From an uncultured Eubacteriales bacterium (GTDB lineage: Bacteria; Bacillota; Sulfobacillia; Fermentithermobacillales; Fermentithermobacillaceae): a stretch of 48,467 nt of DNA. The notes under the pieces are model-generated. The model worked only from the letters and a program-made list of their open reading frames with translations. It was not told where the DNA came from and ran no database searches. This document shows positions 1 to 48,467 of this stretch, one piece after another. Made by a program: the position numbers and the translations under genes. The stretch is from the NCBI GenBank assembly GCA_964643285.1, contig CAZXSP010000002.1, forward strand, positions 1 to 48,467, given 5' to 3'. The first letter of the stretch is position 1; each line of letters opens with the position of its first letter.

Positions 1-2200
1 TCTGGGAAACGGCGTCGGAATCCACAGAAAACTCACCCGGGGTTGGATATTTCGCTACAGCCAGGCTGTTTTCATATATATCGCAATCCACATCCGGCAG
101 ATGCGACCACAATTCTTCCGTGATGAACGGCGCGAAAGGGTGGAGTAAAGCCAGGCAGTCTTTTAGCGTTTTCCACAAGACAAACTTTGTTTCGTCCACG
201 AGTTCGGGGTCTTGCAAGTCTTGTTTTGATATTTCGATGTACCAATCGCAAAACTCGGTCCATACGAAATCTATAAGGGTGCCTATGGCTTCGCCGGGCT
301 CGAATCGGTCCAAGGCTTCCTGTACCGCGCTCTTGGTAAGTTCCAGTTTGGATAAAATCCATTTTCCCGCCATGCCCCCGGGTTTCACGGGCGCGGCGGT
401 ATCAAGGCCTTCTATATTTGTAAGGCAATATCTGGCCGCGTTCCAGAGTTTGTTGCAAAAGTTTCTGGCGCTTTCCACTTTTTCGTCATAAAGCCGCATA
501 TCGTTTCCCATAGACGTCCCCAAAACCAAGGACAAACGCAAAGCATCTGCGCCGTATTTGTCTATGAGCTCCAAAGGATCGATGCCGTTACCTAAACTCT
601 TTGACATTTTGCGGCCCAAAACGTCTCTCACCATTCCGTGGATAATAACATCGTGAAACGGTACTTCTCCTGTGTGTTCGATTGAAGAAAAAATCATGCG
701 CGCGACCCAGAAAAATATGATGTCATAACCTGTGACCAGCGCGTCAGTGGGGAAGAAATACCCCAGGTCGTCTGTCTTTTCGGGCCACCCCAAGGTAGAG
801 AAGGGCCAAAGTGCCGAAGAAAACCAAGTGTCCAGCACATCTTCATCTTGGCGCAAAGCGCCTCCGCAGTCTGGACATTGGGTAGGTGTTTCTTTGGATA
901 CCAGCACTTTGCCGCATTTGTCACAGTACCAGGCAGGTATTCTGTGGCCCCACCAAAGCTGCCGCGAGATGCACCAGTCCCTCACGTTTTCCATCCAGTT
1001 TTCGTAAGTTTTGGTGAAACGCTCGGGGGTAAACTTGACCGTGCCATCGCGCACCACTTTCAGCGCCGGTTCGGCTAGGGGTTTCATTTTCACGAACCAT
1101 TGGTCGGAGATCAAAGGCTCCACAATAGAATCACATCTGTGGCAATGACCCAAAGACAGTTTATAAGGCTCTGTTTTTACCAGATGACCGGTCTCTTCGA
1201 GTTCTTCCAGCAAAGCTTTACGGCACTGATACCGATCCATTCCCTCGTATTTGCCGGCTGCTGCCGTCATGTTTCCGTGAGTGTCTATGACGCTTACAAA
1301 TTCCAAATCATGTTTTTTGCCCATTTCAAAGTCGTCCGGGTCGTGGGCAGGCGTTACCTTGACCGCGCCTGTCCCGAACTTGGGGTCAACGTGGGTGTCT
1401 TCGAAAATTGGAATTCTTCTGCCAACCACGGGAAGTACAGCGTACATGCCCACCAAGTGGGAGTATCGCGGGTCTTCGGGGCTCACCGCGATTCCTGTGT
1501 CCCCCAACATAGTTTCGGGTCTGGTGGTAGCCACAGTGATATATGTCGCGGGCGACTTTTCTGGAGCGCCGCCGGATTCCACCGTGTATCGGATGAACCA
1601 AAGCGAACCTTCCAATTCTTCGTGTTCTACTTCGATGTCTGAAATCACGGTATGGCAGTCGGGGCAGAAATTCACCATGTATTGGCCTTTATAAATGAGT
1701 CCCTTTTCGTAAAGGTTCACGAACACCTCATTTACGGCATTAGAGCATCCCTCATCCATGGTGAATCGCTCTCTGGACCAGTCGCAAGACGCGCCCATAG
1801 CTTTAATCTGATCCTTTATGATGTGCCCGTATTTGTCTTTCCACTCCCAAGCACGCTCGAGAAACTTGTCGCGACCCAGTTCCCAACGACTGGTGCCCTC
1901 CGCCGACAGCATTTCTTCGATTTTTGCGTGCGTAGCTATGGAGGCGTGGTCACTTCCCGGCACCCAAAGGGTTTCTTTACCCTGCATACGGTTATAGCGC
2001 ACGATTATGTCTTGGATAGTTAAATCCAGAGCGTGCCCTATATGAAGGGAACCTGTGATGTTAGGAGGAGGAATCACGAGGCTGAACTTGGGTTTTCCGG
2101 GCTCAACGTGCGCCTTGAATAAACTCCCATCCATCCAGTATTGATACCATTTTGTCTCAAAGGATTTCGGTTCGTAAGCTTTTTCTATTGTTTTGGCCAT
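1..2200 (-). CDS. valS: valyl-tRNA synthetase, N-terminal ~733 codons (3' end runs off the left edge)
   Basis: Absent from the ORF track because it has no stop in the window. Manual reverse-complement translation from ATG 2200..2198 stays open to position 1: MAKTIEKAYEPKSFETKWYQYW...PPPNITGSLHIGHAL (HIGH)...TTRPETMLGD...WWGHRIPAWYC...KMSKSLGN (KMSKS). SD GAAGGTGG lies 5 nt upstream. Confidence 0.93.
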   Translation of the reverse strand, partial: MAKTIEKAYEPKSFETKWYQYWMDGSLFKAHVEPGKPKFSLVIPPPNITGSLHIGHALDLTIQDIIVRYNRMQGKETLWVPGSDHASIATHAKIEEMLSAEGTSRWELGRDKFLERAWEWKDKYGHIIKDQIKAMGASCDWSRERFTMDEGCSNAVNEVFVNLYEKGLIYKGQYMVNFCPDCHTVISDIEVEHEELEGSLWFIRYTVESGGAPEKSPATYITVATTRPETMLGDTGIAVSPEDPRYSHLVGMYAVLPVVGRRIPIFEDTHVDPKFGTGAVKVTPAHDPDDFEMGKKHDLEFVSVIDTHGNMTAAAGKYEGMDRYQCRKALLEELEETGHLVKTEPYKLSLGHCHRCDSIVEPLISDQWFVKMKPLAEPALKVVRDGTVKFTPERFTKTYENWMENVRDWCISRQLWWGHRIPAWYCDKCGKVLVSKETPTQCPDCGGALRQDEDVLDTWFSSALWPFSTLGWPEKTDDLGYFFPTDALVTGYDIIFFWVARMIFSSIEHTGEVPFHDVIIHGMVRDVLGRKMSKSLGNGIDPLELIDKYGADALRLSLVLGTSMGNDMRLYDEKVESARNFCNKLWNAARYCLTNIEGLDTAAPVKPGGMAGKWILSKLELTKSAVQEALDRFEPGEAIGTLIDFVWTEFCDWYIEISKQDLQDPELVDETKFVLWKTLKDCLALLHPFAPFITEELWSHLPDVDCDIYENSLAVAKYPTPGEFSVDSDAVSQ

Positions 2201-2482
2201 CTGTACCACCTTCGGAAATGTTATGGCCCCTCCATCACAAGGACGAAGGGGCCTAATTCGTGGTACCACCTTGTTTCCGGCTTTGGGATACGGTGGCATG
2301 CCCTAAACCGGCACTCTTGGCCTTAACGCGGCTAAAACGCCCGGTCACAAAAACCGGGGTCTCAAGGGCGACCTTCAGTGGAATCTTCGCGCGAGATTTT
2401 CACCATTAAGTCTCGCTCTCTGCGGGGAGATTTTCCACTTACTCCTCCCTCTCAAAGACAAAAGAAAGATTGAATTTTTATT
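2201..2482 (-). promoter_or_regulatory. T-box riboswitch leader of valS (Val specifier GUC)
   Basis: Minus-strand RNA contains AGAGAGCGAGAC...GGUGAAAA (stem I elements). The specifier-loop context is GAAGGUCGCC, with GUC at 2372..2370. The T-box motif ACAAGGUGGUACCACGAA lies around 2276..2257. The antiterminator pairs ACAAGG/CCUUGU and ACGAA/UUCGU around a 7-nt UGGUACC bulge. The competing hairpin is GGCCCCUUC/GGAGGGGCC (2253..2225). Confidence 0.85.
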
Positions 2483-2488
2483 GTGAGT

Positions 2489-2517
2489 ATCATACCAAGA
2501 TGTATGCAACTATGCAA
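2489..2517 (-). promoter_or_regulatory. sigma-A type promoter for the valS leader
   Basis: On the minus strand: TTGCAT (2517..2512), 17 nt spacer, TATGAT (2494..2489), with TG one base upstream of the -10 hexamer. Confidence 0.6.
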
Positions 2518-2540
2518 AGAAATGAGACAGGGGATTGGTT

Positions 2541-2615
2541 TGGTGGCCCCAACGGGAATCGAACCCGTGTTACCGCCTTGAAAGGGCGGTGTCTTGACCG
2601 CTTGACTATGGGGCC
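2541..2615 (-). tRNA. tRNA-Glu (anticodon UUC), CCA encoded
   Basis: Reverse complement is GGCCCCATAGTCAAGCGGTCAAGACACCGCCCTTTCAAGGCGGTAACACGGGTTCGATTCCCGTTGGGGCCACCA. It folds as a cloverleaf with anticodon loop CUUUCAA. Confidence 0.93.
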
Positions 2616-2655
2616 ACGCTACATAATTGTGAACTCAATTTGCTTTTAGATCAAG

Positions 2656-2730
2656 TGGTGCGCCCGGGGTGCATCGAACACCCGACCAATCGGTTATGAG
2701 CCGACCGCTCTGCCACTGAGCTACGGGCGC
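2656..2730 (-). tRNA. tRNA with CAU anticodon (elongator Met or lysidine-modified Ile2; not initiator-like)
   Basis: Reverse complement is GCGCCCGTAGCTCAGTGGCAGAGCGGTCGGCTCATAACCGATTGGTCGGGTGTTCGATGCACCCCGGGCGCACCA. The G1-C72 pair is intact and the anticodon stem lacks the three G-C pairs, which argues against tRNA-fMet. Confidence 0.88.
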
Positions 2731-2744
2731 ATCAGTTCAGTTAA

Positions 2745-2819
2745 TGGCTCCCCGAGCAGGACTCGAACCTGCAACCCTCCGGTTAACAGCCGGATGCTCT
2801 GCCATTGAGCTATCGAGGA
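2745..2819 (-). tRNA. tRNA-Asn (anticodon GUU), CCA encoded
   Basis: Reverse complement is TCCTCGATAGCTCAATGGCAGAGCATCCGGCTGTTAACCGGAGGGTTGCAGGTTCGAGTCCTGCTCGGGGAGCCA. The acceptor stem is UCCUCGA/UCGGGGA with discriminator G. Confidence 0.92.
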
Positions 2820-2830
2820 GCGACAGAAAC

Positions 2831-2860
2831 ACTATACCTGTTCGCTTTCGTGTCTGTCAA
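2831..2860 (-). promoter_or_regulatory. sigma-A type promoter of the tRNA operon
   Basis: On the minus strand: TTGACA (2860..2855), 18 nt spacer, TATAGT (2836..2831), about 12 nt upstream of the tRNA-Asn 5' end. Confidence 0.65.
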
Positions 2861-2977
2861 GAAAAACGAAGCAAAATTGGTGTCTCTCGCACTGCGTTCT
2901 TTGTTACCGCATGAAATCTTTATGCGCTGGAAAATATACACACAAGTCGGTTATGGCTGGTAAGGAGGTGGTTTTAA

Positions 2978-3316
2978 ATGGGCGGTTCCTGGATAAATAC
3001 GATTATACGGTTCGTAGTATCAGCTATAGTACTCATGGTAATGGGGCTTGTGTTGCCCGGATTTTCAGTATTCGGGTTTGTAAACGCTTTGGTAGCCGCT
3101 TTGGTGATAGCGGCTATAGGTTGGGGAGTTGAGGCTGTTCTTGGCCAAAGGGTTTCCCCGCAATCCCGCGGCATAGTGGGATTCATCGTGGCTGCTATCG
3201 TCATTTATGTGAGCCAGTTTGTAGTTCCGGGAATGAGCGTTACTATCATTGGCGCGCTTCTGGCTTCATTGGTAGTCGGAATAATAGATGCATTTGTTCC
3301 TACCGTCATAAGGTAA
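2978..3316 (+). CDS. small 4-TM membrane protein, holin-family-4_2 / YvlD-like
   Basis: 112 aa and very hydrophobic, with the repeated pattern LVLPGFSVFGFVNALVAALV / FVVPGMSVTIIGALLASLVV typical of that family. Strong SD TAAGGAGGTG upstream of the ATG. Confidence 0.5.
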   Translation: MGGSWINTIIRFVVSAIVLMVMGLVLPGFSVFGFVNALVAALVIAAIGWGVEAVLGQRVSPQSRGIVGFIVAAIVIYVSQFVVPGMSVTIIGALLASLVVGIIDAFVPTVIR

Positions 3317-3390
3317 AAACAGAAGAAAGGCGGGCAGGGGTAGTCCGGTCATTAACTGCCGCTCTTACTCATATCCAAAGAAGAGAAGGA

Positions 3391-4506
3391 GTGGCGCCGG
3401 TGAAGATTAAAGGAAGACCCCTTGCTCGCCTTTTTCGCCTCACTCTTTTACAAACGCTTTTGGTAGTGTTACTTCTGTGTTTTTCGTTAGCTATCCATCC
3501 AAACGTGTGGCTGCCTACATTCGGCGGCCAGGAAGGGGCGGCCCCGGGGGAAATACGTACCTTTTCTGTGTTTGACTTGCTGCGAAAGCAAGAAGACTTG
3601 GTGAAGAAGGTATTCAAAGCGGGCTTTCCTATTGTCCAATACCTTGAAAACCATCGCTACGACGCGGAAATTCCCGGTTTCATGTCTTACATCGCCGGTT
3701 GGTTCTTAGGCTTTGTCCCCGGAAACATGTGGGAATTGGCGGCTGCCCAGTTTCCCGGCGGCCTTACCGCATGCGCGAAAGATCCCATTGCAGCCCCCGA
3801 GGATTTGGAGAAAGATTGGGGAATTATGCCGGTGTTGTACTCTTTACCGCCGGGTGAAGGCGTACAAGCATCTGTGGGCATGGCCGACAAACCCATGATC
3901 GCCATATACCATACCCACGCCACAGAGTCGTATCTGCCTGACCTTGGCAAAAAAGGATCCGAAAACGCCTTTACCAGCGATATGACAAAGTCTGTGGTCA
4001 AAGTAGGAGAAATGTTTTTATCCGAACTGGAAAAACGGTACAGAATTCCGTGTATTCATTCAAAAACGGTTCACGACGAGGAATCCCGAGCGGGCGCGTA
4101 TTGCAGGTCCGAGACGACAATTCAAGCCATACAAAAAAAGTATCCTTCGTGCCAAGTGTTGCTTGACCTTCACCGTGATAGTCAACCCAGAAGCATTACG
4201 GCGGTAAAAATACGGGATAAACAGTATGCCAGAATACTTCTGGTAATAGGAACCAACAATCCTAATTGGGTGAAAAACTACGAATTCGCAAGGTCGATAA
4301 CATCGTATCTGGAAGACGCGTACCCGGGAATTTCCAGAGGAATATTGTACGCTTCTGCCAACTACAACCAGAACTACTCGCCTCAGGCCCTGGTGGTTGA
4401 GGTTGGAGGAATCGACAACACGCTGGCTGAATGCAAAAACAGTATGGAAGCTTTGGCATGGGCTGTAGCAGCTGCCCTGCTTCCAAGTATCCCCGCCAGG
4501 CCCTAA
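3391..4506 (+). CDS. spoIIP: stage II sporulation protein P
   Basis: N-terminal TM segment followed by SpoIIP-type amidase motifs: IAIYHTHATESY, VLLDLHRDS, ILLVIGTNNPNW, YNQNYSPQALVVEVGG. GTG at 3400 (SD AAGGAG 3386..3391, 8 nt spacing) is a more likely start than 3391. Confidence 0.88.
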   Translation: MAPVKIKGRPLARLFRLTLLQTLLVVLLLCFSLAIHPNVWLPTFGGQEGAAPGEIRTFSVFDLLRKQEDLVKKVFKAGFPIVQYLENHRYDAEIPGFMSYIAGWFLGFVPGNMWELAAAQFPGGLTACAKDPIAAPEDLEKDWGIMPVLYSLPPGEGVQASVGMADKPMIAIYHTHATESYLPDLGKKGSENAFTSDMTKSVVKVGEMFLSELEKRYRIPCIHSKTVHDEESRAGAYCRSETTIQAIQKKYPSCQVLLDLHRDSQPRSITAVKIRDKQYARILLVIGTNNPNWVKNYEFARSITSYLEDAYPGISRGILYASANYNQNYSPQALVVEVGGIDNTLAECKNSMEALAWAVAAALLPSIPARP

Positions 4507-4532
4507 TCTTTGGCCGCGCGTCGCAATTCTCG

Positions 4533-4562
4533 TTGACACTTCGGCTTTTTACGTGCTATCTT
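4533..4562 (+). promoter_or_regulatory. sigma-A promoter of the hrcA operon
   Basis: TTGACA (4533..4538), 18 nt spacer, TGcTATCTT extended -10 (hexamer 4557..4562). Confidence 0.65.
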
Positions 4563-4571
4563 CCATTTAGG

Positions 4572-4598
4572 TTAGCACTCCACCATTTAGAGTGCTAA
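4572..4598 (+). promoter_or_regulatory. CIRCE operator (HrcA binding site)
   Basis: Perfect consensus TTAGCACTC-N9-GAGTGCTAA, located immediately downstream of the -10 box and upstream of hrcA. Confidence 0.95.
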
Positions 4599-4615
4599 AG
4601 AAGGGAGGCCTGCCA

Positions 4616-5641
4616 GTGGTTCTCGACCGTAGAAAAGCCAGGGTGTTAAGGGCAGTCGTCGAGGAACACATCGAGACCGGACTTCCTGTAGGTTCCCGGG
4701 TTATAGCGCGCCGCTATTCTTTGGGCGTTAGCCCGGCTACTATCAGAAACGAGATGGCCGATCTCGAAGATACGGGTTATCTTGATAAACCCCATACCTC
4801 CTCCGGGCGGGTTCCGTCCGATAGGGGATATAGGTTTTATGTAGACGAACTCATGCCCCAAAAAGGGCTGTCCCAAAATGAGTTGTTGTCGCTTGAAGTT
4901 TTGTTTAGAACAAAGGCCAAAGATGTAGTGTCTTTTCTGCGGGAAACCGTAAGAGTCATATCGGAAACTACAAATTACCTGGGTTTTATACTGGGACCCG
5001 ATTCAAGTGAGGTTATTTACACCGGCATCCACCTGTTGCCGGTGTCTGTGGGCAAGGCTTTGTTGGTTATAGCAACCGATGTTGGTTTTGTGGAAACATG
5101 TGTTATAGAAGTCCCGCCCATGTCTTTGGACGAAATGCGAAGCGTCTCCGACATGCTAACCCAAAATCTTGCCAATGTGGAACTGGCAAAAGTACCCGAT
5201 AGGGCATATTCCATGCTGCACGAAGAAACTTCCGGGTATGGCGAAATCGTGGAACAAGTGGTGGAGTTTCTGGGCGGCCTTGAAACTTGGTCCGACGGCG
5301 AAAAGCTATTTGTGGGCGGCACGGCAAACCTTTTGAGTCTGCCCGAGTTCAAAGATATCGACAAAGTAAAAAAGCTCCTTTCGGTTATAGAAAGCGAAGA
5401 TCTAATCAAATGTCTTCTGGGTAGGGAACCTCAAGTTGACGGGCCTTCTATTACCATCGGCGAAGAAAACGAATCCGAAGCAGCCAGGGGTTTCAGCATG
5501 GTTTACGGTAAGTTTTCCGCGGGTAAAAGTCAGGGCAAAATCGGTCTTTTGGGCCCCAAAAGAATGGATTACTCCAAATCAGTCGCTATCGTAAAATTTT
5601 TTGAAAGCAGATTGTCTTATTACCTGTCGCAACTATCGTAA
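4616..5641 (+). CDS. hrcA: heat-inducible transcription repressor HrcA
   Basis: N-terminal winged HTH (RKARVLRAVVEEHIETGLPVGSR...SPATIRNEMADLE..GYL.KPHTSSGRVPS..GYRFYVD). GTG at 4616 follows SD GAAGGGAGG. The track ORF begins at 4592, inside CIRCE. Confidence 0.92.
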   Translation: MVLDRRKARVLRAVVEEHIETGLPVGSRVIARRYSLGVSPATIRNEMADLEDTGYLDKPHTSSGRVPSDRGYRFYVDELMPQKGLSQNELLSLEVLFRTKAKDVVSFLRETVRVISETTNYLGFILGPDSSEVIYTGIHLLPVSVGKALLVIATDVGFVETCVIEVPPMSLDEMRSVSDMLTQNLANVELAKVPDRAYSMLHEETSGYGEIVEQVVEFLGGLETWSDGEKLFVGGTANLLSLPEFKDIDKVKKLLSVIESEDLIKCLLGREPQVDGPSITIGEENESEAARGFSMVYGKFSAGKSQGKIGLLGPKRMDYSKSVAIVKFFESRLSYYLSQLS

Positions 5642-5667
5642 CAGCTAACGCCCAAAGGGGGAAAAAG

Positions 5668-7248
5668 ATGACTCTCAAACAAGCCGCTCAGGGCTCGGAA
5701 ATCGATGAAAAGCTGGCAGCTTTGCTCACCAATTCAAATGCGGTTCGCGCTATAGCGTCGGCGGTTGAGGGCACAATCGGCCCTAAGGGGTTGGATACGT
5801 TGCTTGTAGACAGATATGGCGAGGTTGTCATAACCAATGACGGTATGACCATTCTCACCAAAATGGACGTCACACACCCTGCTGCCAAAATGGTCATCAA
5901 CACAGCGAAAGCCCAAGAGGAAGAAGTGGGCGATGGTACCACAACGGCCACAATTATAGCGGGCGCCCTTCTGGCGGAAGGGGTATCTCAAGCTATCCGC
6001 GGGGTACCTGTAACAAGGCTTATAGACGGAATCAAGACCGGCATGGAGAAAGCGGTGCAGTTTGTAGGAGAGAACTCCACAAAAATCCAAGGTGTCGATG
6101 ACCCTCTTCTGAGCAGGGTGGCACTCATTGCAGGCCGCGGGCATAAAGATGTCGCCGAGTTGATTGTTTCAGCCGCTAAAATGGTTGGATTGGAAAAACT
6201 TTTGGATGGCCGGTTCAAGCTCGCCGACACTATTGTCGCCAAAGAAGGCGCCAATAACGAAGTTTTCGCGGGAATCATCGTTGACAAAGAACGTCTTGAA
6301 GACGAGATGCCTGAATGTCTGGATAACCCCAAAATCTTGGTTATCGACGATGCCTTGGAACCTGAAGATGTGGAAGACGAAGCCTTAGCCACAGAAGCCG
6401 GATTCAATCGGTATTTGGCTTTGCAAGAAGAATTCAAGGCCAATTTATCCAAAGCCATAAGTTTGGGCGTCAATTTGGTGGTAGTGGACAAAAGCATCTG
6501 CGATACAGCGGTTGAAATGCTTTTGGACGCGGGCGTCATGGCTTTATCCCGCGTGTCGTCGGCGGAGCTTCGAAAAGTGTGTGAACACACAGGGGCCAGA
6601 ACCCTGAAGCGTACCGGGCTTAAGAAAGACGCAAACGAATTGGAAAAGTATCTTGGGAGGGCCGATAAGGTTTACCAAGACCAAAAGCTTGAAAACATAA
6701 GGATTCTCGGGGGCAAAGGAAAACCAATGGCAACCGTCTTGGTTGGCGCCACTACAGAAGAAGTGCGCGGTGAAAGACAGCGTATCTGCACTGACGCTGC
6801 GTCATCGGTGCAAGCGGCTATTAAAGGCGGTGTGGTGCCCGGGGGCGGAGCCATGGAGATGGCGGCGTCTTTGCAAGTAGACAGCGTCAAGGCCACTCAG
6901 AAGGGAATGCAGGTTTACGGTGTCCAATGCGTAATTGAAGCTCTAAAACAGCCGTTAGCGCAAATTGTCTCCAACGCGGGCTTCAATCCTTTGGAAAAAG
7001 TGGGCGATGTGGCTGCCCGTCAAGGGGAAGAAAATAATTGGAATTTGGCGCTTGATTGCGATACAGGCGAAATATGTGACATGTTCGATATGGGCGTGAT
7101 CGACCCCGCCCCGGTGAAAATTCATGCCTTGAAGGCAGCTCTGGAAATTGCCTGCGCGATTTTGCGGATTGACACCATAATCAAGAAAAAAGAAGAAACC
7201 GATGGCGCGCAAAAACCTAAAAACGCTTTGGAGGCTACGGGCTTTTGA
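5668..7248 (+). CDS. thermosome-like chaperonin (Cpn60/TCP-1 family, archaeal-type group II / bacterial group III)
   Basis: 526 aa with group II signatures: [62 protein letters not shown]. No GroEL-type motifs and no groES nearby. SD AAAGGGGGA upstream. Confidence 0.88.
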
Positions 7249-8390
7249 GTAAGGATTATTACGAAATTTTAGGAGTAAATAAGGACGCCGACCCCGACGA
7301 TATCAAACGCGCTTTCAGGCAGCTCGCCAAGAAGTACCATCCTGACGCCAACCCCGGGGATTCGGGCGCTGAATCTAAGTTCAAAGAAATCAATGAGGCG
7401 TATGACGTCCTGTCGGATCCAAGTAAAAAATCCAATTACGATGCTTACGGAAACCCCGAAGGGCCTGTGGTTGGCCCGGGACAGGGCGGCGCTGGCGATA
7501 ACCCGTTTGGTCAAGTGTTCGGCGATTTCGGAGGCATCCCCTTTGGGAATCTTTTCGAAGATCTTATGGGCGGGGGCAGGAGAAGAAGTACCGGGCCCAG
7601 ACGTGGCGCTGACCTTGAGCTTGAAATGGACATTACCTTAGAAGAAGCTTTTTCGGGAACCGATAAAGACGTGCGGATACCGAGGGTTGAAACTTGTTCG
7701 CGTTGCGAAGGCAGCGGCGCGGAACCGGGAACAAAGGTCACGACGTGCCCTACTTGTCACGGGACAGGTCAGGTTCACGAGGCGCGCTCCAGCATCTTCG
7801 GCCAGGTGATGACCGTAACCACCTGTCCCAAATGCGGGGGGACGGGAAAAATGGTGGAAAAACCTTGCCGCGAGTGCGATGGTCTTGGACAGCTTCAAAG
7901 AAACCGCACGGTTACCGTGAAGGTCCCGGCAGGCGCCGATTCAGGGCTTCGGCTGCGTTTAGCCGGGCAGGGTAACGCCGGTAGTCAAGGCGGCCCCACA
8001 GGGGATCTTTATGTGGCCATTTTCGTAAAACCTCATGCTATATTCCAACGCCAAGGCGACGATCTGATTCTGGACAAAGTCATAAGTTTCCCTTTGGCCG
8101 CAGTGGGTGGCACGACGCGAATACCTACCTTGGAAACCGATATCGATTTAGATGTGCCGTCGGGTACCCAGCCCGGGGCTGTTCTGCGCGTAAGAAACAA
8201 AGGCATGCCCCGGCTCAGGCAAAGAAGTAAGGGCGATCTTTTGGTTCGGGTCAACGTTCGCGTTCCTACTAAACTTTCCTCTAAAGACAAAGAGACTTTG
8301 AGAAGTATGGGTAAGCTCGATGGAGAAGCTTTCAAGGATTCCCGTACCCTTTTTCAGCGCCTAAAAGGCGCCGGGGAGTCCGGTAAATAG
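7245..8390 (+). CDS. dnaJ: chaperone DnaJ (type I: J domain, G/F region, four CxxCxGxG zinc motifs)
   Basis: DYYEILGV...KKYHPD J domain. Zinc motifs CSRCEGSG, CPTCHGTG, CPKCGGTG, CRECDGLG. The TTG start overlaps the chaperonin stop (TTGA). Confidence 0.95.
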   Translation: MSKDYYEILGVNKDADPDDIKRAFRQLAKKYHPDANPGDSGAESKFKEINEAYDVLSDPSKKSNYDAYGNPEGPVVGPGQGGAGDNPFGQVFGDFGGIPFGNLFEDLMGGGRRRSTGPRRGADLELEMDITLEEAFSGTDKDVRIPRVETCSRCEGSGAEPGTKVTTCPTCHGTGQVHEARSSIFGQVMTVTTCPKCGGTGKMVEKPCRECDGLGQLQRNRTVTVKVPAGADSGLRLRLAGQGNAGSQGGPTGDLYVAIFVKPHAIFQRQGDDLILDKVISFPLAAVGGTTRIPTLETDIDLDVPSGTQPGAVLRVRNKGMPRLRQRSKGDLLVRVNVRVPTKLSSKDKETLRSMGKLDGEAFKDSRTLFQRLKGAGESGK

Positions 8391-8400
8391 GGGGGTAGAT

Positions 8401-9150
8401 TTGGAACATACTCCCGCTCAGTTTTTTGTTTCGCCCGACATGGTTTTGGGAAATGAAATCGTGCTTACGGGCGAGTTATATTTGCATGCTGTGGCCAGAC
8501 GCCTAAGGCCCGGGGAAGTTTTCCGCGCCGTGTTGGGGGAAACCATATATTCCGCCAAGGTAGAGTCCGTGAAAGACGGCAGGGTAATGGCGGTTATTTT
8601 GGATAGAGTGAAAACCGCATCACCTGACACGAAAATCAATCTGTATCCCGCTGTGCTAAAAGGGCAGAAATTTGATTTGGTCGTGGAAAAGGTTACCGAA
8701 CTCGGTGTGGCTACCATCAACCCTGTAATAACCCGGCGCGCAATTCCGCGAATCGATGCTGATAAGGCAGAGGCCAAAAAAAGGCGTTGGGAGAGAATCG
8801 CAAAAGAAGCGTCTCAGCAATGCGGGCGTCCCAATCTGCCCGAAATTCGGCCGGTCCAGAAGTTCCACGAACTTTTTGCAGGTGATTTGCGGGGCCTTCT
8901 CCTACTGACTTATGAACACGAAAGCCCTAATAGCCTCGATTGCAGGCATCTCCTCGAACTCTTTCAGAACGTGGAAGAAGTATCACTGTTGGTAGGACCC
9001 GAAGGAGGGTTTGACGCTTCGGAAATCCGCGCCGCTTTTGAAAACGGGTTTAAGCCATTTTCTCTCGGTCCATACATCCTCAGAGCTGAGACGGCATCCA
9101 TTGTGGCTACAGGAATTGTGGCCAGGCTTTTGGCTGAACGCTCCCTGTAG
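8401..9150 (+). CDS. rsmE: 16S rRNA (uracil1498-N3)-methyltransferase RsmE
   Basis: 249 aa with PUA-like N-terminus and SPOUT C-terminus (KFDLVVEKVTELGV, LLVGPEGGF...E). The position after dnaJ matches Bacillus yqeU. TTG start. Confidence 0.85.
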   Translation: MEHTPAQFFVSPDMVLGNEIVLTGELYLHAVARRLRPGEVFRAVLGETIYSAKVESVKDGRVMAVILDRVKTASPDTKINLYPAVLKGQKFDLVVEKVTELGVATINPVITRRAIPRIDADKAEAKKRRWERIAKEASQQCGRPNLPEIRPVQKFHELFAGDLRGLLLLTYEHESPNSLDCRHLLELFQNVEEVSLLVGPEGGFDASEIRAAFENGFKPFSLGPYILRAETASIVATGIVARLLAERSL

Positions 9151-9231
9151 CTGTGGGCATTATCTCCATCCCTCACCAATACTTTGAAACGAGAAAAACA
9201 TCTTGGAAATGGTATTGGAAGGGGCGTTATT

Positions 9232-9966
9232 ATGCTGACGCTAAGATCCAAATACGTGGCATTTTTGGCTATGGCTTTTGTTCTTTGGGCAGCTTGTGGT
9301 GCTGATTTGGTGGGTATGTACAATTCCGGCAGGGCTTTGCCGGCGTTGGCGCCGATTTTCCGGGGCCATACAGGTAACGCTGCTGCAAGCCTCATGTTTA
9401 ACGTGGACTGGGGCGAAGAGTTTCTGCCCGAAATCTTGGATATCTTGGAGGCTAAGGGAGCTAAAGCTACCTTTTTTATGACCGGGTCATGGGCGGAAAA
9501 AAACTCCGAGCTTGCCACTTTGATTTCTGAGAAGGGGCATGAACTTGGAAACCACGGGGGCTCTCACGTTCATGTGGAAACCCTGGCCAAAAAGGATCTG
9601 CACGATGTGATAAAGATGGGCGAAAAACGGATATTTGACTCTACGGGGATTAAGCCGGCTAAGCTTTTTGCGCCCCCTTACGGGGAGTGGACAGACGACA
9701 CAGTGAACTTCGCTTTGGAGATTGGCTATCAAACCATTTTGTGGACCACTGACACGGTGGATTGGCAACGGCCGCCGCCTGAAACCATCTGGAAAAGAGC
9801 CTTGGCAGGCGCGAAACCCGGGTGCCTTTTGCTTATGCACCCGACAGAAAACACTGTAATTGCTCTTCCCACAATTGTTGACGGGTACAAAGAGAAAGGT
9901 TTGGCTTTGGTGACAGTGTCCGATAATGTGATGAAGAAACTAGGGCCCGTACTGCCCGATTCTTAA
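9232..9966 (+). CDS. polysaccharide deacetylase (NodB domain), sporulation PdaB-like
   Basis: Signal/TM segment, then FNVDWGEE, ATFFMTGSWAEKN, GHELGNHGGSH, LFAPPYGEW, LLLMHP. These resemble B. subtilis PdaB (FDISWGDE, ATFF..SWAE). ATG 9232 follows SD GGAAGGGG; the track ORF starts at 9184. Confidence 0.8.
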   Translation: MLTLRSKYVAFLAMAFVLWAACGADLVGMYNSGRALPALAPIFRGHTGNAAASLMFNVDWGEEFLPEILDILEAKGAKATFFMTGSWAEKNSELATLISEKGHELGNHGGSHVHVETLAKKDLHDVIKMGEKRIFDSTGIKPAKLFAPPYGEWTDDTVNFALEIGYQTILWTTDTVDWQRPPPETIWKRALAGAKPGCLLLMHPTENTVIALPTIVDGYKEKGLALVTVSDNVMKKLGPVLPDS

Positions 9967-10111
9967 TAAAGACCGGTATTCTGCTAATATCTGACTGAAG
10001 GTTTTCCACATAGGCCTTAAGGGCCCCGCTATTTTGTGGGCAAGTCCTGCGTTTTCCCGGATTTAAGGGTAAAATTGTGACGGTGATTTGATTTTAGCGG
10101 AGGTTTTTTAT

Positions 10112-11449
10112 TTGATCCGTAAAACCGTTTCATTCAAAACGCTTGGATGCCGACAGAATCAATATGATACCGACTTTTTAAAGCAAACGTTCAGGGACAA
10201 AGGTTTCCAAGTGGTAGATTCGGGACCTACTGACCTTGTGGTTGTCAATACTTGCGCTGTTACAACCAGAAGCGCCGCCAAATGCAGGCAGGCCATAAGG
10301 GCCGCTGTCAGAACCGGGGCCAAGGTTTTGGTGACAGGCTGTTATTCTCAGGTTGCCCAAGACGAAATAGTCGACATACCCGGTGTAGTCGTTGTTTCAG
10401 GGGTGCACGCAAGGGGCGAATTGGCGTCATTGGCCGAAAAGGCTTTGCTGTCTGAGGCTTCCCAAAACGGACAAAGTGGCCAATCCCCTCCTGTTATCGC
10501 TGTTCGGCCTCACGATGATGGTGAATTGTTTGAAGAAACTCCGGTGCCTTCGCCGTCTCTTACCAGGGCATATCTGAAGATACAGGAAGGCTGCGGCGAT
10601 TTTTGCACGTACTGCATAGTCCCTTTCGCTAGGGGCCCGTCGCGTTCAAGGGACCCTGAGCGGGTTCTGGAGGAGGTCAGAAGCCTGGTTCAAAAGGGCT
10701 TCAAGGAATTGGTGCTCACCGGAACACATTTGGGCTTGTATGGCCAAGATCTGAACGCCAACAAGACATCATTGGCCAAAATGGTCAGGGATATATGCCT
10801 GGTACCCGGTTTGATGCGGTTAAGACTGAGCTCGCTTGAGCCCCACGATGTTACCCAAGATTTGATAGATTGCCTCAGGCGCCCGCAAGTGTGTCACCAT
10901 TTGCATTTGCCCCTTCAAAGCGGAAGCGAACGAATATTGAGGCTTATGGGCAGAAGATACAGGGCCAAGGATTTTCTCGTGACACTGGAAAATGTTCGAA
11001 AAGTAGCGCCTGACGTTGGGATCTCCACAGACATAATTGCCGGTTTTCCCGGGGAAACAGAAGATGACCACAAGGATACCTTAAAGGTCATGCAAGCGGC
11101 CGGCTTCTCAAGAGTACACACGTTCAAGTTTTCTGCCCGTCCCGGAACTCGGGCGTGGGAATTTCCCGATAAAGTGCCCGAAAAGCATAAACAAGCCAGG
11201 GTCAACGACATTATGGAATTGGGCAGGGAACTTTCTCTAGAGTTTCACAGTAAACATGTAGGCGGGGATTTCGAGGTTCTGGTGGAAGAAGCGAGAACAG
11301 CCGAGGGCTTTTTGACGGGAGTCACCAGAAATTTCGTCCGCTGCTATTTGCCGGGCGGCGACGAGCTCAAAGAAACGCTTCAAAACGTGAGGGTAAAGTG
11401 TGTCACTTCAGATGGGGTGTTTTGCGAGGCTTTAGCCATTTCAGAGTAG
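10112..11449 (+). CDS. mtaB: tRNA threonylcarbamoyladenosine methylthiotransferase MtaB (radical SAM)
   Basis: UPF0004 N-domain (FKTLGCRQNQYD, VVVNTCAVT), radical SAM CGDFCTYCIVP, and a C-terminal TRAM region. TTG 10112 follows SD GCGGAGG; the track ORF starts at 10088. Confidence 0.85.
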   Translation: MIRKTVSFKTLGCRQNQYDTDFLKQTFRDKGFQVVDSGPTDLVVVNTCAVTTRSAAKCRQAIRAAVRTGAKVLVTGCYSQVAQDEIVDIPGVVVVSGVHARGELASLAEKALLSEASQNGQSGQSPPVIAVRPHDDGELFEETPVPSPSLTRAYLKIQEGCGDFCTYCIVPFARGPSRSRDPERVLEEVRSLVQKGFKELVLTGTHLGLYGQDLNANKTSLAKMVRDICLVPGLMRLRLSSLEPHDVTQDLIDCLRRPQVCHHLHLPLQSGSERILRLMGRRYRAKDFLVTLENVRKVAPDVGISTDIIAGFPGETEDDHKDTLKVMQAAGFSRVHTFKFSARPGTRAWEFPDKVPEKHKQARVNDIMELGRELSLEFHSKHVGGDFEVLVEEARTAEGFLTGVTRNFVRCYLPGGDELKETLQNVRVKCVTSDGVFCEALAISE

Positions 11450-11468
11450 AGAAAACAGGAGGATTACA

Positions 11469-12581
11469 ATGTCAATGCGGTTGGGTCTCCTTTTTGGCGG
11501 CAGGTCCGGGGAGCACGAGGTTTCGGTAAGGTCAGGGCACGCGGTGTGGAAGGCTTCCGTAGACGCCGGTTTCAGTGTTGTGGGGGTAGGGATCACTCGT
11601 CAAGGACAGTTTGTCTATCTGGGTGACTGCCAAGACTTTTTTGCCAAGGGCCCCCAAGAAGTAAACGCTTACATGGGCCCAAAATGCTTTATTTTTCCCG
11701 ACCCCGCCATGGCGGGTATTTATGTAGAACAAGATGGGGTTTTCAGCAGAGAACCTATAGCCGTCGATGTGATTTTCCCGGTTTTGCACGGTTCCTACGG
11801 CGAAGACGGAGCTATGCAGGGCTTGCTTGAGCTGTCAGGTATTCCCTATGTGGGAGCGCCTGTGCTTGGGTCGGCTGTATGCATGGACAAAGATGTGGCC
11901 AAAAGGCTTTTGGCTCACGAAGGTGTTCCCCACGTTCCCGCTTTTGCAGTAGACAGGTTTTCGTGGCAGGCTGATAAGTCGCAAGTGCTAAGCCGGTTAT
12001 CTGGAAAAGTCGATTATCCCTGTTTTGTGAAACCTTCCGGTTCCGGCTCAAGCCTGGGCGTAAGCAAGGTCAGACAACCCGAAGATATTTCGGACGCCTT
12101 GGACTCGGCGTTCTTATACGACACGAAAGCCCTTGTGGAACAATCCCAGGAGGGACTCATGGAAATCGAGTGCAGTGTCCTGGGAAATCACCGGCCTATA
12201 GCCTCTTTGCCGGGCCAAATCTTGCCGCTACGCGAGTTTTACGATTATGAAGCCAAGTACGTCGAAGATACCACGGGGCTTCTAATTCCGGCCCCTTTGG
12301 GGGACAAACTCACCAAAAGGGTACAAGAAGTGGCAGTGCGGGCGTTTTTGGTGACCGGTTGCCGGGGAATGGCAAGGGTTGACTTTTTTGTGGACACCAC
12401 AAAAGAAGAGGCATACGTTAACGAGATCAACACTATTCCCGGTTTTACGTCTATCAGCATGTATCCCAAGCTGTGGGGAGAATCCGGTTTGCCTTTCGAA
12501 AAATTGGTCCGAACCTTGGTTGATTTGGCCATAGAGCACAAAGCTTCCGACTGGAAAGAGGTAAGGGTGCGCCATATTTAG
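11469..12581 (+). CDS. ddl: D-alanine--D-alanine ligase
   Basis: [47 protein letters not shown]-grasp [28 protein letters not shown] upstream. Confidence 0.93.
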
Positions 12582-12605
12582 ACCTTCAGCTAAAAGGCGG
12601 CCTCG

Positions 12606-12635
12606 TTGACCTTAGTTGTCTTGGTATTGTACAAT
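12606..12635 (+). promoter_or_regulatory. sigma-A promoter upstream of rpsU
   Basis: TTGACC (12606..12611), 18 nt spacer, TACAAT (12630..12635) preceded by TG. Confidence 0.55.
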
Positions 12636-12694
12636 CCATATGTTCACCTATAGGGAGCGGGGAAACGCCTGCGGCGGAGGGAGGGACAAAAGAC

Positions 12695-12883
12695 TTGCCA
12701 GAGATTAGAGTAGGAAAAGGAGAATCTTTCGATAGTGCCCTGCGCCGCTTCAAAAGGGAATGTCAAAGATCGGGCATCCTTCGTGATGTACGCAAACATT
12801 CTCATTATGAAAGTCCGAGCGTTAAACGGAAAAAGAAGTCAGAAGCTGCGCGCCAGCGTAAAGGTAAAAGACGGTTTTATTAG
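12695..12883 (+). CDS. rpsU: 30S ribosomal protein S21
   Basis: [29 protein letters not shown]...[16 protein letters not shown] start after SD GGAGGGAGGG. Confidence 0.95.
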
Positions 12884-12922
12884 CGTGAAGATCTAACAAT
12901 TAGTTATAACAAACGACCTAAC

Positions 12923-12952
12923 GGGAACCCTCAAACGGGTTCCCTTCTTTTA
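12923..12952 (+). terminator. rho-independent terminator after rpsU
   Basis: GGGAACCC-tcaaac-GGGTTCCC followed by TTCTTTTAT. Confidence 0.8.
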
Positions 12953-12966
12953 TGCGCCTATTTCCT

Positions 12967-12974
12967 CATACACT
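12967..12974 (+). promoter_or_regulatory. possible sigma-E type -10 element upstream of yqfC
   Basis: CATACACT matches the sigma-E -10 consensus CATACAnT. No convincing -35 was found, and the implied TSS would sit at the SD, so this is tentative. Confidence 0.3.
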
Positions 12975-12990
12975 TCATTGGGGGAGTGCA

Positions 12991-13260
12991 ATGCGCAAAA
13001 GCATAAAACAGGGTCTGACTGAAATGTTGGATCTTCCCGCCGACGTGGGTTTGGATCTTCCGAGGGTGGTTATCCACGGCCATTTGGGTGTCTTGATACA
13101 AAACCACAGAGGAATTCTGCAATGCTCCGGTGGCGCCATTGTGGTTGGAATCGGAAAAGGCCAAATCACCATTTTAGGCCGGGAACTTGAGGTGGAGGAA
13201 GTCAGCAGGGAGGATGTGGTCATAAGAGGCGCCATAAACTCTGTCCAGATGGAAACCTAA
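12991..13260 (+). CDS. yqfC: sporulation protein YqfC
   Basis: 89 aa (LDLPADVGLDLPRVVIHGHLGVLIQNHRGIL...ITILGRELEVEEVSREDVVIRG). ATG 12991 follows SD GGGGAG. Located upstream of yqfD-phoH, as in Bacillus. Confidence 0.85.
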   Translation: MRKSIKQGLTEMLDLPADVGLDLPRVVIHGHLGVLIQNHRGILQCSGGAIVVGIGKGQITILGRELEVEEVSREDVVIRGAINSVQMET

Positions 13261-13261
13261 A

Positions 13262-14479
13262 ATGAGCGGGTTTTCTTTAAAGCGAGCAAAAGAATATTTT
13301 AAAGGCTATGTAGTAGTAGAGGTTCGCGGAAAGAATCCGGAAAGGCTGGTAAACCTTTGTTTATCCAGCGGGTTTCCTGTTTGGGATTTTACAGTAAAAG
13401 GGCAGAAAGCCAGGTTTTCAACGACATTATCAAAGTATAAGCAAATACGCCCTTTGGCAAGGCGCGCGCGTTGCTTGCCCAGGATTGTAAAAAGGGTCGG
13501 GTTCCCCTTCTTCATAAAAAAGGCTGCAAAGCGTCCTTTCATGCTTTGGGCATGCGCATTGCTTCTCGCGGCAATTGTCTTTCTGTCGGGTTTCGTTTGG
13601 TCAATAAAAGTTCAGGGGGCAGATCAAATAAACCCCGATGATATTCTCAGAGCCGCCCGCCAAAACGGGCTTTCCTTAGGTATGCGTCGGGCAAAAATCC
13701 CCGCCGATATAGACGCGGCAATCATAGAGCAGATTCCGGAGTTGTCGTGGGTGTATGTCCATTGTCAGGGTACGCGGGCTATTATCGAGGTCACAGAAAA
13801 AAACCGCCCTGAAACAGTGGGACCGGGAGATGTGGTGGCTTCAAAAGATGGCGTGGTACAAACGGTCCTGGTTCTGTCGGGTGTTCCTTTGGTGCAGGCG
13901 GGTGATACTGTAAAACGGGGAACCCTTCTGATAGCAGGTGACGAATCGGGAAGCATCAAAGGCGCAAGGGGGGCAGTGACTGCTCATACGTTTTACGAAT
14001 CCCGTGTTGAAATCCCTTTAGAAAGGCTCGTGCCTAAAAGAACAGGGAACACTTTTAAGGTATCTTTGATGCGTTTTAGCGGCGAGGATGACGAAACAGA
14101 AGATCACATTTCCACATACCGGGAATGGATTCTTTCAGGCAGGCGCACTATGTTTGAGTGGTATGAAATTGAAGACTACCCTTCATGGGAAGTAAAATTA
14201 CCTAACGGCAAGAAATTGCAGTCAATCGCCAGGACTTTTTTCGAGGTGCAATGGTCACGAGTTATCCTGGGGCGAAAGGAAGCAGAGGCATTGGCGGAAA
14301 AACAGGCTAAGGATTCCATGGAAAGGTTGTTGCCTTCTTCAGCCAAATTGATAGACTGGGATTGTGAAGTTGTGCCAACAGACGGTCAAAGTGTTTCAGT
14401 GAGGATAACGGCTTCGGCATTGGAGGATATTAGCGAAATACGCCAGTGGTCTGGGCAAAACACGGAGGTCGATAGATAG
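13262..14479 (+). CDS. yqfD: sporulation protein YqfD (stage IV sporulation family)
   Basis: 405 aa. Begins GYVVVEVRGKNPERLVNLCLSSGFPVWDF, has one central TM, and sits in conserved synteny between yqfC and phoH. Confidence 0.85.
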   Translation: MSGFSLKRAKEYFKGYVVVEVRGKNPERLVNLCLSSGFPVWDFTVKGQKARFSTTLSKYKQIRPLARRARCLPRIVKRVGFPFFIKKAAKRPFMLWACALLLAAIVFLSGFVWSIKVQGADQINPDDILRAARQNGLSLGMRRAKIPADIDAAIIEQIPELSWVYVHCQGTRAIIEVTEKNRPETVGPGDVVASKDGVVQTVLVLSGVPLVQAGDTVKRGTLLIAGDESGSIKGARGAVTAHTFYESRVEIPLERLVPKRTGNTFKVSLMRFSGEDDETEDHISTYREWILSGRRTMFEWYEIEDYPSWEVKLPNGKKLQSIARTFFEVQWSRVILGRKEAEALAEKQAKDSMERLLPSSAKLIDWDCEVVPTDGQSVSVRITASALEDISEIRQWSGQNTEVDR

Positions 14480-14481
14480 AT

Positions 14482-15462
14482 TTGCCATCACACACAAAAA
14501 GCATTTCCTTTGATATCCAAGACAATGGTGAAATGTACCGACTTTTTGGAAACTACGATGAGAACCTCGCGCTATTGGAAGATGCCCTCGATGTAAAAAT
14601 TGTGGCCCGCGGCAGCACTCTTACTGTTTCAGGGGGAGACAGCGAGTTGCAGATATCAAAACCCGTAATCGAGCATCTTATCGAAGAAGCGCGTTCGGGC
14701 CGCAAAGTTACAGTCCACGGGGTGCGTTATGCCGTGGGGGCCGCTAAGGAGGGAAGGCTTCTGGAAGATTTCGGCGGAAGCATTCTTACCAATGTTCGCG
14801 GCAGGCCCATTGGCCCCCGAACCCAAGGCCAAAAGGAGTATGTCAAGGCCATAAAAGAGCATTCCCTGGTTTTCGGGATAGGTCCTGCCGGTACAGGCAA
14901 GACCTATGTGGCTGTGGCTATGGCAGTGGCAGCCTTCAAAAAGAAACAAGTGGATAGGATAATATTGGTACGGCCCGCCGTTGAGGCAGGGGAAAGGCTT
15001 GGCTTTTTGCCCGGGGATATCCAAGAAAAAGTGAACCCGTACCTGAGGCCTTTGTACGATGCGTTATTCGATATTTTGGGAATTGAAACTTTCCACAAAT
15101 ATATGGAAAGAGGGCTAATCGAGGTAGCGCCCTTAGCGTACATGCGCGGGCGCACCCTGGAGTCGTCCTTTGTTATACTGGATGAAGCTCAAAATACTAC
15201 GCCGGAACAAATGAAGATGTTTTTGACTAGAATGGGTCTAAACTCTAAAGCCGTGGTAACAGGGGATATTACTCAAATTGACTTACCCAAAGGCACTTAT
15301 TCGGGTTTGGATCAAGTTCGCGTTATACTGAGAGATGTTGAGGGAATAGGGTTTGTATATCTTTCGGACAAAGACGTGGTAAGGCACGAACTGGTTTCCA
15401 GGATAGTCCGGGCGTACGCCAAGTTTGACGACGAGGCTTGGAAGGAGAGCAAACAGAAATAG
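14482..15462 (+). CDS. phoH: PhoH family ATPase (PhoH-like protein)
   Basis: Walker A GPAGTGKTY, VRPAVEAGE.LGFLPGD, ILDEAQNTT, TGDITQIDLP. TTG start. Confidence 0.93.
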   Translation: MPSHTKSISFDIQDNGEMYRLFGNYDENLALLEDALDVKIVARGSTLTVSGGDSELQISKPVIEHLIEEARSGRKVTVHGVRYAVGAAKEGRLLEDFGGSILTNVRGRPIGPRTQGQKEYVKAIKEHSLVFGIGPAGTGKTYVAVAMAVAAFKKKQVDRIILVRPAVEAGERLGFLPGDIQEKVNPYLRPLYDALFDILGIETFHKYMERGLIEVAPLAYMRGRTLESSFVILDEAQNTTPEQMKMFLTRMGLNSKAVVTGDITQIDLPKGTYSGLDQVRVILRDVEGIGFVYLSDKDVVRHELVSRIVRAYAKFDDEAWKESKQK

Positions 15463-17633
15463 TGACGAGACCCCCTGTAGGTAACGGAAAAGGGAAGCCC
15501 GTCCAAAAGGTGAGGACAACCCATGTTCCACCCGGCGGCACTTGGGAAACGCTGAAACGTATCTCTCGCAACATTAGGGAGATACTTTGGGCTTTATCCG
15601 CTTTTCTCGTCATGTTCGGAGTGCTCTTTGTTTCGGGTATGCCTCCCCAAATCGGCCTGCGCGTTGGCGAGGTTTCGCCCATAAATGTTAAGGCTCCCCA
15701 AGAAGTTATCGATCAAGCTGCCACAGAAAGGCTCAAAGCCGAGCAAGCCAAGACGGTCAGCAAAGCATGGGACACTGACCCCAAAGTTTTGCCCGATATA
15801 GTGTCTACGCTTGCCTCCATCCGCGATACAATTTCCACGCTGGGGTCGGGAGTAGATTTGTCCACACAGGAAATCGTAAGCGGGCTGCGTCCGTTTGTGA
15901 CTGACGAATTTCCCGATGCCGATATTATTGCCGTGGTAGCTACGTCTACAAGGGCGGTTGAAGCATCTATCTTGCGGGCCCAAGGGGCTTTAGTGGACGT
16001 TTTGTCCGCGGATCTTAAAGCCGAAAACCTTCAACAGGGTAAACAAAAAATATCAGACGCCTTGGAAGCAGACGCAGAAGTGCCTTCGCAAATGCAAAAA
16101 TTTCTCGCGTCTTTCATAGATAAGAATCTGAGGCCAAATCATATTCTGAATCAAGAAGAAACTGATAAACGCGTAAAAGAAGCTATGGCCGCCGTTGAGC
16201 CCATTCGTATTAGGCGAGGCCAGTTTATAGTGCGGGAAGGCGATATAGTAAGCGAAGATCAAATAGCCATCCTGCAATCGTTGGGCATGATGGGCGGGAG
16301 GGTTCGCTTCACAGCCATAGTGGGCGCTCTTTTAATGTCCACTCTTACATGCGCTTTCTTAGCCGGTTACGTTTGGATATACCACCCCGATCTTATCCCG
16401 TCAGGGAAGCTTCCTATGCTGGCGTCCACGCTTTTGATTGGTATTCTGTCAATTAAAGCGGCGACTCAAATATCGGGTCTTTTGGCGCCCACTGCCGCGG
16501 GGGTAATTTTGGCTTCCACTCTTATCGACAGAAGGATGGGCATTGTCTTTGGCTCTTGCCTTACCTTGGTGGTGGGCTCAATCACCGGTTTTGACATTCG
16601 GTTCGTGGCGTTGTCGCTGGTGGGTGGCCTTGCGGCAGCCCTTACTATCCGAGTAGATTGGAACAGGGCCGCCGTGGTGCGAGCTGGCGTCATGGTGGCG
16701 GCCGTCAACACCATAGTGTACTTTACACTGGGGTTAACAGGCGCCATTCCTTTGGCCGATGTGCTTTCTGTAAAAGACCTGCTGTTTGTCGTGGCTAATG
16801 GACCTGTATCCGCGGTTCTGGCGTTGGGTTGTCTGCCATTGTTCGAAATCCTTTTTGGGATTATTACCCCCATCCGCCTCATAGAGTTGTCCAACCCCGA
16901 GCATCCGCTCTTGCGGCGGCTGCTTCTGGAGGCCCCGGGAACCTACCACCACAGCATAATGGTGGGGAATTTGGCCGAAGCGGGCGCTTGGGCAATAGGC
17001 GCAAACAGTCTTCTGGCAAGGGTGGGCGCTTATTATCACGATATCGGGAAACTCAAAAGACCATACTTTTTTGTAGAAAATCAAGTGTTCGGTATGGAGA
17101 ACCCTCATGACAAAATGAGCCCTACTCTTTCCGCAACCGTTATAACTTCCCACGTAAGAGATGGGCTTGAACTTGCCGAGAAGCACAAACTGCCACCTGT
17201 CATAAGCCAATTCATAGCGGAACACCACGGCACGAGTTTAGCTTCTTATTTCTATATGAAAGCGTCTTCCGAAAACCAGGCAAAGGACCAAAGGGGTCCC
17301 GAAGAATGGGATTTCCGGTATGAAGGCCCCAGGCCCAGCACGAAGGAGACTGCCGTGGTTATGCTGGCTGACAGCATCGAAGCGGCGGTGCGTTCAATAT
17401 CCAAACCTACTCCGGCGCGGATCGAAACCATGGTTCGGAGGATCATACAAGAGAGAATAACCGACCATCAGCTTGACCGATCCGATCTTACCCTCAAAGA
17501 GTTGGACACAATAGCTGACACATTCATCAAAGTGTTAAGCGGGATTTTTCACAGCAGGATAGAATATCCCGAAAAAAATCCGGGCCAGGGTAAACTGCCT
17601 GAGGGGCAAGAAGGTGCGGCAAGTGAGCGTTGA
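15438..17633 (+). CDS. pgpH: 7TM-HD membrane phosphohydrolase (YqfF/PgpH family, cyclic-di-AMP phosphodiesterase type)
   Basis: Extracellular N-domain, seven hydrophobic helices, then an HD domain (TYHHSIMVGNLAE...YYHDIGK...EHHGTS). The start is uncertain: TTG 15438, GTG 15462 or GTG 15510. None has an ideal SD. Confidence 0.85.
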   Translation: MEGEQTEIVTRPPVGNGKGKPVQKVRTTHVPPGGTWETLKRISRNIREILWALSAFLVMFGVLFVSGMPPQIGLRVGEVSPINVKAPQEVIDQAATERLKAEQAKTVSKAWDTDPKVLPDIVSTLASIRDTISTLGSGVDLSTQEIVSGLRPFVTDEFPDADIIAVVATSTRAVEASILRAQGALVDVLSADLKAENLQQGKQKISDALEADAEVPSQMQKFLASFIDKNLRPNHILNQEETDKRVKEAMAAVEPIRIRRGQFIVREGDIVSEDQIAILQSLGMMGGRVRFTAIVGALLMSTLTCAFLAGYVWIYHPDLIPSGKLPMLASTLLIGILSIKAATQISGLLAPTAAGVILASTLIDRRMGIVFGSCLTLVVGSITGFDIRFVALSLVGGLAAALTIRVDWNRAAVVRAGVMVAAVNTIVYFTLGLTGAIPLADVLSVKDLLFVVANGPVSAVLALGCLPLFEILFGIITPIRLIELSNPEHPLLRRLLLEAPGTYHHSIMVGNLAEAGAWAIGANSLLARVGAYYHDIGKLKRPYFFVENQVFGMENPHDKMSPTLSATVITSHVRDGLELAEKHKLPPVISQFIAEHHGTSLASYFYMKASSENQAKDQRGPEEWDFRYEGPRPSTKETAVVMLADSIEAAVRSISKPTPARIETMVRRIIQERITDHQLDRSDLTLKELDTIADTFIKVLSGIFHSRIEYPEKNPGQGKLPEGQEGAASER

Positions 17634-18114
17634 AGTGGATACAGCTTTCAAAGTAGATCTGGCTGCCGATACCCAAAAAGAGCTTTGTGACCTAGCAGAA
17701 CGCGTGGTAGAAGGCACTTTGGCTTTCGAAGGGAAAGCGCCCCAACAGTATGAAGTGTCTGTGCTTTTTACCGACGATGATTTCATAAGTGAACTAAACA
17801 AGCAGTATAGAAGCATAGAGGGCCCTACCGATGTGTTGTCTTTTGCTTTGAACGAGGTTCAGGAAGAATCGGGGCTTACCCACATTGTCGGTCTTCCTGA
17901 CATTTTAGGCGATATCGTAATATCTTTGGAAACCGCAAATAGGCAGGCACAAGAAAAGCATGAGGCAGAATACCACGAGATAGCGTTACTTCTTGTCCAC
18001 GGCGTACTCCACCTTTTGGGTTACGATCATGATGAGCCCGGAAAAGAGGCGGTTATGTGGGAAAGGCAAGAAGCGGTTTTAGAATCCCTGGGGATTTCGG
18101 CCGAACAAAGCTGA
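17614..18114 (+). CDS. ybeY: rRNA maturation endoribonuclease YbeY
   Basis: TDVLSF...LLLVHGVLHLLGYDH zinc-binding motif. GTG start 7 nt after SD GAGGGG; overlaps the pgpH stop. Confidence 0.92.
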   Translation: MRQVSVEVDTAFKVDLAADTQKELCDLAERVVEGTLAFEGKAPQQYEVSVLFTDDDFISELNKQYRSIEGPTDVLSFALNEVQEESGLTHIVGLPDILGDIVISLETANRQAQEKHEAEYHEIALLLVHGVLHLLGYDHDEPGKEAVMWERQEAVLESLGISAEQS

Positions 18115-18587
18115 GGAATGGCGGCCTAGTCCGCGGGCTGGCCAGGAGTTTCCACAATGCTTGGTCAGGTCTAATCTACGTTTACAGGACACAAAGAAAT
18201 ATGCGTATTCATCTGCTGTTCGCCGCTTTGGTGGGTTTGGCATGTATGGTGCTGAGGGTGGGCCGCCTCGAGGTTCTGATGGTATCTCTTGCCATAGCCG
18301 GGGTTTTGGTGGCGGAGGTGACCAATACGCTGGCAGAGTCCATGGCTGACCTTGTAGAACCCAGGTTTAATGTTCTGGTCAAAACCATAAAAGATGTAGC
18401 GGCCGCCGGAGTTTTGTTGACGGCGGGTTTTTCCGTAATTATAGGCGCTGTGGTATTTTTGCCGCTGACCAGCGAGGTTTTTTCCAGGCTGCAAAGCTTT
18501 TTTCAGGATCCGCCCATGTATTTTTGGGGCTATATTGTGGTAGTCATTATTCCCGCCGTTTTTGGACTTTGGAGAAGTGAGGGCTAA
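18057..18587 (+). CDS. dgkA: diacylglycerol/undecaprenol kinase DgkA family, with an extra C-terminal TM segment
   Basis: SFHNAWSGLIYVYRTQRNMRIHL...VAEVTNTLAESMADLV...KDVAAAGVLL matches prokaryotic DAGK. The only in-frame ATG/GTG/TTG start is ATG 18057, which overlaps ybeY by 58 nt. Confidence 0.8.
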   Translation: MGKARSGFRIPGDFGRTKLRNGGLVRGLARSFHNAWSGLIYVYRTQRNMRIHLLFAALVGLACMVLRVGRLEVLMVSLAIAGVLVAEVTNTLAESMADLVEPRFNVLVKTIKDVAAAGVLLTAGFSVIIGAVVFLPLTSEVFSRLQSFFQDPPMYFWGYIVVVIIPAVFGLWRSEG

Positions 18588-18589
18588 GT

Positions 18590-19378
18590 TTGCTCTATGA
18601 AACCGATGGGGTCGTGCTTTCCCAAACTGCTTTGGGCGAGTACGACAAAATAGTTGCGGTTTTTACCCGGACTCAAGGCATCGTAAAAGCGGTGGTAAAA
18701 GGCGCCCGCAAACCCACGAGCAAGCTTTCGTCTGTAACCCAGCCCTTTTGCGAAGCCATTTTCCAGTTTTATAAAGGCAGGTCTCTAGACAGGGTCACAC
18801 AGGTGAGCCTTAAATCCTCCCACTCCGCCATCGTAGGCGAATACGAAAAGACTGTTTACGCCAGCTATTTGGCGGAACTGATCTTGGAGTTGTTACCGGA
18901 AAAAGAACCCCAGGAAGACCAGTATCGATTTTTCATCAACATATTAACGTGCATGGAAACTCGGGCAGACCCATGGTTTGTTACCAAGTGGGCGGAGATT
19001 GGGCTTCTTCAAAAAGCCGGACTGGCTCCCTCCTTTGAGTATTGTGTACTGTGCGGCGCCCCTTTGGACGCGGCGGACGGCAAAAAATCAGGAGTCTCCT
19101 TTTCAGTTGCAAATGGAGGGGTGGTTTGCCGGGATTGTCTTTTACAGGCTGAAGACGATTTTCAGGCCAAAACCGTTATAAGTTTGGGCGCCTTGAAAAC
19201 CATGCAAATGCTTCACGACAGCGTTTTGGAAGTTGGGACGGCGTGTCCGAACATGACTGCCCGCAGCTTGGTGAAAGACCAGATTGGCACGATTTTGAAG
19301 CGATATATTGAATATACATTGGGAAAACGTCTAAAATCTATTTCCTTGGTAGAAAGTGTAGAAACGGGGCAGAAATAA
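18590..19378 (+). CDS. recO: DNA repair protein RecO
   Basis: OB-fold N-terminus (DGVVLSQTALGEYDKIVAVFTRTQGIVKAVVKGARK) and a Cys4 zinc motif (CVLCG...CRDC). TTG start. Confidence 0.9.
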   Translation: MLYETDGVVLSQTALGEYDKIVAVFTRTQGIVKAVVKGARKPTSKLSSVTQPFCEAIFQFYKGRSLDRVTQVSLKSSHSAIVGEYEKTVYASYLAELILELLPEKEPQEDQYRFFINILTCMETRADPWFVTKWAEIGLLQKAGLAPSFEYCVLCGAPLDAADGKKSGVSFSVANGGVVCRDCLLQAEDDFQAKTVISLGALKTMQMLHDSVLEVGTACPNMTARSLVKDQIGTILKRYIEYTLGKRLKSISLVESVETGQK

Positions 19379-19381
19379 GCC

Positions 19382-19774
19382 TTGGGGGGCGTGATACACA
19401 GTATGAGCGATGCGGTATACATGGTAGACCATGTAAGAAAACAAACCGGAGCTACTTTCAACGAAGCTGTCGCCGGTTTGGATAGGACTCAAGGAGACGT
19501 TCAGGCTGCCATCGAGCTTTTGAAGAACAGAGCATCCAAACCCGAGATTATAAACGTTCGCGCTCAAGATCTTCGAAAGGCTTTGACTGATATAATTCGT
19601 AGAGGAAACGCGAGCCGGATAGTCATAAGAAACGAGAAGCGGGTAATAGCCAGTATACCCGTAACCGCGGGTTTGGTGGGAGTCATACTTGCGCCTTACA
19701 TAAGTTTCTTGGGCGGAATAGCGCTTTTGGCGAGCCCGCTTGTTCTCGAAATTCACCGTCCGCCCGGCATATAG
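19382..19774 (+). CDS. hypothetical protein: UBA/EF-Ts-N-like N-terminus plus DUF4342-like C-terminus
   Basis: VDHVRKQTGATFNEAVAGLDRTQGDVQAAIELLK resembles the EF-Ts N-terminal UBA fold. The C-terminal half is beta-rich and hydrophobic (RIVIRNEKRVIASIPVTAGLVGVILAP). The start could instead be ATG 19403. Confidence 0.5.
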   Translation: MGGVIHSMSDAVYMVDHVRKQTGATFNEAVAGLDRTQGDVQAAIELLKNRASKPEIINVRAQDLRKALTDIIRRGNASRIVIRNEKRVIASIPVTAGLVGVILAPYISFLGGIALLASPLVLEIHRPPGI

Positions 19775-19825
19775 CGTTCAAGAACGCCTGACACAAACAG
19801 TGGTACCCGGAGAGGGGTCTTGGCC

Positions 19826-20695
19826 GTGGAGAAATTTCTTTATTTTAGGGACGTAATATCCAAGCTTCAAGAATTTTGGGCAGAAAAAGGCTGTTATATA
19901 GGACAGCCCTATGACATTGAAAAAGGCGCCGGAACCATGAACCCTTTCACTTTCTTCCGAGTGCTGGATCCCCGGCCGTGGAGCATGGCTTATGTCGAGC
20001 CTTGCAGAAGGCCCGCCGACGCCCGCTACGGGGACAACCCCTATCGAATGGGTCACTACTTTCAATTTCAAGTAATACTAAAACCGCCCCCTGACTTGGT
20101 GGTTGAGCTTTACATAAGTTCATTGGAGCAATTGGGAATCAAAAGAGAAGAACACGACATAAGGCTTGTGGAGGATAATTGGGAATCGCCCACTTTGGGC
20201 GCGTCGGGTCTCGGGTGGGAGGTTTGGCTCGACGGTAACGAAATCACTCAGTTCACGTATTTTCAGGAAGTGGGCGGGTTAGAAGTGAAGCCCATATCGG
20301 CGGAAATCACCTATGGCCTTGAGCGGTTGACGGCGTACATACAAAAGCTAGACAACGCTTGGGATATTAAGGTATCGCCCGGCCTTAGCTACAGGGATCT
20401 CTTTCTCGAGCAGGAAAAGCAAAACTCGGCCTATGGTTTTGAGTCGGCTGACGTAGACATGCTCAGGCGGAGCTTTCACGAACATGAAGCCGAGTCCAAA
20501 AGAGCATTGGAACACGACTTGTACTATCCCGCCTACGACCACGCTTTGAAATGCTCCCATTTGTTCAACTTGTTAGACGCCAGGGGTGTCGTATCGGTAA
20601 CGGACAGGCAAGACTATATCGCCAGGGTCCGGGCCCTTACCAGAGAATGTGCCAAGAAATATGTGGCTTCACAAGGGGGACCCGACAATGCCTAA
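19826..20695 (+). CDS. glyQ: glycine--tRNA ligase alpha subunit
   Basis: [41 protein letters not shown] aligns with the GlyQ N-terminus. GTG 19826 lies 8 nt after SD GGAGAGGGG. The track start TTG 19820 is too close to the SD. Confidence 0.93.
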
Positions 20696-22772
20696 AAACC
20701 TTCTGCTAGAGGTCGGGTCGGACGAAATCCCCGCAAGGTTTATGCCCTCGGCTATTCTCCAGTTACAGAACAGAACGGAAAGTTTCTTCAGGGATTCTCG
20801 GCTGGGGTACGGTGAAGTTTCAGTATTTAGTACTCCCAGACGTCTCGCGCTTTTTGTGACGGGGTTGAATGAGACAAGCGACGACAAAACCACGAAGGTA
20901 AGAGGGCCTTCAAAAAGGGCTGCTTTCGATTCTGAAGGTAATCCTACCAAGGCGCTGCAAGGTTTTTCCCGCTCGTTGGGGATAAGTCCCGAAGCCGTAA
21001 CCGTAGAAAACGAAAACGGCGGCGAATATGTATATGGCGTAAAACACGAAAAAGGCAGGCCGACGCGGGACATTCTGAGAGAGATCGTCCCCAAGATCGT
21101 CATGGGCATGGAGTGCCCTCATCCCATGCGTTGGGGCAAGGAAGACTGGAAGTGGTACCGCCCGATTCGCTGGGTTGTTTGCCTTCTGGGCGACGAAATT
21201 GTTCAAGTCCAATTGGCCGGCAGGGTTGCCGATAGGATCACATTTGGCCACAGGACCCTTCACCCGGATTCCGCCGTCATCCCCCACGCCGACCAATATT
21301 TCAACGTAACAAAGGCTTTGGGCGTAGAAGTCGATCAAGATGTCAGAAAGCAAAACATACTCAAGGATGCCAGGATTCTGGCGAACAGCATTTCGGGTAC
21401 GCCCCTTGTAGATGAAGCGCTCCTTTCGGAAGTGGTGTTTCTTTGCGAACATCCTGCCGGTTTCTTGGGCGAGTTTGATGAAAAATACCTGGACCTTCCC
21501 AAAGAGATATTGATTACTGCAATGCAGCATCACCAACGGTATTTCCCGATACTCGGTGAACGTGGCCAAGTGCTCGAAGGGTTTGTGGGGATAAGGGACG
21601 GACATCCCGAAACAGGTATAAGCACTGTGCAAATGGGTAATCAGTGGGTTTTGAGGGCGCGTCTTGAAGACGCGCAATTTTTCTACAACCAGGATGTTAA
21701 GCTAAGATTAGAAGCAAGACTTCCTGAACTAAAAGGCGTCCGCTTTCTTAAAGGCGCCGGCACGGTTTACGACAAAACCGCGCGAGTTACTGAGCTTACC
21801 AAGCTTTTTGGGAGTGAGCTCGGACTGGAAACCGGTCAGCTGCAAAAAGCCGCGTTGGCGGCTTCCCTTTTGAAGTGCGATTTAGTTACCTTTGTAGTAA
21901 GGGAGTTCCCCGAGTTAGAGGGCATCATGGGGGGCATCTACGGAAAGCTGCAACAGTTGCCGGAAGAAGTCACCGATGCCATAAGCCAACAGTACCTGCC
22001 AAAAGGCATGACGGACGTGCCCCCCAAGGCCGGAATTAGTTCTATTGTGGCGTTGGCGGACAAAATGGACACTTTGGCTGTGTCCTTTTGCGCCAATATA
22101 GGGGTTTCCGGGTCCCAAGATCCTTTTGGGCTGAGACGGGCAGGCCATGGAGTGGTTAGCATCCTTATGACCCACGGCTACGACCTAGACATAGTTGACC
22201 TCGTCCAGAGCGCCGTGAAAGTCGCGTCCCAAACAGTGCAGGAGGCCTCTGGGCAGGTGCAGGACAGACTCGTGTCGTTTCTTATGGATAGAGTGGAGAC
22301 CGTTCTTTCTCACAAAGGCTATTCTGTCCAAGTCATACGGGCTATTTTGGGGGGCCGGGAGAAACGTGTTGCTCGTTTACCCCAAATGGCTCATGCTTTG
22401 GCGGGATTCGCGGGATTGCCTTCGTTGGCGGATGTTGTTACAGGGTGGCGGCGGACCAGCGTTTTAGCGAAAGGGGTTTCGGCGGGTCCGGTGCTCCAAG
22501 AGCTTTTGGAAGAGCCTGCTGAAAAAAGTCTGTACCTTGTTTTCACCGGTCGGGCCCAAGAATTAGACACTCGCTACGAAAAAGGAGATTATTCCGGCTA
22601 CTTGAATCTATTGGCGGAACTTCGGCCTGCCATCGATGCGTGCTTGGATGAAGTGCTGATAATGGCGCCGAATCCTGAATTGAAACAGAATAGGCTTCGG
22701 CTTTTGGGCGCTGTGGCGGAGAGATTCACCAAATTCGCTGACTTTTCACAAATGCTATCGGTTGTGCCATAG
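20688..22772 (+). CDS. glyS: glycine--tRNA ligase beta subunit
   Basis: [18 protein letters not shown] is the canonical GlyS N-terminus. ATG 20688 follows SD AAGGGGGA and overlaps the glyQ stop. Confidence 0.93.
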
Positions 22773-22887
22773 CCTTAAGACCCAATGCGGGTTTTGGTCT
22801 ATTGTAATTTTGGTTCGAATTGGTTAGAACTTGAGGGTACAATATAAGAGGCGCATTATTTCCAATTACATATCAGGGGGCGAAAAC

Positions 22888-25551
22888 TTGAGTTCTAAGC
22901 TCATCTACTGGTTTGGCGAGGGTTCGGAGGAAATGAAGCCGCTTTTAGGGGGGAAAGGCGCCGGTCTCAGCGAGATGACCCGTATTGGGTTGCCTGTTCC
23001 CCAAGGCTTTACTATAACCACAGAGGCTTGTCTTACTTATTACGAGCTTGGCGAGAAGATGCCAAAGGGACTCCAAGAGGACATCCAGAAGCACCTAAGG
23101 GAATTTGAGAACAAAACGGGTAAGACCTTCGGAGGGGCAAAGAACCCTCTTTTGGTTTCGGTCCGTTCTGGCGCGCCCATAAGCATGCCGGGAATGATGG
23201 ATACCATTTTGAACCTGGGGCTTAACGACCAAAGCGTTCAAGGCCTTTATGACGCCACGGGAGATATGAGGTTTGCCCTTGACTGCCAAAGGCGTTTTAT
23301 GCAGATGTTCGCCGACGTGGTTCTCGAGATAGATCACGACCTTTTTGAAAGTGTTTTGTCGGCGGTCAAAAAAGAGGAAAATGTCAAATACGATTTTGAC
23401 ATCTCTGTGCATGGACTCAAAAAGATCCTAAGCAGTTACCGCGGTATTGTGGAAGAAAAAACGGGACGCCCATTTCCGGAAGACCCAATGGAGCAGCTTT
23501 ATATGTCGATTTTGGCTGTTTTCCGCTCGTGGAACAACGAGCGTGCTATTGTCTACAGGAAAATAAACAAAATACCCGGCGACCTGGGGACTGCTGTTAA
23601 CGTCCAGTTGATGGTGTTCGGCAATATGGGGAACCGTTCCGGCACCGGCGTGATGTTTACCCGAAACCCCTCCACGGGTGAAAAGGCGTTGTATGGTGAG
23701 TACTTGGTAAACGCCCAAGGCGAAGACGTTGTGGCAGGAATAAGGACCCCCAAACCTTTGTCTGAGATGGTAAACGATTTTCCCGACGCCCATGTAGAGC
23801 TTCAGGAATTAGCCAACATTTTGGAAGACCACTACCACGACATGCAAGACATCGAATTCACCATCGAAAACGATAAAGTATTTATGCTGCAAACCCGCAC
23901 GGGTAAAAGAACAGCCCAAGCTTCTTTGGAGATAGCCCGGCAGATGGTTCAAGAGGGGCGTATCACCAAAAAGGAAGCTTTGATAAGGGTAAAACCCGAT
24001 GAGGTTTCAAGGCTTTTGCACAGAGCCCTGGATCCCAATACCAAAAACCAAGTGCTTGGGACCGGGTTACCCGCATCGCCTGGCGCCGCCGTGGGCACTT
24101 TGGTGTTCGATTCTAAAGTGGCAAGGGAGCGCGGTGAAGCCGGCGAAAAAATCATTTTGGTGAGGCCGGAAACGAAACCCGACGATATGCCCGGCATTGT
24201 GTACGCCCAAGGTCTTCTCACTTCCAGGGGCGGCATGACTTGTCACGCAGCGGTAGTCGCCAGGGGCATGGGGAAACCGGCCATTGTTGGTTGTGAAGAT
24301 ATGAACCTCGACATGACCCACAGAAAAGCTAGGTTTGGAGCAGTTACGTTGACAGAAGGGGACACGGTGTCCATAGACGGCGCCACCGGCCGGGTGTTAT
24401 TGGGGGAAGTAAATTTGGTGGAACCCACTTTGGGTGACGCTTTCCAAGAAGTATTGGCATGGGCCGATGGGTCCCGCAGGTTGGGTGTCATGGCCAACGC
24501 GGATACCCCGGAAGACGCTGAAAAAGCCAGAGAACTTGGCGCCGAGGGAATTGGCCTTTGCCGGACCGAGCATATGTTCATGCAAGCCGAACGTTTACCC
24601 TTAGTGCAGCAGATGATTTTAGCAAAAGACGAAACCCATAGGCGGAAGGCCTTGGATCAGTTGCTGCCCATCCAAGAAGAAGATTTTTACGGGATTCTCA
24701 AGGCCATGAGAGGCCTACCCGTTACGATCCGTCTTTTAGACCCGCCTTTGCACGAGTTTTTGCCCAGCACCGAGGAATTGGTAGCCAGAATTTTGGAAAT
24801 GAAACACGCGGGCCAATCCGAAACAGAAATTGAAGAGTTGGAAGAATTGTTGCTGCAAGCCAGAAACTTGCACGAGCAAAACCCCATGATGGGCCTCAGG
24901 GGCTGCCGTTTGGGCATTTTCTGGCCCGAAATATACGAAATGCAGGCCAGGGCAATATATCAGGCCACAGCCCGGCTTTTTGAAGATGGGTTCAGTGATG
25001 TGAAGCCGGAGGTCATGATTCCTTTGGTAGGTGACGCCAAAGAGCTTGAAGTCAACCGCCAAATGGTTTCCAATATCGCTCAAGAGATAAAATCGCAGAC
25101 CGGGGCCGATTTCTCGATTGTTATTGGAACGATGATCGAGATTCCCAGGGCGTGTCTTATGGCCGGCGAGATTGCCGAACATGCTCAGTTCTTTTCTTTC
25201 GGTACCAACGACCTTACTCAGATGACTTTCGGTTTCAGCCGCGATGACGCGGAAGCCAAATTCCTTCATAAGTACCTTGAGAACAAGATACTCCCGGAGA
25301 ACCCTTTTGAGGTTATAGACCGCAAAGGGGTGGGGCAGCTTGTGAAGGACGCCGTGGAGCAAGGCCGCAAAGTGAAGCCCGATTTGGTTTTGGGCATATG
25401 CGGCGAACACGGCGGTGAGCCGTCATCCATCGAGTTCTGCCATGAGGTTGGGCTTGATTATGTTTCGTGTTCACCTTTTAGGGTGCCGGTCGCGCGGCTG
25501 GCGGCAGCCCAGGCCGCGCTTAAGACTGATGGAGATATAGGCCGGAAATAG
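22888..25551 (+). CDS. ppdK: pyruvate, phosphate dikinase
   Basis: GGKGAGLSEMTRIGLPVPQGFTITTEAC, phosphohistidine region GGMTCHAAVVARGMGKP, and PEP/pyruvate domain GLCRTEHMF, FFSFGTNDLTQ. TTG 22888 follows SD AGGGGG; the track ORF starts at 22831. Confidence 0.94.
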   Translation: MSSKLIYWFGEGSEEMKPLLGGKGAGLSEMTRIGLPVPQGFTITTEACLTYYELGEKMPKGLQEDIQKHLREFENKTGKTFGGAKNPLLVSVRSGAPISMPGMMDTILNLGLNDQSVQGLYDATGDMRFALDCQRRFMQMFADVVLEIDHDLFESVLSAVKKEENVKYDFDISVHGLKKILSSYRGIVEEKTGRPFPEDPMEQLYMSILAVFRSWNNERAIVYRKINKIPGDLGTAVNVQLMVFGNMGNRSGTGVMFTRNPSTGEKALYGEYLVNAQGEDVVAGIRTPKPLSEMVNDFPDAHVELQELANILEDHYHDMQDIEFTIENDKVFMLQTRTGKRTAQASLEIARQMVQEGRITKKEALIRVKPDEVSRLLHRALDPNTKNQVLGTGLPASPGAAVGTLVFDSKVARERGEAGEKIILVRPETKPDDMPGIVYAQGLLTSRGGMTCHAAVVARGMGKPAIVGCEDMNLDMTHRKARFGAVTLTEGDTVSIDGATGRVLLGEVNLVEPTLGDAFQEVLAWADGSRRLGVMANADTPEDAEKARELGAEGIGLCRTEHMFMQAERLPLVQQMILAKDETHRRKALDQLLPIQEEDFYGILKAMRGLPVTIRLLDPPLHEFLPSTEELVARILEMKHAGQSETEIEELEELLLQARNLHEQNPMMGLRGCRLGIFWPEIYEMQARAIYQATARLFEDGFSDVKPEVMIPLVGDAKELEVNRQMVSNIAQEIKSQTGADFSIVIGTMIEIPRACLMAGEIAEHAQFFSFGTNDLTQMTFGFSRDDAEAKFLHKYLENKILPENPFEVIDRKGVGQLVKDAVEQGRKVKPDLVLGICGEHGGEPSSIEFCHEVGLDYVSCSPFRVPVARLAAAQAALKTDGDIGRK

Positions 25552-25590
25552 ATTAGGGACAACTCAATCCAGATTAATTGAAAGTAAAAA

Positions 25591-25625
25591 GCAGCTGTGG
25601 GATCATCACCACAGTTGCTTTTTTG
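25591..25625 (+). terminator. rho-independent terminator after ppdK
   Basis: 10-bp stem GCAGCTGTGG / CCACAGTTGC with an 8-nt loop, followed by TTTTTTG. Confidence 0.85.
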
Positions 25626-25873
25626 TTATAAGCAGATGGGAGATTCCTCGATAAACTGTCTGGGGATTCAGACATCTTAGAAAGTTAGTTTAGTGTATGG
25701 TATAGGTGACAGATATTGGACAGCCAGTAAATTCGCTTGTCCTGAAGAAGGCTGTGCGGACACAGCAAGTTTTGCACCACTTGAAAGGGTGAAACCGAAT
25801 TGAAAGTGCCTGGTGAAAATAGAAATTGGTCTTTGGAAGTAAGGAAAATTTCAAATGAAAAGAGGAAGAGAGT

Positions 25874-27379
25874 ATGAACAAAAGAAGAATTGCCTTATTC
25901 ATAATTCTGTCCGTACTTTTAAGTTCAGTGGCAACAGCTGCTGCCGCTCCACTGACCGACATAGAGAATAATCCTCACAGGAATGCCATAGAACAAATGG
26001 CGGAATTGGGTATATTATGCGGCAAGGGAGACGGTTTGTTTTGCCCCGACGACAACTTGACCCGGGCGGAAGCCGCAAAGGTGGCAATGTTCCTTTTCGG
26101 ATTTGACGAACAGGATGCGACGCAGGCAGAGGCCCTGCCCCAAGCCTTCGACGACGTGTACACAGGTATGGGACACCACGAATGGGCTCTTGGCTGGATT
26201 AACCTGGCTGCAAGAGAAGGCATAATAGAGGGTTATGGAGACGGTAGATACGGACCCGGCGATAATCTCACTATGGTTCAGTGGGCGACTATTCTCATAA
26301 GAGTGCTTGGATACAAGACCGAAGGACTCGACTGGCCTATCGGTTACGACCAATTAGCCCATAAACTTGGCGTTACGGTGAGGCTTGAATACATAAGTGA
26401 CTCCCACATAAAAAGGGACCAGATGGCCCGACTTGCAGCCAATGCAGTGTATGATGTAGAGCGTCCTGACGGATCCAAGATAATAGACCTTTTGAAAAGC
26501 AAGGCGGAGGATACGCCCGGGGACGCCGAAGACCACCAACTGGAAAGAATAAGGATGTCTGTGGTATTAACTCCGCAAGTCTTGCCCGAAGGGGGAGGGC
26601 AGACCGCTACCATTGCCGTTACGGTGACCGATAGAGCCGGAAACCCGGTAAAAGGCGCGAAGGTTGTTCTCCATGCATCTGCCTTTGAAGTACATAGAAT
26701 AGGTGACCGAAATGCACAGCTGTCCCAGTCTGAGACGACAACCGATGCTTCCGGCAAGGCTATGGCAACCTATACAACCCTGGCGGCGGATGACAAAAAG
26801 ATGGTGGAAATAGATGTGTCCGCCTTTAAAGATTCCGCCGGAGAACACAGGAATTACAAAATAATGGCTGCCAACCGGGCTGCCGAGATACATGGTGTGG
26901 TAAGGGATCCCTACACTGGTGCTCCCAAGGAAGGTATTTTCATACACTTCCTGAGCAGTGAGACCATGGAGAGTGTCGGTTGTGTAGAAACAGACGGCCA
27001 GGGCCGCTATCGAGTGCCAGTGCCCGCCGGAACCTATCATGTGAGTTTCGAAATGGCAATAAGGGATCAAATAACGGTTAACGCAAGCAGTCCGGGTCAA
27101 ACTTATACGGTAGATGCTAACAAGGGCATCCTGAAGGGTGTAATGACCGGGGTATCCCCTGGGAAAAAAGTGATGGCTTTCGATTGGTCGAACTTTAGCC
27201 CCAATGGTTCTGACAACCATACACTGCAGGCGGATATACAAAGCGACGGGTCCTTTGCCATTGCCCTTACTCCCGGAACATATGAATTATTTATTGTTGG
27301 AAGCGAATTTCCCTCTAAAACAGGAATTACCATCAAAAGCGGCCAGGTAACCGACATCGGAACCGTAAAAGGGCGCTGA
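25874..27379 (+). CDS. secreted cell-wall-associated protein with SLH domains, an Ig-like domain and a carboxypeptidase-regulatory-like domain
   Basis: Signal peptide MNKRRIALFIILSVLLSSVATAAAA. SLH repeats (GILCGKGDGLFCPDDNLTRAEAAKV; GIIEGYGDGRYGPGDNLTMVQWATILIRVLG). Big-like segment (TATIAVTVTDRAGNPVKGAKVVLHAS). CarboxypepD_reg-like segment (IHGVVRDPYTGAPKEG...TDGQGRYRVPVPAGTYHVSF). Confidence 0.8.
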   Translation: MNKRRIALFIILSVLLSSVATAAAAPLTDIENNPHRNAIEQMAELGILCGKGDGLFCPDDNLTRAEAAKVAMFLFGFDEQDATQAEALPQAFDDVYTGMGHHEWALGWINLAAREGIIEGYGDGRYGPGDNLTMVQWATILIRVLGYKTEGLDWPIGYDQLAHKLGVTVRLEYISDSHIKRDQMARLAANAVYDVERPDGSKIIDLLKSKAEDTPGDAEDHQLERIRMSVVLTPQVLPEGGGQTATIAVTVTDRAGNPVKGAKVVLHASAFEVHRIGDRNAQLSQSETTTDASGKAMATYTTLAADDKKMVEIDVSAFKDSAGEHRNYKIMAANRAAEIHGVVRDPYTGAPKEGIFIHFLSSETMESVGCVETDGQGRYRVPVPAGTYHVSFEMAIRDQITVNASSPGQTYTVDANKGILKGVMTGVSPGKKVMAFDWSNFSPNGSDNHTLQADIQSDGSFAIALTPGTYELFIVGSEFPSKTGITIKSGQVTDIGTVKGR

Positions 27380-27399
27380 TGCTACTGCTCTAGACGTGT

Positions 27400-27440
27400 A
27401 GTAGCCCATCCTTAGTGGTGGGCTACTTTTTCTTGTTTTT
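27400..27440 (+). terminator. rho-independent terminator after the SLH gene
   Basis: GTAGCCCA...TGGGCTAC stem followed by TTTTTCTTGTTTTT. Confidence 0.85.
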
Positions 27441-27514
27441 GCAAATACAGCAACTTGTATCAAATATACGCCCTGGTTTTCCGCCATTATCGTAATCGAA
27501 GGGAGGGAAACAGC

Positions 27515-28348
27515 ATGACAGAGTGGAGGGAAGCAATCGAAAAGGCGCAGGATTGGATTGAAGATAACATAACAGCGGAGATTAATTTGCTCGACTTGGC
27601 TAACAATGCGGGGTATTCACCTTTTTATTTTTCCAGACTTTTTCGCCTAAGCGCCGGTACGACGATAAAAAGGTATATTGCCGACCGTCGTCTAAACCGA
27701 GCCGCACTCGAGATAAGAGACACCCAAGAACGAATAATTGACATAGCAGTAAAATATGGGTTTTCATCGCAAGAAGCCCTGACAAGAGCCATGAAATCAG
27801 CATATGGTCACACGCCTTACGTTTTCCGAAAGAATCCGTATTTGATTGTGTTGCCCACCCGAAAGCCTGTTCTGCTTCCCGATAATGACAAAGAAAGGGG
27901 CGAAGTGACTGTGAGCGGCTTCATAGAAAAAGGGAAACAAATCATGAGCGATTTTACAAGCTCAACTGGGTTTTTACGAAAACTGGTTTGCATCAACTTT
28001 GTATCGTCTGACCCAAAACGACTTTCCGATTTCTATCGAGATGTTTTAGGCGCTGACATCAACGAGGATTACGGCGGACCGCACCGTGTTGAAATCTGGT
28101 TCGGAAAGAGGGATGAAAGCACCACTTGTATTGTTGCGAACTACGATGAGGGATTTACCCCGCAGATATTCAACGCGTGTCAGGGTTTCGAATTCCGTGT
28201 GGCGGACGCAGACGTGGAATACAAACGGATACGGGATTTGGGTATTGAGGTGAAAGAGCCTCCTAAGGATTTACCTTGGGGAGTCCGTTATTTCAACATT
28301 AAAGACCCGGACGGAAATGGAATTGATATTGTGGCTTCGCAAAGCTAG
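27515..28348 (+). CDS. AraC-family transcriptional regulator fused to a glyoxalase/bleomycin-resistance (VOC) domain
   Basis: N-terminal HTH_AraC (LLDLANNAGYSPFYFSRLFR...IIDIAVKYGFSSQEALTRAMKSAYGHTP). C-terminal VOC-like (FYRDVLGADI...FEFRVADADVEYKRIRDLGIEV...PWGVRYFNIKDPDGNGIDI). ATG 27515 follows SD GAAGGGAGGG. Confidence 0.8.
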   Translation: MTEWREAIEKAQDWIEDNITAEINLLDLANNAGYSPFYFSRLFRLSAGTTIKRYIADRRLNRAALEIRDTQERIIDIAVKYGFSSQEALTRAMKSAYGHTPYVFRKNPYLIVLPTRKPVLLPDNDKERGEVTVSGFIEKGKQIMSDFTSSTGFLRKLVCINFVSSDPKRLSDFYRDVLGADINEDYGGPHRVEIWFGKRDESTTCIVANYDEGFTPQIFNACQGFEFRVADADVEYKRIRDLGIEVKEPPKDLPWGVRYFNIKDPDGNGIDIVASQS

Positions 28349-28369
28349 TGCGTTCCATAACGTAAAAAA

Positions 28370-28415
28370 CCGAGGTGCTATGGCTGACAAGTGTAGCGCC
28401 TTGGGTTTTGTTTTA
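28370..28415 (+). terminator. rho-independent terminator after the AraC-VOC gene
   Basis: 11-bp stem CCGAGGTGCTA / TAGCGCCTTGG (with G-U pairs) followed by GTTTTGTTTTA. Confidence 0.7.
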
Positions 28416-28493
28416 CGGGGAAGTTGAGAAATGTGATACATGTTTATTTGTAGATAAGCACGCCTAATTTGACGATGCCGGAGGAGACCAAGC

Positions 28494-29006
28494 ATGTCAA
28501 TTGACACCGGTTCACAGGGCTTTAAGTTAAGATTTGCAAAAGTAAGTGATGTTCCATTAATCCTGGAGTTTATAAAGGAATTGGCCGATTATGAAAACAT
28601 GTTGAACGAAGTCTCGGCCACAGAAGAAGACCTAATTGAATCTCTATTCCAAAGAAAAATGGCTGAAGTTATTATTGGTGAATACAAGCAAAAACCGGTA
28701 GCTTTTGCGTTATTCTTTCACAACTTTTCTACCTTTTTGGGCAAGCCGGGTATTTATCTCGAGGATCTGTACGTAAAGCCCGAAATGAGGGGAAAGGGTA
28801 TTGGACAAATCATTCTTTCTTATCTTGGCAAATTGGCTGTTGAAAGGAATTGCGGAAGACTAGAATGGTGGTGCTTGGACTGGAACGTGTCATCTATTGA
28901 GTTTTATAAACGAATGGGTGCGGTTCCGATGGATGAATGGACAGTGTATAGAGTATCCGGTGATATGCTGGAGAAGTTGGCTTCGAAATTCGTAGTGGAG
29001 GTTTGA
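28494..29006 (+). CDS. GNAT N-acetyltransferase, spermidine/spermine (diamine) acetyltransferase-like
   Basis: PGIYLEDLYVKPEMRGKGIGQIIL (acetyl-CoA site), LEWWCLDWNVSSIEFYKRMGA, and an overall layout like SSAT-type GNATs. SD GGAGGAG upstream. Confidence 0.82.
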   Translation: MSIDTGSQGFKLRFAKVSDVPLILEFIKELADYENMLNEVSATEEDLIESLFQRKMAEVIIGEYKQKPVAFALFFHNFSTFLGKPGIYLEDLYVKPEMRGKGIGQIILSYLGKLAVERNCGRLEWWCLDWNVSSIEFYKRMGAVPMDEWTVYRVSGDMLEKLASKFVVEV

Positions 29007-29144
29007 AAAACGAAGACGGGATTTATCTTGCTTATGTTGCCGTGACAACTCTTTTTGTCGGAAAGGCCTTCAACAAATGACCGCCGTATACCCCGTAAAG
29101 CCGGTGATACCAGCTTTTTAAAAAACAGCAAAAGGGGTGTCGGG

Positions 29145-29612
29145 ATGCCACTAGTAGCAAAGGGCGGCAAATACATCTTTGGTTGGTCAAGGGTAAACGA
29201 TGACCTAAGCATACAGTTACCCAAACCGGCCGTTGACGAATATGCGATAACGGCAGAAGGCAAAGTGATACTTATTTCCGGAAGCAAAAGGACAGGCGGT
29301 TTTGTAGTTACAAGGAAAGGGTTGTTGCTCGCCTCAAAAATAGGAAACATCCTAAAAGAGAATCCCAGTCTATCTAGATATGAAACCGAGGAAGGGGAAT
29401 TTACTAAATACAAAGGGCGTTTGTATTGCTGGCACGGATTGTCAGGAACAGGAATGCTGAAGATGAACGAAAAAATGATCGAGGTATTAGATATCGGTGC
29501 AGGCGATATGCTTCTTTCGATTAGGAGCAGTGATATCGCGTTTTGCATGGGCCAAAAAGGCATATTGATCGAAAGGGCCCGAAAATATCAAGACGAAATA
29601 GTTGTTTACTGA
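29145..29612 (+). CDS. hypothetical protein with two putative SpoVT/AbrB-like repeats
   Basis: 155 aa from ATG 29145 (SD AAGGGGTG); the track ORF starts at TTG 29055. Segments LSIQLPKPAVDEYAITAEGKVILISG and LKMNEKMIEVLDIGAGDMLLSIRS resemble swapped-hairpin AbrB/MazE motifs. No family recognised with certainty. Confidence 0.35.
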   Translation: MPLVAKGGKYIFGWSRVNDDLSIQLPKPAVDEYAITAEGKVILISGSKRTGGFVVTRKGLLLASKIGNILKENPSLSRYETEEGEFTKYKGRLYCWHGLSGTGMLKMNEKMIEVLDIGAGDMLLSIRSSDIAFCMGQKGILIERARKYQDEIVVY

Positions 29613-29730
29613 TGCCATAGTATCTTAGCACCTGTTTGAAGCCGACTCAGTCAACCGAGTCTAGGACCCAGAACCGAGGCGATCTTTCTGCCGCTATCCG
29701 GCATGAGGTTCAGGGGATTTCTTTTCGCCA

Positions 29731-29848
29731 CCGGTGCTGAAAATTTGGGCACCCCCTTCGCCAGCATGCTGAAATATTCAGCATCAGTTTGAATCCGGTG
29801 CTGAAAATTTGGGCACTTCCTTCGGTGACATGCTGAAATATTCAGCAC
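29731..29848. repeat. two tandem 54-bp direct repeats (64-bp period) carrying four 17-bp palindrome-like sites at 32-bp phasing
   Basis: R1 (29731..29784) is CCGGTGCTGAAAATTTGGGCACCCCCTTCGCCAGCATGCTGAAATATTCAGCAT. R2 (29795..29848) is CCGGTGCTGAAAATTTGGGCACTTCCTTCGGTGACATGCTGAAATATTCAGCAC. The sites start at 29735, 29767, 29799 and 29831. Confidence 0.9.
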
Positions 29849-29957
29849 ATGCCAACTGGTGCGAACCATATCACCAAATCTTCGCTGTAACAAACTTGTT
29901 CTCGTGTGATATAATTGTATCAATTAGTGCGTTTGTTCTGGTGATAAGCATATAATA

Positions 29958-30251
29958 GTGTCGGTGGCGTTCGTGCGAGAATACAATCTGGGATCGGATC
30001 GCCAGAAACAGATTCTCCTGCAGATCGAAATCGAAGATTTCTGCTACACGCTTCAAAACAGGAACATTGGGTTTGAGCATGAGGTTCTATATGTGTTTTG
30101 TCCCCAGGTTACCCTTTTTAACTTTGACGGTGAGAAGAAGCAGGTGGATGTTTATACCAAGTTCAATATCGTCGATTTGAATCCGGGAAACCGCGTTGTC
30201 GTCATTTCGTTCCATGAGCGCAAAAAGCCGATTACTCATTTTTTCAGATGA
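29958..30251 (+). CDS. putative MqsR-family (RelE-fold) toxin
   Basis: 97 aa. EDFCYTL...VDVYTKFNIVDLNPGNRVVVISFHERK resembles E. coli MqsR SDFYKSM...QVYLKITVIHDVLIVSFKEK. Toxin-first gene order as in mqsRA. There is no in-frame ATG; candidate starts are GTG 29958, 29964 or 29973. Confidence 0.55.
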   Translation: MSVAFVREYNLGSDRQKQILLQIEIEDFCYTLQNRNIGFEHEVLYVFCPQVTLFNFDGEKKQVDVYTKFNIVDLNPGNRVVVISFHERKKPITHFFR

Positions 30252-30283
30252 GGAGTCAGATCTTTCCAGAGGGGGGAGTTGTT

Positions 30284-31282
30284 ATGAGCAAGCAGATCGT
30301 TTTTTGCCCTGAATGCAGGCAGGACGTGAAATATACGGTGAAAACTGAATTGGAATCTGCTGAATTGAAAGGCGAAGTCTACGAGTTCGCGGCACAAACG
30401 GCTTACTGTGAGCAGTGTGCGCAGGAGGTTTACGTCGCAGAGTTTGAGGATGCTAATTTGAAGGCACTATATGATGCATACCGTAAGAAAAACGGAATCA
30501 TCTCGCTCGAGGATATCCGAGCTATTCCTGAGAAGTACAGTATTGGGAAAAGACCATTGTCCCTTTTATTGGGATGGGGAGAGCAAACTTTCAGCCGTTA
30601 TTATGAGGGCGATATGCCCACAACGCAATATTCTGAAATTTTAAAGCAGATCTTTGCGGATCCCAACCGCTATCTTTCCGTATTAGAAAAAAATAAGGAG
30701 AACCTTAGAAGCGAACAGGCCTATAAGAAGAGCAAATCTGCAACAGAAAGACTCATGGGCGTTACGATTACACAACAAAAGGCAAAAATTGATGTGGTTG
30801 TGGATTATTTCTTATCCAAATGCAGGGATATTACACCGCTGTCTTTGCAGAAGGCGCTCTATTATGCTCAGGGATTTTTCTATGTTTTTCATGGGGCCTA
30901 CCTGTTCTCGGAGGATTGCGAGGCCTGGGTGCATGGTCCAGCGTACCCTAAGATCTACCGACGTTACAGAAACTACTATTTTGACCCTATCGACAGTGTG
31001 GCCGAACCGGACACATCGGCTCTATCAGGGGAAGAGCAGCTGCTTCTGGATAGTATAGTGAAACACGTTTGCTGCTATAGCGGGAAGACTTTGGAGGCCT
31101 TTACCCACACCGAAACACCTTGGGTTATGGCCCGGGCTGGGCTTCCGGGTGATGTTTCATCAAATCGCCTCATAACGAAAAAAGCCATTGGGGAGTTCTT
31201 CATTTTGGTAAAAGAAAAGTACCGTATGCTCACGCCCGCAAATATTAGGGACTATACACGGGATCTATTTACACAGATTTAG
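30284..31282 (+). CDS. composite antitoxin: MqsA-like zinc ribbon + XRE-type HTH fused to a C-terminal DUF4065/Panacea (SocA/GepA-like) domain
   Basis: Zinc ribbon CPEC...CEQC. HTH KRPLSLLLGWGEQTFSRYYEGDMPTTQYSEILKQI resembles MqsA LSLTQKEAAEIFGGGVNAFSRYEKGNAQP. C-terminal LSLQKALYYAQGFFYVFHGAYLFSEDCEAWVHGPAYPKIYRRY is typical of DUF4065. ATG 30284 follows SD GAGGGGGGAG. The alternative ATG 30248 overlaps the toxin stop (ATGA). Confidence 0.7.
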   Translation: MSKQIVFCPECRQDVKYTVKTELESAELKGEVYEFAAQTAYCEQCAQEVYVAEFEDANLKALYDAYRKKNGIISLEDIRAIPEKYSIGKRPLSLLLGWGEQTFSRYYEGDMPTTQYSEILKQIFADPNRYLSVLEKNKENLRSEQAYKKSKSATERLMGVTITQQKAKIDVVVDYFLSKCRDITPLSLQKALYYAQGFFYVFHGAYLFSEDCEAWVHGPAYPKIYRRYRNYYFDPIDSVAEPDTSALSGEEQLLLDSIVKHVCCYSGKTLEAFTHTETPWVMARAGLPGDVSSNRLITKKAIGEFFILVKEKYRMLTPANIRDYTRDLFTQI

Positions 31283-31413
31283 TTTTGTAGATATTTGCCG
31301 TGACGGGGCAGCGAAATAGCATAGAAGGTCCACAATAGGAACACAGGCTTCCAAATAGCTAAGGTTTTTGCCATGCCAAAATACCGTCGTCTTGGTGTGG
31401 GGAAGGCGGCCAG

Positions 31414-32031
31414 TTGAAAGCTGAAGTGGTAAGCGCGGCACAGTGCAGTAAGAAAAAGGAACAATGGCAAATCGTGGCGAAAACCTGTAGGCCCCAAGAG
31501 TGTGATGGTCTAGGCATTTTCGAAGGGGATGGTGGGTTGAAAGCCCTGTATCTTCGCCACCAAAAATGGCTGGAAAAGCAGCATCTGGCAGTGTATTCTT
31601 TCGTTGTAGCGGCAGATAGCTTGGTCCTTCGCGGATTGCTCGTCGCGATCTTATCTCCAATCCTTTCATTGGTGCCGGCAGACAGACTCTATGGACCCGA
31701 ACTTGACATTCCATTGTATTATGTATTGGTTATCGCCCCGGTCATAGAGACGGCTTTTCTGCAATGGCTTCCAATATCCATAGCGAGTTGGCTAAAACAG
31801 ACGAAGCCCTTCCAGATAAGTGCCTCCGCGTTTCTGTTTGCTGCGGGGCATTGGAGTGCGGGTGTTCTTAGCATTTTGGCGGCTCTTGTAGCAGGGTTCT
31901 TTTTGGCCAATGCGTGGGTTCGTTGGAGGGGAAAAGGGATTTCGGCGGCCTTTGCCGTAGTCGCTTTGATGCATTTTTGGATGAACCTCGCAGCCGTCGC
32001 TGCTACCGCACTGGCCGCTCGAATAAGTTAG
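31414..32031 (+). CDS. CPBP (CAAX protease / Abi) family intramembrane protein with a degenerate first motif
   Basis: Motif 2 is FLFAAGHW (FxxxH) and motif 3 is ALMHFWMNL (HxxxN). Motif 1 reads ETAFLQ instead of EExxxR. TTG start after GGGGAAGG. The N-terminal ~60 aa are non-hydrophobic and of unclear reality. Confidence 0.55.
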   Translation: MKAEVVSAAQCSKKKEQWQIVAKTCRPQECDGLGIFEGDGGLKALYLRHQKWLEKQHLAVYSFVVAADSLVLRGLLVAILSPILSLVPADRLYGPELDIPLYYVLVIAPVIETAFLQWLPISIASWLKQTKPFQISASAFLFAAGHWSAGVLSILAALVAGFFLANAWVRWRGKGISAAFAVVALMHFWMNLAAVAATALAARIS

Positions 32032-32061
32032 CCATAAATCCGGGAACAGGGGGAATAAACA

Positions 32062-33069
32062 GTGGAATCGGCAGTTCAGGTTCGTGTGAGAACGGAAGAA
32101 TTGGAAAAGTTGACACTGTCCCCTATGGCAACGCTATCTGCCGCGTCGAAAGGCAGAGCCACTCCGGAACAGCCTTGCCCCGTTAGAACGAGCTTCCAAA
32201 GAGATAGAGACCGCATTGTGCATTCCAAAGCATTCCGACGCCTGAAAGATAAAACCCAAGTATTTTTGGCGCCGGAAGCCGATCATTTTCGTACACGGCT
32301 CACTCATACCCTCGAAGTGTGCCAAATAGCTCGGACCATAGCCAGGGGTTTACGCCTGAATGAAGATTTGACAGAAGCCATAGCTTTGGGGCACGATTTG
32401 GGGCACACCCCGTTCGGTCACGCAGGCGAGGATGTCCTGGATGAGGTCCATCCTCCGGGGTTTGCTCACGAACAGCAATCATTGAGAGTTGTAGATCATC
32501 TCGAAAGCGGTGGATTGAACCTCACTTGGGAAGTGAGGGACGGCATAGTCAACCATACTGGTGACGGGGTGCCCTCAACCATGGAGGCGCAATGCGTGCG
32601 GCTCTCGGATCGCATTGCGTATGTAAACCACGACATTGATGATGCCATACGGGGACAAATCATAGCTACTCATGACTTGCCCAAAGAGGCCTTGGATGTC
32701 CTGGGCGGAAGTCACGGTGAAAGGGTGAATACCCTTGTGGTGAACGCCATAATGACAAGCTTTGGCAAACCGGGTGTCGGCCTTAGCCCTGAAGCGCTAA
32801 ACGCGATGCTGCTCCTAAGACAATTTTTGTTCGACCGTGTATATGTGAGCTCCGTGGCAAAGCGCGAAGAAGATAAAGCCAAGGGCGTTGTGCGTGCCCT
32901 TTACTCCCTGTATTGTGATGAACCCGAGCTCATGCCCGCGCCGCAAGCCTCCCAAAACGACTCTGTCTCCGTTCGGGCCTGTGATTATGTGGCGGGCATG
33001 ACCGACCGCTTTGCAATCGCCCAATACAATCTGGCGTTCGTTCCCAAAACCTGGAATTTCGACCGATAA
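32062..33069 (+). CDS. dgt: dGTP triphosphohydrolase-like HD protein
   Basis: RTSFQRDRDRIVHSKAFRRLKDKTQVF, HFRTRLTHTLEVCQIAR, ALGHDLGHTPFGHAGE. GTG start 7 nt after AGGGGGA. Located upstream of dnaG, as is common in Clostridia. Confidence 0.9.
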   Translation: MESAVQVRVRTEELEKLTLSPMATLSAASKGRATPEQPCPVRTSFQRDRDRIVHSKAFRRLKDKTQVFLAPEADHFRTRLTHTLEVCQIARTIARGLRLNEDLTEAIALGHDLGHTPFGHAGEDVLDEVHPPGFAHEQQSLRVVDHLESGGLNLTWEVRDGIVNHTGDGVPSTMEAQCVRLSDRIAYVNHDIDDAIRGQIIATHDLPKEALDVLGGSHGERVNTLVVNAIMTSFGKPGVGLSPEALNAMLLLRQFLFDRVYVSSVAKREEDKAKGVVRALYSLYCDEPELMPAPQASQNDSVSVRACDYVAGMTDRFAIAQYNLAFVPKTWNFDR

Positions 33070-33141
33070 GCTAAAAAAGGGATCTTCCCCCCAAAAAAAG
33101 AACAAGTACCCTAGCTTAACGACGAAGGAGTTTTTTCAGCC

Positions 33142-34975
33142 ATGGTGTCCGGTGGTTTTTACGGCGACGACATAGTCGAGGAAGTTAAGGCTAAATCCGA
33201 TATTGTCTCGGTAATCTCCGAGTATGTGGCCCTCAAGAAAGCGGGCCGCGGTTACATCGGGCTATGCCCTTTCCATCAAGAAAAAACCCCCTCGTTTAAT
33301 GTGGACCCGGACAAGCAGTTTTTCTACTGTTTCGGTTGCGGCACGGGCGGTAATGTTTTTACCTTTTTGATGAAAAAAAACGGGCTGTCCTTCCCTGAAG
33401 CCCTGAAACTTTTGGCGGATAGGGCAGGCGTGCGTCTGCCCGAGTCGCGCGCGGGGTCTTCGAGGCAACGAAAACTAAAGCAAAAACTCGAGGCGGCGCT
33501 GGCCTTTGCCGCGACAAAATATACGGAACAATTAAACTCCCAACGAGGCGAGTTTGCCAGGAACTACCTGGAAAAACGCGGTTTTTCAAAACAAACGATT
33601 GAAAAATTCCAATTGGGATTTGCCCCGGATGAATGGGACTTCATGGCGACTTTAGCGAAACGGATGGGTGTTGAAATAGCCGACTTGGAGAAAGCCGGGC
33701 TCTTAGTGGCCAGGCAAAGCGGGGGTTTTTACGATAGGTTCAGAAACAGGATAATGTTCCCTATATGGAATTCCGGGGGCGATCCCATAGGTTTCGGCGG
33801 CAGGGCTTTGGGCGACGACCCGGCCAAGTACCTGAACAGCCCCGAAACCCCGCTATTTCACAAAGGAAAAGAGCTTTATGGTTTGAACCTTGCCAAGCCT
33901 TCTATTAGAAGCAACGATAAAGTGTTGTTGGTGGAAGGCTACATGGATGTTATCTCCTGTTTTCAGCATGGGGTATTTCTCGGTGGCGGGAATGGGTACT
34001 GCGCTAACCCCGGAGCAGGCCAGAAGTCTCCTGCTTCTAACCCAAAACATATATCTTGCGTATGACCAAGATGAAGCCGGCAAAAAGGCAGCCCGCAGGA
34101 CTATCGATTTGTTCCGTGACCAAGGAGGCCGATGTAGCGTAGTTGTGTTTGAAGGTGCGAAGGACCCTGACGAATTTCTCAAAACTCACGGGGCTTCTTT
34201 GTTTAAGGAGCGTATGGAAAAGGCTCTCTTGGATATAAGCTTCATTTACGAACAAACAAAAGAGTCTTTGGATGCGTCTACTATTCAAGGGAAACTTGAG
34301 ATTCAGAGGGCTATAGTCCCGGTTTTGGCTTCGCTGGAAAGCGAGTTCGAGCGCTCTGTATATACTGAGGAGATATCTAGGGATCTTGGGGTTGGGAAGG
34401 ATTCCCTCCATAAGGATGTCGAATTGTACAAGAGGAAGGACTATCGGGCTTCAAGGTATAAAAAGGGTGAAAATCGGGATACTACTGGTTATGACAACCA
34501 GCTCAAAGCCGGTTCCGGCAAGGATTCTGTCAAAGCGTCTGTATCTTTGGCAGGAACCCGGGGCGGGCATGTCGAAGAAAACGTGACTCGCCGAAAGGCG
34601 GAAGAAGGAATAATTAGATGTTTGGTAGAAAAGCCTGCATTATTCGATTCGCTTAAAGACGAATTGTGCCAGGACGATATTGAGGATGTAAATTGCCGTT
34701 TGGCATTTTCGATATTGAAGGATGGCCCAATTGCCGAAGATAATGATGGTCTTTTAGCTTGGGTCGCAGAATTATGCATAAAGTTCGGACCGGTAGCGAA
34801 GCCCGAGCGTATATTGAGGGACTGTCTTAAAAGATTGCAGGAGATTCAGCTTGTCGAACTTAGCCAGAAGATGGCTGACGCTGAACGTAAAAAAGATGAA
34901 AAGGCACTCGTTATCATTCAGGGCGACTATCAAAGATTGTTGAAACAAGTGAAATCAGTCGGCGGCACTGGTTAA
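33142..34975 (+). pseudogene. dnaG: DNA primase DnaG, reading frame broken inside the TOPRIM domain (true pseudogene, sequencing indel or recoding not distinguishable)
   Basis: ORF 33142..34065 carries the zinc finger CPFHQEKTPSF...CFGCG, the RNA polymerase domain and LLVEGYMDVISCFQHGV. The continuation SVAGMGTALTPEQARSLL...YLAYDQDEAGKKAA lies in the frame of ORF 33890..34975. The junction is within GTATTTCTCG (33973..33982), which is 10 nt where 9 or 12 would keep the frame. Confidence 0.85.
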
Positions 34976-35010
34976 CCGCTTTACGACGATCTCCCCAGGA
35001 GGGAATACTG

Positions 35011-36282
35011 TTGAAGGAATTGCAGCCGGGCATGGAGATGGTGCGAGAACTTGTCTCCTCTGGCCAGAAAAAAGGGTTTCTAACTTATAACGAGATTTCT
35101 CTTGCTCTGGGCCAGTTCGAACTGTCCACCCAGCAAATTGACGATGTATACAAGCGTTTTAGTGATATGGGTATTGAAATAAGGAGCGAAAAAGGTGCAA
35201 GCGCATCGGTCCATACAGGATCCGGACAGGCCGGTACAGGCTCCGGCTCTAATGTCACAGTGTTGCGGCCCAAGAAAACCGATTCCCACAGCCTGACACA
35301 AGCCGTGGGGGCCCTTGCCAGCATGTTGGCAAAGGCCGCGGCCGAAGACGAAGATGATGAGGAAGCCGCAGACGAAAAGGCATCTCAGGATGAAGACATG
35401 GAAAACGATTCGGCAGATGAGGGCAAGATCGATCTGAGTGTACCCGAAGGCGTGGCCTTGGATGACCCTGTCCGCATGTACCTCAAGGAAATAGGGCGAG
35501 TGGCGCTTCTCACGGCTCAAGAAGAAGTAGCCCTGGCGGAACGCATGGAGATGGGTGACAAAAGCGCCAAAGGGCGGCTAATAGAATCCAACCTCAGGTT
35601 AGTGGTGTCCATTGCCAAAAGGTATGTTGGCCGGGGCATGCAGTTTTTGGATCTTATACAAGAAGGCAATATGGGATTAATCAAGGCGGTTGAAAAGTTC
35701 GATTATCGCAAAGGTTTCAAGCTTTCCACTTACGCGACTTGGTGGATTCGTCAGGCAATTACGAGAGCCATCGCCGATCAGGCCAGGACAATACGTATCC
35801 CTGTTCATATGGTAGAAACCATCAACAAGCTTATCCGCACATCGCGACATCTGATTCAGGAGTTGGGAAGGGAACCCAGTCCCGAGGAAGTCGCGGAGGA
35901 AATGGGTATCACCGCAGATAAGGTAAGGGAAATCTTGAAAATTGCGCAAGAACCTGTGTCCCTTGAGACGCCAATTGGGGAAGAGGAAGACAGCCACCTT
36001 GGAGACTTCATAGAAGACGAAGATGCGACCGCGCCTGTGGAAGCCGCGTCTTTCTTGCTGCTCAAGGAACAGATAGAGGAAGTTTTGGATACCCTAAACG
36101 ACCGCGAACAAAAGGTGCTTCGTTTGCGATTTGGCTTGGATGACGGAAAAGCTCGAACTCTGGAAGAAGTCGGTCGGGAATTTGGGGTAACCAGGGAGAG
36201 GATCAGGCAAATCGAAGCAAAAGCGTTACGAAAGCTTCGTCACCCCCAAAGAAGTAAGAGGCTAAAAGATTATTTAGTCTAA
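35011..36282 (+). CDS. sigA: RNA polymerase primary sigma factor (sigma-A / RpoD)
   Basis: Regions 1.2 to 4.2 are present: [82 protein letters not shown] start 6 nt after AGGAGGG. Confidence 0.96.
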
Positions 36283-36313
36283 AGCCAAATACCCCCTTGT
36301 TTTCCATTTCGGA

Positions 36314-36334
36314 AGCGTCCGCCCCGTGGACGCT
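36314..36334 (+). terminator. possible terminator hairpin after sigA
   Basis: AGCGTCC-gccccgt-GGACGCT. The downstream tract is only weakly T-rich. Confidence 0.35.
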
Positions 36335-36405
36335 GCTGTTCCTATTGGTCTTGTTGTCCCTTCCACGCAATGTCTGCTATGCTAAAGGTTGGAGTAAACA
36401 CGTGT

Positions 36406-37047
36406 ATGGGGGCGATTTTAACGGGTTCTTTGTCTACAAGTCAAAGTACGTCGAAAAATCTCGCTAAACCAGTAGTACCTCTGCCAGACCTGTTCTGGAG
36501 CTTCCTCAAGATCGGAGCCTTCACTTTCGGAGGGGGCTGGGCCATGATTCCCCTAATCCGCAAAGAGCTTGTAAACACCAAGGGCTGGTGCGATGATCAG
36601 AAATTCGTGGACATGCTGTCTATCGCACAAAGCGGCCCCGGCCCTATAGTGGTCAATACCGCTACCATTATCGGCCTCAAAATTCGGAAAATCCCCGGAG
36701 CTGTAGTGGCCGTGCTTGGTTCTGTTCTTCCTTCGTTTCTGCTCATCTTTTCTTTGGCGGCCTTCTTGGCGAAATTCCAAAGTTCGAGTATTCTCGGAGC
36801 AGTTTTCTTGGGTATGCGCCCCGCCATATTTGGACTTTTGTTGAGCGCCAGTTTGCAGGTGAGTACCACCTGTATCGATAGTAGAAGGGATGCGCTGTTT
36901 GCGCTGGCGGCAGTGGTTTTGGTGGTGTTCTTCAAGTTTAATCCTATTTTTGTGGTGCTATTCGCCGGGCTGGCGGGAATTCTTTTTGGGAAGGGTTCAC
37001 GTTTTGCGGAGTGCGAATCCAACGTGTCGGAAACCAAGGAGTCTTAA
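36406..37047 (+). CDS. chrA: chromate transporter family protein (short-chain CHR, first half of a pair)
   Basis: FLKIGAFTFGGGWAMIPLIRKELVNTKGW...DMLSIAQSGPGPIVVN. The start could be 36370 or ATG 36406. Confidence 0.82.
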   Translation: MGAILTGSLSTSQSTSKNLAKPVVPLPDLFWSFLKIGAFTFGGGWAMIPLIRKELVNTKGWCDDQKFVDMLSIAQSGPGPIVVNTATIIGLKIRKIPGAVVAVLGSVLPSFLLIFSLAAFLAKFQSSSILGAVFLGMRPAIFGLLLSASLQVSTTCIDSRRDALFALAAVVLVVFFKFNPIFVVLFAGLAGILFGKGSRFAECESNVSETKES

Positions 37048-37051
37048 TATC

Positions 37052-37570
37052 ATGTATGCTGATCTGTTTTTTACATTTTTTAAAATAGGCGCTTTCAGTT
37101 TTGGAGGCGGCTACGCCATGATACCCCTTATTACCAAGGAGGTTGTGGAGAAAAAATCTTGGCTCCCCATGACCGAATTCGTGGATGTCATAGCCATTTC
37201 CCAAGGTACTCCCGGACCTATTGCGATAAACGCCGCAACATACGTCGGGCACAAAGTGGCCGGGTTCATGGGCTCGGCGGCGGCTACTGTAGGAGTGGTC
37301 TTGCCCTCCTTTATCATAATGTTGGTTTTTGGAGCCCTATTTCTAAAATACTGTAGGGTTCCCTGGGTCTCAAATATGATCAAAGGCATCCGGCCTGTGG
37401 TGGTAGCATTAATCGCAGCGGCTGCTTTTTCGGTTGCACCGTCTTCCATTACGGGTCCTTTTGCGGCTGTAGTAGCGCTGGCTGTTGTGGTTCTTATCGT
37501 AAAGTTTAAAGTGGACCCTATAATTCTCCTGGTGGCTTCGGGTCTGTTGGGCATAGTTCTGTACCGGTGA
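37052..37570 (+). CDS. chrA: chromate transporter family protein (short-chain CHR, second half of a pair)
   Basis: FFKIGAFSFGGGYAMIPLITKEVVEKKSWL...AISQGTPGPIAINAATYVG. ATG 37052 follows SD AAGGAG, 4 nt after the upstream stop. Confidence 0.85.
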   Translation: MYADLFFTFFKIGAFSFGGGYAMIPLITKEVVEKKSWLPMTEFVDVIAISQGTPGPIAINAATYVGHKVAGFMGSAAATVGVVLPSFIIMLVFGALFLKYCRVPWVSNMIKGIRPVVVALIAAAAFSVAPSSITGPFAAVVALAVVVLIVKFKVDPIILLVASGLLGIVLYR

Positions 37571-37584
37571 GGGTATGCCCAGAC

Positions 37585-37613
37585 TTGGGTGTTCTAGCCA
37601 AAATGGTTATAAT
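37585..37613 (+). promoter_or_regulatory. sigma-A promoter of the glycolytic operon
   Basis: TTGGGT (37585..37590), 17 nt spacer, TATAAT (37608..37613). Confidence 0.6.
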
Positions 37614-37664
37614 GTAGATGGCTTTTCTTGTTGGCCAAGTACGCAGTGAATTGGAGGCAGCTCA

Positions 37665-38669
37665 ATGGTTAGAATCGGTGTTAACGGTTTTGGCAGCATC
37701 GGGCGACGGTTTTACCGGGCAGCACAAGGCCAGAAGCAATTTGAAATTGTAGCCGTAAACGATTTGACTGACCCGGGCACTTTGGCTCACCTTCTCAAGT
37801 ACGATTCCAACTACGGTACCATGCCTTTGGACGTTCACGCCACACCGGACGGCATCAACATAGGCGGCAAGTTTGTCAAAGTTTTGGCAGAAAGAGACCC
37901 TTCTTTGCTTCCGTGGAAAGATCTAGGCGTCGAAGTGGTAGTAGAGTCAACAGGGCGTTTTACCGACGCCAAAGGCGCGTCCTTACATCTCGAGCCGGCC
38001 GGAGCTAAAAAAGTGATCATCTCCGCGCCCGCCAAGGGCGAAGACATTACCATAGTAATGGGAGTAAACCATTCAGGGTACGACCCTCATGAACATAAAA
38101 TAATATCTAACGCTTCCTGTACGACTAATGGCTTGGCGCCGGTTGCCATGGTTTTGGATAAGGAATTTGGAATCGAGAAAGGTCTTATGACCACGATTCA
38201 CGCCTACACCAACGATCAAGTGACCCTAGATTCCCCCCACAAAGACCTGAGGCGTGGACGGGCGGCGGCTTTGAACATCATTCCGACTACTACAGGCGCC
38301 GCAAAAGCTATTGCTTTGGTCCTTCCCGAGCTCAAAGGGAAACTTAATGGAATGGCGTTCAGGGTTCCCACCCCCGCCGTTTCAGTTATCGATTTGACCC
38401 TAACAGTCGCCAAAGAGGCTACGGCAGAAAGTGTTAACAAGGCCATTGAAGATTACGCGAACGGGCCCCTGAAAGGAATTATGGGGATTACCCGCGAGCC
38501 TTTGGTTTCCTCTGATTTTAAAGGCATGAACGAATCTACTATCGTTGACGGGCTTGCCACACAAGTTTTGGGCAACCTTGTAAAGATAATTGCTTGGTAC
38601 GACAACGAATGGGGTTACAGCATGCGCTTGGTAGATCTCGTGAATTACGTGATTTCAAAAGGCCTGTAA
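37665..38669 (+). CDS. gap: glyceraldehyde-3-phosphate dehydrogenase
   Basis: [12 protein letters not shown], active site [21 protein letters not shown]. Confidence 0.96.
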
Positions 38670-38702
38670 AGGCACAGATTAACCGAAGGGGGCGCATCCC
38701 GG

Positions 38703-39884
38703 GTGCCGAAAGCCACCGTAAAAAACGCAGACGTTACCGGTAAACGATGCTTAGTGCGTGTAGATTTTAACGTGCCGCTCGATGACGGCTGCATTCAGGA
38801 TGACAGCCGCATCGAAGCTTCCTTACCGACAATACGATACCTTCAAGAACACGGAGCCAAGGTTATACTCATGTCGCACTTGGGACGCCCCGGCGGGAAA
38901 ATCGTGGAAAACCTTCGGCTTTCCCCTGTGGCGAAAAGGCTTAAGGAGCTTTTGCAGCAAGATGTCGCCTATTCGGACGATTGCGTCGGTAAAAAGGCTC
39001 AAACCCTGGCAGATGGGCTCAAGCCCGGTGATGTGTTGCTGTTGGAGAATTTGCGGTTTTACGCTCAAGAAGAAAAAAACGAGCCTGAGTTCGCACAACA
39101 GCTCGCCACTTTGGGCGATATTTTCGTTAACGATGCTTTTGGCACCGCCCACAGGGCCCACGCGTCCACTGTGGGAGTGGCAAAGATCTTGCCGGCCTAC
39201 GCGGGACTTCTCATGGAAAAAGAGATCTCTGCTTTGGGTTTCTTGCTGGCCGAACCCAAAAGACCATTCACTGCTGTTATCGGAGGGGCAAAAGTATCTG
39301 ACAAGCTGGCGGTGTTATGGAACCTGCTAGACAGAGTCGACGCACTTCTGATAGGCGGCGGCATGGCCAACACTTTTCTTTTGGCAAAAGGGTACAGCGT
39401 AGGCAAATCCTTGGCTGAACCCGGCAAAGTGGAAGACGCTAAGGCAATCCTAGATAAAGCCGACAGCCTTGGAAAACTTGTTTACCTTCCTGTGGACTTT
39501 GTTGTAGCGCCAAAGCCTGAAATAGGGGTTCCTTATTCTGTGGTGGATAACGATTCCATACCGGAAGATTCCATGGCGCTTGATGTGGGCCCTGTCACGA
39601 GAAAGCTTTACTCGGTCGTAATAGACAGGTCCGAAACAGTGTTTTGGAACGGCCCTTTGGGCGTTTTTGAGCTCGAACCCTTTAGGGGCGGTACGCTTGA
39701 AATGGCGGCGGCCGTGGCGGGGATTGAGGGCTTTAGCGTGGTCGGCGGCGGTGATTCGCTTTCGGCTGTTAAGATGTCGGGGCTTTCAAAGAAAATCAGT
39801 CATTTGTCCACCGGCGGCGGCGCTTCCCTGGAGTTTCTTGAAGGGAAAGCTCTGCCGGGCGTTTCGGTTTTAAAGCCTCTTTAA
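38703..39884 (+). CDS. pgk: phosphoglycerate kinase
   Basis: RVDFNVPL, SHLGRPGG, FVNDAFGTAHRAHAST, STGGGASLEFLEGK. GTG start. Confidence 0.96.
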   Translation: MPKATVKNADVTGKRCLVRVDFNVPLDDGCIQDDSRIEASLPTIRYLQEHGAKVILMSHLGRPGGKIVENLRLSPVAKRLKELLQQDVAYSDDCVGKKAQTLADGLKPGDVLLLENLRFYAQEEKNEPEFAQQLATLGDIFVNDAFGTAHRAHASTVGVAKILPAYAGLLMEKEISALGFLLAEPKRPFTAVIGGAKVSDKLAVLWNLLDRVDALLIGGGMANTFLLAKGYSVGKSLAEPGKVEDAKAILDKADSLGKLVYLPVDFVVAPKPEIGVPYSVVDNDSIPEDSMALDVGPVTRKLYSVVIDRSETVFWNGPLGVFELEPFRGGTLEMAAAVAGIEGFSVVGGGDSLSAVKMSGLSKKISHLSTGGGASLEFLEGKALPGVSVLKPL

Positions 39885-39915
39885 CCGGGCTTAAATGGGA
39901 TGAGGAGATGACGCC

Positions 39916-40692
39916 GTGCGTGTTCCATTGCTTTCAGCAAACTGGAAAATGAACAAGACCGTGGGCGAAACTTTGGATTATGCCGGGGTGCTTTTGGGAC
40001 TCATCGAAGGCGCGAAAAAATCTTCCGGCACCAAGGCGGAGATGTTGATATGCCCCACGTTTACATCATTGCCCGCGCTTTGTTCGGTGTTTTCGGAAGG
40101 CGCGGTGAAAGTGGGCGCCCAGAACATGTACTGGGCACAAAAAGGCGCCTTCACGGGAGAAATATCCGGGTCCATGATTAAGGAGTTGGGCTGCTCTTAT
40201 GTGATCGTGGGGCATTCTGAAAGAAGAGCAATTTTCGGAGAAACCGACGACATGGTGAAGCAGAAGATACGTTCTGCTCTGGACGTAAATCTGAACCCAA
40301 TCCTTTGTGTAGGCGAAACTTTGGAGCAAAGGCAAAGTGGTGTGGCTTTTGATATTTGCGGCGCTATGGTCAGAGAAGGGCTGGAACGGGTGCAGGCCAG
40401 CGAAGTCGAGAGAATTGTTGTAGCATACGAGCCCGTTTGGGCAATTGGTACGGGCAAGGAAGCAAAACCTACAGACGCGGAAGAAATGGCCGAACATATA
40501 CGAAGCACCATCGCGGACCTATTTGGCGACGCGGCAAACGAGGTTCGGATTCTGTACGGAGGAAGCGTCAAATCCCAGAACATACGCGGATTCATGCAGC
40601 AATCCGATATCGACGGCGCACTGATTGGGGGAGCAGCGCTTGACCCCCATGAGTTCTACAGAATCGTCACAGAGGCCGAAAGGGCAAAATAG
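39916..40692 (+). CDS. tpiA: triose-phosphate isomerase
   Basis: ANWKMNK, VIVGHSERR, AYEPVWAIGTG, ILYGGSV. GTG start 8 nt after GAGGAG. Confidence 0.96.
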   Translation: MRVPLLSANWKMNKTVGETLDYAGVLLGLIEGAKKSSGTKAEMLICPTFTSLPALCSVFSEGAVKVGAQNMYWAQKGAFTGEISGSMIKELGCSYVIVGHSERRAIFGETDDMVKQKIRSALDVNLNPILCVGETLEQRQSGVAFDICGAMVREGLERVQASEVERIVVAYEPVWAIGTGKEAKPTDAEEMAEHIRSTIADLFGDAANEVRILYGGSVKSQNIRGFMQQSDIDGALIGGAALDPHEFYRIVTEAERAK

Positions 40693-42261
40693 ATGGCCAA
40701 AGAAGCCCCTAAAACCACAGGGCCTGTAGCTCTTGTAATTCTTGACGGATGGGGTATTTCCACGGATTTCCCTAATGTCGTGTCAGAAGCCGATATTCCG
40801 TTTTTTGAGGAACTTCTGCGCCAATATCCCAATTCAATCTTGCAAGCGTCCGGCGAAGCCGTGGGGCTTATGCCGGGCCAAATGGGTGACTCTAACGTGG
40901 GACACCTAAACCTGGGGGCAGGGCGCATCGTTTATCAAGATATGGTGAGGATATCGAGGCAAATCTCGGAAGGGACACTGTTTCAAAATCCCGCGCTCAA
41001 AAAAGCCATGTCCAAAGCCGCCGATAACAGTTTGCACCTCATGGGGCTTGTTTCCGACGGCGGAGTTCACAGCCTGGATAGCCACTTGTACGCGCTTTTG
41101 GAAATGGCCAAGCTCAGTGGCGTGAGCCGTGTGTACGTACACGCTTTTCTCGATGGCAGGGATGTACCGCCCGCTTCAGCCGGAACCTATCTGGAACGTC
41201 TTGAAAAGAAAATGGAAAGCATAGGCGTGGGCAAGCTTTCGTCTGTTACAGGAAGATTCTACGCCATGGATAGGGATAAGAGATGGGACCGTTTGGAAAA
41301 GGCTTACAAAATGCTTACCCAAGGTTCGGGCGCCACGGCGCCTGATTGGCATTATGCCCTTGAAGAATCATACAAAAAAGGTATAACCGACGAATTTGTT
41401 CTCCCTACCAGGTTGTCTGATAAGGATTTCGTGCCGATTCAAAAAGGCGATTCGGTTGTGTTTTTCAACTATAGAGCTGACCGCGCCAGGGAGATTACCC
41501 ACGCATTCGTAGATGATGATTACGATTCGTTTAACCGCGGCCCCAAACTGGGAGTCTACTTTTGCGCGATGATGCGATATGAAGAAGGCATTTTGGGCGA
41601 ATACGCCTATGAACCGCTTGTCCTGGAGAACACCTTGGGGGAAGTGGTGTCGACTCACGGATTATCGCAGCTCCGGATAGCGGAAACCGAAAAATACGCC
41701 CACGTCACGTTTTTCTTTAACGGTAAGAAGGACCAACCTTTCCCCGGGGAAAAGCGAATCTTGATACCCTCTCCCAAGGATGTGCCAACTTACGATCTAA
41801 AACCAGAAATGAGCGCGGTCCAAGTTACTGATGCCGCAATTGAAGAACTGAGGAATAATGACTACGATTTTGTTGTTCTGAACTACGCCAACCCGGACAT
41901 GGTGGGCCACACAGGGGTGTTTTCGGCCGCTAAGAGGGCTTTGGAAATAGTGGACAAATGTCTTGCCCGTTTTCTAAACGAAGTGTTGCGCCTGGGGGGT
42001 GCGGCGTTGGTTCTGGCCGATCACGGTAACATAGAAGATCTTAAACCCGAAGGAAAAGGCGCCCACACCTACCATTCCCATAATCCGGTGCCCTGTATCT
42101 TGGTGGGAGGCGGGCGTGATCTCAGCCTCAAGAACGGTCTTTTGGCGGATGTTGCGCCCACTATTTTGGAACTTTTGGGCATACCAAAGCCAAAGGAAAT
42201 GGACAGGAATAGCCTTATTACCAGGGCGATGGAGGGTGGCAAAAATGGCGGAAATTGTTGA
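40693..42261 (+). CDS. gpmI: 2,3-bisphosphoglycerate-independent phosphoglycerate mutase
   Basis: [50 protein letters not shown]. The ATG directly abuts the tpiA stop. Confidence 0.95.
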
Positions 42262-43528
42262 TATTAGGGCGAGGCAGATTTTGGATTCTCGCGGTAATCC
42301 TACTGTAGAGGCCGACGTCTTGCTTGCCGATGGTTCTTTTGGCCGCGGAGCTGTGCCGTCAGGCGCTTCCACGGGAACCCACGAAGCGCTCGAGCTTCGC
42401 GACAAACAGAAGGCCTTTGGCGGGAAAAGCGTGTACAAAGCGATATCCAATATTATCGAAGTTATCGCCCCTAGTATCATGGGCATGGAAGCTCAAGAAC
42501 AGGCTGAAATCGATAAGGCTATGGTTGAGCTGGATGGAACGCAAAACAAAACTAAGCTTGGGGCCAACGCCATACTTGCGGTATCCATGGCCGTGGCGTC
42601 TGCCTCCGGCCAATCCACCGGGCAGCCTTTGTACCGTTATTTAGGCGGCATCGCGGCAAGAACCCTTCCGGTTCCTTTTATGAACGTCTTAAACGGCGGT
42701 CAGCACGCCGACAACAACGTGGATATACAGGAGTTCATGATCGTGCCCGCAGGCGCCGACAATTTTGCGCATGCCTTTCAAATGGGGGCCGAAATATACC
42801 AGGCTCTTAAGGCACTTCTAAAATCCAAAGGTTTGAGCGCCTCTGTAGGGGATGAAGGCGGTTTTGCCCCGAATCTGAAATCCAACGAGGAAGCTTTGGA
42901 ATTTCTGACAGCTGCCATCAAAAAAGCGGGGTACGCCCCGGGCCGTGATTGCTTTCTGGCCATTGATGCCGCGGCATCGGAGTTTTTCAAAGAAGGAAGA
43001 TATGCGCTGGAAGGCGAGAATTGGAGCGGTGACGCGGCAGAGCTGGTAGATAAATATCGAAACTGGGTTGAGACATATCCCATCGTTTCCATCGAAGACG
43101 GGCTGGCCGAGGACGACTGGGAAGGATGGGTGGTCCTCACCAGGACTTTGGGCGACAAAGTGCAGATAATAGGAGACGACTTGTTTGTTACTCAAAAGGC
43201 CAGAGTAGTAAAAGGCATACAAACAGGGGCTGCTAACTCGGTTCTCATAAAGCTTAACCAAGTAGGAACTGTAACCGAGACTCTCGATACTATCGAGACC
43301 GCGCGTTTAGCCGGATACCGATGGCTCGTATCGCACCGTTCCGGCGAGACCGAAGATTCGTTTATCGCTGATTTCTCGGTGGCTTGCAACAGCGGACAAA
43401 TCAAAACCGGCGCCCCGGCAAGAAGTGAAAGGGTTGCAAAGTACAACCAGTTATTAAGGATAGAGGAAGAATTGGGCAAGGCGGCGCTTTTCGGTTCCAA
43501 AGTTGTTCTTCCAGGTAAAGTGCTTTAA
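42245..43528 (+). CDS. eno: enolase
   Basis: [66 protein letters not shown] 42245 overlaps the gpmI 3' end by 17 nt; the track ORF starts at 42116. Confidence 0.96.
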
Positions 43529-43609
43529 AGAGTGTTCTCTGTGTCTGTGGACGCCAAGGCTTCTTTTAGGTTAGAATCTGCATTAGGTGTTGGGAAAGAG
43601 GTGTGAGCC

Positions 43610-43858
43610 TTGTTGCTTACAGTTGTAAGAATCATTCATTGGATACTAACCATTGGCCTTATTACAGTTGTCGTTATGCAACCCGAAAGAAGTGCGGGGT
43701 TCAGCAGCATGCTGGGCGGGGCTTCTGAGGGAATCATGGGCGGGCGCAGGCGAAAAGGTTTTGACGCTCTGTTGGCGAAGCTCACGGTTTATCTTGCGGT
43801 GGGCTTTGTCGTAAGCGCTATAATGCTTAGCGTGTTGCGCAAAGGGACGACCGGGTAA
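43610..43858 (+). CDS. secG: preprotein translocase subunit SecG
   Basis: 82 aa with two TM helices and a Gly-rich loop (SAGFSSMLGGASEGIMGG). Located after eno, as in many Firmicutes. TTG start. Confidence 0.85.
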   Translation: MLLTVVRIIHWILTIGLITVVVMQPERSAGFSSMLGGASEGIMGGRRRKGFDALLAKLTVYLAVGFVVSAIMLSVLRKGTTG

Positions 43859-43865
43859 GTTTTTG

Positions 43866-43890
43866 AAGCGGCTGAAAGAGGCCGCTTTTG
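43866..43890 (+). terminator. terminator after secG
   Basis: AAGCGGC-tgaaagag-GCCGCTT followed by TTG (short T tract). Confidence 0.6.
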
Positions 43891-43983
43891 GGGGGACAAG
43901 CCCCTTTACGTTAAGTTCACATGCTGGATTCCTTGCTTGTAAATATTAACCGCGTGTGGAAGCGACGAAAGGAGTTCTATTTC

Positions 43984-46017
43984 TTGCCAAGTCTTGAATG
44001 GGCGTACCTCGCCCCCGTTACAGGCGTAACGGCACTACTGTTTATGCTGTACTTACGTTCCAAAGTAATGGCGTCAGATCCCGGCACTGAAGACATGCGG
44101 CGGGTATCAAAAGCCATTAGTGAGGGAGCTATGGCATTTCTTCGCAGGGAGTACTCGGTCTTAAGTCTGTTTGTGGTGGTTGTCGCCGCCGCTATGTTTT
44201 TAATAGGACGCGTGAGTCCGCCGGAGGTTTTGCGGCCGGCCACTTCTTTTGCTTTTGTCTTGGGCGCCGTAACATCCGCACTTGCCGGGTTTATAGGGAT
44301 GGGAATTGCTACGGCAGCCAACTCGAGAACCGCGCAAGCAGCCAAAAAGGGAGCTTCTCCGGCGCTTGTTGTCGCCTTTTCCGGCGGCGCGGTCATGGGA
44401 ATGACCGTTGTGGGCCTGGCGATTTTGGGCCTGGGTATAGTCCTTTTGTTGTTCGGAGATTTGCAGGACATTACATCTTTTAACGTGATAAACGGCTTTG
44501 CCTTCGGCGCAAGCTCTATTGCTCTTTTTGCCAGGGTTGGCGGGGGAATATACACAAAGGCTGCTGACGTGGGCGCCGATCTTGTGGGTAAAGTTGAAGC
44601 CGGTATTCCTGAAGACGACCCCCGAAACCCCGCTGTTATAGCCGATAACGTGGGAGACAACGTTGGGGATGTGGCAGGGATGGGCGCCGACTTATTCGAG
44701 TCGTTTGCCGGTTCAATCGTTGCCGCCATGGCTATAGGGGCCATGACAACGGCGGGCGGCGGCCCGGGTACTTGGGTGTTTCTGCCTATCGCCATAACCT
44801 GCATCGGCATAGTCTCTTCCATCATAAGTACCGTGTTGGTCAGAGTTGTGCGAAGCGACCCTTCCTTTTCGCTTAGGATGGGTTCTTTTGTAGCGAGCAT
44901 TCTGACGCTTATCGGTACTTACCTAACTGTTGTACATTTTACCGGCACGTCTATGCTATTTTGGCCCGTGTTAGCAGGGGTCGTGGCCGGTGTGGTCATC
45001 GGGCTTCTTTCCGAGTTGTACACTTCGGCTGACTATAAGTCGGTGAAAGGAATCGCCGAGTCGTCCAAAAGCGGCGCAGCCACAAACGTCATCGAGGGTC
45101 TTGCCGTGGGGATGAAGTCTACTGCTATTCCTATTCTGCTCATATCCATAGCTATTTTGGTGGCATACAAAGCAGGGGACGCCGGCGGAACCGGCGGGCT
45201 CTACGGTGTGGCGTTGGCTGCAGTTGGGATGTTGTCTACGGCCGGAATAACTGTGGCTGTGGATGCTTACGGCCCCATAGCCGATAACGCTGGCGGCATT
45301 GCGGAAATGACCCATCAGCCAGAAAAGGTTCGGCAAGTTACCGATTCTTTAGATTCTCTGGGAAACACGACAGCTGCCTTGGGCAAGGGGTTGGCTATCG
45401 GTTCAGCGGCCTTGACTGCTTTGGCTTTGTTCTCGGCATATTCGCAAGCCGCGGGCCTTGTCACAATTGACATATTGGCGCCTCAGGTCATCGCAGGTAT
45501 GTTAATAGGCGGCATGCTGCCGTTTCTTTTTTCGGCTTTTACCATGGAAGCAGTTGGCATCACAGCCAACCGTATGGTTGAAGAAGTGAGAAGACAGTTT
45601 AGGGAAATACCGGGACTTATGAAGGGCGAAGGAACGCCCGACTACGCGCGGTGTGTCGATATTTCAACTTTGGGCGCGCTTAGGCAGATGGTTTTACCGG
45701 GCTTAATGGCTATTGCCGCTCCTCTCCTCACCGGGTTTGTCCTGGGAAAGGAAGCCTTAGCGGGGCTTTTGGCGGGCAGCCTGGTTACGGGTGTGCTTTT
45801 GGCCATAATGCTCGCTAACGCAGGCGGAGCTTGGGACAACGCCAAAAAGTATATTGAGGCAGGGAATTTGGGCGGAAAAGGCACAAGCGTTCACGCGGCC
45901 GCTGTAGTAGGCGATACAGTAGGAGATCCGTGCAAAGACACCGCGGGGCCTTCGATCAACATTTTGATAAAACTCATGAGCATAGTAGCTCTGGTGTTTG
46001 CGCCGCTAATTAGGTAA
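43984..46017 (+). CDS. hppA: membrane-integral ion-translocating pyrophosphatase (K+-dependent type signature)
   Basis: [30 protein letters not shown] (Ala rather than Lys after GNTT), [26 protein letters not shown] 43984 lies 9 nt after AAAGGAG; the track ORF starts at 43921. Confidence 0.92.
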
Positions 46018-46038
46018 GCTATTTTCAGACATGGTTAA

Positions 46039-46080
46039 CTGACCTTTTCTCTTACCCTAGAGGAAAGGTCAGATGTGTTT
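46039..46080 (+). terminator. terminator after hppA
   Basis: 14-bp stem CTGACCTTTTCTCT / AGAGGAAAGGTCAG (one G-U pair) with loop TACCCT, followed by ATGTGTTT. Confidence 0.7.
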
Positions 46081-46106
46081 ATACTGTTCATTCGGGGTGA
46101 ATGTTT

Positions 46107-46658
46107 ATGACACGCGACGAACTTGTTTTGGAAGTGAAAAATAGAATCCCTACAAAGAATTTATTCAAGCACATACTGGCGGTTGAGGCTGTCATGAGAA
46201 GGTTGGCTGAGCATTTCGGCGAAGACACAGAACGCTGGGGAGATGCCGGACTTCTACACGACATAGACTACGAAGAAACCAAAGATGATCCGGCCACGCA
46301 CAGTCTTTTGTCGGGCAAAATTGCTGAAGACTTGGGCTATGACAAAGAAATAGTCGACGCTGTAAAAGCCCACAACGAGTATCACGGGTTGCCAAGGGAT
46401 ACTAACATGTCCAAGGCGCTTTATTCAGCAGACCCATTGACCGGGCTTATCGTGGCTTCAGCCCTTATAAGCCCCGGTAAAAAGCTTTCGGGTATCGATG
46501 CTGACTTCGTGTTGAATAGGATGGCAGAAAAATCTTTCGCTAGGGGCGCCAACCGAGATACTATAAGGTCATGCAGCGAATTGGGCCTGGACTTAAGAGA
46601 ATTTGTATCCATGGGCCTTGAAGCTATGCAAGGTATAAGCAAAGAACTTGGTTTGTAG
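46107..46658 (+). CDS. HD-domain metal-dependent phosphohydrolase (function unknown)
   Basis: KHILAVEAVMRRLAEHFGED...GLLHDIDYE (H...HD). ATG 46107 is better spaced from GGGGTGA than ATG 46101. Confidence 0.75.
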   Translation: MTRDELVLEVKNRIPTKNLFKHILAVEAVMRRLAEHFGEDTERWGDAGLLHDIDYEETKDDPATHSLLSGKIAEDLGYDKEIVDAVKAHNEYHGLPRDTNMSKALYSADPLTGLIVASALISPGKKLSGIDADFVLNRMAEKSFARGANRDTIRSCSELGLDLREFVSMGLEAMQGISKELGL

Positions 46659-46684
46659 CCGGACTTTGCGGGAAGTGAGCAGTT

Positions 46685-47158
46685 ATGGATAAGGAAGAAA
46701 GGTACAAGCGAATAGCCGAGAACCGCAAGGCTCGGCACAATTACACCATAGAAGACACCATCGAGGCCGGTATAGCGCTTATCGGTACCGAGGTGAAATC
46801 CCTAAGGGCGGGACGTGCCAATTTGGGCGACAGTTATGCCGAAATTGTGGGCGGAGAAGTTTTTTTGAAGAACGTCCACATAGACCAATACGAGCCTGCC
46901 GCCCAATTTAACCATGACCCCCTTCGTCACAGGCGGCTTCTTTTGCACAAAAGTGAAATCCGAAAACTTGCGGGTAAGGTAGCGGAGCGAGGATACACTT
47001 TGGTGCCGCTCTCTATGTATTTTAAAGACGGCAAAGTCAAAGTGAACCTGGCCTTGGCTCGGGGCAAGAGATCTTACGACAAACGCGAGACCATCAAGAA
47101 GAGGGACCAGTCACGGGAAACTATGAGGGCACTGAGAGCCAGAGACCGCGACAGATAG
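46685..47158 (+). CDS. smpB: SsrA-binding protein SmpB
   Basis: IAENRKARHNYTIEDTIEAGIALIGTEVKSLR...RRLLLHKSEIRKL...GYTLVPLSMYFKDGKVKVNLALARGK. Confidence 0.96.
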   Translation: MDKEERYKRIAENRKARHNYTIEDTIEAGIALIGTEVKSLRAGRANLGDSYAEIVGGEVFLKNVHIDQYEPAAQFNHDPLRHRRLLLHKSEIRKLAGKVAERGYTLVPLSMYFKDGKVKVNLALARGKRSYDKRETIKKRDQSRETMRALRARDRDR

Positions 47159-47163
47159 CGGAA

Positions 47164-47191
47164 GGCGGAATGTGCCGTGACACATCCCGCC
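47164..47191. terminator. hairpin between convergent smpB and xth (possible bidirectional terminator)
   Basis: GGCGGAATGTG-ccgtga-CACATCCCGCC (one A/C mismatch). The flanks lack good U tracts on either strand. Confidence 0.45.
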
Positions 47192-47196
47192 AAAAC

Positions 47197-47955
47197 TTAA
47201 AGGTCCGAAATCACAAGCCCCACAGGGCAATGATCGCTGCCTAACACATCATCATAAATCAGTGCGTCTTCAATATTGTTCTTAAGCCTTTCGGATACCA
47301 AAAAGTAATCTATTCTCCATCCCACGTTGTTTTGCCTTGCGTTGAACATGTACGACCACCAAGTGTAGGCTTCTTCTTTGTCGGGATACAGGTGCCGGAA
47401 AGTATCAACAAAGCCGGCATCTAAAAGCTCAGTCATCTTTTGCCGTTCCTGCGGCGAAAAGCCCGCATTCTTCTGATTGGTAGCCGGGTTTTTCAAATCG
47501 ATTTCCTTGTGGGCGACGTTAAGATCCCCACAAACTATGACTGGCTTGCGTTTATCCAAATCTGTCAAATGTGAAACGTAATCGTCTTGCCAGACCATGC
47601 GGTAGTCAAGACGCGCAAGACCGCGCTGTGAGTTGGGCGCGTAAGTATTAACCAAGAAAAAGTTATCGTACTCCAAAGTGATTATGCGTCCTTCTTGATT
47701 GTGCTCTTCTTTGTCTAGGTCGTGTTCCACATTAAGCGGTTGAGATTTGGCGTAAACTGCGGTTCCCGAATACCCTTTTTTCACCGCGCTGTTGAGGAAA
47801 AGTTCATATCCTTCTTGATCAATTTCCGCTTGGCCGGGTTGTAGCTTAGTCTCTTGTATGCAGAACAAATCGGCGTCGCAAGAGCTGAAGAAATCAGCAA
47901 AACCTTTATTTAAACAGGCGCGCAGGCCGTTTACGTTCCATGATATGAGCTTCAC
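47197..47955 (-). CDS. xth: exodeoxyribonuclease III (AP endonuclease)
   Basis: MKLISWNVNGLRA, CIQETK, VCGDLNVAH, SDHCPV. GTG start after GGGGAGGG. Confidence 0.94.
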   Translation of the reverse strand: MKLISWNVNGLRACLNKGFADFFSSCDADLFCIQETKLQPGQAEIDQEGYELFLNSAVKKGYSGTAVYAKSQPLNVEHDLDKEEHNQEGRIITLEYDNFFLVNTYAPNSQRGLARLDYRMVWQDDYVSHLTDLDKRKPVIVCGDLNVAHKEIDLKNPATNQKNAGFSPQERQKMTELLDAGFVDTFRHLYPDKEEAYTWWSYMFNARQNNVGWRIDYFLVSERLKNNIEDALIYDDVLGSDHCPVGLVISDL

Positions 47956-48024
47956 TGACGGTTTCCCTCCCCAATGATAATGGTTAGCAAGTCAATTCTA
48001 ACCCACCCGCGTGGGTTTGTGTGT

Positions 48025-48053
48025 TTGTAAGGCCGAACAAATCGTGTTAATAT
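48025..48053 (+). promoter_or_regulatory. candidate sigma-A promoter of ssrA
   Basis: TTGTAA (48025..48030), 17 nt spacer, TAATAT (48048..48053), about 58 nt upstream of the mature tmRNA 5' end. Confidence 0.5.
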
Positions 48054-48111
48054 AAGTGTTACAGATGACAGCGTAACATCTGAACGCAGTGAGGATGCAC
48101 GCGTTAACCTT

Positions 48112-48459
48112 GGGGGCGACCAGGTTCGACGTGGGTGGTCGGGTTTGAGCAGCGAGCATGGGTGCCGTGCCCATCAAAACGGCAAATCAATAAAAGCCAA
48201 TACTAATTACGCTCTAGCAGCCTAGTTAGGCTGCTACGGTGACGGAGGGAATTCTCTTCTACCTCCTGGTCACCGTCACTAGAAGAGATACTTGCCAAGA
48301 GGTTGTCTGGGATCTGGCGGGGAATGCAATTCCGGACTGGCAGATGACGAAGCCCGCTCCGGGGCGGCGCAATCTGCAAGAATAAATCCGGAGCTACGCT
48401 CGTAGAGACTGAAATCAGGTTGCTTGCGGACGAGGGTGCGATTCCCTCCGCCTCCACCA
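48112..48459 (+). ncRNA. ssrA: tmRNA (SsrA)
   Basis: 5' GGGGGCGACCAGGTTCGACG pairs with 3' ...GATTCCCTCCGCCTCCACCA (tRNA-Ala-like acceptor with G3-U). The tag ORF GCC AAT ACT AAT TAC GCT CTA GCA GCC TAG (48196..48225) encodes ANTNYALAA. Confidence 0.95.
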
Positions 48460-48467
48460 ATAATTTT

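Follow-up and report, generated by a model that had tools for sequence, protein, structure and literature searches.

A predicted HrcA/CIRCE heat-shock operon in Candidatus Fermentithermobacillia with a group III chaperonin gene in the place of grpE-dnaK

The stretch of DNA analysed here (the window; 48,467 nt) comes from an uncultured Eubacteriales bacterium (GCA_964643285.1 CAZXSP010000002.1), which is a thermophilic Firmicute of the class Candidatus Fermentithermobacillia (DTU015). Between positions 4533 and 8390 it carries an operon with the gene order hrcA-cpn-dnaJ (Table 1), in which HrcA and DnaJ both exceed the NCBIfam equivalog cutoffs. An earlier, sequence-based description of this DNA (the original prediction) had placed a sigma-A promoter and a perfect CIRCE ahead of hrcA, and we found both. 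The promoter scored 10/12 in a consensus scan and was the joint best match within positions 3300-13300. CIRCE, a 9-N9-9 inverted repeat between the promoter and the first gene, was the sole match in the window even when up to 3 mismatches were allowed (chance expectation 0.01). At 14 of the 17 loci of the DTU015 type, the promoter was present as TTGACA...(g/a)TGCTAT(c/t/g)TT at a constant distance from CIRCE. It reads TGGTACTT in the three deepest of these loci (L014-L016), and canonical loci have variant forms of it. The arms of CIRCE were invariant, with a spacer free to vary, at every related locus with its upstream region present. On comparison of these sequences, promoter and CIRCE appear as a phylogenetic footprint. 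The hrcA start in the ORF list (4592) falls within CIRCE and is unlikely to be genuine; translation probably starts at the GTG at 4616, which is preceded by AAGGGAGG and leads to a product of 341 aa. This ribosome-binding site and the GTG are kept in relatives, and the product has the same length in most of them.

Table 1. Features of the hrcA-cpn-dnaJ locus and of the gene that follows it (positions in the window)
Feature	Position	Strand	Evidence or description
Sigma-A type promoter	4533..4562	+	TTGACA (4533), 18-nt spacer, TG-extended -10 TATCTT (ends 4562)
CIRCE operator, predicted HrcA binding site	4572..4598	+	TTAGCACTC-N9-GAGTGCTAA, 0 mismatches
hrcA, heat-inducible repressor	4616..5641 (ORF open from 4592)	+	TIGR00331, 295 bits (cutoff 197); PF01628
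cpn, group III (bacterial thermosome-like, lidded) chaperonin, 526 aa	5668..7248	+	PF00118, 374 bits
GGAGG Shine-Dalgarno for dnaJ	7230..7234	+	within the last cpn codons, 10 nt before TTG
dnaJ, class A J-protein	7245..8390	+	TIGR02349, 428 bits (cutoff 377); TTG start
rsmE, 16S rRNA m3U1498 methyltransferase	8401..9150	+	TIGR00046, 166 bits

The second gene had been proposed to encode a Cpn60/TCP-1 protein with thermosome signatures, belonging to the already known group III class. Both points were borne out, and 5/5 of the motifs quoted for the protein were found in it. Among the NCBIfam models, those for thermosomes reached 300 bits (cutoff 671) versus at most 181 bits for those for GroEL, and a GroEL (group I) identity was therefore rejected. 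Comparison with the PDB gave 476 bits for Ch-CPN, the chaperonin of Carboxydothermus hydrogenoformans (5x9u), versus at most 227 bits for thermosomes, and the alignment with Ch-CPN was nearly gap-free over 506 residues. The original prediction had called for a phylogeny with groups I, II, and III. In a neighbor-joining tree of 120 bacterial homologues (among the matches listed), Ch-CPN, and group II outgroups, the protein grouped with the bacterial homologues and Ch-CPN, away from group II.

The hallmarks of group III are an Arg (R155 in Ch-CPN) that replaces Lys at the gamma-phosphate and the lack of a prolonged nucleotide-sensing loop (PMC5635000). The alpha6-alpha7 loop of cpn contains Arg and has 6 residues fewer than that of group II: its IAGRGHKD aligns without gaps with the IAGRGDER of Ch-CPN, while group II requires insertions of 2 and 4 residues there. 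R157 was invariant in all clusters. The lid tip of Ch-CPN comprises the strictly conserved hydrophobic residues L237, F243, Y246, and F253, and its catalytic Asp is Asp373 (PMC5635000); in cpn, the lid residues L240, F246, Y249, and F256, as well as D376, were 87-100% conserved in every cluster. The protein has in common with Ch-CPN (PDB 5X9U/5X9V; An et al. 2017, PMC5635000) the short Arg-containing loop, the L/F/Y/F lid tip, and the catalytic Asp, and by its sequence it clearly appears to be a group III chaperonin of the Ch-CPN type. Because of the 55-60% identity to Ch-CPN and the conservation of catalytic residues, it is predicted to form a hexadecameric double ring with ATP-dependent, GroES-independent refolding activity, in which case it would act as a folding cage with a built-in lid. 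Only 2 positions separated the lineages with a DnaK-less operon from the canonical ones, and no lineage-specific change was found across the clusters, in the lid or elsewhere.

DnaJ comprises a J domain with HPD, a G/F region, four CxxCxGxG repeats, and a C-terminal domain (PF00226, PF00684, PF01556); its translation shows YHPD, CSRCEGSG, CPTCHGTG, CPKCGGTG, and CRECDGLG, and its N-terminus is canonical. As had been noted before, its TTG start overlaps the TGA stop of the chaperonin gene (TTGA). We found this 4-nt overlap together with the internal GGAGG in 15/17 distinct relatives' loci analysed, in agreement with the proposal that the J-protein was retained and is tightly coupled to the chaperonin. 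GGAGG was at the equivalent position in all 15 loci with the TTGA junction and also in L009. Translation of dnaJ would thus be coupled to that of cpn through the stop/start overlap and the Shine-Dalgarno sequence in the 3' end of cpn. We also considered the conserved C-terminal '..E..F' of the chaperonin as a docking motif, but the embedded GGAGG is a simpler explanation.

The start of rsmE lies 10 nt past the dnaJ stop, no terminator-like site was found in the gap between the two genes, and rsmE is the neighbour in all relatives. The transcript probably reads on into rsmE. We infer from this layout that the operon is heat-induced, co-transcribed, and translationally coupled. Heat or unfolded-protein stress would release HrcA from CIRCE, so that the chaperonin and the J-protein would be produced together from one mRNA.

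Comparison of operon maps, as recommended in the original prediction, showed the order spoIIP-hrcA-cpn-dnaJ-rsmE in 17/17 of the species-level relatives found (class Fermentithermobacillia/DTU015) and in further loci. These came from independent assemblies (NCBI, ENA, JGI, Logan), including contigs of about 800 kb, and had 70-87% protein identity. Since the layout is shared by all 17 relatives, the gene order does not stem from faulty assembly, and the hrcA-cpn-dnaJ arrangement is real and conserved throughout the class. Although the window is a contig of the MAG type and frameshifts occur in some related MAG loci (L011, L018), an assembly or binning artefact that removed grpE-dnaK at 5642-5667 or 7245, a loss that had been named as an objection, is extremely improbable and was rejected, because the identical TTGA junction recurs in 15/17 independently assembled loci.

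The absence of grpE and dnaK, claimed both for the interval between hrcA and dnaJ and for the whole window, also held. The gap between hrcA and cpn measures 26 nt and cpn and dnaJ overlap, so that there is no room for either gene between hrcA and dnaJ. No match was obtained in the 48-kb window, even at E<1, by tblastn with DnaK of E. coli and Desulforamulus and with GrpE of Desulforamulus. Pfam annotation of window ORFs of at least 150 aa not overlapping an annotated gene (about 39 of 50), and of one ORF of 123 aa, found no HSP70, GrpE, or GroEL. Within 10 kb of the operon on either side, about 25 related loci likewise yielded neither DnaK nor GrpE. Chaperone terms were absent from the supplements of the paper on the closed Bu02 genome.

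In Bacillota, the canonical class I heat-shock operon is hrcA-grpE-dnaK-dnaJ with CIRCE. The present operon resembles it in its promoter/CIRCE/HrcA logic, its class A DnaJ, and the presence of spoIIP upstream and of rsmE and mtaB downstream, but differs from it in having a chaperonin instead of Hsp70 and its nucleotide exchange factor, and in that lepA-hemW and prmA are gone from the flanks. The order lepA-hemW-hrcA-cpn-grpE-dnaK-dnaJ-prmA-rsmE was found in three sampled loci with other cpn lineages (Desulforamulus, Sporomusa, and an HGW-14-like MAG), and relative to such canonical group III operons, cpn occupies here the spot of grpE-dnaK. Four loci of a sister cluster (L024, L026, L028, and L032) have an ORF of 84-112 aa between cpn and dnaJ. 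The three mini-ORFs that were scored matched DnaK models at positions ~223-304, with E values from 2e-11 to 8e-7; for the 84-aa ORF of L032 the basis was a precomputed weak HSP70 match. By their sequence, these ORFs appear to derive from subdomain IIB of DnaK and to be under selection. Since they sit at the cpn-dnaJ junction, they show that grpE-dnaK was deleted in place: excision of both genes from hrcA-cpn-grpE-dnaK-dnaJ would have left hrcA-cpn-dnaJ, and dnaJ would therefore have come to lie directly behind cpn. The flanking synteny is retained (comEC-holA-rpsT-spoIIP ... rsmE-mtaB). As lepA-hemW and prmA are also absent from their canonical positions in the DTU015 class, the locus has been shaped by more than a single deletion. 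The internal branches of the cpn tree were very short, and 0/50 bootstraps united the two lineages with a DnaK-less operon (one loss versus two). We consider it reasonably likely that hrcA-cpn-dnaJ is a class I heat-shock operon repressed by HrcA through CIRCE and derived from the group III arrangement.

The chaperonin system itself is already known, and the novelty lies in the operon variant without grpE-dnaK. Group III genes typically lie inside an Hsp70 operon with grpE, dnaK, and dnaJ, 'with one exception'. Descriptions of these chaperonins place them inside the dnaK operon, and this linkage is the sole basis on which cooperation with Hsp70 has been proposed (PMC5635000, PMC5220055). The described context thus includes grpE and dnaK, and the present gene order, which the original prediction allowed might already have been reported as such, is distinct from it. 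As in the case of Ch-CPN, cpn lies directly 3' of hrcA and under CIRCE control; unlike in Ch-CPN-type genomes (hrcA-cpn-grpE-dnaK-dnaJ), grpE and dnaK are gone and the dnaJ start overlaps the stop codon of cpn. This defines a variant rather than an exclusion from group III, because gene context is not a property of the protein.

The reading that we favour, and hold to be quite probable, is that DnaK and GrpE are still encoded at another locus and that DnaJ works with this DnaK, the chaperonin sharing the regulation of the Hsp70 system instead of standing in for Hsp70. Within DnaJ, the J-domain shows the highest conservation in the clade (80% mean pairwise identity), its HPD is invariant, and its basic helix II is intact, a pattern that points to strong purifying selection on J-domain and HPD. 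To our knowledge, the sole role of the HPD motif is to trigger ATP hydrolysis by Hsp70. It is because of this selection, and because the chaperonin is unchanged, that DnaK is expected elsewhere. A second dnaK copy must then be postulated, since the copy in the operon was destroyed in place and not moved intact. The failure to find DnaK or GrpE in the 48 kb, or in the 10-kb flanks of the related loci, counts against it. The original prediction had the chaperonin replacing Hsp70 and GrpE; this is correct as to position at the locus, but a functional replacement is disfavoured by the invariant HPD and by a chaperonin without remodelling.

There is a specific version of the favoured reading, which we regard as possible but doubtful. 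In it, lepA-hemW-hrcA-cpn-grpE-dnaK-dnaJ-prmA was duplicated and the two copies degenerated in a complementary manner, the present locus being the copy that retained hrcA-cpn-dnaJ and the other one having kept lepA-hemW-grpE-dnaK(-prmA). This would explain the DnaK remnant as well as the missing lepA-hemW upstream and the missing prmA downstream, with the flanking synteny kept. It would also agree with the fate of LepA, which is near-universal in bacteria and was therefore probably relocated rather than lost. However, the second locus was seen neither in the window nor in the relatives' flanks. The DnaK-derived fragment, used as query, retrieved nothing but itself. PrmA of a sister-lineage locus, used likewise, yielded no protein from any contig known to belong to the DTU015 class; on follow-up of its matches, L031 proved to be from an unrelated organism and L032 to be a further sister-type locus. 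In addition, L028 and L032 still have prmA adjoining dnaJ, which indicates that the losses at the locus were not simultaneous.

A genuine loss of Hsp70 is unlikely in our view. The class and its sister lineage would then be devoid of DnaK and GrpE, with the group III chaperonin and GroEL carrying the folding load. DnaJ would be a holdase that passes substrates to the lidded chaperonin, or the chaperonin would be the new partner of the J-domain, and translational coupling would set the DnaJ-CPN stoichiometry. Such a loss is consistent with the in-place deletion that left a DnaK-derived fragment in sister lineages, with the conservation over class-level divergence of the cpn-dnaJ overlap and its internal Shine-Dalgarno sequence, and with the lack of DnaK in the 48 kb and in any of the flanks. 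The thermophilic, anaerobic lifestyle is shared with the Hsp70-less Aquificales (PMC8215388), and those who solved the Ch-CPN structure had already suspected that group III chaperonins are functionally linked to DnaK/DnaJ (PMC5635000). On the other hand, the J-protein and GrpE are gone as well in every documented case (Aquificales, many archaea) (PMC8215388), the J-domain with its HPD is what DnaJ has conserved best, the chaperonin is without lineage-specific change, and the absence of DnaK refers to about 2% of a genome. We give marginally less credit still to the proposal that Fermentithermobacillia, and perhaps the sister lineage, are without Hsp70 and GrpE and that the coupled class A DnaJ feeds or regulates the lidded group III chaperonin. 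If this is true, the pair would constitute the first J-protein system to work independently of Hsp70 and would parallel, in bacteria, the hand-off from prefoldin/Hsp40 to thermosome/CCT, and the DnaK-IIB mini-protein of the sister lineage would be the leftover docking module of an ancestral DnaK-CPN contact.

The transfer of substrates from Hsp70/Hsp40 to CCT/TRiC and from archaeal prefoldin to the thermosome may serve as a conceptual precedent for a holdase or J-protein feeding a lidded chaperonin. Prefoldin is, as far as we know, absent from bacteria; the likeness is one of analogy, and the DnaJ-CPN contact is hypothetical. The eukaryotic and archaeal hand-off to CCT/thermosome was also invoked by the authors who described Ch-CPN (PMC5635000, PMC5220055). 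The only Hsp70-less free-living bacteria described are two Aquificales, thermophilic anaerobes (PMC8215388). The present organism resembles them in lifestyle and in the absence of dnaK and grpE from the expected place. It differs from them in that dnaJ, which they have lost genome-wide along with dnaK and grpE, is kept under what appears to be strong purifying selection, and in that the absence of dnaK is seen at the locus.

A class in which grpE-dnaK has been excised and dnaJ is translationally joined to the chaperonin offers a natural experiment on the cooperation between CPN and Hsp70. If DnaK is encoded elsewhere, selection has maintained the linkage of cpn with dnaJ and not that with dnaK; if DnaK is missing altogether, Hsp70 would have been lost for just the second time known among free-living bacteria, and for the first time with the J-protein retained. 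The DnaK-IIB mini-ORFs of the sister lineage point to a specific surface through which DnaK and CPN might make contact.

The operon in the window is compact, with hrcA, the chaperonin gene (cpn), dnaJ and rsmE closely packed on the plus strand (see table), and no terminator-like site was found between hrcA and rsmE. The sigma-A promoter and perfect CIRCE that the original prediction had placed upstream of hrcA were both found there; CIRCE had no other match in the 48-kb window, even when three mismatches were allowed (chance expectation 0.01). The ORF list begins hrcA at GTG 4592, the earliest in-frame start, a codon that falls within the right arm of CIRCE. The true start is probably GTG 4616, which is preceded by AAGGGAGG and would yield a 341-aa HrcA, the same product size as in most relatives. 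The predicted overlap of dnaJ with the chaperonin stop (TTGA) was also observed, the TTG start having two bases in common with the TGA and giving a canonical DnaJ N-terminus.

Features of the heat-shock operon in the window and of the DnaK-like mini-ORFs in related loci
Feature	Position	Strand	Remarks
Sigma-A type promoter	4533-4562	+	TTGACA / 18 nt / TG-extended TATCTT; joint-best consensus score in 10 kb
CIRCE	4572-4598		TTAGCACTC-N9-GAGTGCTAA; perfect; 10 nt after promoter
hrcA (ORF)	4592-5641	+	TIGR00331 295 bits (cutoff 197)
cpn, Cpn60/TCP-1 protein	5668-7248	+	526 aa
dnaJ	7245-8390	+	TIGR02349 428 bits (cutoff 377)
rsmE	8401-9150	+	
Mini-ORF, locus L024	11587-11925		counterpart absent from window
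Mini-ORF, locus L026	7996-8292		counterpart absent from window
Mini-ORF, locus L028	11571-11849		counterpart absent from window
Mini-ORF, locus L032	8586-8840		counterpart absent from window

The chaperonin scored 300 bits with archaeal thermosome models, far under their cutoffs (400-671), and lower still with GroEL models. Its best natural match among solved structures was the group III chaperonin of Carboxydothermus hydrogenoformans (Ch-CPN, PDB 5x9u; 476 bits, nearly gap-free over 506 residues), as compared with at most 227 bits for thermosomes and CCT subunits. Both a GroEL (group I) and a thermosome identity were rejected on these scores. Hallmarks separating group III from other chaperonins have been described by An et al. 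2017 (PMC5635000), and all those tested were present. Compared with the nucleotide-sensing loop of group II, the alpha6-alpha7 loop is shorter by six residues and contains an arginine (R157) corresponding to R155 of Ch-CPN; the four lid-tip hydrophobic residues (L240, F246, Y249, F256) and the catalytic aspartate (D376) are conserved. Taken together, the profile and structure matches and these features identify the protein, as far as its sequence tells, as a regular group III member. The description of a Cpn60/TCP-1 protein with thermosome likeness, of a Carboxydothermus-type class that was probably not new, was thus borne out.

Searches of the window by tblastn with E. coli DnaK, Desulforamulus DnaK and Desulforamulus GrpE gave no match, although short words and a limit as loose as E<1 were used. 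Of the 50 window ORFs of at least 150 aa, about 39 do not overlap an annotated gene; Pfam annotation of these and of one 123-aa ORF yielded ordinary housekeeping genes, among them spoIIP, pdaB, mtaB, ddl, yqfD, phoH, ybeY, dgkA, recO, glyQS, ppdK, dnaG, sigA, the glycolytic genes from gap through eno, an H+-PPase and smpB, but neither HSP70 nor GrpE nor GroEL. The claim that grpE and dnaK are missing between hrcA and dnaJ and from the rest of the window therefore stands.

Taking one genome per GTDB species, we found 17 relatives whose chaperonins are 70-87% identical to that of the window. They are without exception MAGs named Candidatus Fermentithermobacillaceae, 'Bacillota bacterium' or 'Eubacteriales', and all from class DTU015 (Candidatus Fermentithermobacillia), a group of thermophilic anaerobic fermenters (PMC10215811). 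The order spoIIP-hrcA-cpn-dnaJ-rsmE, usually followed by pdaB-mtaB-ddl, was present in 17/17, none of which had a DnaK match within 10 kb on either side of the operon; nor was groEL found within 10 kb of it in this class. Independent NCBI, Logan and JGI contigs, some of about 800 kb, showed the same gene order. The TTGA overlap recurred in 15 of the 17 distinct loci analysed, and the same 15 carried GGAGG within the last chaperonin codons, about 10 nt 5' of the dnaJ TTG. The CIRCE arms are invariant in related loci while the spacer varies freely, and the promoter hexamers are kept in 14 of 17 DTU015-type loci, the three deepest (L014-L016) having a TGGTACTT variant. Because gene order and TTGA junction recur in independent assemblies, loss of a grpE-dnaK segment through an assembly artefact, a concern attached to the original prediction, was excluded. 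In two related MAG loci (L011:8660-8830 and L018:11380-11780), cpn or its junction with dnaJ is disrupted by frameshifts or premature stops, which are probably assembly errors in low-coverage bins.

In class I heat-shock operons, HrcA represses at CIRCE and repression is relieved under proteotoxic stress. With this knowledge and the conserved anatomy as its basis, we propose that HrcA would bind CIRCE and repress the operon, that proteotoxic stress would lift this repression, and that the chaperonin and the J-protein would be co-produced from a single mRNA.

According to the literature, group III genes sit inside the dnaK operon, alongside grpE, dnaK and dnaJ (PMC5635000, PMC5220055). Three loci agree with this context, with the order lepA-hemW-hrcA-cpn-grpE-dnaK-dnaJ-prmA-rsmE-mtaB; they were sampled from the remaining two chaperonin clusters and belong to Desulforamulus ferrireducens, Sporomusa aerivorans and an HGW-Firmicutes-14-like MAG. 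The window operon differs in being devoid of grpE-dnaK. Neither the protein class nor the CIRCE/HrcA control nor the connection with the Hsp70 operon is new. Leaving aside the founding 2010 paper, which reportedly mentions 'one exception', we found no description in the searchable group III chaperonin literature of an hrcA-cpn-dnaJ operon without grpE-dnaK, of its class-wide conservation, or of the mini-ORFs listed in the table.

These mini-ORFs belong to another uncultured cluster, whose chaperonins share 64-70% identity with that of the window and whose loci likewise lack grpE-dnaK. Four of its five sampled loci (L024, L026, L028, L032) have an ORF of 84-112 aa between cpn and dnaJ. Sequence-level examination of L024, L026 and L028 showed that this ORF overlaps the adjacent genes at both its start and its stop, and that its product matches DnaK models at about residues 223-304, i.e. 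nucleotide-binding subdomain IIB (E 2e-11 to 8e-7); for L032 the link to DnaK is a precomputed weak HSP70 match. The dnaK of the operon has thus been cut down in place; no dnaK remnant is left at the operon in the window's class. For the mini-ORF, comparison of L024 with L026 gave pN 0.31, pS 0.72 and a dN/dS of about 0.16, comparable to the values for hrcA (0.17) and rsmE (0.21) between these two loci. The mini-ORF is under purifying selection and not a decaying pseudogene. When 1.84 billion cluster representatives were searched exhaustively with phmmer, about nine further clusters emerged (91-107 aa, 35-51% identity), eight of them at 44-51%, with alignments spanning the entire IIB segment. 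The mini-ORF may thus define a new small Hsp70-derived protein family tied to group III chaperonins.

Since the chaperonin tree does not settle whether the two lineages are sisters, grpE-dnaK may have been lost once or twice. Both lack lepA-hemW upstream and have mtaB-ddl adjacent; in most DTU015 loci, as in L028 and L032 of the sister lineage, pdaB lies 3' of rsmE. This common synteny suggests a relationship between the organisms. Comparison of window regions 3391-4506 and 8390-8401 with loci L023, L029 and L030 showed that, in addition to grpE-dnaK, class DTU015 lacks lepA-hemW (between spoIIP and hrcA) and prmA (between dnaJ and rsmE) at their canonical places, prmA being still present in some sister-lineage loci (L028, L032). 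These gaps suggest that the locus was rearranged in a more complex way, perhaps by a duplication with subsequent complementary losses.

Functional replacement of Hsp70 by the chaperonin would hinge on whether the genome has a dnaK elsewhere. We consider it likely that DnaK and GrpE are encoded elsewhere. No other part of DnaJ is as conserved within the class as the J-domain (80% mean pairwise identity vs 50-72% for other regions), which has an invariant HPD and an intact basic helix II, a surface whose sole role, to our knowledge, is to trigger ATP hydrolysis by Hsp70. Between the chaperonin and its counterparts in canonical lineages, only two positions show a consistent substitution, neither of them in the lid. 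Both observations favour an ordinary DnaK partner, although a second copy must be postulated, dnaK having been destroyed in place. Duplication with later complementary losses may have given rise to such a copy and would also account for the missing lepA-hemW and prmA. True loss of Hsp70 fits the destruction of the operon dnaK but is improbable in view of the conserved J-domain, HPD and helix II, the near-unchanged chaperonin, and the fact that known Hsp70 losses took the J-protein and GrpE along (PMC8215388).

Some additional observations were made. Several IIB-like stretches occur in database proteins P0122, P0123 and P0124 (two each in proteins of 163 and 326 aa, ten in one of 2667 aa); the IIB module therefore also exists as tandem repeats outside Hsp70. 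The L028 contig carries a genuine groEL (1-1327; TIGR02348, 653 bits), located roughly 9 kb 5' of hrcA, so that group I and group III chaperonins coexist in it. PDB entries 9rwq and 9rwp are both titled 'Ancestral Group II Chaperonin (ACII)'; 9rwq matched the window chaperonin with 645 bits, above Ch-CPN, and 9rwp with 282 bits. The former looks mislabelled and probably represents ACIII, the group III ancestor of PMC12696368. The primase gene dnaG of the window is split by a frameshift, either an assembly error or real, into two overlapping ORFs in different frames, 33142-34065 (zinc ribbon and catalytic N-domain) and 33890-34975 (Toprim and DnaB-binding). Finally, an ORF with a SocA/Panacea antitoxin domain and an MqsA-like N-terminus (30248-31282) lies between two others that matched no Pfam family (29055-29612 and 31414-32031); the three may form a small toxin-antitoxin or defence islet inserted among the housekeeping genes.

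Follow-up and report, generated by a model that had tools for sequence, protein, structure and literature searches.

A probable degenerate copy of an MqsR-like toxin gene beside an intact antitoxin gene encoding MqsA-type zinc-binding, HTH and Panacea domains

The locus described here is most probably a degenerate copy of a toxin–antitoxin module that pairs a toxin assigned to the MqsR superfamily (PanT cluster T2, or MqsR_D2) with a PanA antitoxin made up of a zinc-binding domain (ZBD), a helix-turn-helix (HTH) domain and a Panacea domain, and in which the toxin gene has suffered a deletion of ~150 bp. The 5' truncation of the toxin open reading frame (ORF) makes it improbable that the two genes work as a pair. 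Both ORFs proposed in the first-pass annotation of the window (the whole analysed stretch of 48,467 nt) were found on the + strand, one of 97 aa with a GTG start at 29958-30251 and one at 30248-31282, where the longest frame encodes 344 aa. That annotation correctly placed the toxin first, an order that holds in the window and in ~70 relatives, and its assignment of the pair to the class of MqsR-like toxins with MqsA-ZBD, HTH and Panacea antitoxins was upheld. It had also described an AT-richer accessory stretch, in agreement with the GC content of the locus (0.44-0.45, versus 0.504 and 0.507 in the flanks), which lies in a ~6 kb block of lower GC between ppdK and the dgt-dnaG-sigA genes; its neighbours are GNAT and ORF185 genes on one side and CAAX-like, dgt and dnaG genes on the other. 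The annotation had not recognised that the 97-aa ORF is only part of a gene.

Table 1 Features of the locus, with positions in the window.
Feature	Position	Strand	Basis
Promoter-like site GTAACA-17 nt-TATAAT with TG extended -10	29887..29915	+	10/12 plus TG, consensus match only
Operator-like palindrome TGTATCAATTAGTGCG	29915..29930		Corresponds to O1 in the native promoter of the family; retained
Remnant of native promoter spacer, AAGCATATAATAGTGT	29946..29961	+	Identical to the -35/-10 spacer of related loci L015 and L017
Deletion junction	29962..29966	+	~150 bp of all intact relatives missing; tblastn, DNA alignment and upstream comparison agree
MqsR-like PanT toxin remnant, codons 43-136 and TGA stop	29967..30251	+	79% identity to full-length relative P0002 over 43-136
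Shine-Dalgarno of antitoxin gene, GAGGGGGGAG	30269..30278	+	Read from sequence
MqsA-type zinc-binding domain, antitoxin residues 1-50	30284..30433	+	Cys8, Cys11, Cys42, Cys45
Helical linker and XRE-type HTH DNA-binding domain, antitoxin residues 52-157	30437..30754	+	TIGR03830 and PF15731 coverage
Panacea (DUF4065/SocA-like) domain, antitoxin residues 168-332 and stop	30785..31282	+	PF13274

Truncation of the toxin gene and loss of its promoter

Intact relatives of the locus carry a sigma-70 promoter (TTGACA, 17 nt, TATCAT) ahead of a 136-aa toxin gene, and a 332-aa antitoxin gene that starts 30-43 nt after it. In a survey of species-representative loci, the 136-aa toxin gene lay directly upstream of the antitoxin gene in ~62 of the 76 that could be evaluated, and 105 of the 120 best toxin homologues are 133-137 aa long with a conserved N-terminus. 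The window retains the 3' 94 codons of this 136-codon gene family. When 136-aa homologues were searched against the window with tblastn, homology began at position 29967, corresponding to family residue 43, and no reading frame in the 48-kb window encoded residues 1-42, so a frameshift was rejected as an explanation for the truncated ORF. The missing N-terminal segment contains the conserved residues M1, Y5, N6, Y9, L18, I21, N35, R38 and N41. The family model predicts that it spans a long helix (11-26) and a strand (30-32) and enters a second helix, and in an hhalign comparison it pairs with E. coli MqsR residues 9 to ~33.

The surviving 94 homologous codons are open, with no stop or frameshift, and invariant family residues, including Y105, K107 and H125, have been kept, suggesting that the deletion is recent or that the fragment is under some selection. 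The fragment shows 9 deviations at columns that are at least 80% conserved, versus a mean of 2.98 (sd 1.98) for other family members, with 1 of 105 as high. GTG codons at 29958 (the start of the mechanically called ORF) and at 29973 (chosen instead by the gene caller, giving a 92-aa product) are possible starts; a weak GGTGG precedes the latter, and no good Shine-Dalgarno sequence was found ahead of either. Most likely, the remaining codons are not expressed as a functional toxin.

The deletion removed the -10 box, the 5' untranslated region with its GGAGG, the ATG and codons 1-42. In relatives, the promoter spacer, which is ~70% conserved across the family, runs directly into the -10 box (TATCAT or TATGAT); this box is missing in the window, and the -35 box has degenerated (TTCTGG versus TTGACA in ~55 relatives). 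The operator-like site, by comparison with relatives, has been retained. In 36 of 60 non-redundant related loci, a 16-bp palindrome of the form TGyAyyAATTrrTrCA lies ahead of the -35 box at a distance of 5-7 nt; in three loci (L063, L064 and L073) the site reads TGTATCAATTAGTGCA and departs from the window's copy at the last base only. The promoter-like match in Table 1 is the only one on the + strand upstream of the locus, in a region where such sites are not more numerous than expected from shuffling; the remaining antitoxin gene may be transcribed from it.

In one sub-clade of the family, the ribosome-binding site is overlain by a second inverted repeat. Upstream of the locus, at 29731-29847, is a 64-bp tandem repeat that had no match in Rfam and occurs nowhere else in the window. 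When metagenome contigs were scanned for exact occurrences of its 20-mer, nothing was found; the 19-mer palindrome gave 45 scattered single matches, mostly in human-gut contigs, a chance-like pattern.

Comparable decay of the toxin gene beside an intact antitoxin gene was identified in ~10 of the 76 related loci. For example, the toxin gene carries an internal deletion in L018, is replaced by a transposase-like ORF in L035, is reduced to its 5' half in L047 and is absent from L060 and L077, while frameshifts interrupt it in L025, L042, L044, L061 and L085. The last of these also matches only from residue 42 and was considered as sharing the window's deletion, but was rejected since an A-run frameshift accounts for it.

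The antitoxin gene and its three modules

The antitoxin gene is intact and starts at the ATG at 30284, which lies after a Shine-Dalgarno sequence and is shared by all homologues; of the 332-344 aa allowed in the first-pass annotation, the length is therefore 332 and not 344. This Shine-Dalgarno sequence is kept as GGGGGGA and GGAGGA in related loci L001 and L003. The three domains that had been read from the second ORF were all recovered. The zinc ribbon (CPEC...CEQC) has all four cysteines invariant across 30 homologues, and the NCBIfam model TIGR03830, which covers the ZBD and HTH of the MqsA family, matched above its cutoff (71.6 bits versus 61.8), while the Pfam MqsA model PF15731 scored slightly under its own (26.5 bits versus 30). 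The HTH stretch aligns with the HTH of E. coli MqsA in a phmmer search. The DUF4065 module was detected by PF13274 at 61.2 bits (gathering cutoff 25.7, E = 2.2e-16), and the same region is matched by phrog_1281 and phrog_10390.

An AlphaFold2 (AF2) model of the antitoxin (mean pLDDT 90.2) is consistent with this division into three separate modules. Beta strands are predicted in the zinc-binding domain at 5-8, 13-28 and 31-42 (pLDDT >90), residues 52-157 are modelled as helical throughout, and a disordered linker at ~158-167, with pLDDT <50 at 161-165, precedes the Panacea domain. The sole significant fold matches of the protein in the PDB, using Foldseek, were to E. coli MqsA (3gn5, E = 1e-4, probability 1.0, 132/132 columns); matches of the HTH stretch were to 3fmy, the C-terminal domain of MqsA, and to the HTH of HigA2. 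The Panacea part is confidently modelled, and Foldseek returned no match for it among the solved structures of the PDB.

The three-module design is both common and conserved among the relatives. The best 120 antitoxin homologues are mostly 329-335 aa long (111 at 328-335 aa), and most of them contain both Pfam domains. At conserved columns, the window's antitoxin shows 14 deviations, where members average 8.86 (sd 5.5) and 22 of 111 reach that number; it is unremarkable in sequence, with no sign of relaxed constraint.

Relationship to MqsR and to known toxin–antitoxin systems

A profile of 51 members of the toxin family aligned with E. coli MqsR over nearly its full length in hhalign (E = 3.8e-4), pairing EDFC with SDFY and VISFHE with IVSFKE, and residues 17-126 of full-length members with MqsR 9-97. 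The first-pass annotation had aligned the 97-aa ORF by eye with E. coli MqsR in the C-terminal half, a resemblance that holds only weakly through the family profile; the ORF alone had no significant match in Pfam (including PF15723), NCBIfam, PADLOC or PDB sequences, and was matched only by PHROG 34059 (function unknown), at profile positions 39-129 of 131. Among the 51 divergent family members, 16 matched PF15723, with a best E of 3.5e-6, and no other family recurred, including in NCBIfam, where nothing recurrent was found; the full-length relative P0002 scored 15.4 bits, under the cutoff of 26.2. Searches of PDB sequences with the family profile found no MqsR, and a Foldseek search of the PDB with an AF2 model of the full-length toxin (pLDDT 80.9) likewise found no MqsR, giving weak NTF2-like matches at TM ~0.3. 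Against viral models, the same structure had one match (TM 0.55), to an uninformatively named 124-aa phage protein. The link to MqsR by sequence is weak but consistent, and the fold search did not confirm an MqsR fold for the modelled toxin. One NCBI record describes a family member as 'PBECR3 domain-containing'; this label was not adopted, as Pfam gave no PBECR3 match.

The E. coli MqsR/MqsA system (3gn5, 3hi2 and 3o9x) shares with the window a toxin-first order, a palindrome at the promoter (a putative operator in the window) and a zinc ribbon and HTH in the N-terminal half of the antitoxin. The E. coli MqsRA palindrome is ACCT-N-AGGT, from which the family operator differs. In addition, canonical MqsA (~130 aa) consists of ZBD and HTH only, whereas the window's antitoxin, at 332 aa, is extended by a Panacea domain (~165 aa). 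In length, too, the toxin family departs from E. coli MqsR (136 versus 98 aa); it falls under Pfam's MqsR cutoff and has His or Tyr at the position of MqsR Lys56 and His at that of Lys96. The Caulobacter crescentus SocAB system (type VI) has a DUF4065/Panacea domain in common with the window's antitoxin, but the SocA equivalog NF047745 scored 45.1 bits on that protein against a cutoff of 190, SocA itself lacks a ZBD or HTH, and the window has no SocB-like toxin, the upstream gene being unrelated to SocB.

Much closer counterparts have been published, and the architecture, which the first-pass annotation had considered uncharacterised, is already known, together with its sub-family, from a catalogue of PanAT systems (Kurata et al. 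2022, PMC8832971) and from the experimental dissection of a relative (Ernits et al. 2023, PMC10440598). In the catalogue, MqsR-like is the commonest known toxin domain beside PanA (n = 90), and protease-adaptor action was found not to be the general mechanism of PanA antitoxins. Dataset S1 of the same study places the Syntrophobotulus glycolicus pair WP_013624376.1/WP_013624377.1 in T2, with the CDD label 'MqsR superfamily', the toxin before the antitoxin and a gap of 32 nt, and also lists Acetobacterium wieringae orthologues of the window's pair. The S. glycolicus proteins are 72% (toxin) and 80% (antitoxin) identical to those of the window, gene order and the 32-nt gap are the same, and an operator-like palindrome, TGTATCAATTAGTACA, is nearly the same as that of the window. 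However, catalogued T2 members, which are computational predictions, have a full 136-aa toxin, while the window's copy is truncated.

Ernits et al. (2023, PMC10440598) tested MqsR_D2:PanA pairs from Bacillus fungorum and Lactobacillus rossiae, annotated as 'Panacea; ZBD (MqsA); HTH', and showed experimentally that the toxins arrest growth and that the cognate antitoxins rescue it. These pairs have the layout seen in the window, with the toxin first and an antitoxin in which an MqsA-type zinc-binding domain precedes an HTH and Panacea forms the C-terminus, and a Tyr of the catalytic region is conserved (Y97 in the B. fungorum toxin, Y105 in the window's toxin family). Unlike them, the window's toxin gene is without its first 42 codons, -10 box and ribosome-binding site, and the two genes are probably not a functional pair. 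Truncations of the B. fungorum antitoxin revealed that the ZBD or the ZBD-HTH part neutralises the toxin, while Panacea alone or HTH-Panacea fails to do so (PMC10440598), contradicting the earlier suggestion that the antitoxin combines two independent routes of neutralisation. The ZBD-HTH construct comprised residues 1-174, and the corresponding boundary in the window's antitoxin is at ~158-167.

By analogy with B. fungorum, the zinc-binding domain of an intact module would bind and neutralise the RNase toxin, the HTH dimer would autoregulate the operon from the palindrome, and Panacea would be accessory, possibly sensory, rather than a neutraliser. In the window, a single deletion took the start of the toxin gene together with its expression signals, and with them, we infer, toxicity. 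The antitoxin gene, with its own ribosome-binding site and operator, is probably still transcribed from the putative extended -10 promoter just upstream, and would therefore persist as an orphan antitoxin and autorepressor.

Alternative readings and implications

The locus could instead be an intact working pair, in which translation from a GTG yields a naturally short MqsR-like toxin of 92-97 aa and the three-module antitoxin neutralises it, although this appears unlikely. E. coli MqsR is of similar length (98 aa), the gene caller predicts a 92-aa protein, the homologous codons are open with catalytic-region residues retained, and the 32-nt gap between the genes has been preserved. However, the length and conserved N-terminus of 105 of the 120 best homologues, the deletion of the native -10 box, ribosome-binding site and ATG, the poor Shine-Dalgarno context of both GTG codons and the excess of substitutions at the fragment's conserved columns all argue against a short toxin. 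Moreover, as family residues 17-126 align with MqsR 9-97, what the window copy has lost is the equivalent of approximately the first third of MqsR and not an optional extension. The truncation might also be an artefact of assembly or sequencing, with a complete 136-codon toxin gene in the real genome. An apparent frameshift in the essential dnaG gene, at a GGGG run (33970-33973), suggests that the sequence contains some errors, and among 15 billion proteins the window's toxin and antitoxin were found on this one contig only. Homopolymer indels do not, however, account for the clean removal of ~150 bp between two stretches of unique sequence, no repeat able to collapse an assembly flanks the junction, the -35 box beside it has also degenerated, pointing to real decay, and genuine deletions affecting this gene are present elsewhere, in the genomes of relatives; an artefact is thus highly improbable.

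A further explanation, conceivable but doubtful, is that the orphan antitoxin has been retained because it has an independent role, either in anti-addiction against MqsR-like toxins encoded elsewhere or on mobile elements, or as a Panacea-dependent sensor or regulator. Constraint on the antitoxin does not appear relaxed, and its ribosome-binding site and operator remain. Orphan ZBD-HTH-Panacea genes occur without an adjacent toxin gene in L060, L077 and L035, HTH-PanA proteins with 'no_PanT' are listed in the Kurata dataset (PMC8832971), for example from D. hafniense, and a sensory role for Panacea was proposed by Ernits et al. (PMC10440598). In contrast, there is no second MqsR-like gene within the 48 kb window, and a recent deletion predicts an intact antitoxin equally well. 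It is also improbable that a GTG-started product of 92-97 aa, lacking the N-terminal helix and strand, functions as a weakened toxin or binds the ZBD as a non-toxic ligand (a co-repressor or decoy tuning the orphan antitoxin), or that the orphan antitoxin senses incoming MqsR-type modules or counters addiction to them, although both readings are compatible with the open frame, the catalytic-region residues that it keeps, the intact antitoxin and the remaining operator.

On the most probable reading, that of a degenerate module of a known type, the locus has little importance beyond correct annotation: the 92-97-aa ORF is best labelled a toxin pseudogene truncated at its 5' end, and the gene after it a PanA/MqsA-family antitoxin, probably an orphan. 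For those working on PanAT and MqsR systems, two features of the family may nevertheless be of use, namely its promoter and operator layout, with a 16-bp palindrome beside the -35 box, and the disruption or absence of the toxin gene beside an intact antitoxin gene in ~1/8 of related loci.

Toxin remnant and upstream deletion

The two ORFs read in the first-pass annotation as an MqsR-like toxin and its antitoxin are both present in the window. The 97-aa ORF by itself had no match in Pfam, NCBIfam, PADLOC or PDB sequences. Among the best 120 of its 430 detected homologues, 105 are 133-137 aa long, and similarity begins at their residue 43 (window 29967; 79% identity to the full-length homologue P0002); similarly, PHROG 34059 is matched at profile positions 39-129 of 131. 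The homologues' N-terminal 42 residues are conserved, with M1, Y5, N6, Y9, L18, I21, N35, R38 and N41 (nearly) invariant, and were absent from every frame of the whole window (tblastn). In the AF2 model of the full-length toxin this stretch comprises a long helix (11-26), a strand (30-32) and part of another helix; in the hhalign alignment it falls on roughly the first third of MqsR and is not a dispensable extension. The fragment also deviates at 9 columns conserved at ≥80% (relatives' mean 2.98, sd 1.98; 1/105 equally high), and neither GTG codon (29958, 29973) has a good Shine-Dalgarno sequence in front. What survives as the small ORF is the remnant of a gene rather than a complete one.

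Across ~60 non-redundant intact loci, the upstream layout is strongly conserved: a 16-bp palindrome (TGyAyyAATTrrTrCA), 5-7 nt, a -35 box (TTGACA), a 17-nt spacer usually with GCATATAATA, a -10 box (TATCAT), and ~25 nt with GGAGG before the ATG. The window keeps the palindrome, which differs from TGTATCAATTAGTGCA of loci L063, L064 and L073 in the last base alone, and the spacer; its -35 box has decayed to TTCTGG, and the spacer runs straight into toxin codon 43. A single deletion of ~150 bp thus took out everything from the -10 box to codon 42, the 5' UTR with its ribosome-binding site and the start codon included. A promoter-like site upstream could still drive the antitoxin.

A sub-clade (20/60 non-redundant loci, e.g. 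L029 at 1918-1939; others include L026, L027, L031-L034, L036, L037, L039-L041, L045, L049, L053, L054, L067 and L075) has a second inverted repeat, TGTATCAC-N6-GTGATACA, between the -10 box and the toxin ATG, across the ribosome-binding site. The half-sites agree with those of the upstream palindrome; a second operator is one possible role for this repeat, a hairpin occluding the Shine-Dalgarno sequence another. The window has lost the corresponding region.

Features of the toxin-antitoxin locus and its surroundings (window coordinates)
Feature	Position	Strand	Remark
185-aa ORF	29055-29612	+	directly upstream of 64-bp repeat region
64-bp tandem repeat	29731-29847		two copies, 64 nt apart
Promoter-like site	29887-29915		GTAACA-17-TATAAT, TG extended -10; directly upstream of palindrome; consensus match only
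Operator-like palindrome	29915-29930		TGTATCAATTAGTGCG
Promoter spacer	29946-29961		AAGCATATAATAGTGT; same as L015 and L017
Toxin remnant ORF	29958-30251	+	97 aa, GTG start
Antitoxin ORF as first listed	30248-31282	+	344 aa
dnaG (DNA primase), first ORF	33142-34065		zinc-ribbon, DNAG_N
dnaG, second ORF	33890-34975		Toprim, DnaB-binding domains
Chromate transporter (PF02417)	36370-37047		
Chromate transporter (PF02417)	36890-37570		

Toxin family and antitoxin architecture

The proposed MqsR likeness of the short ORF emerged at the level of the family profile, not from the ORF alone. P0002 covers the entire Pfam MqsR_toxin profile (5-95 of 95), but at 15.4 bits (cutoff 26.2). Searching 1.84 billion cluster representatives widened the family to 571 clusters, and 16/51 divergent members matched MqsR_toxin (best E = 3.5e-6), the only Pfam family to recur. 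The 51-member profile aligned with E. coli MqsR by hhalign (E = 3.8e-4; residues 17-126 against 9-97), pairing EDFC with SDFY, VYTKF with VYLKI (catalytic-region Tyr) and VISFHE with IVSFKE. The MqsA-like partner and toxin-first order also count towards kinship. MqsR was not retrieved from PDB sequences by family profile searches, nor by Foldseek of the toxin AF2 model (pLDDT 80.9). The case for an MqsR-like family is thus weak but coherent.

For the antitoxin, first given as 332-344 aa, the longer ORF exists but the shorter length is real, since all close homologues begin at the ATG at 30284, preceded by GAGGGGGGAG. It matches NCBIfam TIGR03830 (MqsA family; 71.6 bits, cutoff 61.8, residues 20-142 of the 344-aa form) and PF13274 (Panacea/DUF4065; E = 2.2e-16, 61.2 bits, cutoff 25.7), and Pfam PF15731 slightly below cutoff (26.5 bits, cutoff 30). 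The AlphaFold2 model, from an alignment of 30 homologues (mean pLDDT 90.2), bears out the three modules originally described: a beta-rich zinc domain (residues 1 to ~50) with invariant Cys8, Cys11, Cys42 and Cys45, a helical HTH region (52-157) and, after a disordered linker (pLDDT < 50 at 161-165), a Panacea domain (168-332). Its significant PDB fold matches were to E. coli MqsA 3gn5 only (E = 1e-4, probability 1.0, all 132 columns), and no solved PDB structure similar to the Panacea part was found. By the conserved-column test the antitoxin is ordinary, with 14 deviations at columns conserved at ≥80% (homologue mean 8.86, sd 5.5; 22/111 equally high).

This architecture had been thought uncharacterised, which published work contradicts. 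The Panacea domain owes its name to Kurata et al. 2022 (PMC8832971), who reported N-terminal HTH domains in 343 PanA (Panacea-domain antitoxin) proteins, with MqsR-like toxins as the commonest recognisable partner (n = 90). Their Dataset S1 includes an A. wieringae pair and S. glycolicus WP_013624377.1 (PanA, HTH) with WP_013624376.1 (toxin cluster T2, 'MqsR superfamily'), ordered toxin then antitoxin with a 32-nt gap. Both pairs are orthologues of the window genes (S. glycolicus antitoxin 80% and toxin 72% identical); in S. glycolicus and metagenomic relatives a 332-aa gene follows a 136-aa gene by 30-43 nt. Ernits et al. 2023 (PMC10440598) validated MqsR_D2:PanA pairs from B. fungorum and L. 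rossiae, annotated 'Panacea; ZBD (MqsA); HTH'. In their truncations the toxin was neutralised by the zinc-binding domain (ZBD) or ZBD-HTH, and not by Panacea alone or HTH-Panacea; Panacea was proposed as a sensor. The ZBD-HTH-Panacea antitoxin with an MqsR-like toxin is therefore already known and experimentally dissected, and the failure of Panacea constructs contradicts, in a relative, the two neutralisation routes once suggested.

Surroundings of the locus

As first noted, the locus is AT-richer than its surroundings (GC 0.44-0.45 versus 0.504 and 0.507). It lies between ppdK and the dgt-dnaG-sigA genes, in a lower-GC stretch that also carries an SLH-domain protein, an AraC/glyoxalase regulator, a GNAT acetyltransferase and a CAAX-protease-like gene. 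The 185-aa ORF had no match in Pfam, NCBIfam or PHROGs. Between it and the toxin-antitoxin remnant, a 345-bp non-coding gap holds the 64-bp tandem repeat (53 nt aligned, 89% identity), each copy with GGTGCTGAAAATTTGGGCAC and an inverted repeat, ATGCTGAA-ata-TTCAGCAT. Neither an Rfam match nor a further copy in the window turned up for the tandem repeat, which folds moderately well (z = -2.7) and could be a regulator-binding array.

The overlapping dnaG ORFs are separated by a one-base frameshift at or near a GGGG run (33970-33973), most likely a homopolymer sequencing error because the gene is essential; the contig is therefore not error-free. The adjacent chromate-transporter ORFs, overlapping by ~160 nt as listed, are probably an ordinary short-chain ChrA pair, the second start being listed too far upstream.

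Probable decay of the module

The locus is best explained, with good confidence, as a decaying MqsR-type PanAT (antitoxin-toxin) module, in which the ~150-bp deletion has beheaded the toxin gene and stripped its promoter but left the antitoxin intact, probably with continued expression and autoregulation. The remnant keeps an open frame; set beside its lost N-terminus, excess deviations and poor start sites, a short but functional toxin is improbable. Still less credible is a truncation introduced by assembly. That the orphan antitoxin is kept because it serves some separate function appears rather unlikely, and would refine the decaying-module reading, with which it is compatible.

The antitoxin was surveyed in 80 species-representative genomes, 76 with enough upstream DNA to judge. 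A full-length toxin match lies directly upstream in ~62/76, and in a few further loci the match starts inside the first 30 residues. In ~10/76 the toxin is disrupted or absent next to an intact antitoxin, through internal deletion (L018), a transposase/integrase-like ORF in its place (L035; ORF 1502-2215, antitoxin from 2501), survival of the 5' half only (L047), absence (L060, L077) or frameshifts (L025, L042, L044, L061, L085), some of which may be MAG sequencing errors. In L035, a long-read Bacillota MAG, the last 7 toxin codons are all that remains of the gene. The genes flanking the pair vary between loci, so it is an autonomous two-gene cassette; and as the toxin is disrupted or missing in ~10 related loci, the decay in the window is therefore a common fate of this toxin-antitoxin module.
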